Shown piece by piece: positions 1-64,000 of a stretch of 64,000 nucleotides of DNA. The notes beneath the pieces were generated by a model. It saw only the letters and a program-made list of their open reading frames with translations, had not been told where the DNA came from and searched no databases. Numbering within the stretch: the stretch's first letter is position 1; the number at the start of each line of letters is the position of its first letter. Origin of the DNA: Selaginella moellendorffii. Taxonomy: Eukaryota > Plantae > Lycopodiophyta. A program made the position numbers and the translations under genes. The stretch spans positions 1,341,882 through 1,405,881 of the forward strand of contig NW_003314281.1 in assembly GCF_000143415.4 (NCBI RefSeq), given 5' to 3'.

Positions 1-60
1 TCACCCCAGATTGCCCCAGGTAGGTCCACTTTGGACAAGGAAGGCCATGCACAATGGTCT

Positions 61-602
61 GTGATGAATTGACCACTGGGAAGTCCAAGACTAGAGTGAA
101 TACAGACCGACAAGCGGGGTAGCTTGGTGAAGTGTTTAAGAGCCGACTCTAGTTCCCCCGGGAGATCGAATGGTCGATGCTCCCAGTCCAAGTGTGGGTG
201 GCACTACCTACTTGGATACCTGGTGTGGCTCAACGGAACCTCACTCTAAGCCCATGGCTAGAGCACCCAAAGGCGGAAGGCAGGGAGAGTACCCATGAGG
301 CCCGCGTAGGGCCACGGTGTTTCGAAATGTTGTCCCAAAGGCCCAGACTGTAGAAAGGAAGAGGAGTAGTCCTCTGGTGTAGTGACCTAGGATACAGTCG
401 AGTGGTGAGGAAGTCCCAGAGGACCGTGGGACTTAGTGGTCGGGCCTGTGGGCCTCGATTCAGTGGCAGTGTTGGTGAACACGGCCATGGGCAGAAAGGG
501 ACTTGGTGAAGACCGGAAAAGGGATATTAGGGAAGGCTATTCCCCATGTCTGTGGGCATCCTAAGGATGCTAAGGAGTGGATCTGGAATGATCACTCATG
601 GA
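61..602 (+). repeat. Inverted partial copy of the LTR segment at 3833-4372
   Basis: 61-602 is the reverse complement of ~3833-4372; e.g. ccactgggaagtccaagact pairs with agtcttggacttcccagtgg, and ctaaggatgctaaggagtggatctgga pairs with tccagatccactccttagcatccttag. Confidence 0.85.
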
Positions 603-3517
603 CAAATGCCAAGTCCGAAGGATGTTCACCCCTAGTATGTCTCTTTAGCATCTTCTGCTGTGGGCTCTATCCACGGCCCAACTTCGTGACCCTCCCATGG
701 GTCTTTTATAGAGACTACTTTCCTCAGATTCACTATGCCATCGCACGGACATAGCCTATTTCCCTTAGGTGCTCTTCCCACTTGGTCACCTTGACCAGAC
801 CACACCATCTTAAATAGTTCAAATCAACATTTTGAACCCGGAACTTCATTCCTTAGCCAACCAAGGACCTTGTCTTTATTTTGGCCATAAGATCACCTAG
901 TGATCGCACCTTGGCACCCTAACAGAGTTGCCAAAAGGTACTTGGTCTTCTAGACCTTCAAGTTGTTAACCATAACCCCGGGGGCATCCCCCACACTTGG
1001 CGGTGCACCCAAGCCAGCCATTATGGCCAAGGGTCCATAGCAATTGAGATTAGGTGTCCCCATCTCACTCACCACGTCCTTGGTGCCACTTGCACCAAAG
1101 CATTCAAGTTAGATATGCCGAGTTTTCACACTAAGCAATCTAACCGTGCATCACGGCTCCGAGGCATCTCTCGCTTGGCGGTGTGCCCAAACCAGTCTCC
1201 CCACTGAGAGTCCATGACCACCGAAATATGAGTGTCCTCATATTCCAAACCATCACCACGCCTTAGTGAGTTGGGACTCGAACCCAAGCACTAGAGGGCA
1301 TAAGCGTGAAAGTCCTCAATCATTGACTTTCGTTCAAAGCCCTCTCTTTGAACACTCGAGAACTACTTCCCCAACCTTGATAGCCTCGCCTCATAGCAAG
1401 CTTCAAGACCACTCTTCTGCTGCGCCATTCTGATTTTGTGCATTCCATGAACCATTTACACTTGGCTTTCTAGGTATCCAGCTACCTAGAATTGTCTTTG
1501 GGAACCTTTTGAAAGAACTCTGTCCCTTTAGCTTGCTAAGGCCTTTCCTTTCGCAAGCTTTCCAATTGCCATATAATATAATATAGACAATCCCATGTTT
1601 TTGACTCTCCATGGCATCTTAGTAACAATATGTTTGAGCGCCCACTTGATTCTCCACTCCCAACTTGCATAACCACCCTTGGTCATGCCTGTCAATTCCT
1701 ATGGTTCGGTTTTATCCCTTTACTACTTGCCTTTTGGCCTCATACATTTCCTTCAGTCATTCTCCTCCAGACTAGGAAGATGGCTTTGCACTTTCTACCA
1801 TGCTTTGGCAAGTATTCATACAGTTTAGGAGTGGCTCCTCAATCCGGGTTTGCTCACCTTGTAATCCCATACCCTAGGATTACCGTTGCTACTTATGGGC
1901 TTTTATATGCCCATCCCTAGCCTTGCCAAAATCCCCTTTTGGCTTTGTCCAATTCGGGTAGACGGACTTCTCCCGTCTCCGCAACCTTGGACATTTGGAT
2001 AGCACCTTTTATCCATCATTCGCTAGGGACTTTGTCCATTGGGCATTGTCCATTGCCCTCACGACACCAAACAACACCTTTTGGTGTTCTAGAGTGTTTG
2101 GGTGTCCTAATGATGGCCTCTCTGACAATGAGCATTCCCTTTTCGACATTGACTTACTATATCGCAACATAAACATTTTATCCCTCATAAGGGTATATCT
2201 AACTTCTTTATCCCAATAAGAAGTCTTAAGTAGTTGCCTTCTACCAGTTTAACGAATTATTTTGCACCTTTTTCTTAGTTGCCTCATAGTTGTCAAGTCC
2301 TACAACTCATTGCTGGTGCTTCCACACCTCCATCATTATCTGAGTCACCACACTCTAACCGCATGTCTTCTAGCTTAGGCTATGCCATTCCCATTTCCAT
2401 TGTGATTCCTTTGGACAGGGTTCTCATGAACCCGCCAACTTAACCTCAAGGCAGCACGCCTTGGAAACTTCGGTGTCTCCACACCATCGGCTCCACGAGT
2501 CTACCTTTATAACACTTCTTACTTGTGTCTAGGTCTTTTTGCCAAGACCAATATAGTTGTCTCTTATGTCAATTATCCATTAGCATTACACCATAGTGTT
2601 TGCACCCAACTCTGGGCCAAAGTTGCTTACTTTTGGGAACATCTTTCCCACAACTTTAGCATGGCACATTCTGCCATCAATGAGATACTTATTGTTCTCA
2701 TCCTTGGATCTCATGATCCTCCCCATACCTCATGGGGCACCATACACCTCAGTCCAAATGCTTCAACCAATCCCTTAGGGCCATTCCCTGACTCCACTTG
2801 AGTCATCCAGCATTTTAGACTTTGCTAATCTAACGACCTGCGAGATCTTAGTCTTTGAGGTGCCAACTCGCTGGAATACAACTTCTTGTATTCTGGTCTT
2901 GCTCACAAGGACCATCTTTGCAAGTGTTACTCCGACACTTGATTTGTTCTCTTGGGGCAACCTGTTGCCCTATAGGACCACTTGTCCATGTGATGAGAAT
3001 ACCAACTCATCCTCTGAGTACACCTCTAACTCCTTGGGTTGTTCCAGCATTTATTAGAGGTAGCCCCGGCTACCATTTCAAGGACTTGTATCCTCTTCCG
3101 TATTTGACCTCCCATGGTCATCAATTCTGGTCTCAAAGTTATAAGCACCAGCCTCAACTATATGAGGGTAATCTTGTGACTCCTATATTATTTTGGAGTC
3201 TACATTTTCCCCGTGATCCCAACTATAGTTATTTACCACAACTACATTAGCCTGTTTGCTACGTCAAACGCTCATCTGGATCACATCCTCAGCTCTCTGA
3301 GGAAACCCTTATACTGTTCCTAAGATCCCAAAGTCGTTCCATTATTAGCTCTTTTCTGTCCACCACATTGTGCCCAAGTTCTTGAGTGGAGAGCCATGTC
3401 CTCTCAACATGATACTCCTCAAGGACAGACCCACTCCTAGGACATTCCGATGCCAACATCAATAGTGATATACTTGAGCACCAATAAAAGTTGGACTAAG
3501 GAACAGTTCCGATACCA
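603..3517 (-). mobile_element. Decayed internal region of an LTR retrotransposon
   Basis: Lies downstream of the minus-strand PBS at 3506-3517; only short broken ORFs; no intact domain recognised. Confidence 0.55.
3506..3517 (-). promoter_or_regulatory. Primer-binding site (tRNA-iMet type)
   Basis: Minus strand reads ...CTTACA-act-TGGTATCGGAAC, 2 mismatches from the canonical TGGTATCAGAGC, 3 nt after the LTR-terminal CA. Confidence 0.75.
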
Positions 3518-3520
3518 AGT

Positions 3521-5377
3521 TGTAAGTGACTAATTTTTCCATTCTACTTTAGTCACTTAACCACACCTCCGACCACTTGGAGGAGTTTTACTCACAACCT
3601 CTATAAGTCCTATCTTCGACTTGGGCTTGCTAGCCTCGGGAATGGCATCTCCGCCACTCAACCTTTACACTTGGTCCAAGTGCTCCACATGTCCAATCCC
3701 ATGACCGACACCCCAAGATACCATTGACATATCAGCCCGTTACGCTAAGGCCATGCCCATTCACCTTGGTCACACTGGTGGTTTGACACCACCTATACCA
3801 CAGTCCCGTCTCTCAAAAACTAAACCATCCTTCCATGAGTGATCATCCAGATCCACTCCTTAGCATCCTTAGGATACCCATAGACATGGGGAATGGCCTT
3901 CCCCAATATCCCTTTTCTGGTCCCCACCAAGTCCCCTTTCTACCCATGGCCGTGTTCGCCAACACTGCCACTGGATCAAGGCCCACATGCCCAACCACTA
4001 AATCCCACGGTCCTCTGGGACTTCCTCACCACACGACTGTATCCTTGGTCACTACACCAGAGGACTACTCCTCTTCCTTTCCACAGTCTAGGACTTCGGG
4101 ACAACATTTCGGAACACCGTGGCCTTACGCAAGCCTCGTGGGTACTCTCCTCGCCTTCCACCTTTGGGTGCTCTAGCCATGGGCTTAGAGCGAGGTTCCG
4201 TTGAGCCACGCCTGGTATCCAAGTAAGTAGTGCCACCCACACTTGGACTAGGAGCATCGGCCAGTCAATCTCCCGGGGGAATTAAAGCTGGCTCTTGAAC
4301 ACTTCACCAAGCTACCCTGCTTGTCAGTCTGTGTTCACTTTAGTCTTGGACTTCCCAGTGGGCAGCTCATCACCCAACACTGGGTACAGCCTTCTTGGGC
4401 CAAACTGTCCTTTTCTGGCCAAACTGGCTCCACTACAGTCCTCCCCCTTACTATACTTTTGGAGCTCACCAAACCCCCCAGGGTCTGGGAGACAAACGCT
4501 TTGGGCTTTCACCCTCTCAGACTTGAACTTAGACTCGAGCTCGGGCTCGGACTCAAACTTGAACTCGGACTCGGACTCGGACTCGGGCTCGGGCTTGGGC
4601 TCGGTCTCCGCTCGGCCTCGGTCTCGGTCTCCGCCTCGGCCTCGGTCTCGGTCTTGGTCCTGATCTCGGTCTCAGTCTCGGTCCCGGTCTCAGTCTTGAC
4701 TTCGGACTCCATCTTGGGTCCATCTCAGACTCCATCTCAGGTCCATCTCGGACTCCATCTCGGGTCCATCTCGGACTTCATCTTGGACTCCATCTTGGGT
4801 CCATCTCGATGTCCATCTCGGACTCCATCTCGGGTCCATCTCGGACTCCATCTCGAATCCATCTCGGACTCCATCTCGGGTCCATCTCGGACTCCATCTC
4901 AGGTCCATCTTGGACTCCATCTCAGGTCCATCTCGGACTCCATCTCGGGTCCATCTCGAACTCCATCTCGGACTCCATCTCGGGTCCATCTCGGACTCCA
5001 TCTCGGGTCCATTTCAGGTCCATCTCGGACTCCATCTCGGGTCCGTCTCAGACTCAATTTCAGATCCATCTCGGGTCCACCTCGGACTCCACCTCAGACT
5101 CCACTTTGGACTCCAACTTGGGTCCATCTCGGGTCCATCTCGGACACTTCCACATGTCATGTGTTGGTCCTTTTGGGTCCTTTTTTGGAGCCTCACTTAT
5201 TGCTCGCTTCGTGCTCATTCCTCAAGCACTTCGTTGGGAGTTCCACTCCCTCTCTCGACCTTTTCAAGTCGGAGCTTTTAATCCAAACGTGTTACGCTCG
5301 TTTGGCTTTCGCTTCGACCACTACCACGTGGCACCCTTTCGGCTTCACTTTGTGGCCTAGGGATTTTGTGTCTCACA
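3521..5377 (-). mobile_element. Putative 5' LTR (~1.86 kb) of a minus-strand LTR retrotransposon
   Basis: Bounded by TGTAAG (3521) and CTCACA (5377), i.e. TG...CA with a 5/6 terminal inverted repeat; adjacent to the PBS; contains a minisatellite. Confidence 0.6.
4535..5145. repeat. Compound tandem array: CTCGGN hexamers grading into a 12-bp TCCATCTCGG(AC/GT) minisatellite
   Basis: Directly visible; explains the repetitive spurious ORFs in all frames. Confidence 0.95.
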
Positions 5378-5439
5378 TGCTCGTCAACTTAATTATGTGT
5401 GGAACAAGATAAAGCTCGAGGATACTCATGAATCAGCTT

Positions 5440-5770
5440 TAATGCTAGCGGGCGTATTCTGTAGCGGTCTAGTGCAGATTTTATTGGATAGTGGGAGCGA
5501 TAACAACTTTGTTTTAGCAAAGTTTGTTACGGAGCATGGCCTGGTCATACGAGGAGTTCTTCTATATATGGTGGAAGGTGCAACTACCTTTACTTAGCAT
5601 TTCAATGCTTATATGGAGGGGCTAGAAGTGTTGGTTGGCAAAACCACACTTGTGGAGACTTTTTCTCTCGCGGATATCTATCATGTGGATCTCATTCTTG
5701 GGATGCTATAGTTGGTAAAGGTGGATCCAAAGATAAAGTGGAGTATTAAATGTGTTTCGCTAGAGTATGG
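5440..5770 (+). mobile_element. Ty3/gypsy aspartic protease pseudogene fragment
   Basis: ILLDSGSDNNFV catalytic motif followed by DLILGM..KVDPKIKW, with stops. Confidence 0.8.
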
Positions 5771-6425
5771 TGGCGTTAAAGATGTGTGGTTTGGATAGGG
5801 AGTTTAACCTACAGTTGTTATACTCTCCACTACATCTTTGAAGGGGGCTTAAGTGGTGATATAAAGGACTTTCTTGGACTCTCAAATGCCTCTATAGAGA
5901 AAGTACTACACTAATGACAAACTTTACAAGTTGGAAAAGATGGTGTCTAAAAAAGAACTTAAACCTAATAATGTTGGAGAAGAGTGTCTAGAGATTGTTT
6001 GAAGGCTAGAGACAAATAATTCTCACTGATAGGTTGAAGCTATTCTATATCTATCATATCAAATTAATTTTATGAGAAATCAAAGAAAACAACTTGAGAT
6101 ACAATTTATAAAAGTTCAAATACAAAGGGAAAGGGCTTATGAATAATCAGTTAAAGGTCTTAAGATACTTAAGGTTAAGTGTTTTTGGGTTTGAATAGTA
6201 CTGGGTTGGGTGATTTTTTAAGAAGTTCAAATTCATAAACTTATATTTGATATCAAAAGGGTTTCAGGTTCTACTCTATTGGTTAATTAAGAGAATCATA
6301 TTACATGTTGAGATTGACATTTAGCAAATTTAGTTTATTGGTTGGCTAAAAGAATCACACCATATTAAAATTAATAATAATTCATAGGGGTTCAAATATA
6401 GAAGGAAATGGCCTATGAACAAAAA

Positions 6426-6525
6426 NNNNNNNNNNNNNNNNNNNNNNNNNNNNNNNNNNNNNNNNNNNNNNNNNNNNNNNNNNNNNNNNNNNNNNNNNNN
6501 NNNNNNNNNNNNNNNNNNNNNNNNN
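6426..6525. other. Assembly gap (100 N)
   Basis: Run of N. Confidence 1.
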
Positions 6526-7299
6526 CCCATTTTCTAATCAGTTAAGGGTTTTGGGATACTTAAAGTCTTTCGATTTGAATAATATTGGGTTGGGTGATTT
6601 CTTAGGAAGTCCAAACTTACAGTTTTCATGGGAGAGATTTCATGGTTGCAGGAAATTTATATTAGAGTGGAAAATGATCTCAAGTTTTGTATATACATAA
6701 TAAATTTTTCTTTTTTCCTCTTTTTTTTCCATCTCTATTATACAAGTATAGGTGGTGATACTCATCCAAAACAATGATGTGCTGAAGAGATGTAAGTTGG
6801 GGGCAATTGAGACTATATGAGAGGCATCTATAGACTTTCCCTATATGGGAGAAAAAGCATTGACCCTAGCAATTGCTAAAAGCATCATGTCCTTTGTTGT
6901 AGAGGTAGAATTCAAGGGTGGAGGTAGAACCTCAAGAGTGCCATCTGATAAAGTTGTGAGTGGTGGAAACTTATTGAATGTTGAAATTTGAACTATGATG
7001 AACTGTGTATAAGATGTACATTTATCGGCATCTCTTTAGTAGAAATCAACTCTTTCACCACTACCTTGGTTGTAAAGACATTCTCCTCCACCTCTGGCTC
7101 CTCAAAAAGCACTATAGAATTTGAAAATTCCAAAATCTCCTCAAAAAGTGTGATTTAAAAGATTGGCAACTACAGGAATTAACAAGTCTACATGTTTTGT
7201 GACCATCTCCTCAAACAAAGTACCTCTAAAAGAACTTAAACCTGTTAGAAACTCCACCATCTAAACTGGTGATTAGAACATAATCTTCAAACTAAAATC

Positions 7300-8300
7300 T
7301 GTGGTCAAGTGCCAATATAAGAAAAACTTGTGTCTTATGACCACTTAGTTGCTCTACTTCCTATGGCACAACTACCAAAAGCTCCTCACAACCTATAGAT
7401 GCTATTGTTTATGTTTCCTCACCTTTGGGATTGGAAACCTCATCACTACAAGTTTGCCTAAGTTAAAAAAATTGAAGTTCTTAAGCATTTGTGGCTCCAC
7501 CAAAAGCTAGGCATGCTCTATGACTTATAGGCCTATCACTAAAGAGTCCTCTTTGCCCAGCTCCACCCCACAAAACCTTGCACAAAAGCTAGGGAAATGT
7601 TGTTGTGTTCAAGGGACTCCAACTCTACTCCCTTGATGCTTGAGCTCCAATTGCTTCTATCTGCATCATGTAGAACTTCTCCACAAGTTGGAACTTCTAT
7701 CTTTATTGAAATCAAGCCATCTCTTTACATAAGGCAATTGCTTCCTCCAAAGCATAGGGTATTTTCTTCTCCATTGAAATCATATATGTGACTTGATTTG
7801 GAGTTTGAGTATAAAACTACCTTTTTGCCTTCATGATCTCCTCTCCTTGCTGTAGTTGCTAATAAAGCTCCACAGCAGCCACAAATGCCTCTCAGCTGAT
7901 GATTTACCTTTGCAAACACTCCTTTCAGTGAGTTTTAAAGCACATAATATAATCATAAACTAATTCCTCACCACCTTGCTGGAATAAAAATAAGCCAAAA
8001 AGAAGTTGATGAGTGGGCTTTTTTTCCTCAAACCAATCTTTGAATGATTGCACTAGTGTTTGGAATTCAGTTATATCCTCTGGAAGGAGAGACCCTAGCC
8101 AAAGCTCTACCAATTCACCCATCAATAACCATAGGAACTCTTGCCACTTCCTGAAATCTTCAATGATCAAGTTTGAAATTCAATAATCCTCACTATTCAC
8201 CAAATATTGGTGCATAAAAACCTCTCCACATACTAGGAACTCTAGAAGCACAAGTTCATACCTCACAATATGAACTTAAAGTATTGAAGTCACATGCCAT
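7300..8300 (-). mobile_element. Degenerate retrotransposon gag remnant
   Basis: FQQGGEELVYDYIMCF resembles the Retrotrans_gag QGxExVxDYxxRF motif; many stops. Confidence 0.5.
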
Positions 8301-8814
8301 AAATCTCTTTCTCAGGCATTTGTTTGAACTATAAAAGACATTACCTTTGAGGTCATTGTATCCTTTTCACATCAATTTTTAAAGAACAATATCAATGTCA
8401 TACATTCTAGGGTTGAAGGGCATTTTCTCAAAAAACAATAAAAATTCACAAATTTTTAAGATTGACTAAGACATAAGAAAAACATATGAGTTTCATAAAC
8501 CACCCATTTAGGCACCCTATCCTATGGCTTACTTATCTAAGTCATATGATTATTTTTTATTGTCTTTTGTCTTTTATTTCCATTAGTCAAGGCCATTTGG
8601 TTTATGCCATTGTTTACAAGCATATGGAACTTTGATCATATTTCTTCACTCTGAGAAAATTAAAGGTATTTTATCAGCTTCTTAGTAGCTTCTGAAAGCT
8701 ACTGGCTTAAATATGAGTAATAGAATCTAAGCATAGAAGTTACTGTAAGTAAACTCTTTAGTGTGATAGAACAAATAGCCAACCTGGAGTATGGAAGAAG
8801 GGAAAATTGAATTT

Positions 8815-9250
8815 ATTTAATAAATATGTATAAGGTATTAAAAATAAAAAAGAAATTGGGTAGATTAAGTATATGTATTTATTATAATTAATTATATATT
8901 AACTAAAATTCTAGCTTATTATTATTATATTATCCTTTTATATCTTATTAAGAAGCATAGTTACTGATGGTAAGTGATAAATTCTAATTGGTACAAATAT
9001 ATGTTTGTAAAATAAATTTTTATTAATTAGTAATATTCATAAATTATTATAGAGATTTAATGGTTGAATTTAATTGGAATAACTAATCACACGAAACTAT
9101 ATATGAAAATATACTATATCTGTTGGTGAACTAAAAAATTATATAATGTAAGTTTTAAAACAAAAATTAAAGATATTTATAAAAATTGTAATAATGTGGT
9201 TGTCAATATATGGTTAGTTACAAACAGTTTATGGTATTGCTATCCAAAAA
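8815..9250 (+). repeat. Left arm of a long diverged AT-rich inverted repeat
   Basis: Colinear matches to the reverse complement of 11765-12320, e.g. gatttaatggttgaatttaattggaataactaatcacac, attaactaaaattct, gaagcatag, gctatccaaa. Confidence 0.75.
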
Positions 9251-9379
9251 CTTTGTTACAAATAATAGTATTTAATCCCTTTAAAGTTTGGCATTATTTT
9301 TACCCGATTTAATTATAATTGTTTTATAATATGACATTATTAAAAAATTTAGGTCTAAGCAAATGAAAAAATAAACTAA

Positions 9380-10269
9380 GAATGGAAGCTCGAAAAACTG
9401 GCCACAATCTGCTGGAGTGGTGGGAAATCTCTTGCTATCGCTGCAGTAGTCATATATCATGTAGTTGTCCTCCCACTCGAGCTTGCTTTTGGTTTCCTCG
9501 TTGATGCTCTGGAATACCTCTTGCTCCCACCAGGGGAGCGCTGCACGACTCCACACCCCCCGCGCAAGCATCCACACTGAATCCCTTGTACACCGCCATG
9601 AATGGAGCGTGGTCCCAGTTGATCTGTAGCCCAGTCGTCTCCGTTCCACAGGCTCGAGTAGATCCCCATTGGCTGGATCTTTGGGAATGGGATCCCCATG
9701 GCTACGTTGTTCTCGTGGACACGCAGAGGGAACGTAGAACCTGAGGCACCAAAACCACAGTTTGAGCAATGACCGAAGAGTGTTCGCAAAAAACTTACAT
9801 GATCTGCTGCTTGTTCCAGAGGACGGAGTAGCTGTGGAAGTCCTGAGTGTGGTCGAACAAGAGGTAGGTTTGCTGCTCCCGGTTTCCAACTCCATTGGCG
9901 AAAACGTTAGTCTAGACGATGTATGGAAACGTTCCCCAAGAACTCAAAGTCAATCTCATCGTGCTTGTCGGTCTCCAAGGACATGTAGAATGCCGTCACA
10001 GTTCCAGCAGAGTCATTAGGAACCAGCTTGATCTTCATGCTGATACGACCGAACAAGTATTTGCTGCGGGACCCAAATCCAGCACCTATCATGCAACAGG
10101 ACTTGATCAGTGAAACAGAAGGTTGAGTCTTGGATTGTTACCTGAAGCCTTGTCGAGAACAAGCTGCTAGTTCTTAGAGAAAGACACATCGGACTTTGGT
10201 GGGAGACGAGCAGAGAATGCAAGCTCGGCCAACAAACAACAGCAATGCAATGACTTTGAGAGCACCCAT
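9380..10269 (-). pseudogene. XTH: Xyloglucan endotransglucosylase/hydrolase (GH16) pseudogene
   Basis: DEIDFEFLG catalytic motif, [28 protein letters not shown]; frameshifting deletions after LGNVS and after DWAT, and a TAG at the expected Gln of QTN. Confidence 0.9.
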
Positions 10270-10328
10270 TGCTCGATCGAAAGTCCTGGCAAGAACAGAA
10301 GACTTGTAACCAATCAGGGCCGAGTGTC

Positions 10329-10950
10329 AAGACGATTTAGTGAAGCAACTCAGCCTTGTTGTCAGAGCCGTTGCATTCTTCGCACCAACGAGTGCATTAT
10401 TCTTCGCGAGCTGGATATCTGTCAATTGTAGCAAAGAAAAACTACCAAAGGAGGACTACCAAACAAAAGGATACTTGCAGCCAATGACTCGGCTCCAGTG
10501 AGCTCGTTGACGCGCTTGAGCAAGAATGGCGTCACAGCAATACCTCTGCTCCTATAAGAAAAAAACACGTAGGAATAGCAAGAGAGGTCACTGAGACGTA
10601 CTCTGCTTCATGCAATGCCGATTGTATGGTCGATTCCACGTTCTTAGCTGCTGCTGCATGCTCTGCGGGTATTGGAACCCCGATCAAAATGACTGAACCC
10701 AATCCAAACTTCGTGTTTGCCTCTGCAGTGTCAAGTTAGAATCGAAAACCAGGATGGCTAGACCTTACCTATGATGTCTGCGGATTCCTCCACACTGTCT
10801 GCTCGGCAAGGTGCTTTGCAGCCACTGTTAGGAGTAAAAAATGCTGGAAATTCATCAGTTGAGTAGCTAACCAGGTATTCAAGTGTTCGTGGAATGTCAA
10901 GGATTGATTTGACCCCTGCACAAACCACCGCAACTGGAGTTTTACCGAAA
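10329..10950 (-). pseudogene. 3' fragment of pseudouridine-5'-phosphate glycosidase (PsuG/IndA family)
   Basis: TPVAVVCAGVKSILDIPRTLEYL, DEFPAFFT, GVPIPAEHA, VTPFLLKRVNELTG, KNNALVGA over several exons; 5' half absent. Confidence 0.85.
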
Positions 10951-10953
10951 CTG

Positions 10954-11102
10954 GATTTCTTCGACGATCTCTCGGCCCGAGCGCACAGCCGCGGGGAGCG
11001 AATGTAGCGCAAATGGAAGGGTGAATCCAATTTTGACGAAGAAGGTTGTCCCTGAAAGAAGAAAGAAGCATTAAACATCTAATGTGGACACGCGGCCATG
11101 GC
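10954..11102. repeat. Rearranged copy of the GatB 3' end / CAS 5' end junction
   Basis: 10954-11010 is an inverted copy of 21201-21266; 11010-11088 is a direct copy of 20959-21054 with a deletion; 11091-11102 matches 21123-21134. Confidence 0.85.
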
Positions 11103-11764
11103 GAGTGAGCCCCAGTATTCTGCCTGTTGCAACGTTGGGTCTTCTCGGGTTTGTAAATGCTTATAACTTTGGATAGCTGACTATCTCTTGTCGTCCAAAT
11201 CTGCACTGTGAGCTCTCTCAAGACTAGCCAGCACCCCAGCCCAGCACTTCCTTGAGCAAAGATTTCTTCGACAGCGTAGCCGATGACCAAAGACGAGCGA
11301 TGGATGGGACGACATGGAAGACGTGTTACCACGTGGCTGCATCTTAGATGAGAGAAAACTGCTAGGAAGTACAGGCTTCGTCAAGATGTTTACAGTCATC
11401 TCTTGTGTAAGATAGTAAATCAAATAGAAAGTAGTGAAGAGCAAAAATAATGGTAAAAAGAAGGATAAAAATTCTTTATAATTAATTTATTTTGATTATT
11501 ATTTGTTCTAAAATTTATTGATAATTATTTATTTGTTCTATTAGAGTGTTTATCAAGATATATGTCTAAGAATTTTTGTAAGTATTTTTTATGTAAAATG
11601 TAAGATTAATAAATTAATTTTTTAATATGACAAAATAAAACATAAAAATCTTTTTCTGAGCTTTTTAGGGTTCTTTAATACATTATTTTAAAATAATTAT
11701 TAATATTCTAATTTATTTTAAAATTGTAATATTAATATCACACAAAAATAATGACTACTACAAC

Positions 11765-12091
11765 TACTTTGGATAGCCACATTAAAATTGTGTGCAGACA
11801 ATTATATACTGAAAAACACACCATTATCATTTTTGACCATTTTATAGTTTGTTTTAAAACATACATTATGTGATCTATTTAATTCATAGATATATTATTT
11901 TGTATTTGTAATTCAAATAGCTATCCACTATATATTTATATAGAGTTTTGTGTGATTAATTATTTCAATTAAATTTCAACTATTAAATCCACACATTAAA
12001 TACTCATTATCTTTTATATGTAGAATATTTTTATCCATTTAATTTATATTTATAATAAACTAATGAATATCATTAATTTAAAAAACTATTT

Positions 12092-12139
<48 letters not shown>

Positions 12140-12320
12140 CAAAAACTAGCCCCATACTATTTTAGTTATCTTCATACATAACTAAGCATTCATCATTACC
12201 TATGCTTCAGAAAGAATTTTAGTTAATACAAAAATAGTTGTAATAAGTACATGTGATTAAATCTAATCTACCAGATTTTTAAAAAAAATTATTATTCTAA
12301 TTACCTTGCCTTTATTTTTT
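11765..12320 (-). repeat. Right arm of the long AT-rich inverted repeat
   Basis: Reverse complement similarity to 8815-9250; interrupted by an (AT)n tract. Confidence 0.75.
12095..12136. repeat. (AT)n microsatellite
   Basis: About 21 AT units visible. Confidence 0.95.
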
Positions 12321-12789
12321 AGTTCTACACCTAAATGATCTAACTAATAGCTTTTACGCGCATAGAGTGAAGAGGTATGACTTCATCCCTGACCCCGTCA
12401 CGGTCATCATGACTGCACGGTGTCGGTCTGCCACGTTCCCCATCCGATTGGCCCACACCCTGCGCTCCATATGCTCATAAGCATTGACACAAACCAAATG
12501 GCAATGACAAATAGAATAAAAAATTAAAACACAAGAAAAGGACTTGTTATGTGACTTCATAGGGTGCCCCAATGGGTGATTTAAGAAATCGACATTGTTT
12601 TTTATTTTATCAATGGATATTAGTTTCAAAATCCAATATAGCTATGGCAAGAGCTATGCTTTTGTAAAGATTTTTATTTGTAAATTGCCAGTGTGCCTCT
12701 GTGTGAGAACTTACGAGTGAATCAAGAACTTACCCACTTTCCAGCTCGTTGGAGAGCTCACTATCTGCAACTCGAGATGGAAAGATTTA

Positions 12790-13384
12790 TATAGTGCTAT
12801 TAAACGCAAGATTAAATTGCTAGTGGCTACAAGTGAATCAAGAACTTGTCCATTTTCCAGCTCGATGGACATGCCGCACCATGATTTTGGAGCAGCCGCT
12901 GGGAAGTCCTTCCATTTCATTCTCAACCTCCACAAGCAAAGTCATCTTCTGAGTTTCCAGAGGGAATGGAGTATGTCCCCCCAGGGGAAAAGTTGAAAGA
13001 ATCTTGTGATATTTGGGCTCTGGGGAAAGATTGCATATGAGGAGTTTCAAACACCTCAGGTTCTCAGCGAGTTATGAAGATTTGCCCCTTGTTCTCTTCG
13101 ACTGGTCGAGGGTTCCGGTGTTAGCCAAGGATTTGATGCTGGGGATGCTAAATCTGGACAAGAAAAAACGATTGACGGCAGCCCAGATCTTGGAACATCC
13201 GTGGATCAAGCGGATCACTCAAAATTACAATAGGCCAGCCCCAGAAACAAAGGTGGAAGTCGAAGCAAAACAGGATGTGAGAACTGAATTGATAATGGGA
13301 GGACAAGCTTCCATGCCAATGTACCGACTGCGAGATTGCCCACAAGCAATTGGAGATACACTAAAAAGTTTTAGTCGATGCTAA
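12790..13384 (+). pseudogene. Ser/Thr protein kinase (CAMK/CDPK-like) pseudogene fragment
   Basis: DFGAA (~12882), CDIWALG and AKDLMLGMLNLDKKKRLTAAQILEHPWI lie in broken frames. Confidence 0.75.
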
Positions 13385-13537
13385 GATACCTATCCGGCAC
13401 CGAAATATTCCTATAGTGTCGTCATTTCACCTTTAGGTTTCCTTTTAAAACCAAAACTAGCGGTGCCGGGAATATTCACTTTCATTTTTTTCACCCTAAA
13501 CACGGGGAGTTCGCAAGATTTCCTGCCCCCCCGCTAC

Positions 13538-16520
13538 ATGGCGGACTCCGATCCAGGCGGCGCCTCAAGGCGACGACCGTCCAGAAGGTGGAGAGGGTCA
13601 CGATCATCCTCGCCGAGACTGGCTCAGGTTTGCCTCTTCTTTGCTCGGATTCCCCTCTTTTCGGAGCTTAGCAAGGGAATGTGGGTCTAGGAAAGAGCTC
13701 GCAGGTCCCGCAAATGCTGATCGAGGAAGGGTTCGCCCCCATTCTGTGCACGCAGCCGAGAAGGCTTGCCGTGGTCGCCGTGTCCAAAATGGTGGCCGAA
13801 GACTTGGACAAGAAGCGGGATTTCACATTGGTCAGATGAATCGGACAAGTTCCAGGTAAATGCTCGAGCTTTTCGAAAGTTCTAGTCTTTCCTTGATGTT
13901 TAGTTCTTGGGAACTTTTTCCTCGAGTTCTTGGAGTTCTGTGGTTCTTTCTTTTGATCTTAGATGTTCTTTTCTTCCATTCCTAAGTCACGGCATTTTTC
14001 CAGCTCCGGTGTTCTTCTAGAGGAGATCAAATCCAAAGGCGTGGCTGCTCTTTCTCACTACAAGGTGGTCATACTGGATGAAATCCACGAGAGGTCTGTG
14101 GAGTCAGATATGGTTCTTTGTTGCGTCAAGATCTTGCTCTTTCGGAACAAGAACACACGGTGGGCTTCTTTTGTTTCTGGATTTCTCTTGCTAATGTGAT
14201 TGCTGCTGCCATAGTCTGGTGCTCATGTCTGCCACCGCTGACTTTAAACGCTATGAAAACTATTTTGCCGAGCTTGGCGAAACAGTTGAGAAGGTGGCTG
14301 TCTCGAACTTGGCCTCGAAGATCCAGCAACATCTGTTCCAGTGCAGCGTGAAGTATCTCGACCAGGTTCTGTATATTTTATTTCATTCGCGTTTATTTTT
14401 ATCTTTCTGTTAACCATCCTCTGTCAGGTCGTGCAACAACTTGGAAACAAGGAAGTGTCTGTAATGAACTTGTTGGAGCAAAACCCGTCTCCCTTTAAGA
14501 ACGGGACTGATATTGGGATGGAGATACAGCACCTGGTTTTCGATCTGATCGCTCACATCCACAAAGATGAGTCTGATCGCAAGAAGGGAATTCTGGTCTT
14601 CCTCCCAACTTATCGTGCCTTGGAAGAGCAGTGGTCTCTCGGGCGTGGAGATATTTGTGCTCCACAATAGCATTGACGTCGACCAATCGTTGGAAGCAAT
14701 GGAGGCGTACCATTCAGTGAGGAAGGTCTTTTCTTTCCTCAATTCTCCGTCTTGTTTTTTCTGAATCCTTCTTTTCTTTCAGGTGATTCTTGCGACTGAT
14801 GTTGCCGAGTCTTCAATTACAATACCGGGAGCATCGTTCGTCATCGACTCATGCCGCTGCCTAGAAGTGTTTTGGAACTCGAAAATGAAGAGAGACGCTC
14901 CCCGGATTGTCTGGGAGTCGAGCTCACAGGTGAGAAGTTGTCTTTGTCCTCCAGCCAGACACCGTATCTTTCTCCTTTCAACTGTAGGCCGAACAACGTA
15001 AGGGGCGCACAGGGCGTACCTGCGATGGTACTGTCTTTCGCATGGTGCCGCGAACAATGTACATGACATTCAACAAGTTTGAGGTTCCCGCAATGCAGCT
15101 CTTGTCTCTACGAAAGCAAGTACTGTCACTGTTTGTGCTGAACCACGAGCTTTGAATGATGCTTTGGGTACGTCTCTTCGTTTTGTGAATCGGAAATTTT
15201 GTGTTTTGTTTTTCCAGCATTCTTCGATAAATGCCTGAATCCACCGCATCCAGACACTGTTTATGATGCTTTGGAGTCACTTGAAGCACTGAACGCTCTA
15301 CAGCCCGATGCTGGAGGGAAGAAGTTGCCGACCCCATACGGACGAATACTTGCGTCTCTTCCACTATCTTTGGAGGCTTCTATGCTTCTCATGGAGGGCT
15401 GAGAACGAGAAGATATCACAGCACACTCATTCAGGTACCCGATTCTAGACACTACGCCGAGTCCGATTATCCTGCCTCTCGGAGCCAGCGCTACAGCACA
15501 CTATTCTTTTCAGTACTTCCAGGAATCACAAAATGGTGTAAAGGCAATCTCGTCAAGCCGCTCTTCTTGGCAACCTCTGCGCGTTTGAATTCTGGCAGTG
15601 CGTCTTGAAGGTACGACTTCGTTTGTTTCTTTTCCTTGTCTTTCTCACACAGCGGTGGCAAAAGCTATCCCACGAATTTTTATCCTCAACTATCGTCACC
15701 ATTCATGGAGAGGAGTCGGAGAAGGAATTCTGCAAACAGCATCACCTTTCTTTGTTTTCACTCAGCGCTGTCGCTGAGCTCTGTAAGTCTTTCAAGTTTT
15801 AGAACCAAACTTGATGTTTGCTTTGTTTTTGAGGCAGCTAGTTGCCTGCTAGAAGTTATGCATCGGTCTTATTATACGGCTTTCTCCTTCCAGCACCTCT
15901 GCTTTCGTAGCCAAGACGACGAGTCGTGCCTGGGACTTCCGTATGTTTCAAATGGGAGCTTCCACAATGAGAATAACCAGTCAGATTTGCTGAAGATCAT
16001 TGTGGAGGTAACTTGTTTGAACTCGTGCTTTGGTTTTCCAACACTTACGATCCACTGTTTCAGACTCAAGCAAGATACTTAGAACCGCAGAGTAATTACG
16101 AGTCGATCCATTTTCCTAAAGAAGAGGACGGGGAAGTGCAGTGCGTGTACTTCCGTAGAGGCTTTTGCGCTAAAGGAAACGGCTGTGAGTTCTCACACTC
16201 AGCAGTATGCAAGTTTTTCTTGTCCGGGGATGTAAGTGTCAGCTTTTTAACTCGCATTATTCTCAAGCGATTGTATGGCAGGGATGTCGCTATGGTGCTC
16301 ATTGTCGATATAAGCACGACTCGGATGTTCCACGCTGGGACAATCGTCTTGAGCTTGACGAAGACGTAGCTCAGTTTCCTACGGTGCTGTGTTCTTCCAC
16401 TCGAAACTCGGAGGGCACCATGCTAGTTTTTGGAAGGGAGGCACTGTCTTATATCCATCAGCTGCAAGATCTTGCTACTGCATCTTGCAACGACGATTCT
16501 CAGCTAGAAGCAGAGAAGTA
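13538..16520 (+). pseudogene. DExH-box RNA helicase with CCCH zinc fingers (DExH8/C3H31-like), disrupted
   Basis: ETGS|GKSSQVPQ, CTQPRR, LDEIHERS, MSAT, ILVFLPTY, LATDVAESSITIPG, QRKGRTGR, CCCH fingers; frameshifts in exon 1 and at ~14638, in-frame TGA at ~15400. Confidence 0.85.
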
Positions 16521-17332
16521 TGATCGATCGTCTCTCCACCGTGATCCTGGACTTGCCTTGGAGAATCCAGATCCTTCGGGGTTCTTCCCTCGCCGGGATG
16601 CCGAGGAATTCGCGGAGATTTCCAACCTGTTCTCCCAATGCGTTGATCAGGGCTCTTTGGATATTGCGGTGTTCTTATTTTTCCTTCCAGCCAAGTATCG
16701 CCACGCCAAGATCGTTGGTGGATCCCAGCGAGGTAGGATGCAGATACCTTCTTCCTGCTACTTTCTAGGATTTGGACTTGGCCTCGCGAGGCGTGAGCTG
16801 CATTGGGATTTCGATCAAAATTTTGACAAACATCGTTCTAGCGGAAGTTTCTAGAGTTCCTCCTCCATTTCCTCGAGTTCTTCCTCGGCCTCAGCGCCGG
16901 CAGGGCGTTCCTCGACTTCGACCTCGGCCTCGGCAGCAGCGGCAAAGGCAGCAGCAGCTGCACGATCACCACGGGTCACAAATGGCCCAAGAAGGGTAGG
17001 AGGACGATCCACAAGTCCCTCAGCAGCAGAGACCAAGAACACATCTCGCGTGAGACTGTAGCTCAGTGGATTCTTGAACTGCTCATAAGTGTATGTTGCC
17101 TTGTATTTGAGCATTCCAAGCTCGGTGATATTTGTGAAACAAATGACAATCTGAAGCATTAGACAAAGAGAATGACTCACCAATGTAGTAGGTCAAGATC
17201 TACTACCCCCAAAGTCCACACTAGATTCCCATAGGCCCATTGGGCTCGGCACCCACACTGACATATCTCTTCAAGCATAGACAAGAGCTGCCGAATTTAG
17301 AAGATAAACAAAGAAAGAGATAAGGAAAGAAA

Positions 17333-17570
17333 TTAAAAAGCAACTTTTGGCGCCTTGGGGCTTGAAACTTTAGTTAAAATGTTTGTGAGATGGTATGCCA
17401 TTTCCATTTGTGCGTGCTTTAAAAGAGAATCATCCAAATGAGTGATCTCAGTAAATAGAGATTCTTTCATATTAAACATTCTTACTAACACTTCTCTCAA
17501 ACTCTTGAAATCACTAAAGTATAAAAACTCTGGAAATCCAAAAACACACTCCACAACACTTTTATCACTC
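17333..17570. repeat. Repeat A, copy 1
   Basis: Direct similarity to ~18528-18765 and inverted similarity to 18063-18300. Confidence 0.8.
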
Positions 17571-17738
17571 AAAACTTCCATCGCTCTCTTCATCGTTCTC
17601 CTCTTTCGAAACTTCTCTTCTCTCTCTAAAAATGTCATAACTCTAGTGGCGATAGGGCGTAAAAATATCCAAGTGTGCTGCATGGCAGGCGTAAGAATAT
17701 CCAGGTCCCTCAAATTTTTGTGTGCCCTAGAACAAGGC

Positions 17739-18065
17739 ATGGCGATGGCAATGGCGATGGCCATAAGGAGCTGCGAATCCGTCATTCTTCTCCATTCCCA
17801 GCCAAGAATGCCAAGGTTAGCTCTCCAAATTGTCGTCCTTGGCAAGCAAATAGGCAAGCAGCAGTAGCAAAATCCCCTCGGCATTGCAAGATTTCGAGGG
17901 TGTGATAGGTGTGGAGACACATGTCCAGCTCGACATGGCCACCAAAGTCTTTTGTGGATGCCTCTTGCAATATGGTGCATATCCAAATTCCAATGTGTGC
18001 CTGGTATGTATGGGGCTGCTAGGAGTTCTCCTGGTTCTCAACAAGAGGGTTATGGATTTTGCGAT
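17739..18065 (+). pseudogene. Truncated duplicate of GatB exon 1 with its upstream region
   Basis: [14 protein letters not shown]...[26 protein letters not shown] parallels 18975-19305; has a premature stop and ends abruptly at repeat A. Confidence 0.85.
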
Positions 18066-18765
18066 GATAATGTTGTGAAGTGTGTTTTTGGATCTCTGGA
18101 ATTTCTATGCTTTAGTGATTTCAAGAGTGTGAAAAAAGTGTTGGTAGGAATGTTTAGTGTGAAAGAATCTTTGTTTTTTGAAATCGCTCTTTTGGATAAT
18201 TATCCCCCAGATCACGCACGAATAGAGATGACACATTATCTTACGAGTATTTTAACTAAGGCTTCAAACCCTAGGACACCAGAGGTTGCTTTTCAATTTC
18301 TTTATTTGCCTTCTAACTCTTGTATATGCCCAAAGAGTTAAATCCAATACTTGTTAAACTGAACAGCCATTAGCTGGGCATGGTTATAGAGGTCAACTGC
18401 CAGTATAGCCGATTCCAAATCCAAGAAGAAGAAGGTATCTACATCTATACCGGCAGTTGACTTTTGCAACCAATAGCTATCCAGTTCAATAAGATCTAGA
18501 TTTAGTATAGACAAGAGTTGCAAAAGAAATTGAAGAACAACCTTTAGTGCCCTAGGGCTTGAAATTTTGGTTAAAATGCTTATGAAATAATGTGCCATCT
18601 CCATTCGTGTGTGATCTGAAGAAAAATCATCCAAAAGAGTGATTTTAGAAAATAAATATTTTTTCACACTAAACATTTCTACCAACACTTCTCTCACTCT
18701 TAAAATCACTGAAGCATAAAAACTCTAGAAATCCAAAAACAAACTCCATAACACTTTCATCACTC
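18063..18765. mobile_element. Foldback/MULE-like non-autonomous element with ~240-bp inverted arms
   Basis: 18063-18300 is the reverse complement of ~18528-18765, with a ~230-bp spacer; no TSD established. Confidence 0.55.
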
Positions 18766-18974
18766 AAAACTTCCAAATCACTCTCTCTTTCATCACTCAA
18801 AACTTCCAAATCACTCTCTCCTCGTCGCTCTCCTCTCTCGAAACTTCTCTTCTCTCTCTAAAAATGCCCTAACCCTGGCGGCGATAGGGCGTAAAATATC
18901 CGAGCGCACCACGTGGCAGGCTTAAGAATATCCGAGGGGTTCCCTCAAATTTTTGCGTGCCCTAAAACAGGGGC

Positions 18975-21023
18975 ATGGCGATGGCAATGGCGATGGCCGT
19001 GGGGAGCTGCGAATCCATCGTTCTTCTCTATTCCCAGCCAAGAATCCCGAGGTCAGCTCTCCAAATCCGATGCTCATCGTCCCTTGCGAGCAAACAGACA
19101 AGCAGCAGTAGCAAAATCCCCTTGGCATTGCAAGATTTCGAGGCTGTGATCGGTGTGGAGACGCACGTCCAGCTCGGCACGGCCACCAAGGCCTTCTGTG
19201 GATGCCTCTCGCAGTATGGCGCGCAGCCGAATTCCAATGTGTGCCCGGTGTGTATGGGGCTGCCAGGAGCTCTCCCGGTTCTCAACGAGAGGGTCGTGGA
19301 TTTCGCCATCAAGCTCGGCCTGGCGCTCAACTGCGATCTCTCGCTGCGGTCGAAATTCGATCGGAAGCAGTACTTCTACGCGGATCTTCCCAAAGGATAT
19401 CAGATCTCCCAGTTTGATATCCCGATCGCCAGGCATGGAAGCATCGAAGTGGATTTGCCAGTGGAATACGGTGGTGGGCATCGTAAGTTTGGAATCACTA
19501 GAGTTCATATAGAGGAGGACGCTGGAAAGCTTGTTCATGCTGGTGGTGGTGGAAGACTATCCGGCTCGCCATACTCGCTGGTAACGTTTTTCTTCTCTTG
19601 TTTTTTTTTTCTTTGCTCGTGTTTGTGAGAAGAGTATGTGTTTGTAGGTGGATTTAAACAGGGCTGGAGTTCCTTTACTGGAGATTGTCTCGGAGCCGGA
19701 CATGAGAACCGGCATTGAAGCTGCCGAGTACGCGGCGGAGGTGGCAAGAGTGGTAAAGTGTCTCGGCATTGGAAGTGGAAGCATGGCCGAGGGATCGCTT
19801 CGCTGTGATGTGAATGTTTCTGTGAGACCCAGAGGCCAGGCAGCCTTTGGCACCAAGGTTTGATATCGCCTCGTTGTTTGGTGTTTGAGTGGAAGTTTTG
19901 ATGGCTAGTTGTAGTTTCTTGACAGGTGGAAATCAAGAACATGAACTCGTGTGCCGCGATGCATCGGGCTATAGACTTCGAGATTTTGCGGCAAGTTGCT
20001 CTTCACAAGGAGGGTCTGGAGTCGAAGATCGTGCAAGAGACTAGACTGTGGGAGGAAGGAAGTCAGGCACATTGGCACTTCTGGTCTTTGACGATCGAGC
20101 TAATTGAGATTTTCGTGTGTGATAGAGAACTGTCACTATGCGTGCGAAGGAGGGTCTTGCAGATTACCGCTACTTTCCAGAGCCAGATCTTCTCGAGCTT
20201 GTATTGAAGCAGGAGCAAGTTGACTCAATCAACGAAGCTCTGCCAGAGCTTCCGAATGAAACTCGTCGGCGATACGAGGCCTTGGGCCTCAGCATGCAGG
20301 ATGTTCTTGTGCTGGCTGACGACAAGAATGTAAGTTCTTTCGTTTCTCTCTTTTACGGCGAAGTGATCGTTGCTTTTCCTTCTCGCAGGTGTCGGAATAC
20401 TTTGATAGTACGTTGGAGCAAGGTGCTGACATGAAAATGGCTGCTAACTGGATAATGGGAGACATCACTGCCTATCTCAAGACGGAGAAGCTTTCGATTT
20501 CCGACGTAAAAATCTCTCCAAGCGTACTGGCGGAGCTCGTTACTCTCATCAAGGACGGAACGATCAGTGGGAAAATCGGCAAAGAGGTATGTAGTACGTG
20601 AGCCACTTCCACTCACTAATAAGATTTTTTTGTGCTCGCTCTCCAGATTCTTCCCGAGTTGATAAGAAACGGTGGCACTGCGAAAGAAGTGATTGAAGCC
20701 AAGGGTCTCACCCAGGTGACAAGCTTTCCTTCACATTTCCTCGTAAAAACTTGAGCTTCTTCTATAATTCTCGCAGATTTCCGACGAAGCGGAGATAGCT
20801 TCCCTGGTTGACAAGGTGCTACTGGAGAATCCAAAGCAATTAGAAGCTTTCAAGAAAGGAAAAACTAAACTCCAAGGATTCTTCGAAGGCCAGGTAAGAT
20901 TTTTCCAAGAAAAATCTGTTCTTCCTTTGATGTTTGCTGGATCAGGTGATGAGATCCACAAATGGAAGGGTCAATCCAATTTTGATGAAGAAGATTGTCG
21001 CGCAGAAGCTAGGACTGTCCTGA
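18975..21023 (+). CDS. GATB: Glutamyl-tRNA(Gln) amidotransferase subunit B, organellar (8 exons)
   Basis: [81 protein letters not shown]; transit-peptide-like N-terminus. Confidence 0.96.
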
Positions 21024-21129
21024 AAGAAGAAAGAAAAATTAAATCTAATGTGGATAAGGAAGCTTTCGTTTGTAAGGGCGTTTTCTTCACAGACGATGGG
21101 GCAATTTGTGGCTCCCAGCGCTCGCGGCC

Positions 21130-22913
21130 ATGGCAACCCAGCAGCTGGGATCCCAGGCGCTCCTCCTCGACAGGCGACGCGCGCACGACCGCGATCCAGC
21201 GCGCTACATTCGCGCGCAGCGGCTGTGCGCCCGGGCCGGATTGGAGAAGGGATCGTCCAAGAAATCGGCGGCATTGGCGACGGGAGCCAAGATCGCAGCC
21301 GCGCCTCTGGTAATCTACACTGCCGCGCAGGGATCAGCGTACGCCGTGACTGCGGAGGATGTGGCTGGGACGTTTAACAAGGTAATCGATCGATTTCTTT
21401 GCGAAGATTTTGGATTTCTCTTCCCTCGTTCTTGCTCCAGTAGCTCAGATGGTTAGAGCACCCGTTTAGTAAGCGGGAGGTCTTGAGTTCGACTCTCAAC
21501 TAGAGCAAAAGAGAGTAGAGCAAAGAAAGAAACTCTCCTTCGCTCGAACTTAACTCTCTTTTTTTTCTCTTCTCCTTTGCTCGAACTTAACTCTCTTTTT
21601 TTTCTCTTCTCCTTTGCTCGAACTTACTCACTTTTTTCTCTTCAGGTACAAGAGTTTGCGAGCACTGTGACTTCCACCGCTGGATCCACGTACACTGTAG
21701 TGTCTGGAGCTCTAAAGCAAGCTTATCAGTTCGTCAAGCCTCTTGTGGACATCGCGCTTCCAATCGTCCAGAAAACTTCTGATATAGCGATCAAGGCTGC
21801 CGCGCCGGTGGCTTCCAGCGTTGCGTCCGAGGCCATCAAAGCGCTCGAGAGCGTTGGTGTGAATACAAAGCCGGTGCTGGAGGCTGGACAGGTTAGCAAT
21901 GCCATTAAGTTTTCCTCGTGGAGTTACATTTCTGTTTCTTCTTTTTTCGATCAGACTGCGGTCACGGTTGCTGGACAAGCAGCCCAGCAAACAGGCTCGC
22001 TGATCGAAGGAGCGACACCTGTTGTGTCGACAACTTTGAGCTCGCTCCTAGCGTCTGATCCTGTGATCCTTGCTGGTGAGCTAGGAGCGGCTGTGTTGCT
22101 TTTTTTGCTTGCTCCGGGAATCCTCTCGAGTCTCGGAATAGCCGCTAGAGGTTACAAAGGTATACATAGCCTCGACTCTGGACTAGTTGGCTGATTTTTC
22201 TTACTTGCATGGAAATGCCACAGGTGACCTGACGGCTCCACAGGCGCTTGATTACATTTCGAACAGCAACTATTTCCTCATTGACGTTCGATCGGAGAAA
22301 GAGAAGTCCAAGTCTGGAACACCAAGCCTGCCGAACAAGGCCAAGAGGAACTTCACAGCAATACCGTGAGCGTCAAAAGCTTTTTAGCTCGATCTGCGTC
22401 TCTCTAAGAACTTGTCTTTTGTTTTTCACTCCAGGATCGAGGAGCTCCCTAGCAATATCCGATCGCAACTTCGCAATCCACGCACAGTGGAGGCCGAGCT
22501 AGGCGCCATCAAGATCTCGGCGCTCAAGAGAGTTAACAAAGGGACAAACCTGGTCATCCTAGACTCGTAAGAACGAACACTCCTTCCATCTTTTCATGAT
22601 AGCTTCATTCACATCTCACGCATTGTTTGGCAGCACTGGCAACATCTCCAAAGTCGTCGCGAAATCGCTGTCCGGCCTGGGCTTCAAGAGCACATGGACC
22701 GTCCTCGACGGATTCGATGGCAGCCGAGGCTGGCTCCAAAACCGGCTGGGAACCGAGTCCTACTTCTCGTCACTCACGCAAGTTCTCTCGCCATCGCGGA
22801 TCATCCCGCCAGCCACCTCCAAGCTCTTCAAGTCCGCGTCGGGCTCGTCTCGATCCACGGCCGTGGTGGACGTGGCCCCCAGAAACAGCAGGCTCCTCCC
22901 CAGTGGCGAGTAA
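21130..22913 (+). CDS. CAS: Chloroplast calcium-sensing receptor (thylakoid rhodanese-domain protein)
   Basis: Transit peptide, TM helix, [42 protein letters not shown]. Confidence 0.9.
21434..21507 (+). tRNA. tRNA-Thr(AGT) inside CAS intron 1
   Basis: GCTCCAG..TAGCTCAGATGGTTAGAGC..CCCGT-TTAGTAA-GCGGG..GAGTTCGACTCTC..CTAGAGCA cloverleaf; one acceptor-stem mismatch. Confidence 0.9.
21533..21628. repeat. ~37-bp pyrimidine-rich tandem repeat in CAS intron 1
   Basis: gctcgaacttaactctcttttttttctcttctccttt repeated about 2.5 times. Confidence 0.85.
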
Positions 22914-23187
22914 AACGAAAGAGTTTGCGTGATGTCCAGTATAAAGGGTGTTATTATATGATCGTCAAATATTTCTTAGAGCTATGGTTCTTTCTACTAC
23001 AAGTAATAAGAGTTAGCTTAGCGTACGTATTGTACTTCACAGACTTTTAGCTTTGGAGTGTCACATGATCTTGGTGAGAACTCCCGCAAGGATCTCATGG
23101 AATGTGGCATGGCAAGGAGCTTACAAACAATAAAGAGGATGGGGTCAAGAGATAGAATTTAATCCACGAGCGCTCGGGAGAGAAGAA

Positions 23188-25669
23188 ATGGAGCACGGAG
23201 GTGGTGGTTTTTTGGAGCATAGTTCTCTGGAGCAAACTCCAACTTGGGCTGTCGCTGGAGTGTGCACAGTCTTCGTTCTCCTCTCGCTGCTGCTCGAGAG
23301 GGGAATTCACCAGTGTGGAAAGGTTTGTAGCTGGTGATTTTTTGTCACTGGATTGATTGATCAGGTTGTGTGATCCATGTAGAGATTGAAGAAGAAGAAC
23401 CAAAAGCCTCTAAGTCAAGCTCTCGAGAAGATGAAAGAAGGTATGGTGTTTTCTTTCTTCTAAAGCCGAGTGAGTTTATATTTGAACACTTTGTGTGCTC
23501 AGAACTGATGCTTATGGGATTTATATCTCTTCTCTTGAGTGTCTTTCAACCTTTGGTTTCCGAGCTATGCATTCCTAGAAGCCTTCTCAAACATATGCTG
23601 CCATGTAAATTGGAAGAGAGTTCCATGCTCAAAGGTAACATAACTGTGGTTTCTTTTTCGATTCCAAGAGGGTTTAGCAGAGAACCCTTCTCATACAAAT
23701 GGGAGTTTTCACGACCGGAGGGCGCTACTTGGCTGGTTTAGTCGAGAAGGAGCTGACAAGAAATGTATCGCCAGGGTAAAGCTTTTGACTCTGTAGCTCT
23801 TGTATATCCTTCTCTTGTTTTCGTTCGTTCTATAGGGCGAAGTTCCAATGATCTCGGTCGAGGGCTTGCATCAGCTACACATTTTTATCTTCGTGATGGC
23901 GATCGTTCATCTTTGCTACAGCTGCTTGACCATGTTTCTGGGCAGGATAATGGTAACATCGTTGTAAGTATTGGTTCTCTTGCGCTATCGAGAGTTTGTT
24001 TTCTTAAAAACAGGTCTACTGGTGGAGGCGCTGGGAAGATGAAGTTCGTGTAGTAAACAAAGGAGGTATGTTTGTGGATTCTTTTGCTTTCATTTTTTTT
24101 CGAGAACTTACAAGAGGTCTGGTCTCTCTATAAGCAATGAAGGCGACTTATAGCAAGCTACGGCAAAAAACTTTTGTCCAGACGCACGCTAGACAGCCTT
24201 GGAGTAGATTAAATGCATTCAACTGGATCGTAAGCCCCGCAAACGCTCAAGTGAAGCTCTAAACATGAAGTTACAAAACTTTGTCACCAGGCATCGTTCT
24301 TGAGGCATTTACTGTGCAAGCCCGTGACGAGAGCCGATTACATGACACTCCGAAGAGGATTCGTGCGCGTAAGTGTCTCATATAAAGTCGTCCATCGATG
24401 TTGATTGATTCGATTTGATCGCAGAATTATAACTTGAGGAGGGAGTTTGATTTCCATGGATACATCACGCGAGTGCTGGAGGACGATTTTAAAGTCGTGG
24501 TGGGGATCAGGCAAGTGTTTTTTATGGTCTTCCATAGATCTTATACTAGAGTGTCAGCTCACTCGACTTATAAAAACTTTGCAGCGCCTACCTTTGGGCA
24601 TTCGTGATCATGTTTCTTCTTATGAATGTGCATGGTAACTATCAAGGTTTTAACGCTAAGATCATAGTTTTCCTTGTTGTTTGGCAGGATGGCATACGTA
24701 CTTTTGGATGGCCTTTCTACCACTAGTGGTAAAGTTTTTTTTTTCTTTGTGTCTGTGTTCTTACCATGGTCTTGCGTGAATTCCTATATAAGCTCATACT
24801 CGTGATTGGCACGAAGCTCCAGTACATAATCACCGAGCTCGCCTGCGAGATAGCGGAGGTGGAGGACAAAGCTGGACGAGAGAGTGAAGAAGTCCCGGCG
24901 ATCAAACCCCGGGACGATTTGTTCTGGTTCAAACGCCCGCGCTTTCTTCTCCACCTCATTCACTTCACTCTCTTCCAGGTAATGAGTTTTCAGATCCATC
25001 AATCGAGCTAAAGTTTCCTTTGTAGAATGCGTTTGAGCTCGCGTTTTTCTTCTGGGTTTGGGTAAGCATGACTTTCCGATTGTTTTGTGAAAAGAAAAAA
25101 GTGTGGACAAAGAAAAGAGTGAGCAGCTTTGCAGGCTACGTTCGGGTTTGATACTTGTTTCATGGACAGCATAGCATTCATCGTGGTTCGTCTCTTTGTC
25201 GGGTAAAAAAATCTCGTTTTTTCACCCTTCGTAGTAAAATCTTAGAAACTTTCTCCATGCAGAGCAGCCGTGCAGTTCCTGTGCAGCTACAGCACTCTCC
25301 CACTCTACGTTCTCGTCACTCAGGTAAAGATCCAACGTTTATCACACTCGAGAGTAGTTCCTCGCACAGATGGGATCGCACTATAGCAAGGCCATCTTCA
25401 CGAAACGCATCAACAAGGGCGTGAGGCACTGGCACCACGGAGCAAGATCAAACGTTCGGCAGGCGAGGATCAAACAGGAGGAGCGCTGCTGCGAGGAGGA
25501 GCTCAAAGACGATAACTTGCTGGACGAGATCATCAGCCCGGCCCAAGAAGAAGTGAGTGAGACGGTGGTGGTGGCATCGCCGGTGCATAGAATCCTGGAG
25601 ATCGAGATGCATGGAGCTGACGATCAAGACTTCGCAGTAGTGCAAGTGGTGGAAGAAACAAGAGTATAA
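23188..25669 (+). CDS. MLO: MLO family seven-TM protein (multi-exon)
   Basis: LEQTPTWAVAGVC, ELMLMGFISLLL, EGLHQLHIFIF, GTKLQYII, DDLFWFKRP, TLPLYVLVTQMGS. Confidence 0.93.
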
Positions 25670-25708
25670 GAATAAAGGGCCCCCACCTTTAAGAAACCTT
25701 TAAAATAT

Positions 25709-25779
25709 CGCCGTTGCCGGGGATCGAACCCGGGTCATCCGCGTGACAGGCGGGGATACTGCCATTATACTACAACGAC
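25709..25779 (-). tRNA. tRNA-Asp(GTC)
   Basis: Reverse complement GTCGTTGTAGTATAATGGCAGTATCCCCGCCTGTCACGCGGATGACCCGGGTTCGATCCCCGGCAACGGCG. Confidence 0.95.
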
Positions 25780-26927
25780 ATTACATTATTAACTAAACAT
25801 AACAAACATGTTAAACAGAAGAGAATATACTAGCATAATGTAAGAATAATCATTGTTACGGTTTATATATGACACCACTGGAGCGCTTGTGGGATGCGAA
25901 GGATCACGGCCTGTCTTGACAATTCAATATAAAAATAAATATACGTGTATAATTTTCTTTAGTAGCTACCAGAGTATTTAAAATTTACTAGTCGCCATGA
26001 CAAGTTTATGATTAAAAAAAACATTGCAATTGACAAGAACATCTTAAAATTACTAGTATTTGACCAGAAAAAAGGCCAAAAACCAGTATATTTACTGATC
26101 AAAGTCACTCTCTCCAGATTTCCCCCCACATCCAGATCCAAAATTCAAATTCCAGCTTCAAGCACCCTTGCTCTATTCTCAAAAGCCAAGGCTTTGCTTA
26201 TTGAGCTGCTTGCCATCTTTGAGCCTGCACTCCTTTTAGCTCTACACCAGCAGTAGATAGGATGGTTTGATTACTGCATCTTCTGGAGATGCGAGGAGAT
26301 GCTTTGATCAAACACTAGATTCTTCCCACGGTGGTTTGATCACAGCATTTCCTCGCATTTTGCAAAATCCCCGTTTGGCATGATGTTCCACGAGAAGGCG
26401 TTTTTGTGACGTATGCTGGCAGCTCTAAAGTTGCCAAGCTTGAGATGCCGGAATCTCATACCGCCTGGACAAGATGCCCGAGTCAAAAAACCTCCCTAAA
26501 TCTCCGTTTTGGGTCTACCCACATTTCTATGCTAATGAGATAGCACCACCTGGAGACAATCATGTCGACATCACGTCGGCCACGTGGACGATCTCGATCC
26601 GCAAGATATCATCGCTTTTTAATAAAGAGAAAGCCCCACAATCTTGGCGAGGACAAACTCGCGTGTCTGCGAATTCCACGACTGACGGCCAGCCAGCCGC
26701 CAAAGCTTATCCTTCTTTTTCTTCAAAGTAAAGCAGGAGATCACTGGAATATTCTGTCACATGAGAGATTCCAGGGGCATATTTCCTCTATACGCCCCAG
26801 ATTCCTTATCCTGTAAGCTGTGTGTACTCCCTCTTTAAATCTCCTCCCTTGGGCAGCACTTTTCCTTCTCTCTCGCGCTCCTCTTCTTCTTGTTCTTGAG
26901 CGATCCATTCATTCCATCAATCGATCG

Positions 26928-27902
26928 ATGGAGCTGGAGGCGCGGGTGGGGAAGCACGAGATCCGGCTCCCCGCGGAGGTGAATTGGGAGATGCTGGACA
27001 AGACCAAGTTCTTTGTTCTTGGCGCCGCCCTCTTCTCGGGCGTCAATGGCATGCTCTATCCATCCATGGTTCTCAAGACGCAGCAACAGGTGATCGGCCC
27101 GGCGGCGGCCTCCTCGTCGTCCTCCTCGATCGCGGCAGGGATTCTGAGAAGGCAGGGAATTCTCGGGCTCTACAAGGGTTTCGGCGCATCGCTCATGGGC
27201 ACCATCCCAGCTCGCGCGATCTACATGAGCACGCTCGAGATCACCAAGAGCGCGCTGGGGTCTCTGGCGGATCGATCGCCGGCGGCGGCGGCGGCCGCCA
27301 ACGCTGTGGCGGGCATGAGCGCGGCTATGGCGGCCCAGCTGGTGTGGACGCCAGTGGATGTGATCAGCCAGCGCCTCATGGTCCAGGGCGCCGGCCAGGG
27401 GGCGGCGATCGCGACGAACTACAAGGGCGCCATGGACGCGCTCGCCACCATCGCCAGGAACAGTGGCATCCGGGGGCTCTACCGGGGATTTGGGGTGTCG
27501 ATCATCACGTACGCGCCATCCAATGCCGTGTGGTGGGGATCCTACTCGATCGCGCAGCGATTCATGTGGAAGGGCGCGGCGGCGGTCACGGACCTGGGCG
27601 ATCGCCGCGAGGATGTGAGCGGTGGTGTGGTACTGGGCATGCAAGCCGCCAGCGCGGCGATGGCGGGCGGGGTCTCGGCGCTGGTGACGACGCCGCTGGA
27701 TACGATCAAGACGAGAATGCAAGTGCTCGAGAGTGGGAGGCCTCCGCGATTTGGTACCACTCTGCGAGATCTAGTGTCCGAGGGAGGATGGAGGGCGTGC
27801 TACAAGGGATTGGGGCCGAGATGGGCGAGCATGACGCTCTCGGCCACCGCCATGATCACCAGCTACGAGCTTCTCAAGAGATTGTCCGCCAAATCGCAGT
27901 GA
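26928..27902 (+). CDS. Mitochondrial carrier, SLC25A44-like (single coding exon)
   Basis: WEMLDKTKFF N-terminus; three carrier repeats YPSMVLKTQQQ, TPVDVISQRLM, TPLDTIKTRMQ. Confidence 0.92.
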   Translation: MELEARVGKHEIRLPAEVNWEMLDKTKFFVLGAALFSGVNGMLYPSMVLKTQQQVIGPAAASSSSSSIAAGILRRQGILGLYKGFGASLMGTIPARAIYMSTLEITKSALGSLADRSPAAAAAANAVAGMSAAMAAQLVWTPVDVISQRLMVQGAGQGAAIATNYKGAMDALATIARNSGIRGLYRGFGVSIITYAPSNAVWWGSYSIAQRFMWKGAAAVTDLGDRREDVSGGVVLGMQAASAAMAGGVSALVTTPLDTIKTRMQVLESGRPPRFGTTLRDLVSEGGWRACYKGLGPRWASMTLSATAMITSYELLKRLSAKSQ

Positions 27903-28128
27903 AGATCCGGGGCGATCATGAGCGAGGATAGCAGTGGAGTGGAGGATTCTCGGCGATTTTGGGCGATGTAAAGCCGTGCGCCAAGAACACGAGAAAGAGT
28001 AAGCTCGCGAGAGATAGAATAGAAGGAGAGAGCTTCCTCTTGTCTATACTTTAGACACGTAAATATTTACCACCACTGTTTATAAATCCATCGATCAAAC
28101 AAATCCAGTCCAAGGTTTTAAGCTTTGG

Positions 28129-29437
28129 TCATAAGAGTTTCAAGCTTCTCAATCTCTCCTCGTCCTCGGCGCTTAACTGCGGAGGAACGTACTCCCCGTG
28201 CAAATCCGCTACAATGTACTCCTGGAAAATCAATCAACCCATCGATCATCCTTCTATAAGATCACGAGAGATCAAACTCTACCTTGGTAAGCTCTCGCTT
28301 TGTCAGGATATGGTAATGCCGCTGCCAGATTCTTTGGATTGCCATGGTAGCAGCGAGGAGGCCGTAAGCCACCCCCAGGATCACGAACAGGATCACGAAG
28401 ATCACCAAAAACGCACCGCAAGCTTCCATGGAAGCTGGGAAGCAATCCATGATGTAGCATCCTGAGCAGTAGCGACAGTCCGCTAGAAACGAATCGTGGT
28501 GGCTTGCCGACGAGCAGTGGACGATGAGTCCACCGACTCCCACGATCACAAAGAAGACCACGACGCCTGTGGATAACAGCAAAGAGCATCGATGAAAAAT
28601 CAAAGATGATGAAGCTCATGGTGAATCGAAACTACCGAGTACCTAGGCAGTAGTAAAACGCTACCGGGTGCTGTGACAAGATCTTGTCCCAGCCAACGTT
28701 GAAAGATTTGCGAAACTGGCCGTCGGAGTCCATGAGATACGCAAGAGCTCCGAGGAAAGCAACCGTCTGGTATGAATCAAGAGAAAAAGTTTTAGCACGA
28801 AATGTGTGAGAGATCTTCTTCTTTCACTCACAGATTGAACGGCTAGGAAAACGAGAAAAACGTCCCGCGCGACGAACAGCTTGAACTTTAGCTTTCTCCA
28901 CGAGTAGTCCTCTGGGATCTCGGGAACTAGATGGAACTGAGCTTTACAAGTCGTGCAATGCGAGAAAGCAAAGCCTTCCTGCGAAAAACAAAGAAAACCA
29001 CTGTTTCATTCGGTGTTTTAGAAGAAAAAAATGTGCTAGGAAGAGTTCTTACCTTGACCGAGCGCCAGTGATCGAGGCATGATCGATGGACGAACTGTTG
29101 AGTCCCCTTGCACATACAAGGAGAGATCAATTCATCGCCTGGAACGCATCAAGGGTAAAAAACCAAAGAAGAATTTTCTTACTTAGCACGGAAGAAAGAT
29201 CGATTCTAGCAAAGACTTACCGGGCTCTCCAGAGTCGCACTCGAGGCAAATTCTACAGCTTGGCGCGCAGCCAAGCCCTTGCTCCTCGTCGTCGCTCAGG
29301 GATTTCGGTGCCGCCATCGCCTCCAGCACCGGCGGAGCTCGCAGTGGCTCTAGGATCTCATCGCTCCTGCTGCTGCTCACCGATTCCACGATCAGAGGCT
29401 CCAATTCCCTCTCCTTCCCCTCTTCCGTGCTCGCCAT
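28129..29437 (-). CDS. RING-CH (RINGv/MARCH-like) membrane E3 ubiquitin ligase
   Basis: CRICLECD, ISPCMCKGTQQFVHRSCLDHWR, TM segments, QRIWQRHYHILTKRELTK. Confidence 0.92.
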
Positions 29438-30011
29438 TCTCTCTCACTTTCACTGCCCGACCTAAGTAAAATAGCATATTCGGCAAGGTGCGAAAGTAGT
29501 CCTTTAAATTTGCCCTAAATTCCACATCTGTGTTCTAGGGCTCTTCGCGATGGTGAGTGCGCGCGTTTCGATTGATCATAGCATTGATCTCTTTTGATTT
29601 CCAGGTGTGTATCGCGTGCTTGCTGCCGATCTTCCTTCTCCCTCTAGTCAACATTCTCCCTCGTCTCTTCGATTTCTTCATGGTATGCTCGATTTCTCGC
29701 GAGGAATTCTCGACGACTTCGTCTCCCATTCTGTGCTTCCAGGCCAAATTCTATCGCGTTTTTAGGCAGGATTATAAGCCGCCAGCTCGAGCGCCGGCGC
29801 AGTGCCCCATTCCATCGATGAGAAAGGTTTGATTCATTCGCCGGGAAGAAAAATTCGTGATCTCTCTGGATTTCCAGGAAGGAAGCAAAGAGGGAGAATC
29901 TCCGCCCGTGGACGATACAAAGAAAGAATAATATAAACAGTGTAAAAGCCCTGTTTTAACATGATGGCCCTTCTTTTTCATCGTCTCGTCTATTAGGGCA
30001 TAGCTGAAGCT

Positions 30012-31602
30012 ATGGGTATGGAGCTCGAGCAATGCGAGGAGCAAGGAGGAGCGCGCGTCGAGGATCTTCATCCCGAATCGAGGCCCAGCATTCTCTGCGT
30101 TGGCGCGGCGGGCGTGGGCAAGACGACGATCGCGAATCGTGAGTAATCGCATGAGATTTCTAGTTCTTGTGTCCGATCTAAGCTCGGCGGCAATTCAGGG
30201 TTGAGGCGCGATCGCGAGGTAATTGACGCATCGTCAGGAGCGATCACATGCTATGGGTACGCTGTTAGATCGCACTAGCGCCGAGATTTACATGATTTTT
30301 CTTCGCGTAAAAGCTGGAAAATCGACACCAAGTACTACACTGCAAATGTAGGAATCTGGACGGCTCGGCTGGAGCAAGAACAAACTGACGAGGTTGTGAA
30401 GAGACTGGAATCTCTGAGTGGACAGTGCGAAGCGCTCGTCATGGTTTTTGATCTTAGCAACGTAAGCGCATTTCTTTTCTTCTCCGTCTTATCGAACTTG
30501 TATTGTGTTTATAGGATTCTTCGTTTGATCGACTAAAGAACTGGGCGTCCAGAGCAGACTTGACCGGGTTTGAGATACTCCTTTGCGTTGGAAACAAAGC
30601 CGACCGTTTGCCGCAACACTATGGCCACGTCGAGTACCGCCGGAGGCTACAAAGGCTTGGAGAGTCGTCCAGTGATCCTCATCCCGAGTTTCTGGATTTC
30701 GGGATACAAAGGAACGAAGGGAGCTCGTTGCTTGACGACGAAGAGGTCGAGCTCGCAGGACCAGCTCCCCCAGTTGACGAGAAGAAGCATAGCAGGATCG
30801 AGTGGTGCATCGAGAATGGCATCGAGTACATTGAGGCGTGTGCACTGGACGTTGCCTTTGACGACTGTAAGTACTGCTTCCTTCTATCGCTTTTCTAGCT
30901 TTACGCTTTTCCTTCTCAGGTTTGTCATTGGATGGAGATTTGCAAGGTGTGTCCCGCATTCGAGGAGCACTGTCGGCTCACATGTGGCCGGGGATGGTGA
31001 TGAAGCCAACTCCCAGCAAAGCGATCAGTGAAGCTCAAGCTTGCACACAAGGAGGTGAGAAAGAAATCTCCAAAATACCGTCACGAGCACGATCTTGTAT
31101 TGGCGTAGATCCTTCGAGCGACGAGGAGTCCGACTTTACCATCGAGTACGAGCTTCTCTCGAGTGTATCAGACGACGAAGCCTTTGCCGCTGAGAGCGAA
31201 AGCCACCACCTCGAGGATCAAGCGACCGATAGCAGTGTCCTTGAAGCAGCTTCAGTGACAGGACAAGAAGCTACTGCCGATGCGAGCGAAGAACTTGCTG
31301 GAGGAGCCAGCGGTGCTTCAGAAACAACACTAGCTGGAGACGATGGTGGTGGAGTAGCTCACGGCGATGGAGAAGAAGAAGTCGGGCATAGCAATGGACA
31401 CGAAGCTTCGCAAGTTCGAAGCTCCGGCAATGGCAGCGAAGCGTATAGAATGGACGAGTTTGAGCAGCTGATGCAGGAGATGGCGGGTATGCGAGAGAAT
31501 CTCAGTATGATGCCGGACGCACAGCGGCGAGAGATCGCCTCCCAGATCGCGATGAGAATGGCGTCCATGTTTATGGACGACGACGACGACGACGACGAAT
31601 GA
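30012..31602 (+). CDS. Alpha/gamma-adaptin-binding protein p34 (AAGAB)-like
   Basis: LCVGAAGVGKTT, WKIDTKYYTA, LLCVGNKAD, WCIENGIEYIEAC, GVSRIRGALSAHMWPGM, DAQRREIA, acidic tail. Confidence 0.88.
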
Positions 31603-31659
31603 TCGATCATAATAGAAGAAGAAACTTTACTCGAAACTTTAAGACTTCGAAATCAAAGC

Positions 31660-32420
31660 TAAAGTCCTTGCTTGGCACCACAAGATCTTCCACCCCTTCG
31701 GCGTTCCTCGGCAGCTTTTCCACGATCCTGTGGATTTGCTCCTACTCAAACATGTTCTTCTCGTCTCGCACAAACTCGGCGAATGGAAACGTCCAGGGCG
31801 CCATGCTCCCCGGATTGATGCTCTTCATCGCCCTCAATCCAAGTTCATAGACGAGTTCGAGTGCTGCCACCATACCACTGCATGGCGCTCAAAGCCTCCG
31901 TCAGCGTCCACTCCGTAACTCTGGAGAGATGGATCGCCCACAAGATCATGCCCAGCATCCTCACGATCCTGTTCTCCATAACGATCTCCTAGTGCCGGAA
32001 GTTCTTGTCGGCCCCGCCGCGAACCACCTGCATGAAGTTCCGATCCTCCCCGGCCAGAGGTCGTCCACCATGATGGTGCGCTCCAGATCCAAACCTTCGA
32101 GCAGGCATGCGAGTCCCTTCCTCTTGACGGACACGGGATCACTGACTTGTATCGAGTGTGTAGATCTCCCTGGTTCTCAAGCTTGGCTTTGATCATCTTG
32201 GCCCTCTAGTAAGCATTGGTGTTATTTCTATGTCTTGATGGGCGATGAATCCAGCTTCAGATTCACGGAGCCGAGAACATTAAAGAAAGCTATGACGAAG
32301 GCGATGAAAGTAGCGGTGTAGAAATCCAACTCTCAGTCCATGCTGATAGAGCTGACGAACTTCAAAGCTTTCTCACCAATGCATGCAGAGGAGGCATCAC
32401 AATTCAACGAGCTACAACAA
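31660..32420 (-). pseudogene. Fragmented pseudogene, partly NIF/FCP1-phosphatase-like
   Basis: GLDLERTIMVDD resembles the NIF-domain DLxxTIIVDD motif; frames are broken. Confidence 0.3.
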
Positions 32421-32646
32421 TGAAATCCATCTGACTTAAGGTTTAGAGCTAATTAAGAGCAAATAGGACTGATCATGGATCATATAAAATCAGACTCTCG
32501 TGATAGGTTTTCATTAAAGGGTTCATGATGGAGATTGATAGGATCCTCATCTTTGTGGACCTGGCCACACTATCGAATTCATCAGCTCGCCATCTTTTCG
32601 CCAACTATGGTGCCGCAACGCTGGTGTCAAAGAGGCCCCCCTGATC

Positions 32647-33631
32647 ATGACAAGCTCCATCCACAGCGAGGGATGCTACATCTTCGGAACTCCTTTGTCG
32701 TCGGGCCACAGGCGGGAGCTTCGACTACGCCATGGTGACGTTGTGGCTTCCGCCGGCGGCCTTGTATGCATCCGAGGTATAGATTCTGATGTTCTCCACT
32801 TGGTGGTCGGCAATCCACTCACCCAAGAGTGGACGGAAGTACCTGCGCTGCAGTGGAAGGGCAAAGAAGAGACAGGTATTATTGACTTCGCGATGCTGGC
32901 TGATGGCGATGTTCAAGGTGGGCATCCAGCACTCGGAAGCCACTACAGGCCACTCGTGCTACGTCTACAACTCGGCCACCGGCGCATGGTCAGCACTGGG
33001 CATGCTGTGCTTGACACAAGCGCACGTACAAGCGAGGGCTCAGTGGCTCAAGACCAGAGCGCTAACATTCCCAGACATGGACGCCTTATACTACGACCTC
33101 ACCACCTTGGGCATGTATGACATTCGTCACTGCGAGTGGAGCATCGGGAGTGTGGTGCGCAGCCTCAGGTTCACAACAGGCCTCGAAGGTGTCAAGCATA
33201 CGTGCTGCGTTTTGCCGCGGTCAGGCGTGTGCACATCGAGGCTATGGGAGTGGGATGGGCAGCGATACTTTGCAAGCGGGTGGGTGTATGCAGGAAGTGT
33301 CAAAGACGTGTGTTGTGGAGTGGATGGATTTGGTATCTGGAGAGTTGACGAGGATGGCAGCTTGGTTACTGTCTCTGCAGTGACTGTGGCCATTTGTAGT
33401 CAATATCCTCGGCTCAAGGTACAATTGTTAGAAGTGGTAACGAGTGCAGATGCCAACCTTGTATGCTTCTCGGAGAGATGTCCAGCAATGTCGTCAGTTG
33501 TTGTTGTATATGACTTGCACACAAGTAGTTGGAGTCGGTTGGCTGCGCTGGATCATTATAGTGAAGCAGTGGTGTATCAACCATCTCTGAGGCCTGTGAG
33601 GAACCCGTGGCAAAATCAAGTATCTGGGTAA
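32647..33631 (+). pseudogene. F-box-associated beta-propeller (kelch-like) pseudogene
   Basis: VVASAGGLVC, LVVGNPLTQEWTEVP, VYNSATGAWS, VVYDLHTSSWS; frameshift at ~32905; no intact F-box seen. Confidence 0.65.
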
Positions 33632-35942
33632 TTCTACAATCCTCTGCACTTCACATCACTTTTTAGTTTATTATTACATGTTTTAAAGCCCAACTAGAAC
33701 CATTCATTTCAATTTTAACATTGTAAAAAGCACAAGGTCAGGATATGTCTTTTCCACGATTTGAAGCTTTCTTTGAGGCCTCCAACGTTTTAGGTACTCA
33801 TGCATTCTCCAGGCTAGCTAGCGATCTTACAACTTCCATACATGCAGAATTTACATGCACAAAGGTTAACGTGTTTCATTCAATGGTAACATTATATGAG
33901 GTTGTGACTTTGAAAGTTTGGAGAAAAGATGCAGAAAAAAAAGCCAAGCACTTGATGTACTGTGTTGATTTTGCTTCTTTTATTATTCTATACTACTTGT
34001 GATGGCTTGATTGTTTTGAATTTTGATTTGATCAACAAGCAAAACTACCAAAGTGATTTCATTTGAAATTGAAAATATCACCACATCTAGATTTCTCAAA
34101 TTGGCGAGTATGACTCTTGGAGCAAGATTTCAACAACTCATAAAACACTTTCATTTTTGCATTTATGCTGCACTGCTAGACCATAAACAACATATAGATA
34201 GATAAATAGAACATTATTATTTTTTCCTTTCACTTCTCTTTTTCAGTTTAAAGATAATGCTTATAAAACCTCTATTGCCTCTGGCTGCTCCTCCTGAGAA
34301 TCCTTCTCAAACACAAAATCTTCATTGTCCACATTCTGGAGAATTTAACTCATTTCATTGTTACTCATTTGAATTTCTGCCAAGTCCTCCTTGTTCTAGC
34401 TGCTCCAAAACTTCCTCAAATATGAGATCTAGCATCTCCTCATCATCCATAGCCTTCAGATTTGACAACAGAATTTCAATTATCTCTTTGTCATTCACTG
34501 GTATTTCTGCCATTTTAAAGATCATAATAGGGGTGTGTTCCTTTTTGTGTGCGACTTCATTCTCCTCAAGCAATGCTATGATATTAAACCATTGATATAG
34601 AGATCTTCCACATCCTACACGTGAATCACTGCCCCAGCTCTATTGGTCTATTGACCATTCTGTTTCGCTTCACTACAAAATGAAGTGAAACCCTTTACTC
34701 ATGTAATCTTCAAGTGGAGCATGTTTGAGCTTCTTGTCCTAATATGCTATGTCTTCCTGAGTGGTTTAATCTTGGTTGCTTCATATACATGAGTTTTGTT
34801 TTTCCACTATAGGTGAATTTTTTCTTGCATTAACTACAATAGTACCTTGGTTAGCTGATGTTGTCATTATTGAAGTAATTGAAATTGCCACATTCACTAT
34901 GATTGCACTTTGTATAAATCAGGTGTTGCTCTTTTAGGTATGTTGTCAACTTCCACACTTCCAAACTGGAGGCCACTCTGTCAGGAGGAAGAGCCAAACA
35001 ATGGGTACTTCTAATGAAGATAGAGCTCTTTGTACACCTTTGGCATGTGTTTAAAGCTAACTTTGGGTAAAGGGAGTTTTATTAAACATCAGTTAATTTC
35101 TACCTTTATATCTATTATATTCCTAGAATTTTAATGTTGCTGAGTGAAGTCATTGGGTAATTTTGGAGAAGATGGAACTCCTCGTACACCTTGCTGTTTT
35201 TCTTTGGCTCAATGCTTTGAGTGAAAACACTAGTTTTAGAAACATAAAGGTCCTTTAGCTTTCTAAAATGCTGTTGTTGGAGTCCACAAACATTAAAAGA
35301 TCAAAATTTGATCTTAACTTCTTTGGAATATGCAAACACATCCAAATATTTTTTGAAGAAAGCTCTGTAATACCACTTCATAATCTGTTTTATGTATTTT
35401 ATATCAATGGAACGTTAAGAATTTGGAATGTTTCTGAGGTGAGAAAGTAGTTACTCTCTTCCAGTTCAATAAGTACTCGAGAAGATAGAGGTTCTTGTTG
35501 AGTTGTGCTATTTGTAACTAATACACTGGCTTTTCTTTTGTTTTTGCTAGAAGACAAGAGCTAGAAGGCCAGAGTTTCCCAACGTATGCTACAGTCACTA
35601 CTCGTTCTACTTGGGAAGAGTATCACCCAAAGTCAAACAAGATATCCATTATAACTCTCACTGAAACCCAAGGATGGATATGTATATATATATATATGAT
35701 GAAAAGGTAAAATCCTTTTCACAAGATCTTTAGACTTCACAATAGTTACTCTTGAGAGCTGAACTCAGTAATCGATTGGTGACAGAAGAGATTAATCATG
35801 GACAACTTGCCAGAGACGATGATCGTGTTGTAGTACGATAGCACGGGCTCTATGTTTATACAACATAATAGAGACACCGTTTCCTGATTGATCTTGGTTA
35901 GAAGGCCAACGAGAAAGAAATGATAGAACTTTAGCTTACCTT

Positions 35943-38900
35943 TTAAAAATAGCTGGAGACCTCCTGGATCATTGACAACTGCGCCAGAACTTTGCCAGCT
36001 TTCTTCTTCACAGTGACCGATCCGTGCTGTGCCAGTTCCACCAGAGGGAGCTTTGCTCGCCCGCAATAAGTTTCTCTCATATTCTTTAGTTTGAAGAGGC
36101 ACGCCAGGAGATCGACCGTGCGCTCCTTGGCCGTGGCTGTCCCGTGAGCGAGCAAGCCCAGTGATTTGAGGATTGCGTTTGCTTCGTGAAGAAACCAGGC
36201 CCCGCCTTCTCTAGTTTCTTCGCTGGAGACGAAAGTGAAGAAAGCCTCTACTGCTGCTTCGGCGGCAACGCTGCTTGGCTCGTCCAGTAGAGCAACCAGA
36301 CCCGGAACCGCCTTGGCTTCCACGATGCAAAACGTGGTCTTGACGCTGCATACTCCTGTGTGGACCCTGCAAATCGTTGGCACTGTCGGCCGGAAACAAA
36401 GCCATCCTGTGCTCGTTGGCGGATGGCACAAGTCTAGCGTGGTCACGGAGAAGTTCCTCAGGGCTCGGGCTGCTCTTGCCTTCCCTGTTGTGGTTCCCGA
36501 GTTGAGGATCGTCACCAGGATTGAATGGATCCCCGAGTCCACCAAAGTCCTTTGGAGCTCTACGTTAGTTGGCTCCGTAAACCTCTCGAGCGCAGCGAGA
36601 GCACTCTCAGTGACTTTGGAGCTGTTGCCTTTCACCTGGGCCAGCACCGTGGTCACAGCTCCAGCCTCCATCAGTGTCTCCATGGTTTGCTTGTTGCTCG
36701 GGAAGCTCGCCAGTACCATTAAAAGATCTGATCGGATGTCTGCGGAAGAACAGTTGCCGATCAAGTTAACGAAGTGTTCCAGCTTCTTCTCGGTGTACAG
36801 GCAGTCGAAAATGTCCCCTCCAGCTCCTTCCGACATGGAGCGAAGCAGGAACACAGCCGAGTCACGGACTTCTCTCTCGGCTCCATCGAGCAGCCCAACC
36901 AGAAAAGCTACTCCTTGCTGTTCCTTTATCACTTCCTGTACCAGTTCCCCGTCTTTTGATTGTGCCAGTCCATGAAGTACCAGGAGAATAGGTGCCCGAA
37001 GAATCAAGCCCTGCGAGGAGCTTTCCATGAGACCGATGAGCGTTTCGACGGCCTGTTTTACGTTCACTGCGTGCCCATCCTGGTCAGTGAGAGATGCGTC
37101 CGTATTTCCTTGCGCTATATTCTTGAGAGTTATTGCTGCAGCTTCTTTGCAAGTCTGAGGGAGCCTGGGAGACGTCAGATTGTCCATGAGAACGGGAAAT
37201 GCACCTGCTTGTGCCATGCTTCGTTGGTTCTGAGAGTTTGACGACAGATTCCTCAACGCCTCCAACGCAGCAGCTTTTGCTTCGAGTTTAGCGCTTATCA
37301 TCATCTGGAAGAGAGGACCGATGACTCCTTTCTCTCCAAGCATGAGCTTGTTTTGATCCGACAGAGACTGGAGGTTCCCAAGGGCTCGAGCCATAGCCCA
37401 CTTCGATTCCTCACTACCTGTACAAGACACTGGCAAGGTTAGGAAACCAAAACGAGGAAAAGAAATGACGTGCCTTCATGTAAGGACGATATCAGTGGAT
37501 CCAAGTAGCTCATGGATGCCAGTTGCACAATGTTCTCATCGCTGCTGCAAAGCTTCTCAAGGACACGTTTCGCTGTCGGCTCGTTCTCATTGTGGCGCAT
37601 CACGAGAGATAAGAGGGCCCTCTTTTCTTGGCAGAGCTTCTCGCAAGCAGATCTTTCATCCCCTTGCAGAAGCTCCAGCAATACCGACAGCGCCAGCTTG
37701 CTTAGCGTACTCTTCCCGACGCATCGAACAACTTGTTCTAGTCCGCCAACCTGGACAACTTCATCCTGGAGTAGAAAAAGCGCAAGCATAACTTATACAT
37801 GAAGTAGAAAGAAAGAAGAGACGAAGATACGTACTCTGTTTCTAAAATTGTTGTGCACGAGAATCCGCAGAGCTGTGAGAGCTCTCCTATTGACCTCCTT
37901 GTCACGCAGCTTCATCACCTCAATGATCTCCGGAATAACATTCTCTGCGGCGATCCACTCCGTGTTCGTGTTGCTCTCCTCGCACAGCTTGCACAAATCA
38001 TCCAGAGCATCCTGCGCCAGTGCAACGTCCCTCTTTTGCAGAAAATGCTTCGCTCGACGAATCCGTATGCAGTAGTTCTGATCCGTCCACTCCTGGATAG
38101 CCTTCCTCAGCGAAGTGTTGGGCCTCAGCGTGAAATCCGTAAGTTCCATATGAGTGAAAGGGTCCGACGTGTGGCCGCTCGCAAACCACCTTTCGATCTC
38201 ACTTCGCTCGTAAGTCCGGTTGCTCGAAGCAGTCACTGGATCGATCATAACCTCACGCGCGAGCGGACAGATGAAGGAGCTCAGTGGATCAACCGGCTCA
38301 GTGATTCCAATGTGCTCGGACGCCTCCTTGTACCGCTGTCTTAGAACATCTGACGTGTAGGCAGCGTCGGCCTTGGACAGAAGATCGATCACTTGCTCCA
38401 TGAAAGCCTGCTCCTGCATTTGCTTTCGCTCAGCCAGCAGCTCCTTCTCTCTTTTAAAGCTCGAGAGCTCCTTGTTGATCTCGGATGGCTCCACTGGAAC
38501 CCCCACGGCCATGGCGATGGCGACGATAAGATCGTTGGCGAAGCCCTGGTCCGTCCTGTGATCCCGGATCCCCTCCTCGAGCTTGCTGAGTATCTGTAGC
38601 TTTGTCTCGGACGCCTGGAACTCAGCGCTCAAGAACTGGTTCTTGACTCTCAAGAGGTTGTCCCGGATATCAAGCGAGAGCTCCGTCCCGGCCAGGGACA
38701 AGAGCTCCAGATCCTTGCCGATATCGCGAGTCACCACCTGTGCGTCCTTGACGATGGAGCGGCAATGAAGCAGCAAGTAGAACTTGGACTTGTCCGTGCA
38801 ATCGCTTATCAGCGTGTGCGCTCGATCCAGGTCGGTCTTGAGCGACTGGAGCGCCTGGTTGGCTGCCGTGAGATCCTTGAAGCAGCGCTCCTTGAGCTCC

Positions 38901-39055
38901 GCGAGCACGGGCTCGATGTCGTGGAGGTAGCGCGAAAGCTTCTGGAAGCTCTCCTTCTCCACCAGGACATCCTTGGCGGCGATGGCAATCTCCAGCACCT
39001 GTGTGGTGATGAGCGTCAAGAGCGTGCTGATGGGGATGACCTCGATTCCAATCAT
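35943..39055 (-). CDS. U-box/ARM-repeat E3 ligase, PUB43/44 (SAUL1)-like (3 exons)
   Basis: U-box SFICPLAREVMIDPV..TYERSEIERWF; ARM repeats; CRVHTGVCSVKTTFCIVEA motif. Confidence 0.92.
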
Positions 39056-39248
39056 CGTGGCGCTGCTCCTCGCATTGACTAGAAATCCAAGCCCCAATTA
39101 CCCCGATCCCCGTTGCGATGCGTGACGCTTCCAAGATCGAAATCTCTTCCTCTCCCGAGCCGCAGCTAGCAGATGATCGCGCGAGATAGCGATAAAACCC
39201 TAGCCCACGCAAAAATGCCGCGGTTTTTTTCCTAGGGTTCTTGGCGCG

Positions 39249-40265
39249 ATGGGGCTCCGGCTTGATCTCCCTTACCTCGTCTCCAAGAAGGGCCACGTCC
39301 TGTCGCCGCGGCCGATTGGAGTGAAGAAGCTCAAAATCCCCAAGCGCGTCTTCTTCATGCTCGGCTATCCGGTATGTGGATCGATCGCATTGTCGATCGA
39401 CTGGCTAAATCACTGCTCCAGGGCACGGGCAAGTCTACCGCGATCGCGTCTATCCTTGAGAAGCTCAGGAAGAATCACCCCAGGCTGCGAGTCCAGGGCT
39501 TCTACCAGAGTAGGAACTATTTGTCTGGCGCTTTATAAATGCTGTAGCTCTGACCGTGCGTTCTTTTGTCCTGGAAGAACCATTGCTTCGCAGGGGCGAG
39601 AGCATTGGCGTGGAATCGGTCTCGGTGAATGGCCCCAGCAAGATCTTCACGTCAACATATCCCATTCCGTGTGAGAGGATTTTCATTCTCTTTTTTGACA
39701 TGGAAACGCGTTTTTTGTTCATTCTTTTTCTTACTTAGGGGGTCCGCCACACGGACTCCGCCATTTCTGGGAAAGCATAGGATCGACATTGGAGCTTTCG
39801 AATCCATCGCTTTACCGGAGTTAAAAGTATGTTTACTGAATCGAGCGCGATTGAGCAAAGTTTGATTTTTTTTTTCTTGTGTCTTGTGTGTGTGTGTGCA
39901 GCTACACTACGAGACCGAGCTCTTTGTCGTGGACGAAGTGGGAGTGAAGGAACTAATGTCTCCAAAGTTTTATCCTTTGCTCCAAGACGTGCTCAACTCC
40001 GAGGTTCCGATACTGGGAACTTTGCAACGGAATTGCTACTGGGAGGACAGGATCAAACAAGGTTCTGCGTTGTCAAATCAAATTCCGGTTCCTAAAAGTG
40101 AAACTTTTGGCAGTGGAGGAGATCAAGAAACGCAAAGACACGCTGATCTACAAAATCTACAAGAAGACCACGAACCACACAGCAAAGCTGGTGTACCAAA
40201 GGCTCAACCAGTTTTTCCTCTACAGGAAAGAGGAAGGCCGAGATCACATCCGGAGAAGTCACTGA
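39249..40265 (+). CDS. NTPase_1 family (NTPCR/THEP1-like) nucleoside triphosphatase
   Basis: GYP|GTGKST P-loop, VQGFY, FVVDEVGVKELMSPKF, VPILGTL across short exons. Confidence 0.82.
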
Positions 40266-40423
40266 TCGTGTTCATAATCAAATGGTACATTTTTCTCCTT
40301 CTTTCTATCCTTTGATTGATCCCGTGCTGCGATAGATCACATCAACGCGATAGTTTTGCTTGTCTCGTCAGAAGGTACACTTGTTCTTCCCGATTGTTCT
40401 TGTTTTTAACTTCGAAACTTCAG

Positions 40424-41403
40424 CTAGACGCGAGCTGGTCTCGAGAGCCCCATGCCGGTGCCACTACCAACATGCTTGAACGTCTTGGCTTCCAGATTTT
40501 CATCGTGACCAGCGAAACCAGTGCCACCTTTCTCCAGCGTCACCATGTTCTTGGCCTTGCACGGCCGGTTACACACCGAGCAAGCCTTCTCCGGGATGAT
40601 GAACTGCTCGGCACACTTCTTACACAGGACGTGACCGCAGCTATTGATCACCACCAGCGTCGTCCTGTTCGTCAGCGTGGTGGAACACGAAGGACACATA
40701 TACCGGTTCTCTTCCGTGTCCTTCCCTTCAGGGTCGACGATCTCGCTGAAAGAAATCGTGAAGAGCTGCTTGAGCTTGAGCTTCTCCTTCCCTTCCGGAC
40801 AGATCGTATCAGTCGATGGAGCGTCGATTCTCTCGGCGGCCTCTGGAGTCGCCGATGGAAGCCAGAAAGCTTTCATGCTTTTCAGCGCCTCCTCTTCGTA
40901 AGACGTGACTTTGACGCTGTTGGCTCCCTGGAATCCAGCCTTTGCGTCGCCAAAGTCGTGGTTCTTGTCGTGGTGAGGCACCGCGCTGTTGTTCTGGCGA
41001 TCGAATGCCTCGAGCGCGCGCTCCTTCTCGAGATTTCGCCGCTCCAGCTCGTCCTCTTGATCCTTCTTCTGCTGCGTCGCGAACAACGCGATCTTCCTAT
41101 AGCGCCCACAAAGGCGTTGCAAAATCTATCCTTTCCCCAAGCACAAATCAAGGAAAACCCATACCTCTTGATGTCCTTCTTCTGAGCTAGCAGGGACTCG
41201 AGAATGCACTCCTTGCAGAAGAGATGGCCCTTTTGGCAGCACTGCGGATCGGTGAGGCGCTTAAGGCAAATGCAGCAGGCATCGAATGGCTTGATCGAAT
41301 CCTTGCCCAGCCGCTCCTTCTGCGTGCCATAGCCAAGCTTGCGCCGCTCATCGTATGTGAAGAATGCGAGATCGTTGTTGTTCTTGGAGTGGCGCTGCGG
41401 CAT
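40424..41403 (-). CDS. CSU1: Nitric oxide synthase-interacting protein / E3 ligase CSU1
   Basis: MPQRHSKNNNDLAFFTYDE, LGKDSIKPFDAC, KAFWLPSATP, C-terminal RING, GGTGFAGH. Confidence 0.93.
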
Positions 41404-41484
41404 CCTTCCTCTCCTCAAGCCCTAGAAATTCAAGGAATCAAAACAGAATAAACCTTAAAACTATATGGACTAATAAAAAGGCAA

Positions 41485-41558
41485 TTCCATTGCCGGGATT
41501 TGAACCCGGGTCGCCTGGGTGAAAGCCAGGTATCCTGACCGGACTAGACGACAATGGA
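41485..41558 (-). tRNA. tRNA-Glu(TTC)
   Basis: Reverse complement TCCATTGTCGTCTAGTCCGGTCAGGATACCTGGCTTTCACCCAGGCGACCCGGGTTCAAATCCCGGCAATGGAA. Confidence 0.95.
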
Positions 41559-41664
41559 TGGTGTGAAACCTTGGAATTTTTTTCACTACAGCCGATACCG
41601 CTTTAACCCATTTTAACTTACCACATAGACGTTTGCGGCTTTTTACTTTCTTTAACTCTTCTCT

Positions 41665-43328
41665 TCATGGAAATTCACCATCGCTCTCAAACTCGTCGGA
41701 TGAAACAACTCCTCCCACTAAGTTATCGTCCGTGTCGGTTTTGTCGTCCTTGCCTCCAAACTCGTCCTCGGTGAAGTCTTGGTACTCGGCTGGATTGGAC
41801 TTTGGCCGCGGAGGTTCTCTCTTCTTGTGCTTGAGTGGAGGCGCCACAAACGCGATCTTTTCCACCAGTCCAGCCACATCCGACTCTTGGCGCATCTTCT
41901 CCAGTCGAGCAGCCAGTCTGCTCATATGAGCTTCCAGAGCTTCTTTGCTTTGATTGTATCTAGCCCTGTACAAAGCCTGGAAGGAAAAAACACAGCAATG
42001 TTTCAGTGTGATCTAGAGAAACTTGGTAGAACCAAAAGGCGATGATCTCTGGAGGACTCAGAGATCAAGAGATAAAGAACATGAGACAAGAAGAACGATC
42101 AAGCAAAACGGTGGTGTGTTTCAGTGTGATCTAGAGAAACTTGGTAGAACCAAAAGATGATGATCTAGCAAAACAGCTAGAGGACTTAGAGAAAACAAAA
42201 GAAGGTAAAGATGTTGAGTGACAAGAAGAACGATCAAGCAAAATGGTGGAGTTGATCTAGCGTGAAAGAATCGGAGAACTTGAGAGAAAGAGTGAGAGCT
42301 ACTTACATTTCTCTTGGAGAGCTGGTTCTCCGGAATTAGCTCGTTTGGCTGCCTGTAGTTCCTGCCTCGGTACATGTAGACAGTGGTGCCTATGATGTCC
42401 ACAACGATGCCTCCGCTCAGTCTCGCCAGCTCGGCCGCCATGTCTTTGATCTTGCTCTTGTGGAACATATGGAGGTCGATCTGGCACGTCTCGTGGAACT
42501 TCCAGTGCTGGTGGATGTTTTCGATGGTTCCACCAAAAATCCCTCGCACTCCAACCGGAACGTAGTTCCTGTTCATGTTTGCGAGCTTCTTGAGCGAGTA
42601 GAGCTGCTCTGGCGTGAGTATTTCTGGATCGTGCTCGGACTCCTCGTCCGGTGGAAGTTTCAGGCTCTCGAGCCGCTGCTTTTGGAGAGCAAGCTTTCGT
42701 CTAGTCTGCAAGGTGAAGAAGAAAAAGAAAAGAAGTTAGAACACCTGAGATCATAGAAAACAAATGGAAGTACCAATTCGAGCCTCCACATAAGCTTTGC
42801 TTCCGGGGTCATGTTGTGCTGCCTAAACGCTCCTCTCTCACGGAGGAGCTTCGCATTCTCGATCGCTCGCCTTTTCTTCTCGTTCTCGTTTAGATTCAAT
42901 CCAACGTACTCGCCAGTTTGTGGGTTCGTCCACCTTGCTTGAGCCTCCATGCACGAACTTGTCACAAAAGTTCGACAGAAGAATCGTTTTCCCTGCTCTC
43001 TCGCTGACGAGAACGAAGATATGGCGATGGAGTTCGTAACGATCTCGCTTTTCCCTGTGAGAACTTAGAACCATAAACACAATCGAAACTTCCAAAGATC
43101 ATACCTCTTCTTGGATCGAAAATGGATACATGCTCGTTTTTTCCTGTAAGAAGCCTGCTATTAAGAACAATAGCCATGAACATATCAAGTTATACCTCTG
43201 GATTCTCGAGAAAAAATTCCTCTCCAGGCCAATCTGATCGATCCTGTGATGCGAATCCATCACGAAATCGGCACAAAGAGCTAGAATCTGCGTATACCTT
43301 GTCGTGATCGTGAGACAGTGCTCCACAT
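41665..43328 (-). CDS. Single-CRM (CRS1/YhbY) domain organellar RNA-binding protein, CFM9-like; 5' end uncertain
   Basis: MTPEAKL, HDPEILTPEQ, NYVPVGVRGIFGG, LARLSGGIV, MYRGRNYRQP. Confidence 0.85.
42000..42260. repeat. Diverged ~118-bp tandem duplication in the last intron of the CRM gene
   Basis: gtttcagtgtgatctagagaaacttggtagaaccaaaag at ~42000 and ~42118; gacaagaagaacgatcaagcaaaa also occurs twice. Confidence 0.85.
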
Positions 43329-43460
43329 TCTCCGCCCCGGAGCATCAAAACCCTAAACCTTTGGCATTACGAATGACCCTAGCAGGGATTTTGGAGGGAG
43401 GGAGAGGGCTGGCGATTTCGTCTCGAAAGATCGACTCCTCGGCGACTGGAGCACAGCGCC

Positions 43461-46400
43461 ATGGTAGATTTCATCTTCGGTGAGCTTCTTGGCACGGCGT
43501 CCTCGTGAATCGCTTCCAGATCGGTGCTAGGGCGCCTACATTCAAGAAAGATCCAGGTCTGGACACCGCATTCTTGCGCAGCGTCTTGCGATGGCTGGAT
43601 AGATCGGCAAGGGTCGCGATGGAGCATCAGCAGGAGCCAGTCTTGGAAAAGGATTTGCACGAATTGCGGCAGGAGCTAGAGAAATCGATCGCCTCGGACA
43701 CGCATACGTCGCTGGCGGCTAATATGCTGCTGGATGTTCCCATCGCCGACGGGAGTGGTGGAGGCTCTGTGGTCTCGGGGATTGATCGTGAGCCAGCGGT
43801 TGTCGTGCAGATGATTGGGAACTTCCAAGGAGGTGATGCTGCTACTCCAGCTCCTGCTGGTGGTACGTGATCGATCGTTCCTTAGCTTAGCTTTGATAAG
43901 TTTTCTAACTGCGTGCTTTGTGAAGAACAACCATCTTCATTCCCCGGAGAAGACCAAGAACAACAGGTTCTTCGATTTATCACTGAGTTTCTTCGATTCT
44001 TAAAGCAGATTTTAGCTGCAGAGAAGCAAATATGGAGAAGGAAATGCCTTGAAGGGAAATAAGTTGGCTAAGAAGTTTGGAAGAAAGGTCTATATTGGGA
44101 ACGTCATTGGCTTTGATCCTGAAAGACAGTGGTACAAGGTATGAGTCTCATCTAAACTGTCTGCAATAATGCCCATTTGGCTGTTGTGAAATGTGATAGG
44201 TTGAATATGAAGATGGCGACCAGGAGGAACTTTGGTGGTGGGAGCTGGAACCTTTATTGATTCAATATGAAAAAAGAATGGAATCAATGACAAAGAAACG
44301 ATCACGGTCCGGAGGAGATAAAAAAGCGTAAGAAACCTTTGGTTTTTGAGCTTATGACATGTTTTGATAGTCAGGCTAAGCGGATGAGAGATCCGGACGA
44401 AGAATATCTAGAGCTGGTAGAGGAGCTCAGTATGTTCTCCTCGTCTTCAGGAACTTCTGAAGACGATGATTGGGATAGGGATATCAAGAAGACACCGAGA
44501 TCCAAAAGATCGGGAAAGAAACGAAAGGCGGAAAGCTTGCAAGCTGAAAGAGGGAGCGTGTCTACTGAAAGTATACAGGCTGCCTCCGAGGAAGCTGCTA
44601 CTGAATCCGTTAGCCGGAGAGTAGTAAGATCAAAAAGCTCCTCGGGGAATGAGAACGGCTTCAGCTTGATCGGAAGAGAAACCAGGAAAGTTTTTAAAGG
44701 AAGAAATTATATAGGCAAAGTCATTGAGTTCGATCCGGAAGCAAAGTTTTACAAGGTGCGTGTTTCTCTCTAAGTCAATCTCCTCCTAATTTATTTTTTT
44801 ATTATGTCTGCCACAGGTTGTATATGAGGATGGTGACTCGGAGGAGCTTGAGTGGAAGGAGTTAAAGGCTACATTAGTTTCCAACGACGGCAAATTGCTT
44901 GTCAGCAATGGCCACGTTGAAACAGAATCCAAACAGTCCAGCAATCCGTCCAGCAACAGATCCGTAGATGACACAGAGGTGAATGAACATACTCCAAGGA
45001 GGTACCTACGTTAGTTCGCTGCTTAGTCCTTCCCTTGATATTACCATATTGTACAGGGGAGGAAAAAAGCTGGATGAGATGCCTCTGACAAGCTCTCAAG
45101 TCAAGTATCCAGGCGCATTGCATCCAGCGTTTGAAAGAGCCCGTTTCTTGGAAAATAACACTGAAAAACTGGAGTATTTTGCATGGGGCGAAGTTGTCGC
45201 TTTCGACAAAGCTAAGTGTCCCGATCTGAAAGCTATGGGGACTCTGCCAACAAAGTCTCCCATTGTTCATTTAGCCGTAAGTAGTTCAATTTCATCGTTT
45301 ACGTCTAATACATATAAAGAATTTCAGGCAAGCCAGCATCATCTTGCTGTGTTAACAGCTGCGGGACAGGTTTTTGTTTGGCGAAACAAGCATGGAAACA
45401 TTACTGAGCGTTGCGATGCATGGGAACATATTTCCAGTCTGGATGATAAAACTATAGTTTTGGTTGACATTGCTGGACCAGAGTTGGAGAGATCATCGGC
45501 AGGTTACTCTTCTCATCAAGAAGACCAGGTGAATTGTCAAAGCTTTTCGGCAACATTTTTAACGCACTCTACAGGTTCCAGATCCTTTTTTCCTAGCTGC
45601 GGTGTCTTATAATGGAAATGAGTACGTTCTTCATGGTTCTCAGCCTCATGAACCTGTATGTATTAGATTGCTGTTCTTTATCTGACATATTGCCTCCTGA
45701 AGGTTCATACTTATTCTTTGTTGGAGGAATTCCAATATCCAAGCCTTGAAGATTTATTGAAATTGAATGACACGACTGTGAACAATTTGGGCCGGATTTC
45801 TCAAGTGGCTGTTGGAACTGTTGACGCATTTGACGAGCCTCCATTCATCGGGTACATGTGGCTTCAAGTTATGCACGCTTAAAATAGTTGCAATGCAGGT
45901 ACATTATGGACACCGATCGCGTTTATATTAGATCTGCAACGAAGGACTTCATGGAAGAAGTGAACCACATCACAGGATTTTCGGGAAGGCCTTTGAAAAT
46001 CCAGGTAGTCTATGCGTTTATTTAGTTGTCTTCTTATCGTGATAATTTTAGTGTGGAAGTGCATATCACGCTATTATTCTGACTGATGATGGTCGGGCCT
46101 GGACTTGGGGTCGTGGTTATTTCCCCGGCACCGGCAATGCAACATTTTCTGTATGTCAACCTGCTCTTGGCAGTCTAGTCAACCGAAAGGTTTCTGGTTT
46201 TGTTTTTATAAATCTTTGTGTAGTAACATTTCAGTAACAGGTTGTGGATATTGCTTGCTGTGGTCAGAACTTTATAGCTCTAACAGATGACGGTGAAGTT
46301 CACCAATGGACTCACGGACCTCCCAATTCCTTCCTCGGCGTTGAGAATTCACCAAAATCAGCTTTAAAAGTTCCAACGGAGGACAAGCTACAGAAGGTTG

Positions 46401-46701
46401 CACTTGGAGTCGGGGTTGTCGCTGGAATTTCTAGCGCGGGAAAGCTCCATACCTGGAAGACTTCTCTTGGACACCCAACCTCTGCCAAATGCGCTACACC
46501 GCTGAGTCGTGATGAGAAAAGTAAAGATACCTTTGTTGCTGCACTAGGTATGTATTTTCGGATTTGAGCTAACTAGTCCACGGTCGCTACTTAACTGTAG
46601 GCACGAGATCTATGCTAAAAGCCTTCTGCGTTGCTGGCTCGTCAATAGCAGTCGGGCGAAAGAAGCCACGAGGAAGGCCTGCCATTGGAAAAGACCCCTG
46701 A
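43461..46701 (+). CDS. Protein with two PTM/DIR17-like Tudor domains, RCC1-like repeats and a C-terminal AT-hook-like motif (model inferred)
   Basis: KKFGRKVYIGNVIGFD..WYK|VEYEDGDQEEL and KVFKGRNYIGKVIEFD..FYK|VVYEDGDSEELEW; HLAVLTAAGQVFVW, LTDDGRAWTWG, CGQNFIALTDDGEVHQW; KPRGRP. Confidence 0.65.
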
Positions 46702-46875
46702 AGGTGGTGTACACTTCTTGTTGCTATTTCTTACTCTTCTTTTCCTCCAGGCAGAAGATTAGTATGTACAATACAGATTGACTCATGGTGACTACTTTGT
46801 CCAGTTTTGTATGCAAAATTACAGCAATATAGAATTCAACTGACTGCTTTTGGCAAGCTCTTTGTATTTACTCAG

Positions 46876-48918
46876 CTACCAACAATCGCGGCAAGAACAA
46901 AATCCGTTCTCGAAGTGGTGAAACCTGGTGGCGTCCCTGACAGCAATTTTTCTGTTTAAATGTTTGGACAGAAACTTGATGACGTTATGGCAGTCCGAGC
47001 AGACTCTGAGGTTCTTGACGATGCAAAGAGACGCCTCGGGTGGAGTGTTGAGAACTCCAAAGGCAAGTGCAAGCTTTTCACTGTGGTAACTTAATGACTG
47101 CTCCGTTTCTTCTTCTTCCATTTCAGCTATCCTTGTGTCTGGAACGTACCCGGCCTCCTTCATCTTCTGGAACAGCCTCCTCAGCTCGTTATAAGCGTCA
47201 TCTCTCCGTGGATGCGTCTCATCGAGTGAATAAAACTCGTTGGTCTGGCCTTTGATGGTGATTGTACTCTTTCCAGGTAGCTTCTTTCTGCACTTGATTC
47301 TTATCTGGTCTCTGAGTTTCATTTCCGCAGCTCTGTCCCCAGCGCTGGCGTAGATGTTGGACAGCATAACATAAGGTGCTGGATCTTTTATGGAGCTCTC
47401 GTCCAACTCAAAGAGATGGTTAGCAACCCGGCCTGCCCGTTTCAAGTCTCGGAAAGTCCGGCAAGCACTGAGTAAGCTCGTCCATGCTACAGCACCGGCT
47501 TTAAATGGCATTTTAGTGATGAGAGTTTCTGCGTCTTTCAGGTAGCCAGCCCGTCCAAGGAGGTCAATCGCGCACAGAAAGTGTGACTCGTTTGCAGTGA
47601 CACCATAGTAGTCACCACTTACCAACGAGCTGAAGATATCAGAGCCTTCGTCGAACAAAGCGCCGTGGCTACAAGCAGAGAGAGTGTTGATCAGCGTTAT
47701 CCCGTTGGGCTCCACTCCTGCTTGAACCATGATCCGGAAGATGTCTAGAGCTTCGGAGCTGTATCCATTCTGTGAGTAGGCCGCGATGATCGCTGTCCAA
47801 GATACTACGTCACGGTAAGTCATTTCAAGAAACGTTTGCCTTGCTAACTCCGGGAGACCGCACTTGCCGTACATGTTGCAGATTGAGTTGGCGACACTGA
47901 TATCCTTGGCCAATGCTTCATCCATTCCGTCGCAAATGAACCTACCCAGTGAAGAAGCCGTGAGGTTCGCACAGGCATCGAGCACGCTGCAGTAAGTCAT
48001 CCTACTCGGCTGCAACCCTTCCAGGTCCATACGTCGAAAGAGCTCGAGAGCCTGCTTTGGACGTCCGTTCTGGCCGAATCCAGCGATCATGGCATTCCAG
48101 GAAATGACACTTTTGTCCGGCATCTCCCGGAAAAGCTTCTCGGCCTCGTCAACGCGAGCGTTCTGAGCGAAAGCCGTGACCATGGCATTCCAGGAGACAA
48201 CAGTCCGGTCCTTCATGCTGTCGAACAAGCTCTTGGCCTCGGAGACGCAGCCATTGTAGCCGAGCGCAGAGATCATCACGTTGTAGGAGGCGACGCTGGG
48301 CTCCGGCATCCTGTGAAACATCGACCTGGCCTCCTGGAGCTGGCCAGTATGAGCGTACAGAGAGATCATCGCGTTCCAGGCAATGGTGCTGGGCTCCCGG
48401 GTGGAATCAAACATCGACTTTGCTTCCTCCTTGTGCCCGGACTTGGCATACATGGTCACCATGGTTGTCCACGACGCAGAGGTCTTCCCGGGCATCCTCT
48501 CGAACAGCCGCCTCGCCTCGGGGATCCTCCCAGCGTTACCGTAAGCCGCGATCAACATGTTCCAGGAGAGGACCTTTGGACAGGCGACGGCGTCGAAGAG
48601 CTTGCGAGCATCTTCCAAGCTCCCGCAAGCCGAGTACATTTGGACGAGCTGGTTCTGGAGCTCCGGGTCGTGGTTGAGGCCTTGCTCCACGACCTGGGAG
48701 TGGAGGCGCTTACCTTCGGCAAGGGACTTTGACTTGGTGGCTCGTCCCAGCGCGTCGAGGAGGTTGGTCTTTGCGGCAAGATTTCTTACCGCCTCTGTTG
48801 CAGCTCCAGGCAATGCGGCCATGGTGCGGAGCCATCGCCTTTGGAGCTTCACGGCGCCCAACTCGCGCCTGCTTTGGAACATGCCTAAACCCTTGGAACT
48901 GAAACGAAATGGATCCAA
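46876..48918 (-). CDS. PLS-class PPR protein with E and DYW domains (C-to-U editing factor type), intronless and intact
   Basis: 680-aa ORF with VxSWNAM repeats, PG box, HSEKLA, KNLRVCSDCH; ends CSCRDCW. Confidence 0.95.
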   Translation of the reverse strand: MDPFRFSSKGLGMFQSRRELGAVKLQRRWLRTMAALPGAATEAVRNLAAKTNLLDALGRATKSKSLAEGKRLHSQVVEQGLNHDPELQNQLVQMYSACGSLEDARKLFDAVACPKVLSWNMLIAAYGNAGRIPEARRLFERMPGKTSASWTTMVTMYAKSGHKEEAKSMFDSTREPSTIAWNAMISLYAHTGQLQEARSMFHRMPEPSVASYNVMISALGYNGCVSEAKSLFDSMKDRTVVSWNAMVTAFAQNARVDEAEKLFREMPDKSVISWNAMIAGFGQNGRPKQALELFRRMDLEGLQPSRMTYCSVLDACANLTASSLGRFICDGMDEALAKDISVANSICNMYGKCGLPELARQTFLEMTYRDVVSWTAIIAAYSQNGYSSEALDIFRIMVQAGVEPNGITLINTLSACSHGALFDEGSDIFSSLVSGDYYGVTANESHFLCAIDLLGRAGYLKDAETLITKMPFKAGAVAWTSLLSACRTFRDLKRAGRVANHLFELDESSIKDPAPYVMLSNIYASAGDRAAEMKLRDQIRIKCRKKLPGKSTITIKGQTNEFYSLDETHPRRDDAYNELRRLFQKMKEAGYVPDTRIAEMEEEETEQSLSYHSEKLALAFGVLNTPPEASLCIVKNLRVCSDCHNVIKFLSKHLNRKIAVRDATRFHHFENGFCSCRDCW

Positions 48919-49499
48919 GACGAAGCAGCTATATCAGGTGACTTCTTACTCAATGATTTATGTTTCGCTCACATGTTTCATCTTTGTCCGGATCATCTTC
49001 TTTCAGTTTTTTCTGTCCATGCATCAGCCTTTGTACATCAAATCAGTAATATCATCACTGCTCAGGAGATCGATATTGTCAAGTGCCGTACCCAAGATCG
49101 CGCTGGATCGCATTGAGGACGATCGTAAGAGTGGATGCCATGCTTCGCCATTCTGCCGCCATCCTAGTGCACCCGAGCAGAGGACTCTTTTTTGGGAAGA
49201 TCCAGTGTACACGTTGTTCAACGAGGTCTGAGAACCCAGCCGAAATGATTGATCGAAAGAAAAAATAGGACCTATTGAAGTTTTCGTGGACAGACTCTGG
49301 AAAAAAAATGGAGGAGCTTTTTCTCTACTCTGACTACCTCAAAGAAGCGAGAGTTTTGAGTTAAATACCAGCAGTTCGATTTTATTCGAACTTAAAGTTT
49401 GTAAGCCATCCACATATATAGATTCAACAACCAGCAGTGTCCCAAAATATTTTTCTTGAATTTTTATTTCCTCCAATAAAATTTTAAGGTTACGTATAA

Positions 49500-51450
49500 T
49501 CCTCCTTTAAAAATGGTATGCCATTAATATACTTTTGGCCAACTCAACTAAATTCTTTTTGTTTTTTAAATTAACTAACAACTGTGGTTAGAAAACATTA
49601 TTTTAGTTGTCATAGTTTGGTACATTGAAAACTGGTATGCCGTGATTAGGTTTTGGAGTTGGAATAGGATAGTTGTTATGTCCTATTTTAATGATATTGA
49701 AAAAAGAATTGAGGACAATTAAGATCATCACCTAATATAGTACCATAGTGTATTTATTTGTCACTGTGCTATTGTCCAAAAAGCCCTAGATAATTTATAA
49801 ACTAAATTTGATCAATCTGGAAGAAAGTATGTTATTAATTTTTTGTTAACCAAGTATGCCCAGAAGTTGAGGAATATGCCAAGTGAATAATAATGAAACC
49901 AAGATCACAATGGCTAGAAATTGAAACTCCACTGAGACATTTAGATTGGAGAGGAAGAGAAAAATCATCTGATGAATATTATACCACTTCCAAACTACTA
50001 TTGGGTTCAATAACTAAAATTAAGAAAGACTAAAAATGAAGCAATGTAGAGGGTTTTAGTGATTCATGAAGAAGAAATGAAGTCAAAACAAGAAAGAACA
50101 AAGGAGTTGTCTAGCTAAACAATCTTTAATTAGATTGTACTTTCATATTTCTTAAAACCTTATGTGCAACATCTACTATGTGAATATAATGATAAAGTGC
50201 AAGACAAGGATACTACTTCTAAAGTTGGTCTATATCTCCACAAACATATAGAAGTAGTTCTTGATTTGACATTATTATTTAGCATTATTATTTAGTATTA
50301 GAGAGATGCTATTGAAAAGTGGCTCTAATCTTCATAAGTATTGTGCCTTGCTTATATGTTAATTGTTCAAGAGCAGGCCCATTGAACAAGGAACAGAGGT
50401 TTTATGACAATGCTCTAACTGATATTTTTATGAATGATGTTATAGTGGACAACAAAGCTAATGATCCTCATGAGAAATGTTGGATCTAAGTGAAAAAGTA
50501 TGAGCTCTTTAACATTATCATGAAGGCCAAAACAAAAAGTATTCCTTAAGAGTTGTCTCATTCTATGAAATATTGGTGACAACCATTTAGAACTCAAATG
50601 TTACATGCAAATTTGGAACCTTGATGCAAATGTTACAAATTGTTGATGGCAGTCCATTTATAAACATGTTGAAATCTTGAAAAATAAAATCCCTCTTCTC
50701 AAAAAGAGCAAAGAATCAAAAGAAGTATCTCAATAAAAAGAGATCAAATTAATCCCATAGTTGAAGTGCAATATCAATTAGGCTACATAACAATCCAAAG
50801 CCTAACTTGGTTAAGGAATCCATGAAACTTAAACTATATGCTATTAAATTTTGTTGAGCTTAAAATTGGAAAACCACTATTTTTGCTGAAGAACTTGCTA
50901 AAGGGTTAAGTGAAAAGCTATTTTGGATTGCTGCAAAAGTTCCATATGGCTTCCATGGAATATCAACATTTGACTAGAGCTGAAGAAGGGGATGTAAAAA
51001 ACCATCAATCAAAAGTGTTTAAACTATCAAGAGTTAGTTATCAAGAGAAGAGAAGATGACAAAAATTATTAACAATATACTCAAAAAAGAGAAAAATGGA
51101 TTTGTATTGAATATGTTGAGTAAAAAGTCCTAGAAACCTTACTTTTATCTCTAGAAATTAATCTGATCCAATCTCAAATTAATCTATGAACCTAATTTGG
51201 ATATGAGTCTATGCTAATCCTAGATGTTATCTATGTGTATTTCAATTCTTACATGACATGAAGAAGTCAATTGCTAATTTAAATAGCCTTACAACTGCAC
51301 AAAAGCAAGAAAAAGCATTGCTTAGTGATCATATAGTGACTAGATCCTTATGTGTACATATGTGTGTACTTCTACTCACTTGGCTTCTCATCAAGATTGT
51401 TTTTTTCATGATACAAGGGTAACAAATCAACTAACATCAAATGATTGCTG
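49500..51450 (+). mobile_element. Possible highly decayed DNA transposon (hAT-like) remnant
   Basis: AT-rich and stop-riddled; NVTCKF and LFWIAAKVPY weakly recall the BED finger and N-terminal hAT motifs. Confidence 0.25.
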
Positions 51451-52950
51451 ATTCAAGTATTTTGAGTGTTTAAGCAACAAGAGCTTTATGTGTCATGCTT
51501 TTTAAGCTTGCCTTTAGAGTATTGGCGGTGCCTTTTCAAAGCTATTAATTTTAAGATGCAAATGAGAATATTCTTTACAGGGTGCAAACATTGTTTCTAT
51601 TATAATAAAACATCTTTTAGAACTTATTTCTATTTATCTTGCTTTTATATAGTATGTAAATATATGCACTTGGATTGATACAACACCTTTATATATCAGA
51701 AGAATTTTAGCTATAATATCCTACAATCATGTCACCTGCCCCTTGATAATATTAATTTTTTTTAAATAAAATCTTTCTACTACATCTGTAGTTTTTGAAC
51801 TTATGTAGATCATAAATAGATAGTGAACTATAGATGTTGCCAGCATATAGCAAACTTCATTACACACTATCACATTAACCCAAAACCTTAATTTATATAT
51901 AAAAGCCAATTAGTCTCATTATACTAATTATAGTATATGAAATTTCTTTAATGTCATTACAAGTTGTCAATGGTAGTTTCTTTGACTTAGTTGTTATATA
52001 AATCAATGTTACACATAAAGATCCACCAGCAATATACACAACCACAAGCAATCCTGGCCAAGATCTTTTACAGAGTTATGGCGGTAATAAATAAAGGAGT
52101 GGTTTGAGGCTGCATTGCAAGGGATGAACCACACTAAATTACCAAACTCCAACTTCTAAGTTTATAATCCTCAGGTTGTGGAAGAATAGTGGTGTCAATT
52201 ATACTCTTCTGTCAATTTAAGTTAGTGATTTTAAGTTGATGAGGGCTTTTCTATTGTCAACTTCTAATAACAAATATGCCTAGGTGTAAGGCAATTGCAA
52301 TTAGTATTGGGCACTTTCTCCATAATCAAGTGGTATTCTAGTATTCAAATGAGGATGCTGATACTCTCCTATATTTATGGTCTAAGCATTTCATGTTTTA
52401 CATCTTGACATTTTGACATTTATATACTACACAACTATTTATGATTCATAAACACAGCTTTCAAGAAGATAATTTCAAAATACTGATAATCTAATATTAT
52501 AAGTAGAGTTATATTTTTTAGCCTTACTCTTTGAATATTTTCTTAACCTCATGTTGGGAGGAATCCTGATATATATACTGATGAGGATTATAATTCACCC
52601 ATATATTAAATATAAGAGAATGTCAAAAGTGTAAGTAACTAAAGAGAAGAATTTGAGAGATGATCTATTATGTGGTTAAGTTTACATGAGTTCAACTTTT
52701 CTTTTTAGAAATGGTGCATATATAAATGAAAAAGGATAAAACTAAATTGCACTTTATGGTTCTTTGGAATGGAACAATAACAGTTCATAATAATACATCT
52801 AAGAAACAAAAGCAAAATTAGGCAGAGTGATGCCCTTTATATATCACTATCTATCTTTGAGCAGCTAGAGACAGCTTGCCCTAGGGCAGGAGTGTAACCG
52901 GGTTGACACACAATTCTGAAGTTAATTATATTGAATAAATAACATCTAGA

Positions 52951-53859
52951 TTAAAAACATAGAATTTCTTTCTTTCTTTTAATTATATCAAATAAACATA
53001 TAGATCCAGAATTTCGTATAGCTAAACAAACCCTTCCATACATATTGCAATTTGAACAAAGCATTTTTGTTGACCATACAATGTTTTTAATACCTTGTAT
53101 AACAGCATTTCCACTTGATTTTATTTGCAAATAACAATTAGTGTCTTTACTTCTTGTAAAACTCTCCCAGATTACTTTTTTTGGTAAATACTTTTTATCA
53201 TATAATTTAAGGTCACAATTCGATTCCATTGTCATTATATATCTGTTATTTAAGGAATGCAAACTATTCCCTTCAGGGAGATAAGTTCCAAAAAACTGAT
53301 CAGGACCACTTATAAGTTGATAAGTATAAGGCCAACAAGTATTTGACCCAATATCAAAATTATTACTTATTATATGGGGCAAAATGAGTGGGGGATCAGT
53401 ATGAGGATCTCTTGTAGCTTCTCCATTATTTATATATTCAAGCTCATAATTTTCAGAAGTAATAGTAAGATGACCCCATGCATTTAATAATGCTTCTCTT
53501 ATAAATGTTGAATATAATTCTTGTATTCCTTTATATAATTGCTTACTAGTAATTTGGATGACGGAATCAGGATCCATAGAACAAGTATGATAACCCGCAG
53601 CTGATTCACTAAATGTACGAATAATAATTTTTGTATTAGGAACATTTTCAATATCACTCATACCCATTGCACCTAATTCATAATTCTCATTTCCATTGTA
53701 TAATCCCTCAAGTAGCGCAACAACAGTGTTTATGATAGTTCTAATATGAGAATCAGAAAGATGACCGTGCTTATTACAAACTCTAACAAACTGAGACTGA
53801 AGATTATCACATAAAATCAGAAATACAATAAGAACAAATATCCATTTCCACTTCATCAT
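52951..53859 (-). CDS. Secreted protein: signal peptide + unassigned ~170-aa domain + C-terminal bulb-type (B) lectin domain; intronless and AT-rich
   Basis: MMKWKWIFVLIVFLIL signal; LPEGNSLHSLNNRYIMTMESNCDLKLY..VIWESFT..CYLQIKSSGNAVI..VWST B-lectin pattern. Confidence 0.8.
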   Translation of the reverse strand: MMKWKWIFVLIVFLILCDNLQSQFVRVCNKHGHLSDSHIRTIINTVVALLEGLYNGNENYELGAMGMSDIENVPNTKIIIRTFSESAAGYHTCSMDPDSVIQITSKQLYKGIQELYSTFIREALLNAWGHLTITSENYELEYINNGEATRDPHTDPPLILPHIISNNFDIGSNTCWPYTYQLISGPDQFFGTYLPEGNSLHSLNNRYIMTMESNCDLKLYDKKYLPKKVIWESFTRSKDTNCYLQIKSSGNAVIQGIKNIVWSTKMLCSNCNMYGRVCLAIRNSGSICLFDIIKRKKEILCF

Positions 53860-54039
53860 CAACAGACAATTATTTACTTGTAAGCAATTATAAAAGCCAA
53901 AAAGCATAGAATCCTTTTATGTCATTTTGCCGTCTAGCAACAACTATACTATTGGGGAGATGGCGGCCAGATGGCAATCCACAAAGTCTATCTTTCTTAA
54001 CCACAGCACAATGCTCCCGAAAATTATATCTCCTCGCTC

Positions 54040-54560
54040 AAGAATGGCTGTTGTATAGATTGGACACTGCCACATATAGAGATCCATCACTACCACTCAG
54101 CCACGAGCACTTCCAGCAGCAGCTCCACTCTTATGGGTTTTGCATGCATCCAGAAGCGCCATCCGCACCTGCGACCATCTTGAATGGCATGCTTGTCCGC
54201 CACACTTGTAGTGCTCCGCCGCCAGATGTATCCTGTGATCGCATCTCATCGCCATGAAGCACTCCCAGAAGAAACCCCGAGTAGCTGCACGCCCCAGGGA
54301 TGTTCGTGAAGGCCACCGCATCAAGATGGATCCCCTTCCAAGAACAGCTCTCCATCGCCTGCCAGCCATGCCGGTGCTAGGCATAGATTGCAATCCAGGA
54401 GATCTTGTCCTTGATCCGATCAAACAGGCGATCACATCCCCAAACCATGCGTAGAGATTGACGAGTGTCGTGCCGACGTTCCGGTCCAGACCGGACTGGA
54501 TCGCCTCGTCGCGAACGAGTGCGCCAGAAGCCAGATCGTGCAAGCGGCGAGAGAGTGGAA
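54040..54560 (-). pseudogene. Deleted PPR (E-class) pseudogene, duplicate of 61969-62600
   Basis: Colinear with ~61975-62600 but with multiple internal deletions. Confidence 0.85.
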
Positions 54561-54636
54561 GTGGCTCTGGGATTCATTTTGGGCTTCACTGTATTCCAAG
54601 TTTAATTTCTATGTCAATTGTATTTGTAAGTGTTAA

Positions 54637-54998
54637 TTAAAAACACTGAAGTATTTTCTTTCTTTTAATTATATCAAATAAACATATAGATCCAGAATTT
54701 AGTATAGCTAAACAAACCCTTCCATACATATTGCAATTTGAACAAAGCTTTTTTGTTGACCATACAATGTTTTTAATACCTTGTATAACAGCATTTCCGC
54801 TTGTTTTTATTTGCAAATAACAATTAGTGTCTTTATTTCTTGTAAAACTTTCCCATAATACTTTTCTTGGTAAATAATTTTTATCATATAATTTAAGGTC
54901 ACAATTTGATTCCATTGTCAATATATATCTGTGATTTAAAGAATGCAAACTATTCCCTTCAGGGAGATAAGTTCCAAAAAACTGATCAGGACCACTTA
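54637..54998 (-). pseudogene. 3' part of the second B-lectin gene copy (split by the Helitron)
   Basis: Near-identical to 52951-53312; stops at the Helitron 5' end. Confidence 0.9.
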
Positions 54999-55108
54999 TC
55001 TATAATAATAAGAACGAAGAACCCACACCCCCGCAGCCGTCCGATCCCGGGCCTCTATAATAATAAGAACGAAGAACCCACACCCCCGCAGCCGTCCGAT
55101 CCCGGGCC
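54999..55108 (+). repeat. Perfect tandem duplication of the 55-bp Helitron 5' terminus
   Basis: tctataataataagaacgaagaacccacacccccgcagccgtccgatcccgggcc at 54999 and 55054. Confidence 0.95.
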
Positions 55109-55526
55109 CGGGGCAGCCTCGGAAGCCATGGTCCTCGGGAAGGGGAGGCCAGCCTAGGCTCGGGCCATGGCCAATGGCCATGGTTAGCGGGAATATGGGC
55201 TTAATGTTGTGGCGGCCAATGGGTGGGATGCACGTGTGGCCAGGAAGGGAAGAGGGCGTGGTGACAGGTGTTATGCCATGCACTCCTAGGGTTCCATGGC
55301 TGCTCGGTTGTGTGGGCATTCCTGTGAGAGCCTGTGCGTGGTTAGTAACAGGGGCGAGCAGAATGGTAGTCGGGCACACAATCCAGGCTCCTCTCGGGAT
55401 CAACTCAGGACTGTGAGAGGCAAATTGGCTCATCTCCAACTCAGCAAAGCTTTGATCCCTGTTCGCCACTGCCTCACGAGCTCTTTGGCCTACAGGAAAG
55501 CAATTATCAAGGACACTCCCTCTTCA

Positions 55527-56034
55527 TTCCCGAGACTTGGGTCACAGTCGAGCCCCGTGCCGATGCGTTTGTCATCAGCATCGGTGACACATTCCAGGTA
55601 AACAGAGCGAGAATTCTTTTGTTTCTGCTCTTCCCTCTCCTCTCCCTCCTCGCAGCGCTATAGCTGGTTGTAGATGGTGGTGCTCTTCTTTTTTCCTTTT
55701 CTTTTTATAAAACATCTCTCACGCAGCTTTCTCTTCGTCACAGGCACTGTGCAACCATCGCTACAAGAGTGCCAAGCACCGCGCAGTGATCCATGCCACC
55801 CGAGCCAGGCACTCGCTGGTTTTCTTCATCAACCCGGGGCTGGACATGGTGATCCGGCCGATTCCAGAGCTGGTGGTCAAGAGCAAAGAAGACGAAGAGC
55901 AAGATCGCAAGAGGCCGTGCGTGGAGTTTACTTGGGGGCAGCTGCTAGAATTCACCCAGAAGCACTATAGAACCGATGTCCACACGCCGGACGCGTTTGA
56001 GAGCTACTTGAGGAAAACGAGCCAAGCAGCGTGA
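55527..56034 (+). pseudogene. Captured 3' fragment of a GA20-oxidase-like 2-oxoglutarate dioxygenase (2 exons + intron)
   Basis: WVTVEPRADAFVISIGDTFQ|ALCNHRYKSAKHRAV..RHSLVFF..FTWGQLLEFTQKHYR; GT-AG intron 55598-55744. Confidence 0.85.
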
Positions 56035-56565
56035 GGACGGACAGGGAAGAACGAATGTAAATTTGCCAAAGATCATCGAGCAGAGGAGGAGCCTACAGGA
56101 AAGCAATTATCAAGGACACTCCCTCTTCAACCCCGGATTCTCTCGAGGCATCCCTTCCTGGTGAGGGATTGTTGTTTCAGCACATGCTCGGGACCAACTC
56201 CGTTTGTAGGAACCAGGTGTTTCGAGTTGACGTAGGGCTGTCGAGTGGCTAGCCAACACTGCTCCTGAAGTTTTGGAAATCTGACACGGCACTAATGTCT
56301 GGTTTCTCTCGAAAGAGAAGGAGAAGCCACCGCAAGCATCGCCTGGTTTAGCTTCGTTTTTAGATCGAGGTAAGTCGTCAGTTTGAATATCTTTGTATTC
56401 TATGATGTGTAGCAAGTGTTGGGAAAGGATGGGAAAGCTGGCATCAATCGGTTTGTTGCAGTAGCCCATGGATAAAACTGTAGTTCGTGGATAGATGTAT
56501 GACATTATAGTCAGCATTCCAGAATCAATCCTAAGATAAATTTGTTTAGAATGATCATGTTAAAA

Positions 56566-56650
56566 TAAATGGTGGCGCAGTTGGTCAGCGCGTAGGTCTC
56601 ATAGCTGCTGAGAAATCCTGAGGTCGAGAGTTTGAGCCTCTCTCATCCCA
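56566..56650 (+). pseudogene. Intron-containing tRNA-Met(CAT) pseudogene inside the Helitron
   Basis: TGGTGGCGCAGTTGGTCAGCGCGTAGGTCTCATA-[intron]-ATCCTGAGGTCGAGAGTTTGAGCCTCTCTCATCCCA; 5' GGGG of the acceptor stem missing; T-loop TTTGA. Confidence 0.85.
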
Positions 56651-56729
56651 TTGTTTTCAAGTTTGGTCTGAAAAGAAACTTGGATCATTAATGACATGTT
56701 AAGTTCAAACAAAAACTAACAAAATTCAC

Positions 56730-57180
56730 CTACATTGTCCAGAGTTTAATCAAGCCTGCAAATGATGGAACTGGCTGAGGAGAAAAGGAGTTGTTTCCAA
56801 CGCTTCTGTTATGCATACACACATGCATCAGGTCAACTCCAAATTAAGAAGAAATATTACATTAGTTGGAGAGCTCTCAACCCGCTTAGATCAGGTAACG
56901 TTCCAGTAAAAGCGTTATCATTGATGTGTCTGTAAATGAAACAAAACTTGAGTACAAAGTAGTTACCATATTAGCTATTTACATTTCAAAGAGGGTTGAT
57001 ATCCGCCCCAAACTGCTCAGCAGTGATCCAGCAAATCGATTTTTGTCAAGTCTCCTGAAAATACACTATTACACGAGATTGTATTCTAGCCATCAACGGC
57101 TTACATGATGGTCAGCTTGGAAAAGTTTCCAATTTCATCGGGAACTTCTCCAGAGAAGCCATTATTGTCCAGTAACCTGA
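56730..57180 (-). pseudogene. Captured LRR-receptor ectodomain fragment (about four ~72-nt LRR exons with introns)
   Basis: LLDNNGFSGEVPDEIGNFSKLTI, LDKNRFAGSL, INDNAFTGTLPDLSGLRAL, VGNNSFSPQPVP. Confidence 0.8.
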
Positions 57181-57269
57181 AGGACAACAGGTCCAAAAAC
57201 CTCCAAGAAAATGAGAAAGATACATAAAAGTGCTTGAGTTCAGGTAAGAAACATATTTCTGGCGCATCC

Positions 57270-57309
57270 ACCTCTTTGTAAACCACCCAGCATTTGCTAG
57301 GCAAGTACT
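57270..57309 (+). repeat. Internal copy of the Helitron 3' terminus (40 bp)
   Basis: acctctttgtaaaccacccagcatttgctaggcaagtact matches 61241-61280 with one mismatch. Confidence 0.95.
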
Positions 57310-57310
57310 T

Positions 57311-60300
57311 TCACTTTACAAGCAAAATAAGAACTCTAATTTTAAAACAAATATTAGACACTATAATAGTGCTCTTGCTTTTGCATCTATGTCTTCTAAT
57401 ATTGATATTGTAAAGGGTCATGGTCCTTATTGCTTTAAAAGCCATGGTCAAATATATCATAATATTGTTTCAGCACATCCTTCTGAAGGTCAACATCGAA
57501 CTTATGGACAACTTTATATGCTTGATACTCTAGAAGCTACAAATATAAGAAAGCAAAACCCTTTTAATTCAAGTTGTGAGACAAACTTACTTAAACATCT
57601 TGATGCTCTCCTTCGTCATGTTAACCCATATGCTCAAGCTTTCAAAATGATGTATGAAATGGAACAAGAAGAAATTCGTTCTGCTACGCTTTCAGGTTAT
57701 CCTATACGTGGTGTTTACATGTTATTAAAAACTGAAGGAACTGATCCACGATGCTATAATGCTCCACGGACAAATGATGTTGCTGTTGTATTTGTTAGTG
57801 ATGATGGAGAACCGCCACATAGTCGTGAAATTTGTATATATCCAATTGCAAGCAATTCTAAATGTATCTCAACACTTGATTATAATTGTGATCCAATGGT
57901 TTACCCATTAATATTTCCTTTTGGTGATAGAGGTTGGCATGAAAAAATTTTTAATTCCAGACGTCGAATTACATTGCTCCAATATTATGCATACCGTTTA
58001 TCTATAAGAGACACAATACGCTTTGGTTTTGATCAAATTTTACATGCAGGAAAACTCACACAACAGTATATTGTCGATGCTTATGTAAAAGTTGAAAGCA
58101 ATAATTTGAATTACTATCGCACCCATCAAAAACAATTGCGAGTTGAAATGTATACTGGTCTTATGGATTATGTTGCAAACCGTGCTACTAATGAAAATAT
58201 AAATCCAGGCAAGATTGTTATTTTACCTTCAAGTTTTGGGGGTGGCCCTAGAGCAATGCAACAAAATTATCAAGATGCAATGGCTATAGTTACTCATTTT
58301 TCAAAGCCAGATCTTTTCATTACTTTTACATGCAATCCCAAATGGCCAAAAATTTCTAAAAACTTACATCCAAATGAAAGCCCTGAGGATCGTCCAGACT
58401 TGGTTTCTAGAGTATTTCATATCAAGCTTAAAGAATTTTTGAATGATATTACTAAAAATCATATTTTTGGAAATTGTATTGCTTTTATAAATGTAATTGA
58501 ATTTCAAAAGAGAGGCCTTCCACATTGTCACTTTCTAGGGATTTTATCTCATGAAAACAAGATTAAAGACCGTGATGCTATTGACCAATACATAACGGCA
58601 CAATTGCTTGATCCTCAAAAGGAACCTGAAATTTCTAAAATAATTACATCTCATATGATACATGGTCCATGTGGGCCTCTTTACTCTAATAGTCTTTGCA
58701 TGGAAAATGGCACTTGCTCAAAAGGTTATCCAAAAAAATTTAATTATGAAACTACTTTTAGTGTTGATGGATATCCAGATTATTATAGACCTGATAATGG
58801 CCGCACATTTCTAAAAAATGGGTGTTATATTGATAATCGTTGGGTAGTACCTTATAATAAATACCTTTGTAAAAAATATAATGCTCATATTAATATTGAA
58901 ATTTGTGCTACTATAAAAAGTATTAAGTATTTATTTCAATATGTTTATAAAGGTTATGATTGTGCTACAATTGAAATCCATTCAGCAACCCAACAACTTG
59001 ATAATATTTTAAATTGGGATGAAATCTCAACATTTTTAAATACACGTTATGTATCTGCTCCAGAAGCAATATGGAGACTTTTTAAATTTAAAATGCATGG
59101 TCGTTCGACCCCTATAATCTGTCTTCCTATCCATCTTCCAAATTTTCAAAACGTCTATTTTATAGAAGGTTCTGAACAAATAGCACTTCAAAGAGCTACT
59201 CAAAATGGTACGATGTTGACAAAATAGTTTGAATTAAATATAAATGACCCAAATGCTAGACAATATACATATCCTGAAATCCCTTTATATTATACATTTA
59301 ACCCTTATACTCATAACTGGCAAATTCGACATACAAGAAATGTCATTCCTCGAATGTATTCTGTGTCGCCATCTAATGTTGAACTATATCATTTACGTCT
59401 TATTTTACTCCATAAAAAAGGTGCTACATCTTTCAAAGATCTTAAGATAGTTAACAATATTTATTATGACACATTTCAACAAGTTGCAGATGCAATGGGG
59501 CTTATAGCTGATGATACCGAATGGGAAAAATGTTTAGAAGATGCTTGCTTTTTTAGAATGCCATCACAATTAAGACAATTATTTATATTACTTTGTATCT
59601 TTTGCACTCCAAAAGATCCTTACCTCCTGTGGGATAAATTTAAAGACTTCCTCTCTGAGGATTTCATGCAAACAAATCCAATTTTTCATTATGAACATGC
59701 TTTACATGATATAAATATTAAAATGAAAATGCATGGCAAAACTAATCAAAACTATCATCTACCTATGCCGTCTGAAAATTTTGATGATGAAAATATTGTC
59801 AACTCAACACAAATATATCAAAATGTTGAACAAAATATTCCTCGATTTAATCAAGAACAGTTAAATATTTTTAATGATATTCTTAATGTTATTGATCACC
59901 CAACTGAGCATAATCGATATATTTTCATTGATGGTCCTGGTGGTACTGGTAAAACATTTCTTCTTAACACTCTTATAAATATTTTACAACTGAAAAAAAT
60001 AAATGTTGTTAGCATGGCTTGGACAGGAATTGCAAGTACTTTACTTTATAATGGCCGAACTTCACATACTACTTTTAAACTTCCTGTTCCAATAAATGAA
60101 ACATCAACTTCCGCTATAACTGCTAATAGTGAAGCAGGTATAAGAATCAAAACTACTAACGTATTGTTATGGGATGAAATAAGTATGGTTCACACTCATG
60201 CATTCACTGCTGTTGATCGAGTGTTGCGAGACCTAAAAAATACATCATTACCTTTTGGTGGCATAATTGTTATTACTAGCGGGGACTTTAGACAAACACT

Positions 60301-61240
60301 TCCAGTCATTCCACATGGACATAGGGCATAAATTGTTTCAAGTTCTGTAAAAATGAATAAATTATGGAGATTATTTAGAAAGTTATCTTTGAAAACAAAT
60401 ATGCGGCTTGTTGAAAGTGATAAATCATGGTCTGAATGGCTTCTCAAAGTTGGAAATGGTGAAAATTTTGAAAATTTACCATCTTTACCTTCTAACTCCA
60501 TTTTATTACCTCATACACAACTAATTTATTCATCAATTATTGATTTTGTCTACCCTTCAGTACTTGATATTTCAAACCCTTATATTGCAGCCAACCGAGT
60601 CATACTTACCCCACTTAACGATGATACATTTGCACTCAACAACACTATTGTCTCTAAATTACAAGGTGATACATACATCTACAAAAGCATTGATTTTGTT
60701 GACACTGAATATCCTGAAAATTTTCCAACAGAATTCCTAAATTCTATCACACCTTCTGGTCTCCCACCACATAAACTCTCTCTCAAACAAGGTGCTATTC
60801 TTATCCTCCTAAGAAATATGTCTCCATCAGCAAGATTATGCAATGGTACACGTCTCATCCTGAAAAATGCACTACCAAATGTTTTAGATTGTGAAATTGT
60901 GATGGGGCAATTTAAAGGGACAAGAGTTTTTATCCCACGTATTACACTAATACCATCAAATACAGAAATTCCATTCAAAATGTCCAGACGACAATTTCCA
61001 ATTCGTTTGGGTTACTGCTTAACAATCTCCAAATGCCAAGGACAGACATTTGACCGAGTTGGAGTTTACTTGCCCCACCCAGTTTTCACTCATGGACAAC
61101 TTTATGTGGCTTTATCAAGATGCACATCACCATATGGACTTGGAATTAAAGTTCAAAACACCACACGCCAAGGCCACCTCCTTCCTCAAGATCCTTCTGT
61201 TTTTACAATTAACACTGTCTATAAAGAGGTTTTATATTGA
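57311..61240 (+). pseudogene. Helitron Rep (HUH-Y2) / PIF1-like helicase; one frame, 5'-truncated, two premature stops
   Basis: DLFITFTCNPKW, EFQKRGLPHCH, YLFQYVYKG; DGPGGTGKT, WDEISM, GDFRQTLPV, KCQGQT, HGQLYVALSR; the three ORFs share a frame with stops at 59225 (TAG) and 60329 (TAA). Confidence 0.95.
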
Positions 61241-61282
61241 ACCTCTTTGTAAACCACCCAGCATTTGCTGGGCAAGTACTCG

Positions 61283-61819
61283 TAAGTTGATAAGTATAAG
61301 GCCAACAGGTATTTGACCCAGTATCAAAATTATTACTTAATAGATGGGACAAAATTAGTGGGGGATCAGTGTGAGGATCTCTTGTAGCTTCTCCATTATT
61401 TATATATTCAAGCTCATAATTTTCAGAAGTAATAATAAGATGACCCCATGCATTTAATAATGCTTCTCTTATAAATGTTGAATATAATTCTTGTATTCCT
61501 TTACATAATTGCTTACTAGTAATTTGGATGACGGAATCAGGATTCATAGAACAACTATGATAACCCGCAGCTGATTCACTAAATGTACGAATAATAACTT
61601 TTGTATTAGGAATAGTTTCAATATCTCTCACACCAATTGAACCTAATTCATAATTCTCATTTCCATTGTATAATCTGTCAAGCAGTAAAACAACATAGTT
61701 TATGATAGTGTTAATATGAGAATCAGAAAGATGACCCGCTTATTACAAACTCTAACAAACTGAGACTGAAGATTATCACATAAAATCAGAAATACAATAA
61801 GAACAAACATCTTCATCAT
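61283..61819 (-). pseudogene. 5' part of the second B-lectin gene copy
   Basis: Colinear with 53313-53859; also a 1-bp deletion at ~61735. Confidence 0.9.
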
Positions 61820-61968
61820 CAAGCAATAAAGAAATAATATAATTATACTTTAGATTTACTTGTAAGCAATAGAAGCCTTTTATTTAGTACATCGTCTAGC
61901 AATAGAGCAGATGGCAATCTACGAAAGCCTATCTTCTTAACCACTCCACAATGCTCCCATCTGCTCGC

Positions 61969-63560
61969 TCAACAATGGCTGTCGTATAGATTGGACACTG
62001 CCACATATAAAGATCCATCACCACCACCCAGCCGCGAGCTCTGGAGCATCGCACTTCCAGCGCCAGCTCCAACCTCGAAGCTCTTATGGGTTTTGCATGC
62101 ATCCAGCAGCGCCATCCACGCCCTCGAATCCGTCTGGAATGGCATGCTCTTGATCAGCTCCTCCGCCTCACCGATCCTGCCCGATCGCCCAAGAGCGCTG
62201 ATCAAACACCTGTAGTGCTCCGCCCCCGGATGAATCCCGTGATCAGATCTCATCGCCACGAAGCACTCCCAGATCTCGTCCAGCAATCCCGAGTGGCTGC
62301 ACGCCCCCAGGATATTAGTGAAGGCCACCTCGTCGAGATGGATCCCCTCCAAGCACAGCGCCTGGAAGATCTCCATCGCTTGCCTGCCATGCCCGTGCTG
62401 GGCATACGCCGCCACCGTCGCAGTCCAGGAGATGGTGTCCTTCATCCGATCAAACACCTCCCGTGAGGTGATCACATCCCCGAACCGCGAGATTGACGAG
62501 CGTCGTGCCCACGACTGCGTCCCTGTCGAGGCTGGACTGGATCGCTCCGTCGCGAACGAGGAGGAAAGATCGCCCAAGCGCGTGCAAGCGGCGAGAACGG
62601 TCGCAAGAGTGGAAGCGTTGGGTTTCACGCTGAGGATCATCTCCCTGTACAGCTCCAGCGCTTTCCTGTCGTGCCCCGCCATCGCTTCTGCAGCGCTCCA
62701 GCAAAGAACATCTCTCCTAGAGATCTTTCGGAATGCCGATCGCGCACAGTTCAATCTCCCACAGCCAGTGTACAAGCTGGCGAGCGCGGTGCCGACGATG
62801 GTATCCGTCTCAATCTGGGGGCCCAGCCGGGAATGGAGCAGCACTGCCTCTTCTATCGGCCCAAGCCCGCCAGCGCGTTAAGAAAGCTCGCGTACGCGAA
62901 AGCATCGGGCTTCACACCACCAGACGCCATCTCCTGGTAGATCTTCAAAGATACTTCCAAATGCCCAGCTTCGGCATTTACTGCGACCATTGCGTTCCAC
63001 AACACAAAATTGCGGTGCGTCATTCGATCGAACAGCTGCTTCGCCCGATCGATTCTACCGCACTTGGCATACATCGTGACCAGAGCAGTTTAAAGGCCCA
63101 CGTCCTGTTTGATCCCTCTTTCCACGATTCGCTCGTGGATTTCCAGCCCCTGCTCCAGGCATTTCAATCTAGCGCGAGCGCGGGTGGATCTACGTGCTGG
63201 AACGGACGAGAGCTCGGTAGAGACAGAGCGCCTCTTGCTCCTTGCAGGCCCCAACGTATGCCGAGATGATGATCGCCCAGGAGAATTCGTTCCGGAGTGG
63301 CATGCTATCGAACGCCGCTCTGGCATCTTCCAGCCTCCCGCAAGCTCTGTACACCTGGACGGGCAAGTTGCCCACCGCTGTGGATAATCCGGGCATGGAC
63401 ACGCCTCCCGTCCTCGAGCAGTCTCGATCGGTCACACTTCCGGAGGATCGTCGCGTACTCCTGTCTGAGCTGAGCATACCTGGACTGTGGTGGTTCCATC
63501 TCGATCCAGCGTGCACGTTTGCTAGATTATCTGCGAACTTGAGAAGATCCATTTCTTGGG
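61969..63560 (-). pseudogene. PLS/E-class PPR pseudogene
   Basis: MYAKCGRIDRAKQLF, EHYRCLISALGRSG, AWMALLDACKTH, YVAVSNLY spread over several frames. Confidence 0.85.
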
Positions 63561-63583
63561 AACTTACAAGATGAGAGTTCCAC

Positions 63584-63955
63584 TCACTCGTACTCTTCTG
63601 GAGGAGCTAGGCAATCCCGCACCAAGTATGGGTTCTCCATTGCCGCTACAACGCGCTCCTTGTCATTAAGTTGCTTGTTAATGATCCATGTCGTACTTCC
63701 ATGTCGTACTTCCACGTCGTACTTGCGGCCCATTGCAAACTCGCCAGCGTGGCAGAACGCCGACAGCACGGTAATCATCGTGACGTCGCTGGGAGCCGCA
63801 CTGCCGGCCTGGATCATCCGGTGGAACACCCACAGTGTGCCGTAGTGGTTGCCATTCTGCGAATATGCCATCACCATGGTTGTCCACAGCACCGCGTCGT
63901 CATTGCACCTCTGCCGCACGCGGCAGAAGAGGCAGTTCTTGGGTAGGGCAAGCAC
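63584..63955 (-). pseudogene. PPR fragment
   Basis: VLWTTMVMAYSQNG..PSDVTMITVLSAFCHAG, then diverges. Confidence 0.65.
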
Positions 63956-64000
63956 GTTCCCGCCCAGAACGGGCGAGTCGGGTGTTAGCCCTGCGAGCTC

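Follow-up and report, generated by a model that had tools for sequence, protein, structure and literature searches.

A Helitron with doubled ends at an A/T site in Selaginella moellendorffii, an apparent chimera of two family members

Multi-termini Helitron composites have already been published for maize, Fusarium, bats and Xenopus, and the spikemoss element described here adds another case and opens no new question. In maize Helitrons, 99 of 100 internal 3' ends have no intact terminal tetranucleotide, and these ends stem from nested Helitrons and a later transposition from the outer 5' end (Dong et al. 2011, PMC3288121). In the FoHeli elements of Fusarium oxysporum, the first 31-85 nt are repeated once at the 5' end, which has been explained by a model of self-insertion and chimeric excision; a single case of nesting, with a non-autonomous element inside an autonomous element, was also found (Chellapan et al. 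2016, PMC5148889). For Helraiser, the read-through mechanism has been reproduced experimentally, and deletion of the hairpin lifted read-through from 11.7% to at least 36%; in Myotis Helitrons, new 3' ends arose beside 5'-truncated Helitrons (Grabundzija et al. 2016, PMC4778049). Nesting or read-through is a documented route by which structures of this kind may arise (PMC3288121, PMC5148889, PMC4778049).

In the window, i.e., the whole 64,000-nucleotide stretch of DNA that was analysed, an insert of 6284 bp (54999-61282) splits one copy (copy 2) of a tandemly duplicated unit. We lean, by a modest measure, towards reading this insert as a genuine and fairly young Helitron at an A/T site in Selaginella moellendorffii, a chimera of two family members with the history proposed below. 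The features of the locus are as follows (a slash marks the point of insertion):

53301-53330, no strand: empty target site in copy 1, the paralog without the insert, CCACTTA/TAAGTTGAT
54636-54998, no strand: left flank, the stretch of copy 2 before the insertion (94.8% identity with 52950-53313)
54999-55053, plus strand: outer 5' terminus, the first 55 bp with a TC start, 100% identical to the inner copy
55054-55108, plus strand: inner 5' terminus, repeating the first 55 bp exactly and in tandem (sequence self-comparison, TRF)
55109-57269, plus strand: cargo block with a 2OG-Fe(II) oxygenase fragment, a 45-bp direct repeat, a tRNA-like piece and an LRR-like stretch
56569-56646, plus strand: tRNA-like fragment in the cargo (Rfam RF00005, 29.5 bits, just above the gathering score of 29)
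57270-57309, plus strand: inner pseudo-3' terminus, with G changed to A in the hairpin arm at 57299 and a tail CAAGTACT followed by TT, not CG
57311-61240, plus strand: RepHel reading frame, 1309 codons and a natural TGA stop, N-terminally truncated
61241-61282, plus strand: outer, functional 3' terminus, with a hairpin at 61257-61272 (CCCAGC ATTT GCTGGG) followed by CAAGTACTCG
61283-61939, no strand: right flank, the part of copy 2 right of the insertion, which includes the decayed N-terminal part of the AT-rich ORF

The empty site of copy 1 reads GGACCACTTA/TAAGTTGATAAG, and copy 2 has identical flanks around the insert. A comparison of the empty and filled sites (CCACTTA/TAAGTTG) places the insertion between A and T, with no target-site duplication at the filled site; the boundaries can be moved by 1 bp, since a T stands on both sides. 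A third uninterrupted copy of the target unit is present in the sister haplotype (L001, reverse-complement, near 16861), which reads through CCACTTA/TAAGTTG. This allelic stretch of 29.6 kb was obtained via the allele of the neighbouring PPR gene, and the sequence of the element was not found anywhere in it. The empty site and the 6284-bp insert without target-site duplication, recognised in the initial annotation, both hold, and the comparison with the other haplotype that it had called for showed the target unit intact there and nothing of the Helitron. The interrupted paralog already has stop codons of its own.

The sister haplotype, being without the element, corroborates only the empty site and offers no second assembly of the doubled ends, a circumstance that would suit a mis-join or collapse of two Helitron copies as the source of the duplicated termini. 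Such an assembly artefact is very improbable all the same: the sequence runs on without any N gap around the element (the sole gap in the window is 6426-6525), the flanks equal the empty site to the base, the open RepHel frame continues across the inner 3' junction, and a Sanger read, which we take to be the read type of this assembly, is longer than either the 55-bp or the 40-bp repeat.

The TC start TCTATAATAATAAG... at 54999 is repeated at 55054; TRF reported a period of 55, 2.0 copies and 100% matches, which bears out the earlier recognition of two 5' ends. Dinucleotide shuffles of the window gave 0 expected matches to the 5' terminus and likewise 0 to the 3' terminus. The left edge of the repeat is exactly the first base of the element, there is no microhomology at the repeat edges, and the junction 55053/55054 is C/T, unlike the A/T of a canonical nested insertion. 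Judging by the position of the repeat, the chance that a random tandem duplication would start at the first base of the element may be put at about 1 in 6000. A simple tandem duplication after insertion was considered as the source of the repeat and is unlikely, given its exact start at the first base and its edges without microhomology.

At the other end, positions 57270-57309 and 61241-61280 match at 39 of 40 positions, as expected for the two 3' ends proposed earlier, beyond which the inner copy continues with TT and the outer copy with CG. The outer terminus begins 1 bp past the RepHel stop codon, and its hairpin (-6.2 kcal/mol, a 6-bp stem with a 4-nt loop, 10 nt from the end) was equalled in folding by 4 of 200 shuffles; no hairpin fold was predicted at the inner 3' end. 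In the initial annotation the inner terminator was described as having a stem mismatch and as missing its last two bases: the mismatch stands, and the hairpin is indeed unfolded, but the terminal difference can equally be two substitutions. The ending in a hairpin plus CTCG, also described there, is observed as well, but CTCG departs from the canonical CTRR. This consensus is not a strict need, since experiments with Helraiser also yielded insertions that end in CTTG, CTAC and AATG (PMC4778049). CTCG is treated here as a variant 3' end, which would give no ground for excluding the element from the canonical Helitrons (HLE1). The element has two 5' termini in the same orientation and, inside, a pseudo-3' terminus whose terminal motif is damaged, the make-up of a multi-termini, chimeric Helitron.

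Pfam searches of the RepHel frame clearly indicate the domains Helitron_like_N (E-value 2.5e-64), PIF1 (3.9e-46) and Pif1_2B (3.2e-16), and the catalytic motifs, namely HUH (as HCH), the Tyr pair and Walker A (GPGGTGKT), were all found; GLPHCHF aligns with GLPHAHI of Helraiser and KYLFQYVYKG with KYLFKYIYKG. The frame is interrupted by two in-frame stops, TAG at 59225-59227 and TAA at 60329-60331, which were placed by translating it locally. The three pieces of RepHel, like the two exons of the oxygenase fragment described below, were each searched separately and never joined or read through; the former are collinear with residues 196-816, 865-1192 and 1205-1495 of Helraiser (7lcc_A), with phmmer E-values of 9e-197, 7e-71 and 2e-83, respectively. 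The frame is open back to the inner 3' end, about 26 codons ahead of the first Met, and the homology begins there abruptly, not gradually. About 170 N-terminal residues, counted against Helraiser, are absent, the Cys-rich motif included; relatives show a conserved CxxC...CCHxGKV motif along with 100-350 upstream residues, all of which are absent here. Since RepHel is collinear from about residue 170, its N-terminal zinc-finger-like DNA-binding part is cut exactly at the inner 3' end, in agreement with the earlier placement of the Rep-helicase between the two 3' ends and its truncation at the inner one. The N-terminal domain of Helraiser is needed for ssDNA binding and cleavage (PMC4778049). 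With the zinc-finger-like domain absent and the frame not open, the element departs from an autonomous Helitron; a transposase without its N-terminal DNA-binding part and with two stop codons leaves it unable to move alone.

This anatomy bears on two other explanations. The insert could be a single element, in which the 55-bp doubling is typical of the family or a local repeat, the inner 3' end is an internal duplication and RepHel has decayed from its 5' side. The autonomous Xenopus family HelenXT233, in which two left terminal sequences form a direct repeat (PMC11417382), and the 100% identity of the two 55-bp copies speak for such an origin. It is nevertheless improbable, since the homology of RepHel sets in abruptly at the inner 3' end, the 55-bp repeat begins exactly where the element does, the two 3' ends have only their terminal 40 bp in common with no similarity upstream, and the GC content shifts between the halves (52% in the first part of the cargo, which is host-like, against 33% in the RepHel part).

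Alternatively, the structure may have been assembled in place, by insertion of an autonomous element, nesting of a cargo-bearing relative 55 bp inside its 5' end and one deletion, without ever being mobile as a unit. This requires fewer events (two insertions and one deletion), and the single deletion, taking the 5' region and the N-terminal coding part, would cover both the missing CG and the missing N-terminus. However, the deletion would have to begin at most 2 bp from the nested terminus, a coincidence of roughly 1 in 1000; the nesting site is C/C-like instead of A/T, and all three events would fall on one haplotype after the divergence of the haplotypes. Assembly in place is accordingly a rather unlikely course of events, though one to be weighed.

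The cargo is in agreement with a separate origin of the 5' half in one respect that the initial annotation had pointed out: plant-gene features lie only between the inner 5' and inner 3' ends. The 2OG-Fe(II) oxygenase fragment consists of two exons, one ending at 55597 and the other starting at 55744, with a retained GT..AG intron (55598-55743); they correspond to positions 38-70 (E-value 0.02) and 69-101 (E-value 0.0023) of the Pfam profile 2OG-FeII_Oxy, both matches being sub-threshold. The 45-bp direct repeat occupies 55488-55532 and 56091-56135. ARAGORN made no tRNA call for the fragment at 56569-56646, and a Pfam search of the remaining ORF pieces of the cargo revealed no family match. 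On the minus strand near 57104-57170, a resemblance to leucine-rich repeats can be seen by eye, with no Pfam match.

For the chimeric origin that we favour, the first partner is a 2.26-kb non-autonomous element (55054-57309) packed with captured scraps of plant genes, and the second partner comprises the last 3.97 kb, on the 3' side, of an autonomous element (57310-61282). The cargo element would have inserted in the N-terminal coding region of an autonomous copy, and its terminator would then have decayed through the hairpin mismatch and the alteration of the terminal CG. A transposase supplied in trans may have started at the 5' end of the cargo element, passed through the decayed terminator and halted at the following intact one. 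A second self-insertion, close to the 5' tip of a further member of the family, and later excision from that outer 5' end would best account for the additional 55 bp, as in the Fusarium model with two 5' termini. Finally, the whole chimera would have landed in the already decayed paralog of the AT-rich ORF, in this haplotype only. The fusion by nesting or read-through envisaged in the initial annotation is partly supported, by the composite anatomy (the truncated RepHel, the dead inner terminator and the confined cargo); its weak point is the 5' end, where simple nesting at position 55 requires a non-A/T target and read-through alone does not account for the 55-bp doubling. Against the proposed history it is also to be said that several steps are needed, and that the 100% identity of the 55-bp copies would fit a very recent local event as well.

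Word searches with Rep and the first helicase piece and an exhaustive representative search revealed no relatives above about 54% protein identity; the three ORFs of the element were not in the protein collection searched, the 3' end pattern was not found in metagenome contigs, and no exact match was obtained for the 318-aa ORF, the 668-aa PPR start variant or P0121. These searches turned up neither a cargo element on its own, nor a complete autonomous copy, nor the composite at another site. The transposase appears nearest to animal Helitrons, all named best matches being from animals. In the tree, an angiosperm-containing clade is separated with SH-aLRT values of 98-99, and the spikemoss RepHel is on the animal side. 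One can imagine a Helibat-like, otherwise animal-only lineage that reached the lycophyte by cross-kingdom horizontal transfer, then captured plant fragments and kept moving until recently, the doubled 5' end being a footprint of the transposase re-using its start signal; such a scenario is doubtful. Horizontal transfer is not claimed, since a grouping with the plant clade was not rejected by the AU test (p 0.135), which allows a position beside that clade. The apparent affinity of the transposase to animal Helitrons, closer than to the sampled angiosperm Helitrons, could matter more if a fuller tree, with other lycophyte and fern Helitrons, confirms it.

The locus is an unusually clean natural specimen, where the empty site, the doubled ends, the broken inner terminator and the transposase cut at it all lie within 10 kb; it lends itself to teaching or to use as an annotation example, and offers a start for cataloguing the Helitron family in Selaginella. 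Among the known systems, Helibat/Helraiser of vespertilionid bats (PMC4778049; PDB 7LCC) has in common with it the 5' TC, the A/T target and a hairpin that lies 10-11 nt ahead of the 3' end, but differs in its mammalian host, in the 3' end CTAG instead of CTCG and in a complete protein of 1496 aa, against about 170 residues lost and two stops in the spikemoss. Xenopus HelenXT233, from the HELIANO paper (PMC11417382), likewise has a left terminal sequence as a 5' direct repeat in a Helitron-like element; unlike the spikemoss element, it belongs to HLE2 (Helentron-type), and its left ends are non-identical and stable in an autonomous family (PMC11417382). Fusarium FoHeli resembles the spikemoss element in combining a repeated 5' end with a single functional 3' end, but these are non-canonical Helitrons of a fungal host, with other ends and target sites, for which an internal pseudo-3' end upstream of a truncated RepHel was not described (PMC5148889). 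The maize composites have several termini in the same orientation per element, as here, and a stepwise capture of cargo; they belong to an angiosperm-type family, have CTAG ends and are non-autonomous (PMC3288121), whereas the spikemoss composite has as its downstream partner a RepHel gene that is almost whole but truncated on its 5' side, and doubles its 5' end as an exact tandem of 55 bp.

The locus of the Helitron insert (54999-61282) is surrounded by typical plant genes, encoding PPR-DYW, U-box/ARM and mitochondrial carrier proteins, and the insert lies in the second of two tandem duplicates of one host unit. The features of the locus are:

46876-48822, minus strand: PPR-DYW protein gene, an exact match to an NCBI protein
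52950-54600: tandemly duplicated unit, copy 1, uninterrupted
54636-62560: tandemly duplicated unit, copy 2, interrupted by the insert

Each unit includes a PPR fragment and, on the minus strand, an AT-rich ORF of 318 aa. Copy 1 contains an empty site at 53301-53330, reading GGACCACTTA and TAAGTTGATAAG on the two sides of the insertion point; in copy 2, identical bases flank the 6284-bp insert, and the target bases are not duplicated. On the sister haplotype, the allelic stretch (L001, 29.6 kb) is collinear with window 36857-49500 (97.9% identity); past the equivalent of window 49500 its structure differs, and another uninterrupted unit with the identical site is present there. The empty copy 1 and the empty unit of L001, set against the filled copy 2, therefore indicate that the insertion is real and that it postdates the duplication of the unit; since no insert sequence was found in L001, the insertion is absent from the matching region of the other haplotype.

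The AT-rich ORF (52951-53907, minus strand, intact in copy 1) is one of a small local family and has an odd composition, with 30% GC next to neighbours of 54-60%; its start resembles a signal peptide and it matches B_lectin below threshold, but it is absent from the protein collection and gave no usable match in an ESM Atlas search. The sister-haplotype member of the family (L001:12199-13101, plus strand) is open over 304 aa, and in copy 2, the host of the Helitron, N-terminal stops are present independently of the insertion. Decayed PPR gene copies accompany the duplicated unit (54000-54550 and 61969-63930, minus strand), the longer one having several in-frame stops upstream of an open 291-aa piece. 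From 49500 on, the duplicated units are arranged differently in the two haplotypes, and the AT-rich stretch 49500-52920 (3.4 kb), where the only ORF of at least 70 aa is one 70-aa GTG ORF, is missing from the sister haplotype, which is otherwise collinear. The 90%-cluster partner of the PPR-DYW protein is XP_024545204.1 (S. moellendorffii, scaffold GL377627.1); its NCBI gene model (L001:10001-19602) stretches a PPR protein of 668 aa over 9.6 kb, crosses the duplicated units and looks like an annotation artefact.

The insert starts with TCTATAATAATAAG, and its first 55 bp are present in exact tandem (54999-55053 and 55054-55108, 100% identity; TRF period 55, 2.0 copies). The outer 3' end (61241-61282) consists of ACCTCTTTGTAAACCA, the hairpin CCCAGC-ATTT-GCTGGG (predicted fold -6.2 kcal/mol), located 10 nt before the insert end, and then CAAGTACTCG. 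Over 40 bp, the inner 3' end (57270-57309) repeats the outer one except at 57299, where an A replaces G in the 3' arm of the stem; the hairpin is no longer predicted to form in this copy, and the two bases after it are TT, as against CG at the outer end. Both internal junctions of the insert coincide exactly with element termini, and no further copies of either terminus were found elsewhere in the window (shuffles expect 0 matches). A misassembly is an unlikely source of the doubled termini, since there is no break in the sequence, a single read is longer than either repeat, flanks and empty site agree base for base, and the transposase frame runs open through the junction; the sole assembly gap of the window is 48 kb distant from the insert. 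A check of flanks, repeats and hairpins upheld every element of the observation made in the initial annotation, namely an insert with both termini doubled and an empty site in the same window. Small corrections apply to its details: the terminal CTCG departs from CTRR, a T common to both sides makes the insert boundaries movable by one base, and the two bases described as missing from the inner end could be substitutions instead of a loss.

The part of the insert between the two 3' ends is occupied by the Rep-helicase transposase gene (RepHel), which was compared with Helraiser (PDB 7LCC, 1496 aa), a bat Helitron transposase active in experiments:

57311-61240: RepHel frame, a single frame of 1309 codons
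RepHel piece 1: matches Helraiser residues 196-816 (E 9e-197)
RepHel piece 2: matches Helraiser residues 865-1192 (E 7e-71)
RepHel piece 3: matches Helraiser residues 1205-1495 (E 2e-83)

The only two interruptions of the frame are a TAG (59225-59227) and a TAA (60329-60331); its TGA stop is located one base upstream of the 42-bp 3' terminus. The three pieces, collinear with Helraiser, contain the Pfam domains Helitron_like_N (2.5e-64), PIF1 (3.9e-46) and Pif1_2B, and an HUH motif, a tyrosine pair and Walker A occur in them. Each piece was searched on its own, as were the two oxygenase exons of the cargo. The first Met (57389) aligns to Helraiser residue 196; upstream of it, the frame is open for 26 codons more, reaching the inner 3' end, and homology begins a few codons past this end (KNxNSNFKTNIRHYNSALAFAS versus the consensus KNFxxNIRxYNSxxAFAS). 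Full-length relatives have 100-350 additional upstream residues, including a conserved CxxC...CCHxGKV motif, which is absent from the spikemoss RepHel. The frame being open to the junction and the upstream residues and motif missing, the N-terminal cut of the gene therefore falls exactly on the inner 3' end, which agrees with the initial annotation. The N-terminal domain of Helraiser, with a zinc-finger-like motif, is required for ssDNA binding and cleavage (PMC4778049), and the RepHel copy of the insert is incapable of autonomous movement. No RPA-like gene is carried by the element. A weak tandem repeat (57315-57367, 26 bp x 2, 78% matches) directly follows the inner 3' end and falls in the first codons of the truncated frame.

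The other half of the insert carries the cargo:

55109-57269: cargo block, between the inner 5' and 3' ends
56569-56646: tRNA-like piece (Rfam tRNA, 29.5 bits, just at threshold)

The first 1.45 kb of the cargo has a host-like GC content (52%; RepHel part 33%, PPR gene 54%). Within the cargo block, a 2OG-Fe(II) oxygenase domain is represented by two successive pieces (profile positions 38-70 and 69-101), each alone sub-threshold in Pfam, with a GT..AG intron (55598-55743) between them; the intron being retained, the oxygenase fragment was therefore captured as genomic DNA. A 45-bp direct repeat (55488-55532 and 56091-56135, 96% identical) brackets this fragment, both copies coding for one and the same exon start, and stems either from a tandem duplication that was only partial or from paralogs captured on two occasions. 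The tRNA-like piece, for which there was no ARAGORN call, may be a plant tRNA gene that has an intron and has lost its 5' part; it presumably resembles the plant intron-containing elongator tRNA-Met, which is a lead only. The minus strand near 57104-57170 has a leucine-rich-repeat look, judged by eye, with no Pfam match. No cargo-like sequence was found between the two 3' ends, and the earlier claim that host-gene cargo is confined between the inner ends holds.

The ORFs of the insert are absent from the protein collection, the best relatives, from sets of 5.8 and 1.84 billion proteins, share 45-54% identity, and the 3' end was not found in metagenome contigs. The named proteins among the best RepHel matches are nearly all animal (nemertean, sea urchin, Hydra, horsehair worm, spiders, pseudoscorpion, wasps, springtails, frog, gecko, fishes); the exceptions, all of them partial records, come from Zostera (one, on a 2.4-kb contig) and from metagenome assemblies (two, labelled Gammaproteobacteria). 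The Rep piece scored 658.6 bits against Helraiser and 701 bits against its best match, and it shares 49-54% identity with the best matches and about 38-41% with the clade that includes angiosperms; plant and animal matches of the first helicase piece are almost equidistant. In the trees (FastTree, 145 sequences; IQ-TREE, 54 sequences), a branch with 98-99% support sets off the clade holding two named angiosperm proteins, from Erythranthe and Aristida, and the spikemoss RepHel is placed on the animal side, beside a mite/frog/gecko/springtail/caecilian/fish group; a tree that joins it to the plant clade instead was not rejected in the AU test (delta lnL 26.7, p 0.135). In the HELIANO survey, all listed hosts of the multi-host HLE1 subgroup f are animals, and >90% of land-plant HLE1s are assigned to other subgroups (PMC11417382). 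RepHel may be nearer to animal Helitrons than to the sampled angiosperm Helitrons, which is not a finding but a lead, pointing to either an old lineage or a horizontal transfer.

At the junction 57309/57310, the decayed 3' end abuts a transposase gene beginning mid-sequence. The simplest source of this junction would be a family member with cargo that inserted where an autonomous copy encodes its N-terminus; were CG deleted from the inner end, the following base would be T, fitting an A/T target, and read-through of the damaged inner terminator would be predicted. In Helraiser, 11.7% of events read through the terminator when the hairpin is intact, and at least 36% when it is deleted. In maize multi-termini helitrons, the terminal tetranucleotide is not intact in 99 of 100 internal 3' ends, which the study traces to nested elements (PMC3288121). 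Assembly in place, by autonomous insertion, nesting at position 55 and then one deletion, would take fewer events, but the deletion must start no more than 2 bp from the end of the nested element. The composite anatomy asserted in the initial annotation is directly observed, and the route by nesting and read-through is one that we infer and not a demonstration.

The read-through step leaves the 55-bp doubling unexplained. The left edge of the doubling is the first base of the element and its edges are without microhomology, and a random tandem duplication is therefore improbable. The doubled left end might instead be a constitutive feature, for which Xenopus HelenXT233 offers a precedent (PMC11417382), or, speculatively, the second catalytic tyrosine could re-cleave the regenerated 5' site after synthesis of 55 nt, with subsequent rejoining. 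A published fit is the self-insertion model of Fusarium FoHeli, elements with a single repeat of their first 31-85 nt: one copy lands close to a relative's 5' tip, after which the transposase begins from the outer 5' terminus and terminates at the first 3' end that still functions (PMC5148889); the weakness of this model for the spikemoss insert is the junction C/T, where A/T is expected. The insert is a very clean example of a composite Helitron, and the mechanisms behind it are published and have partly been reproduced in experiments.
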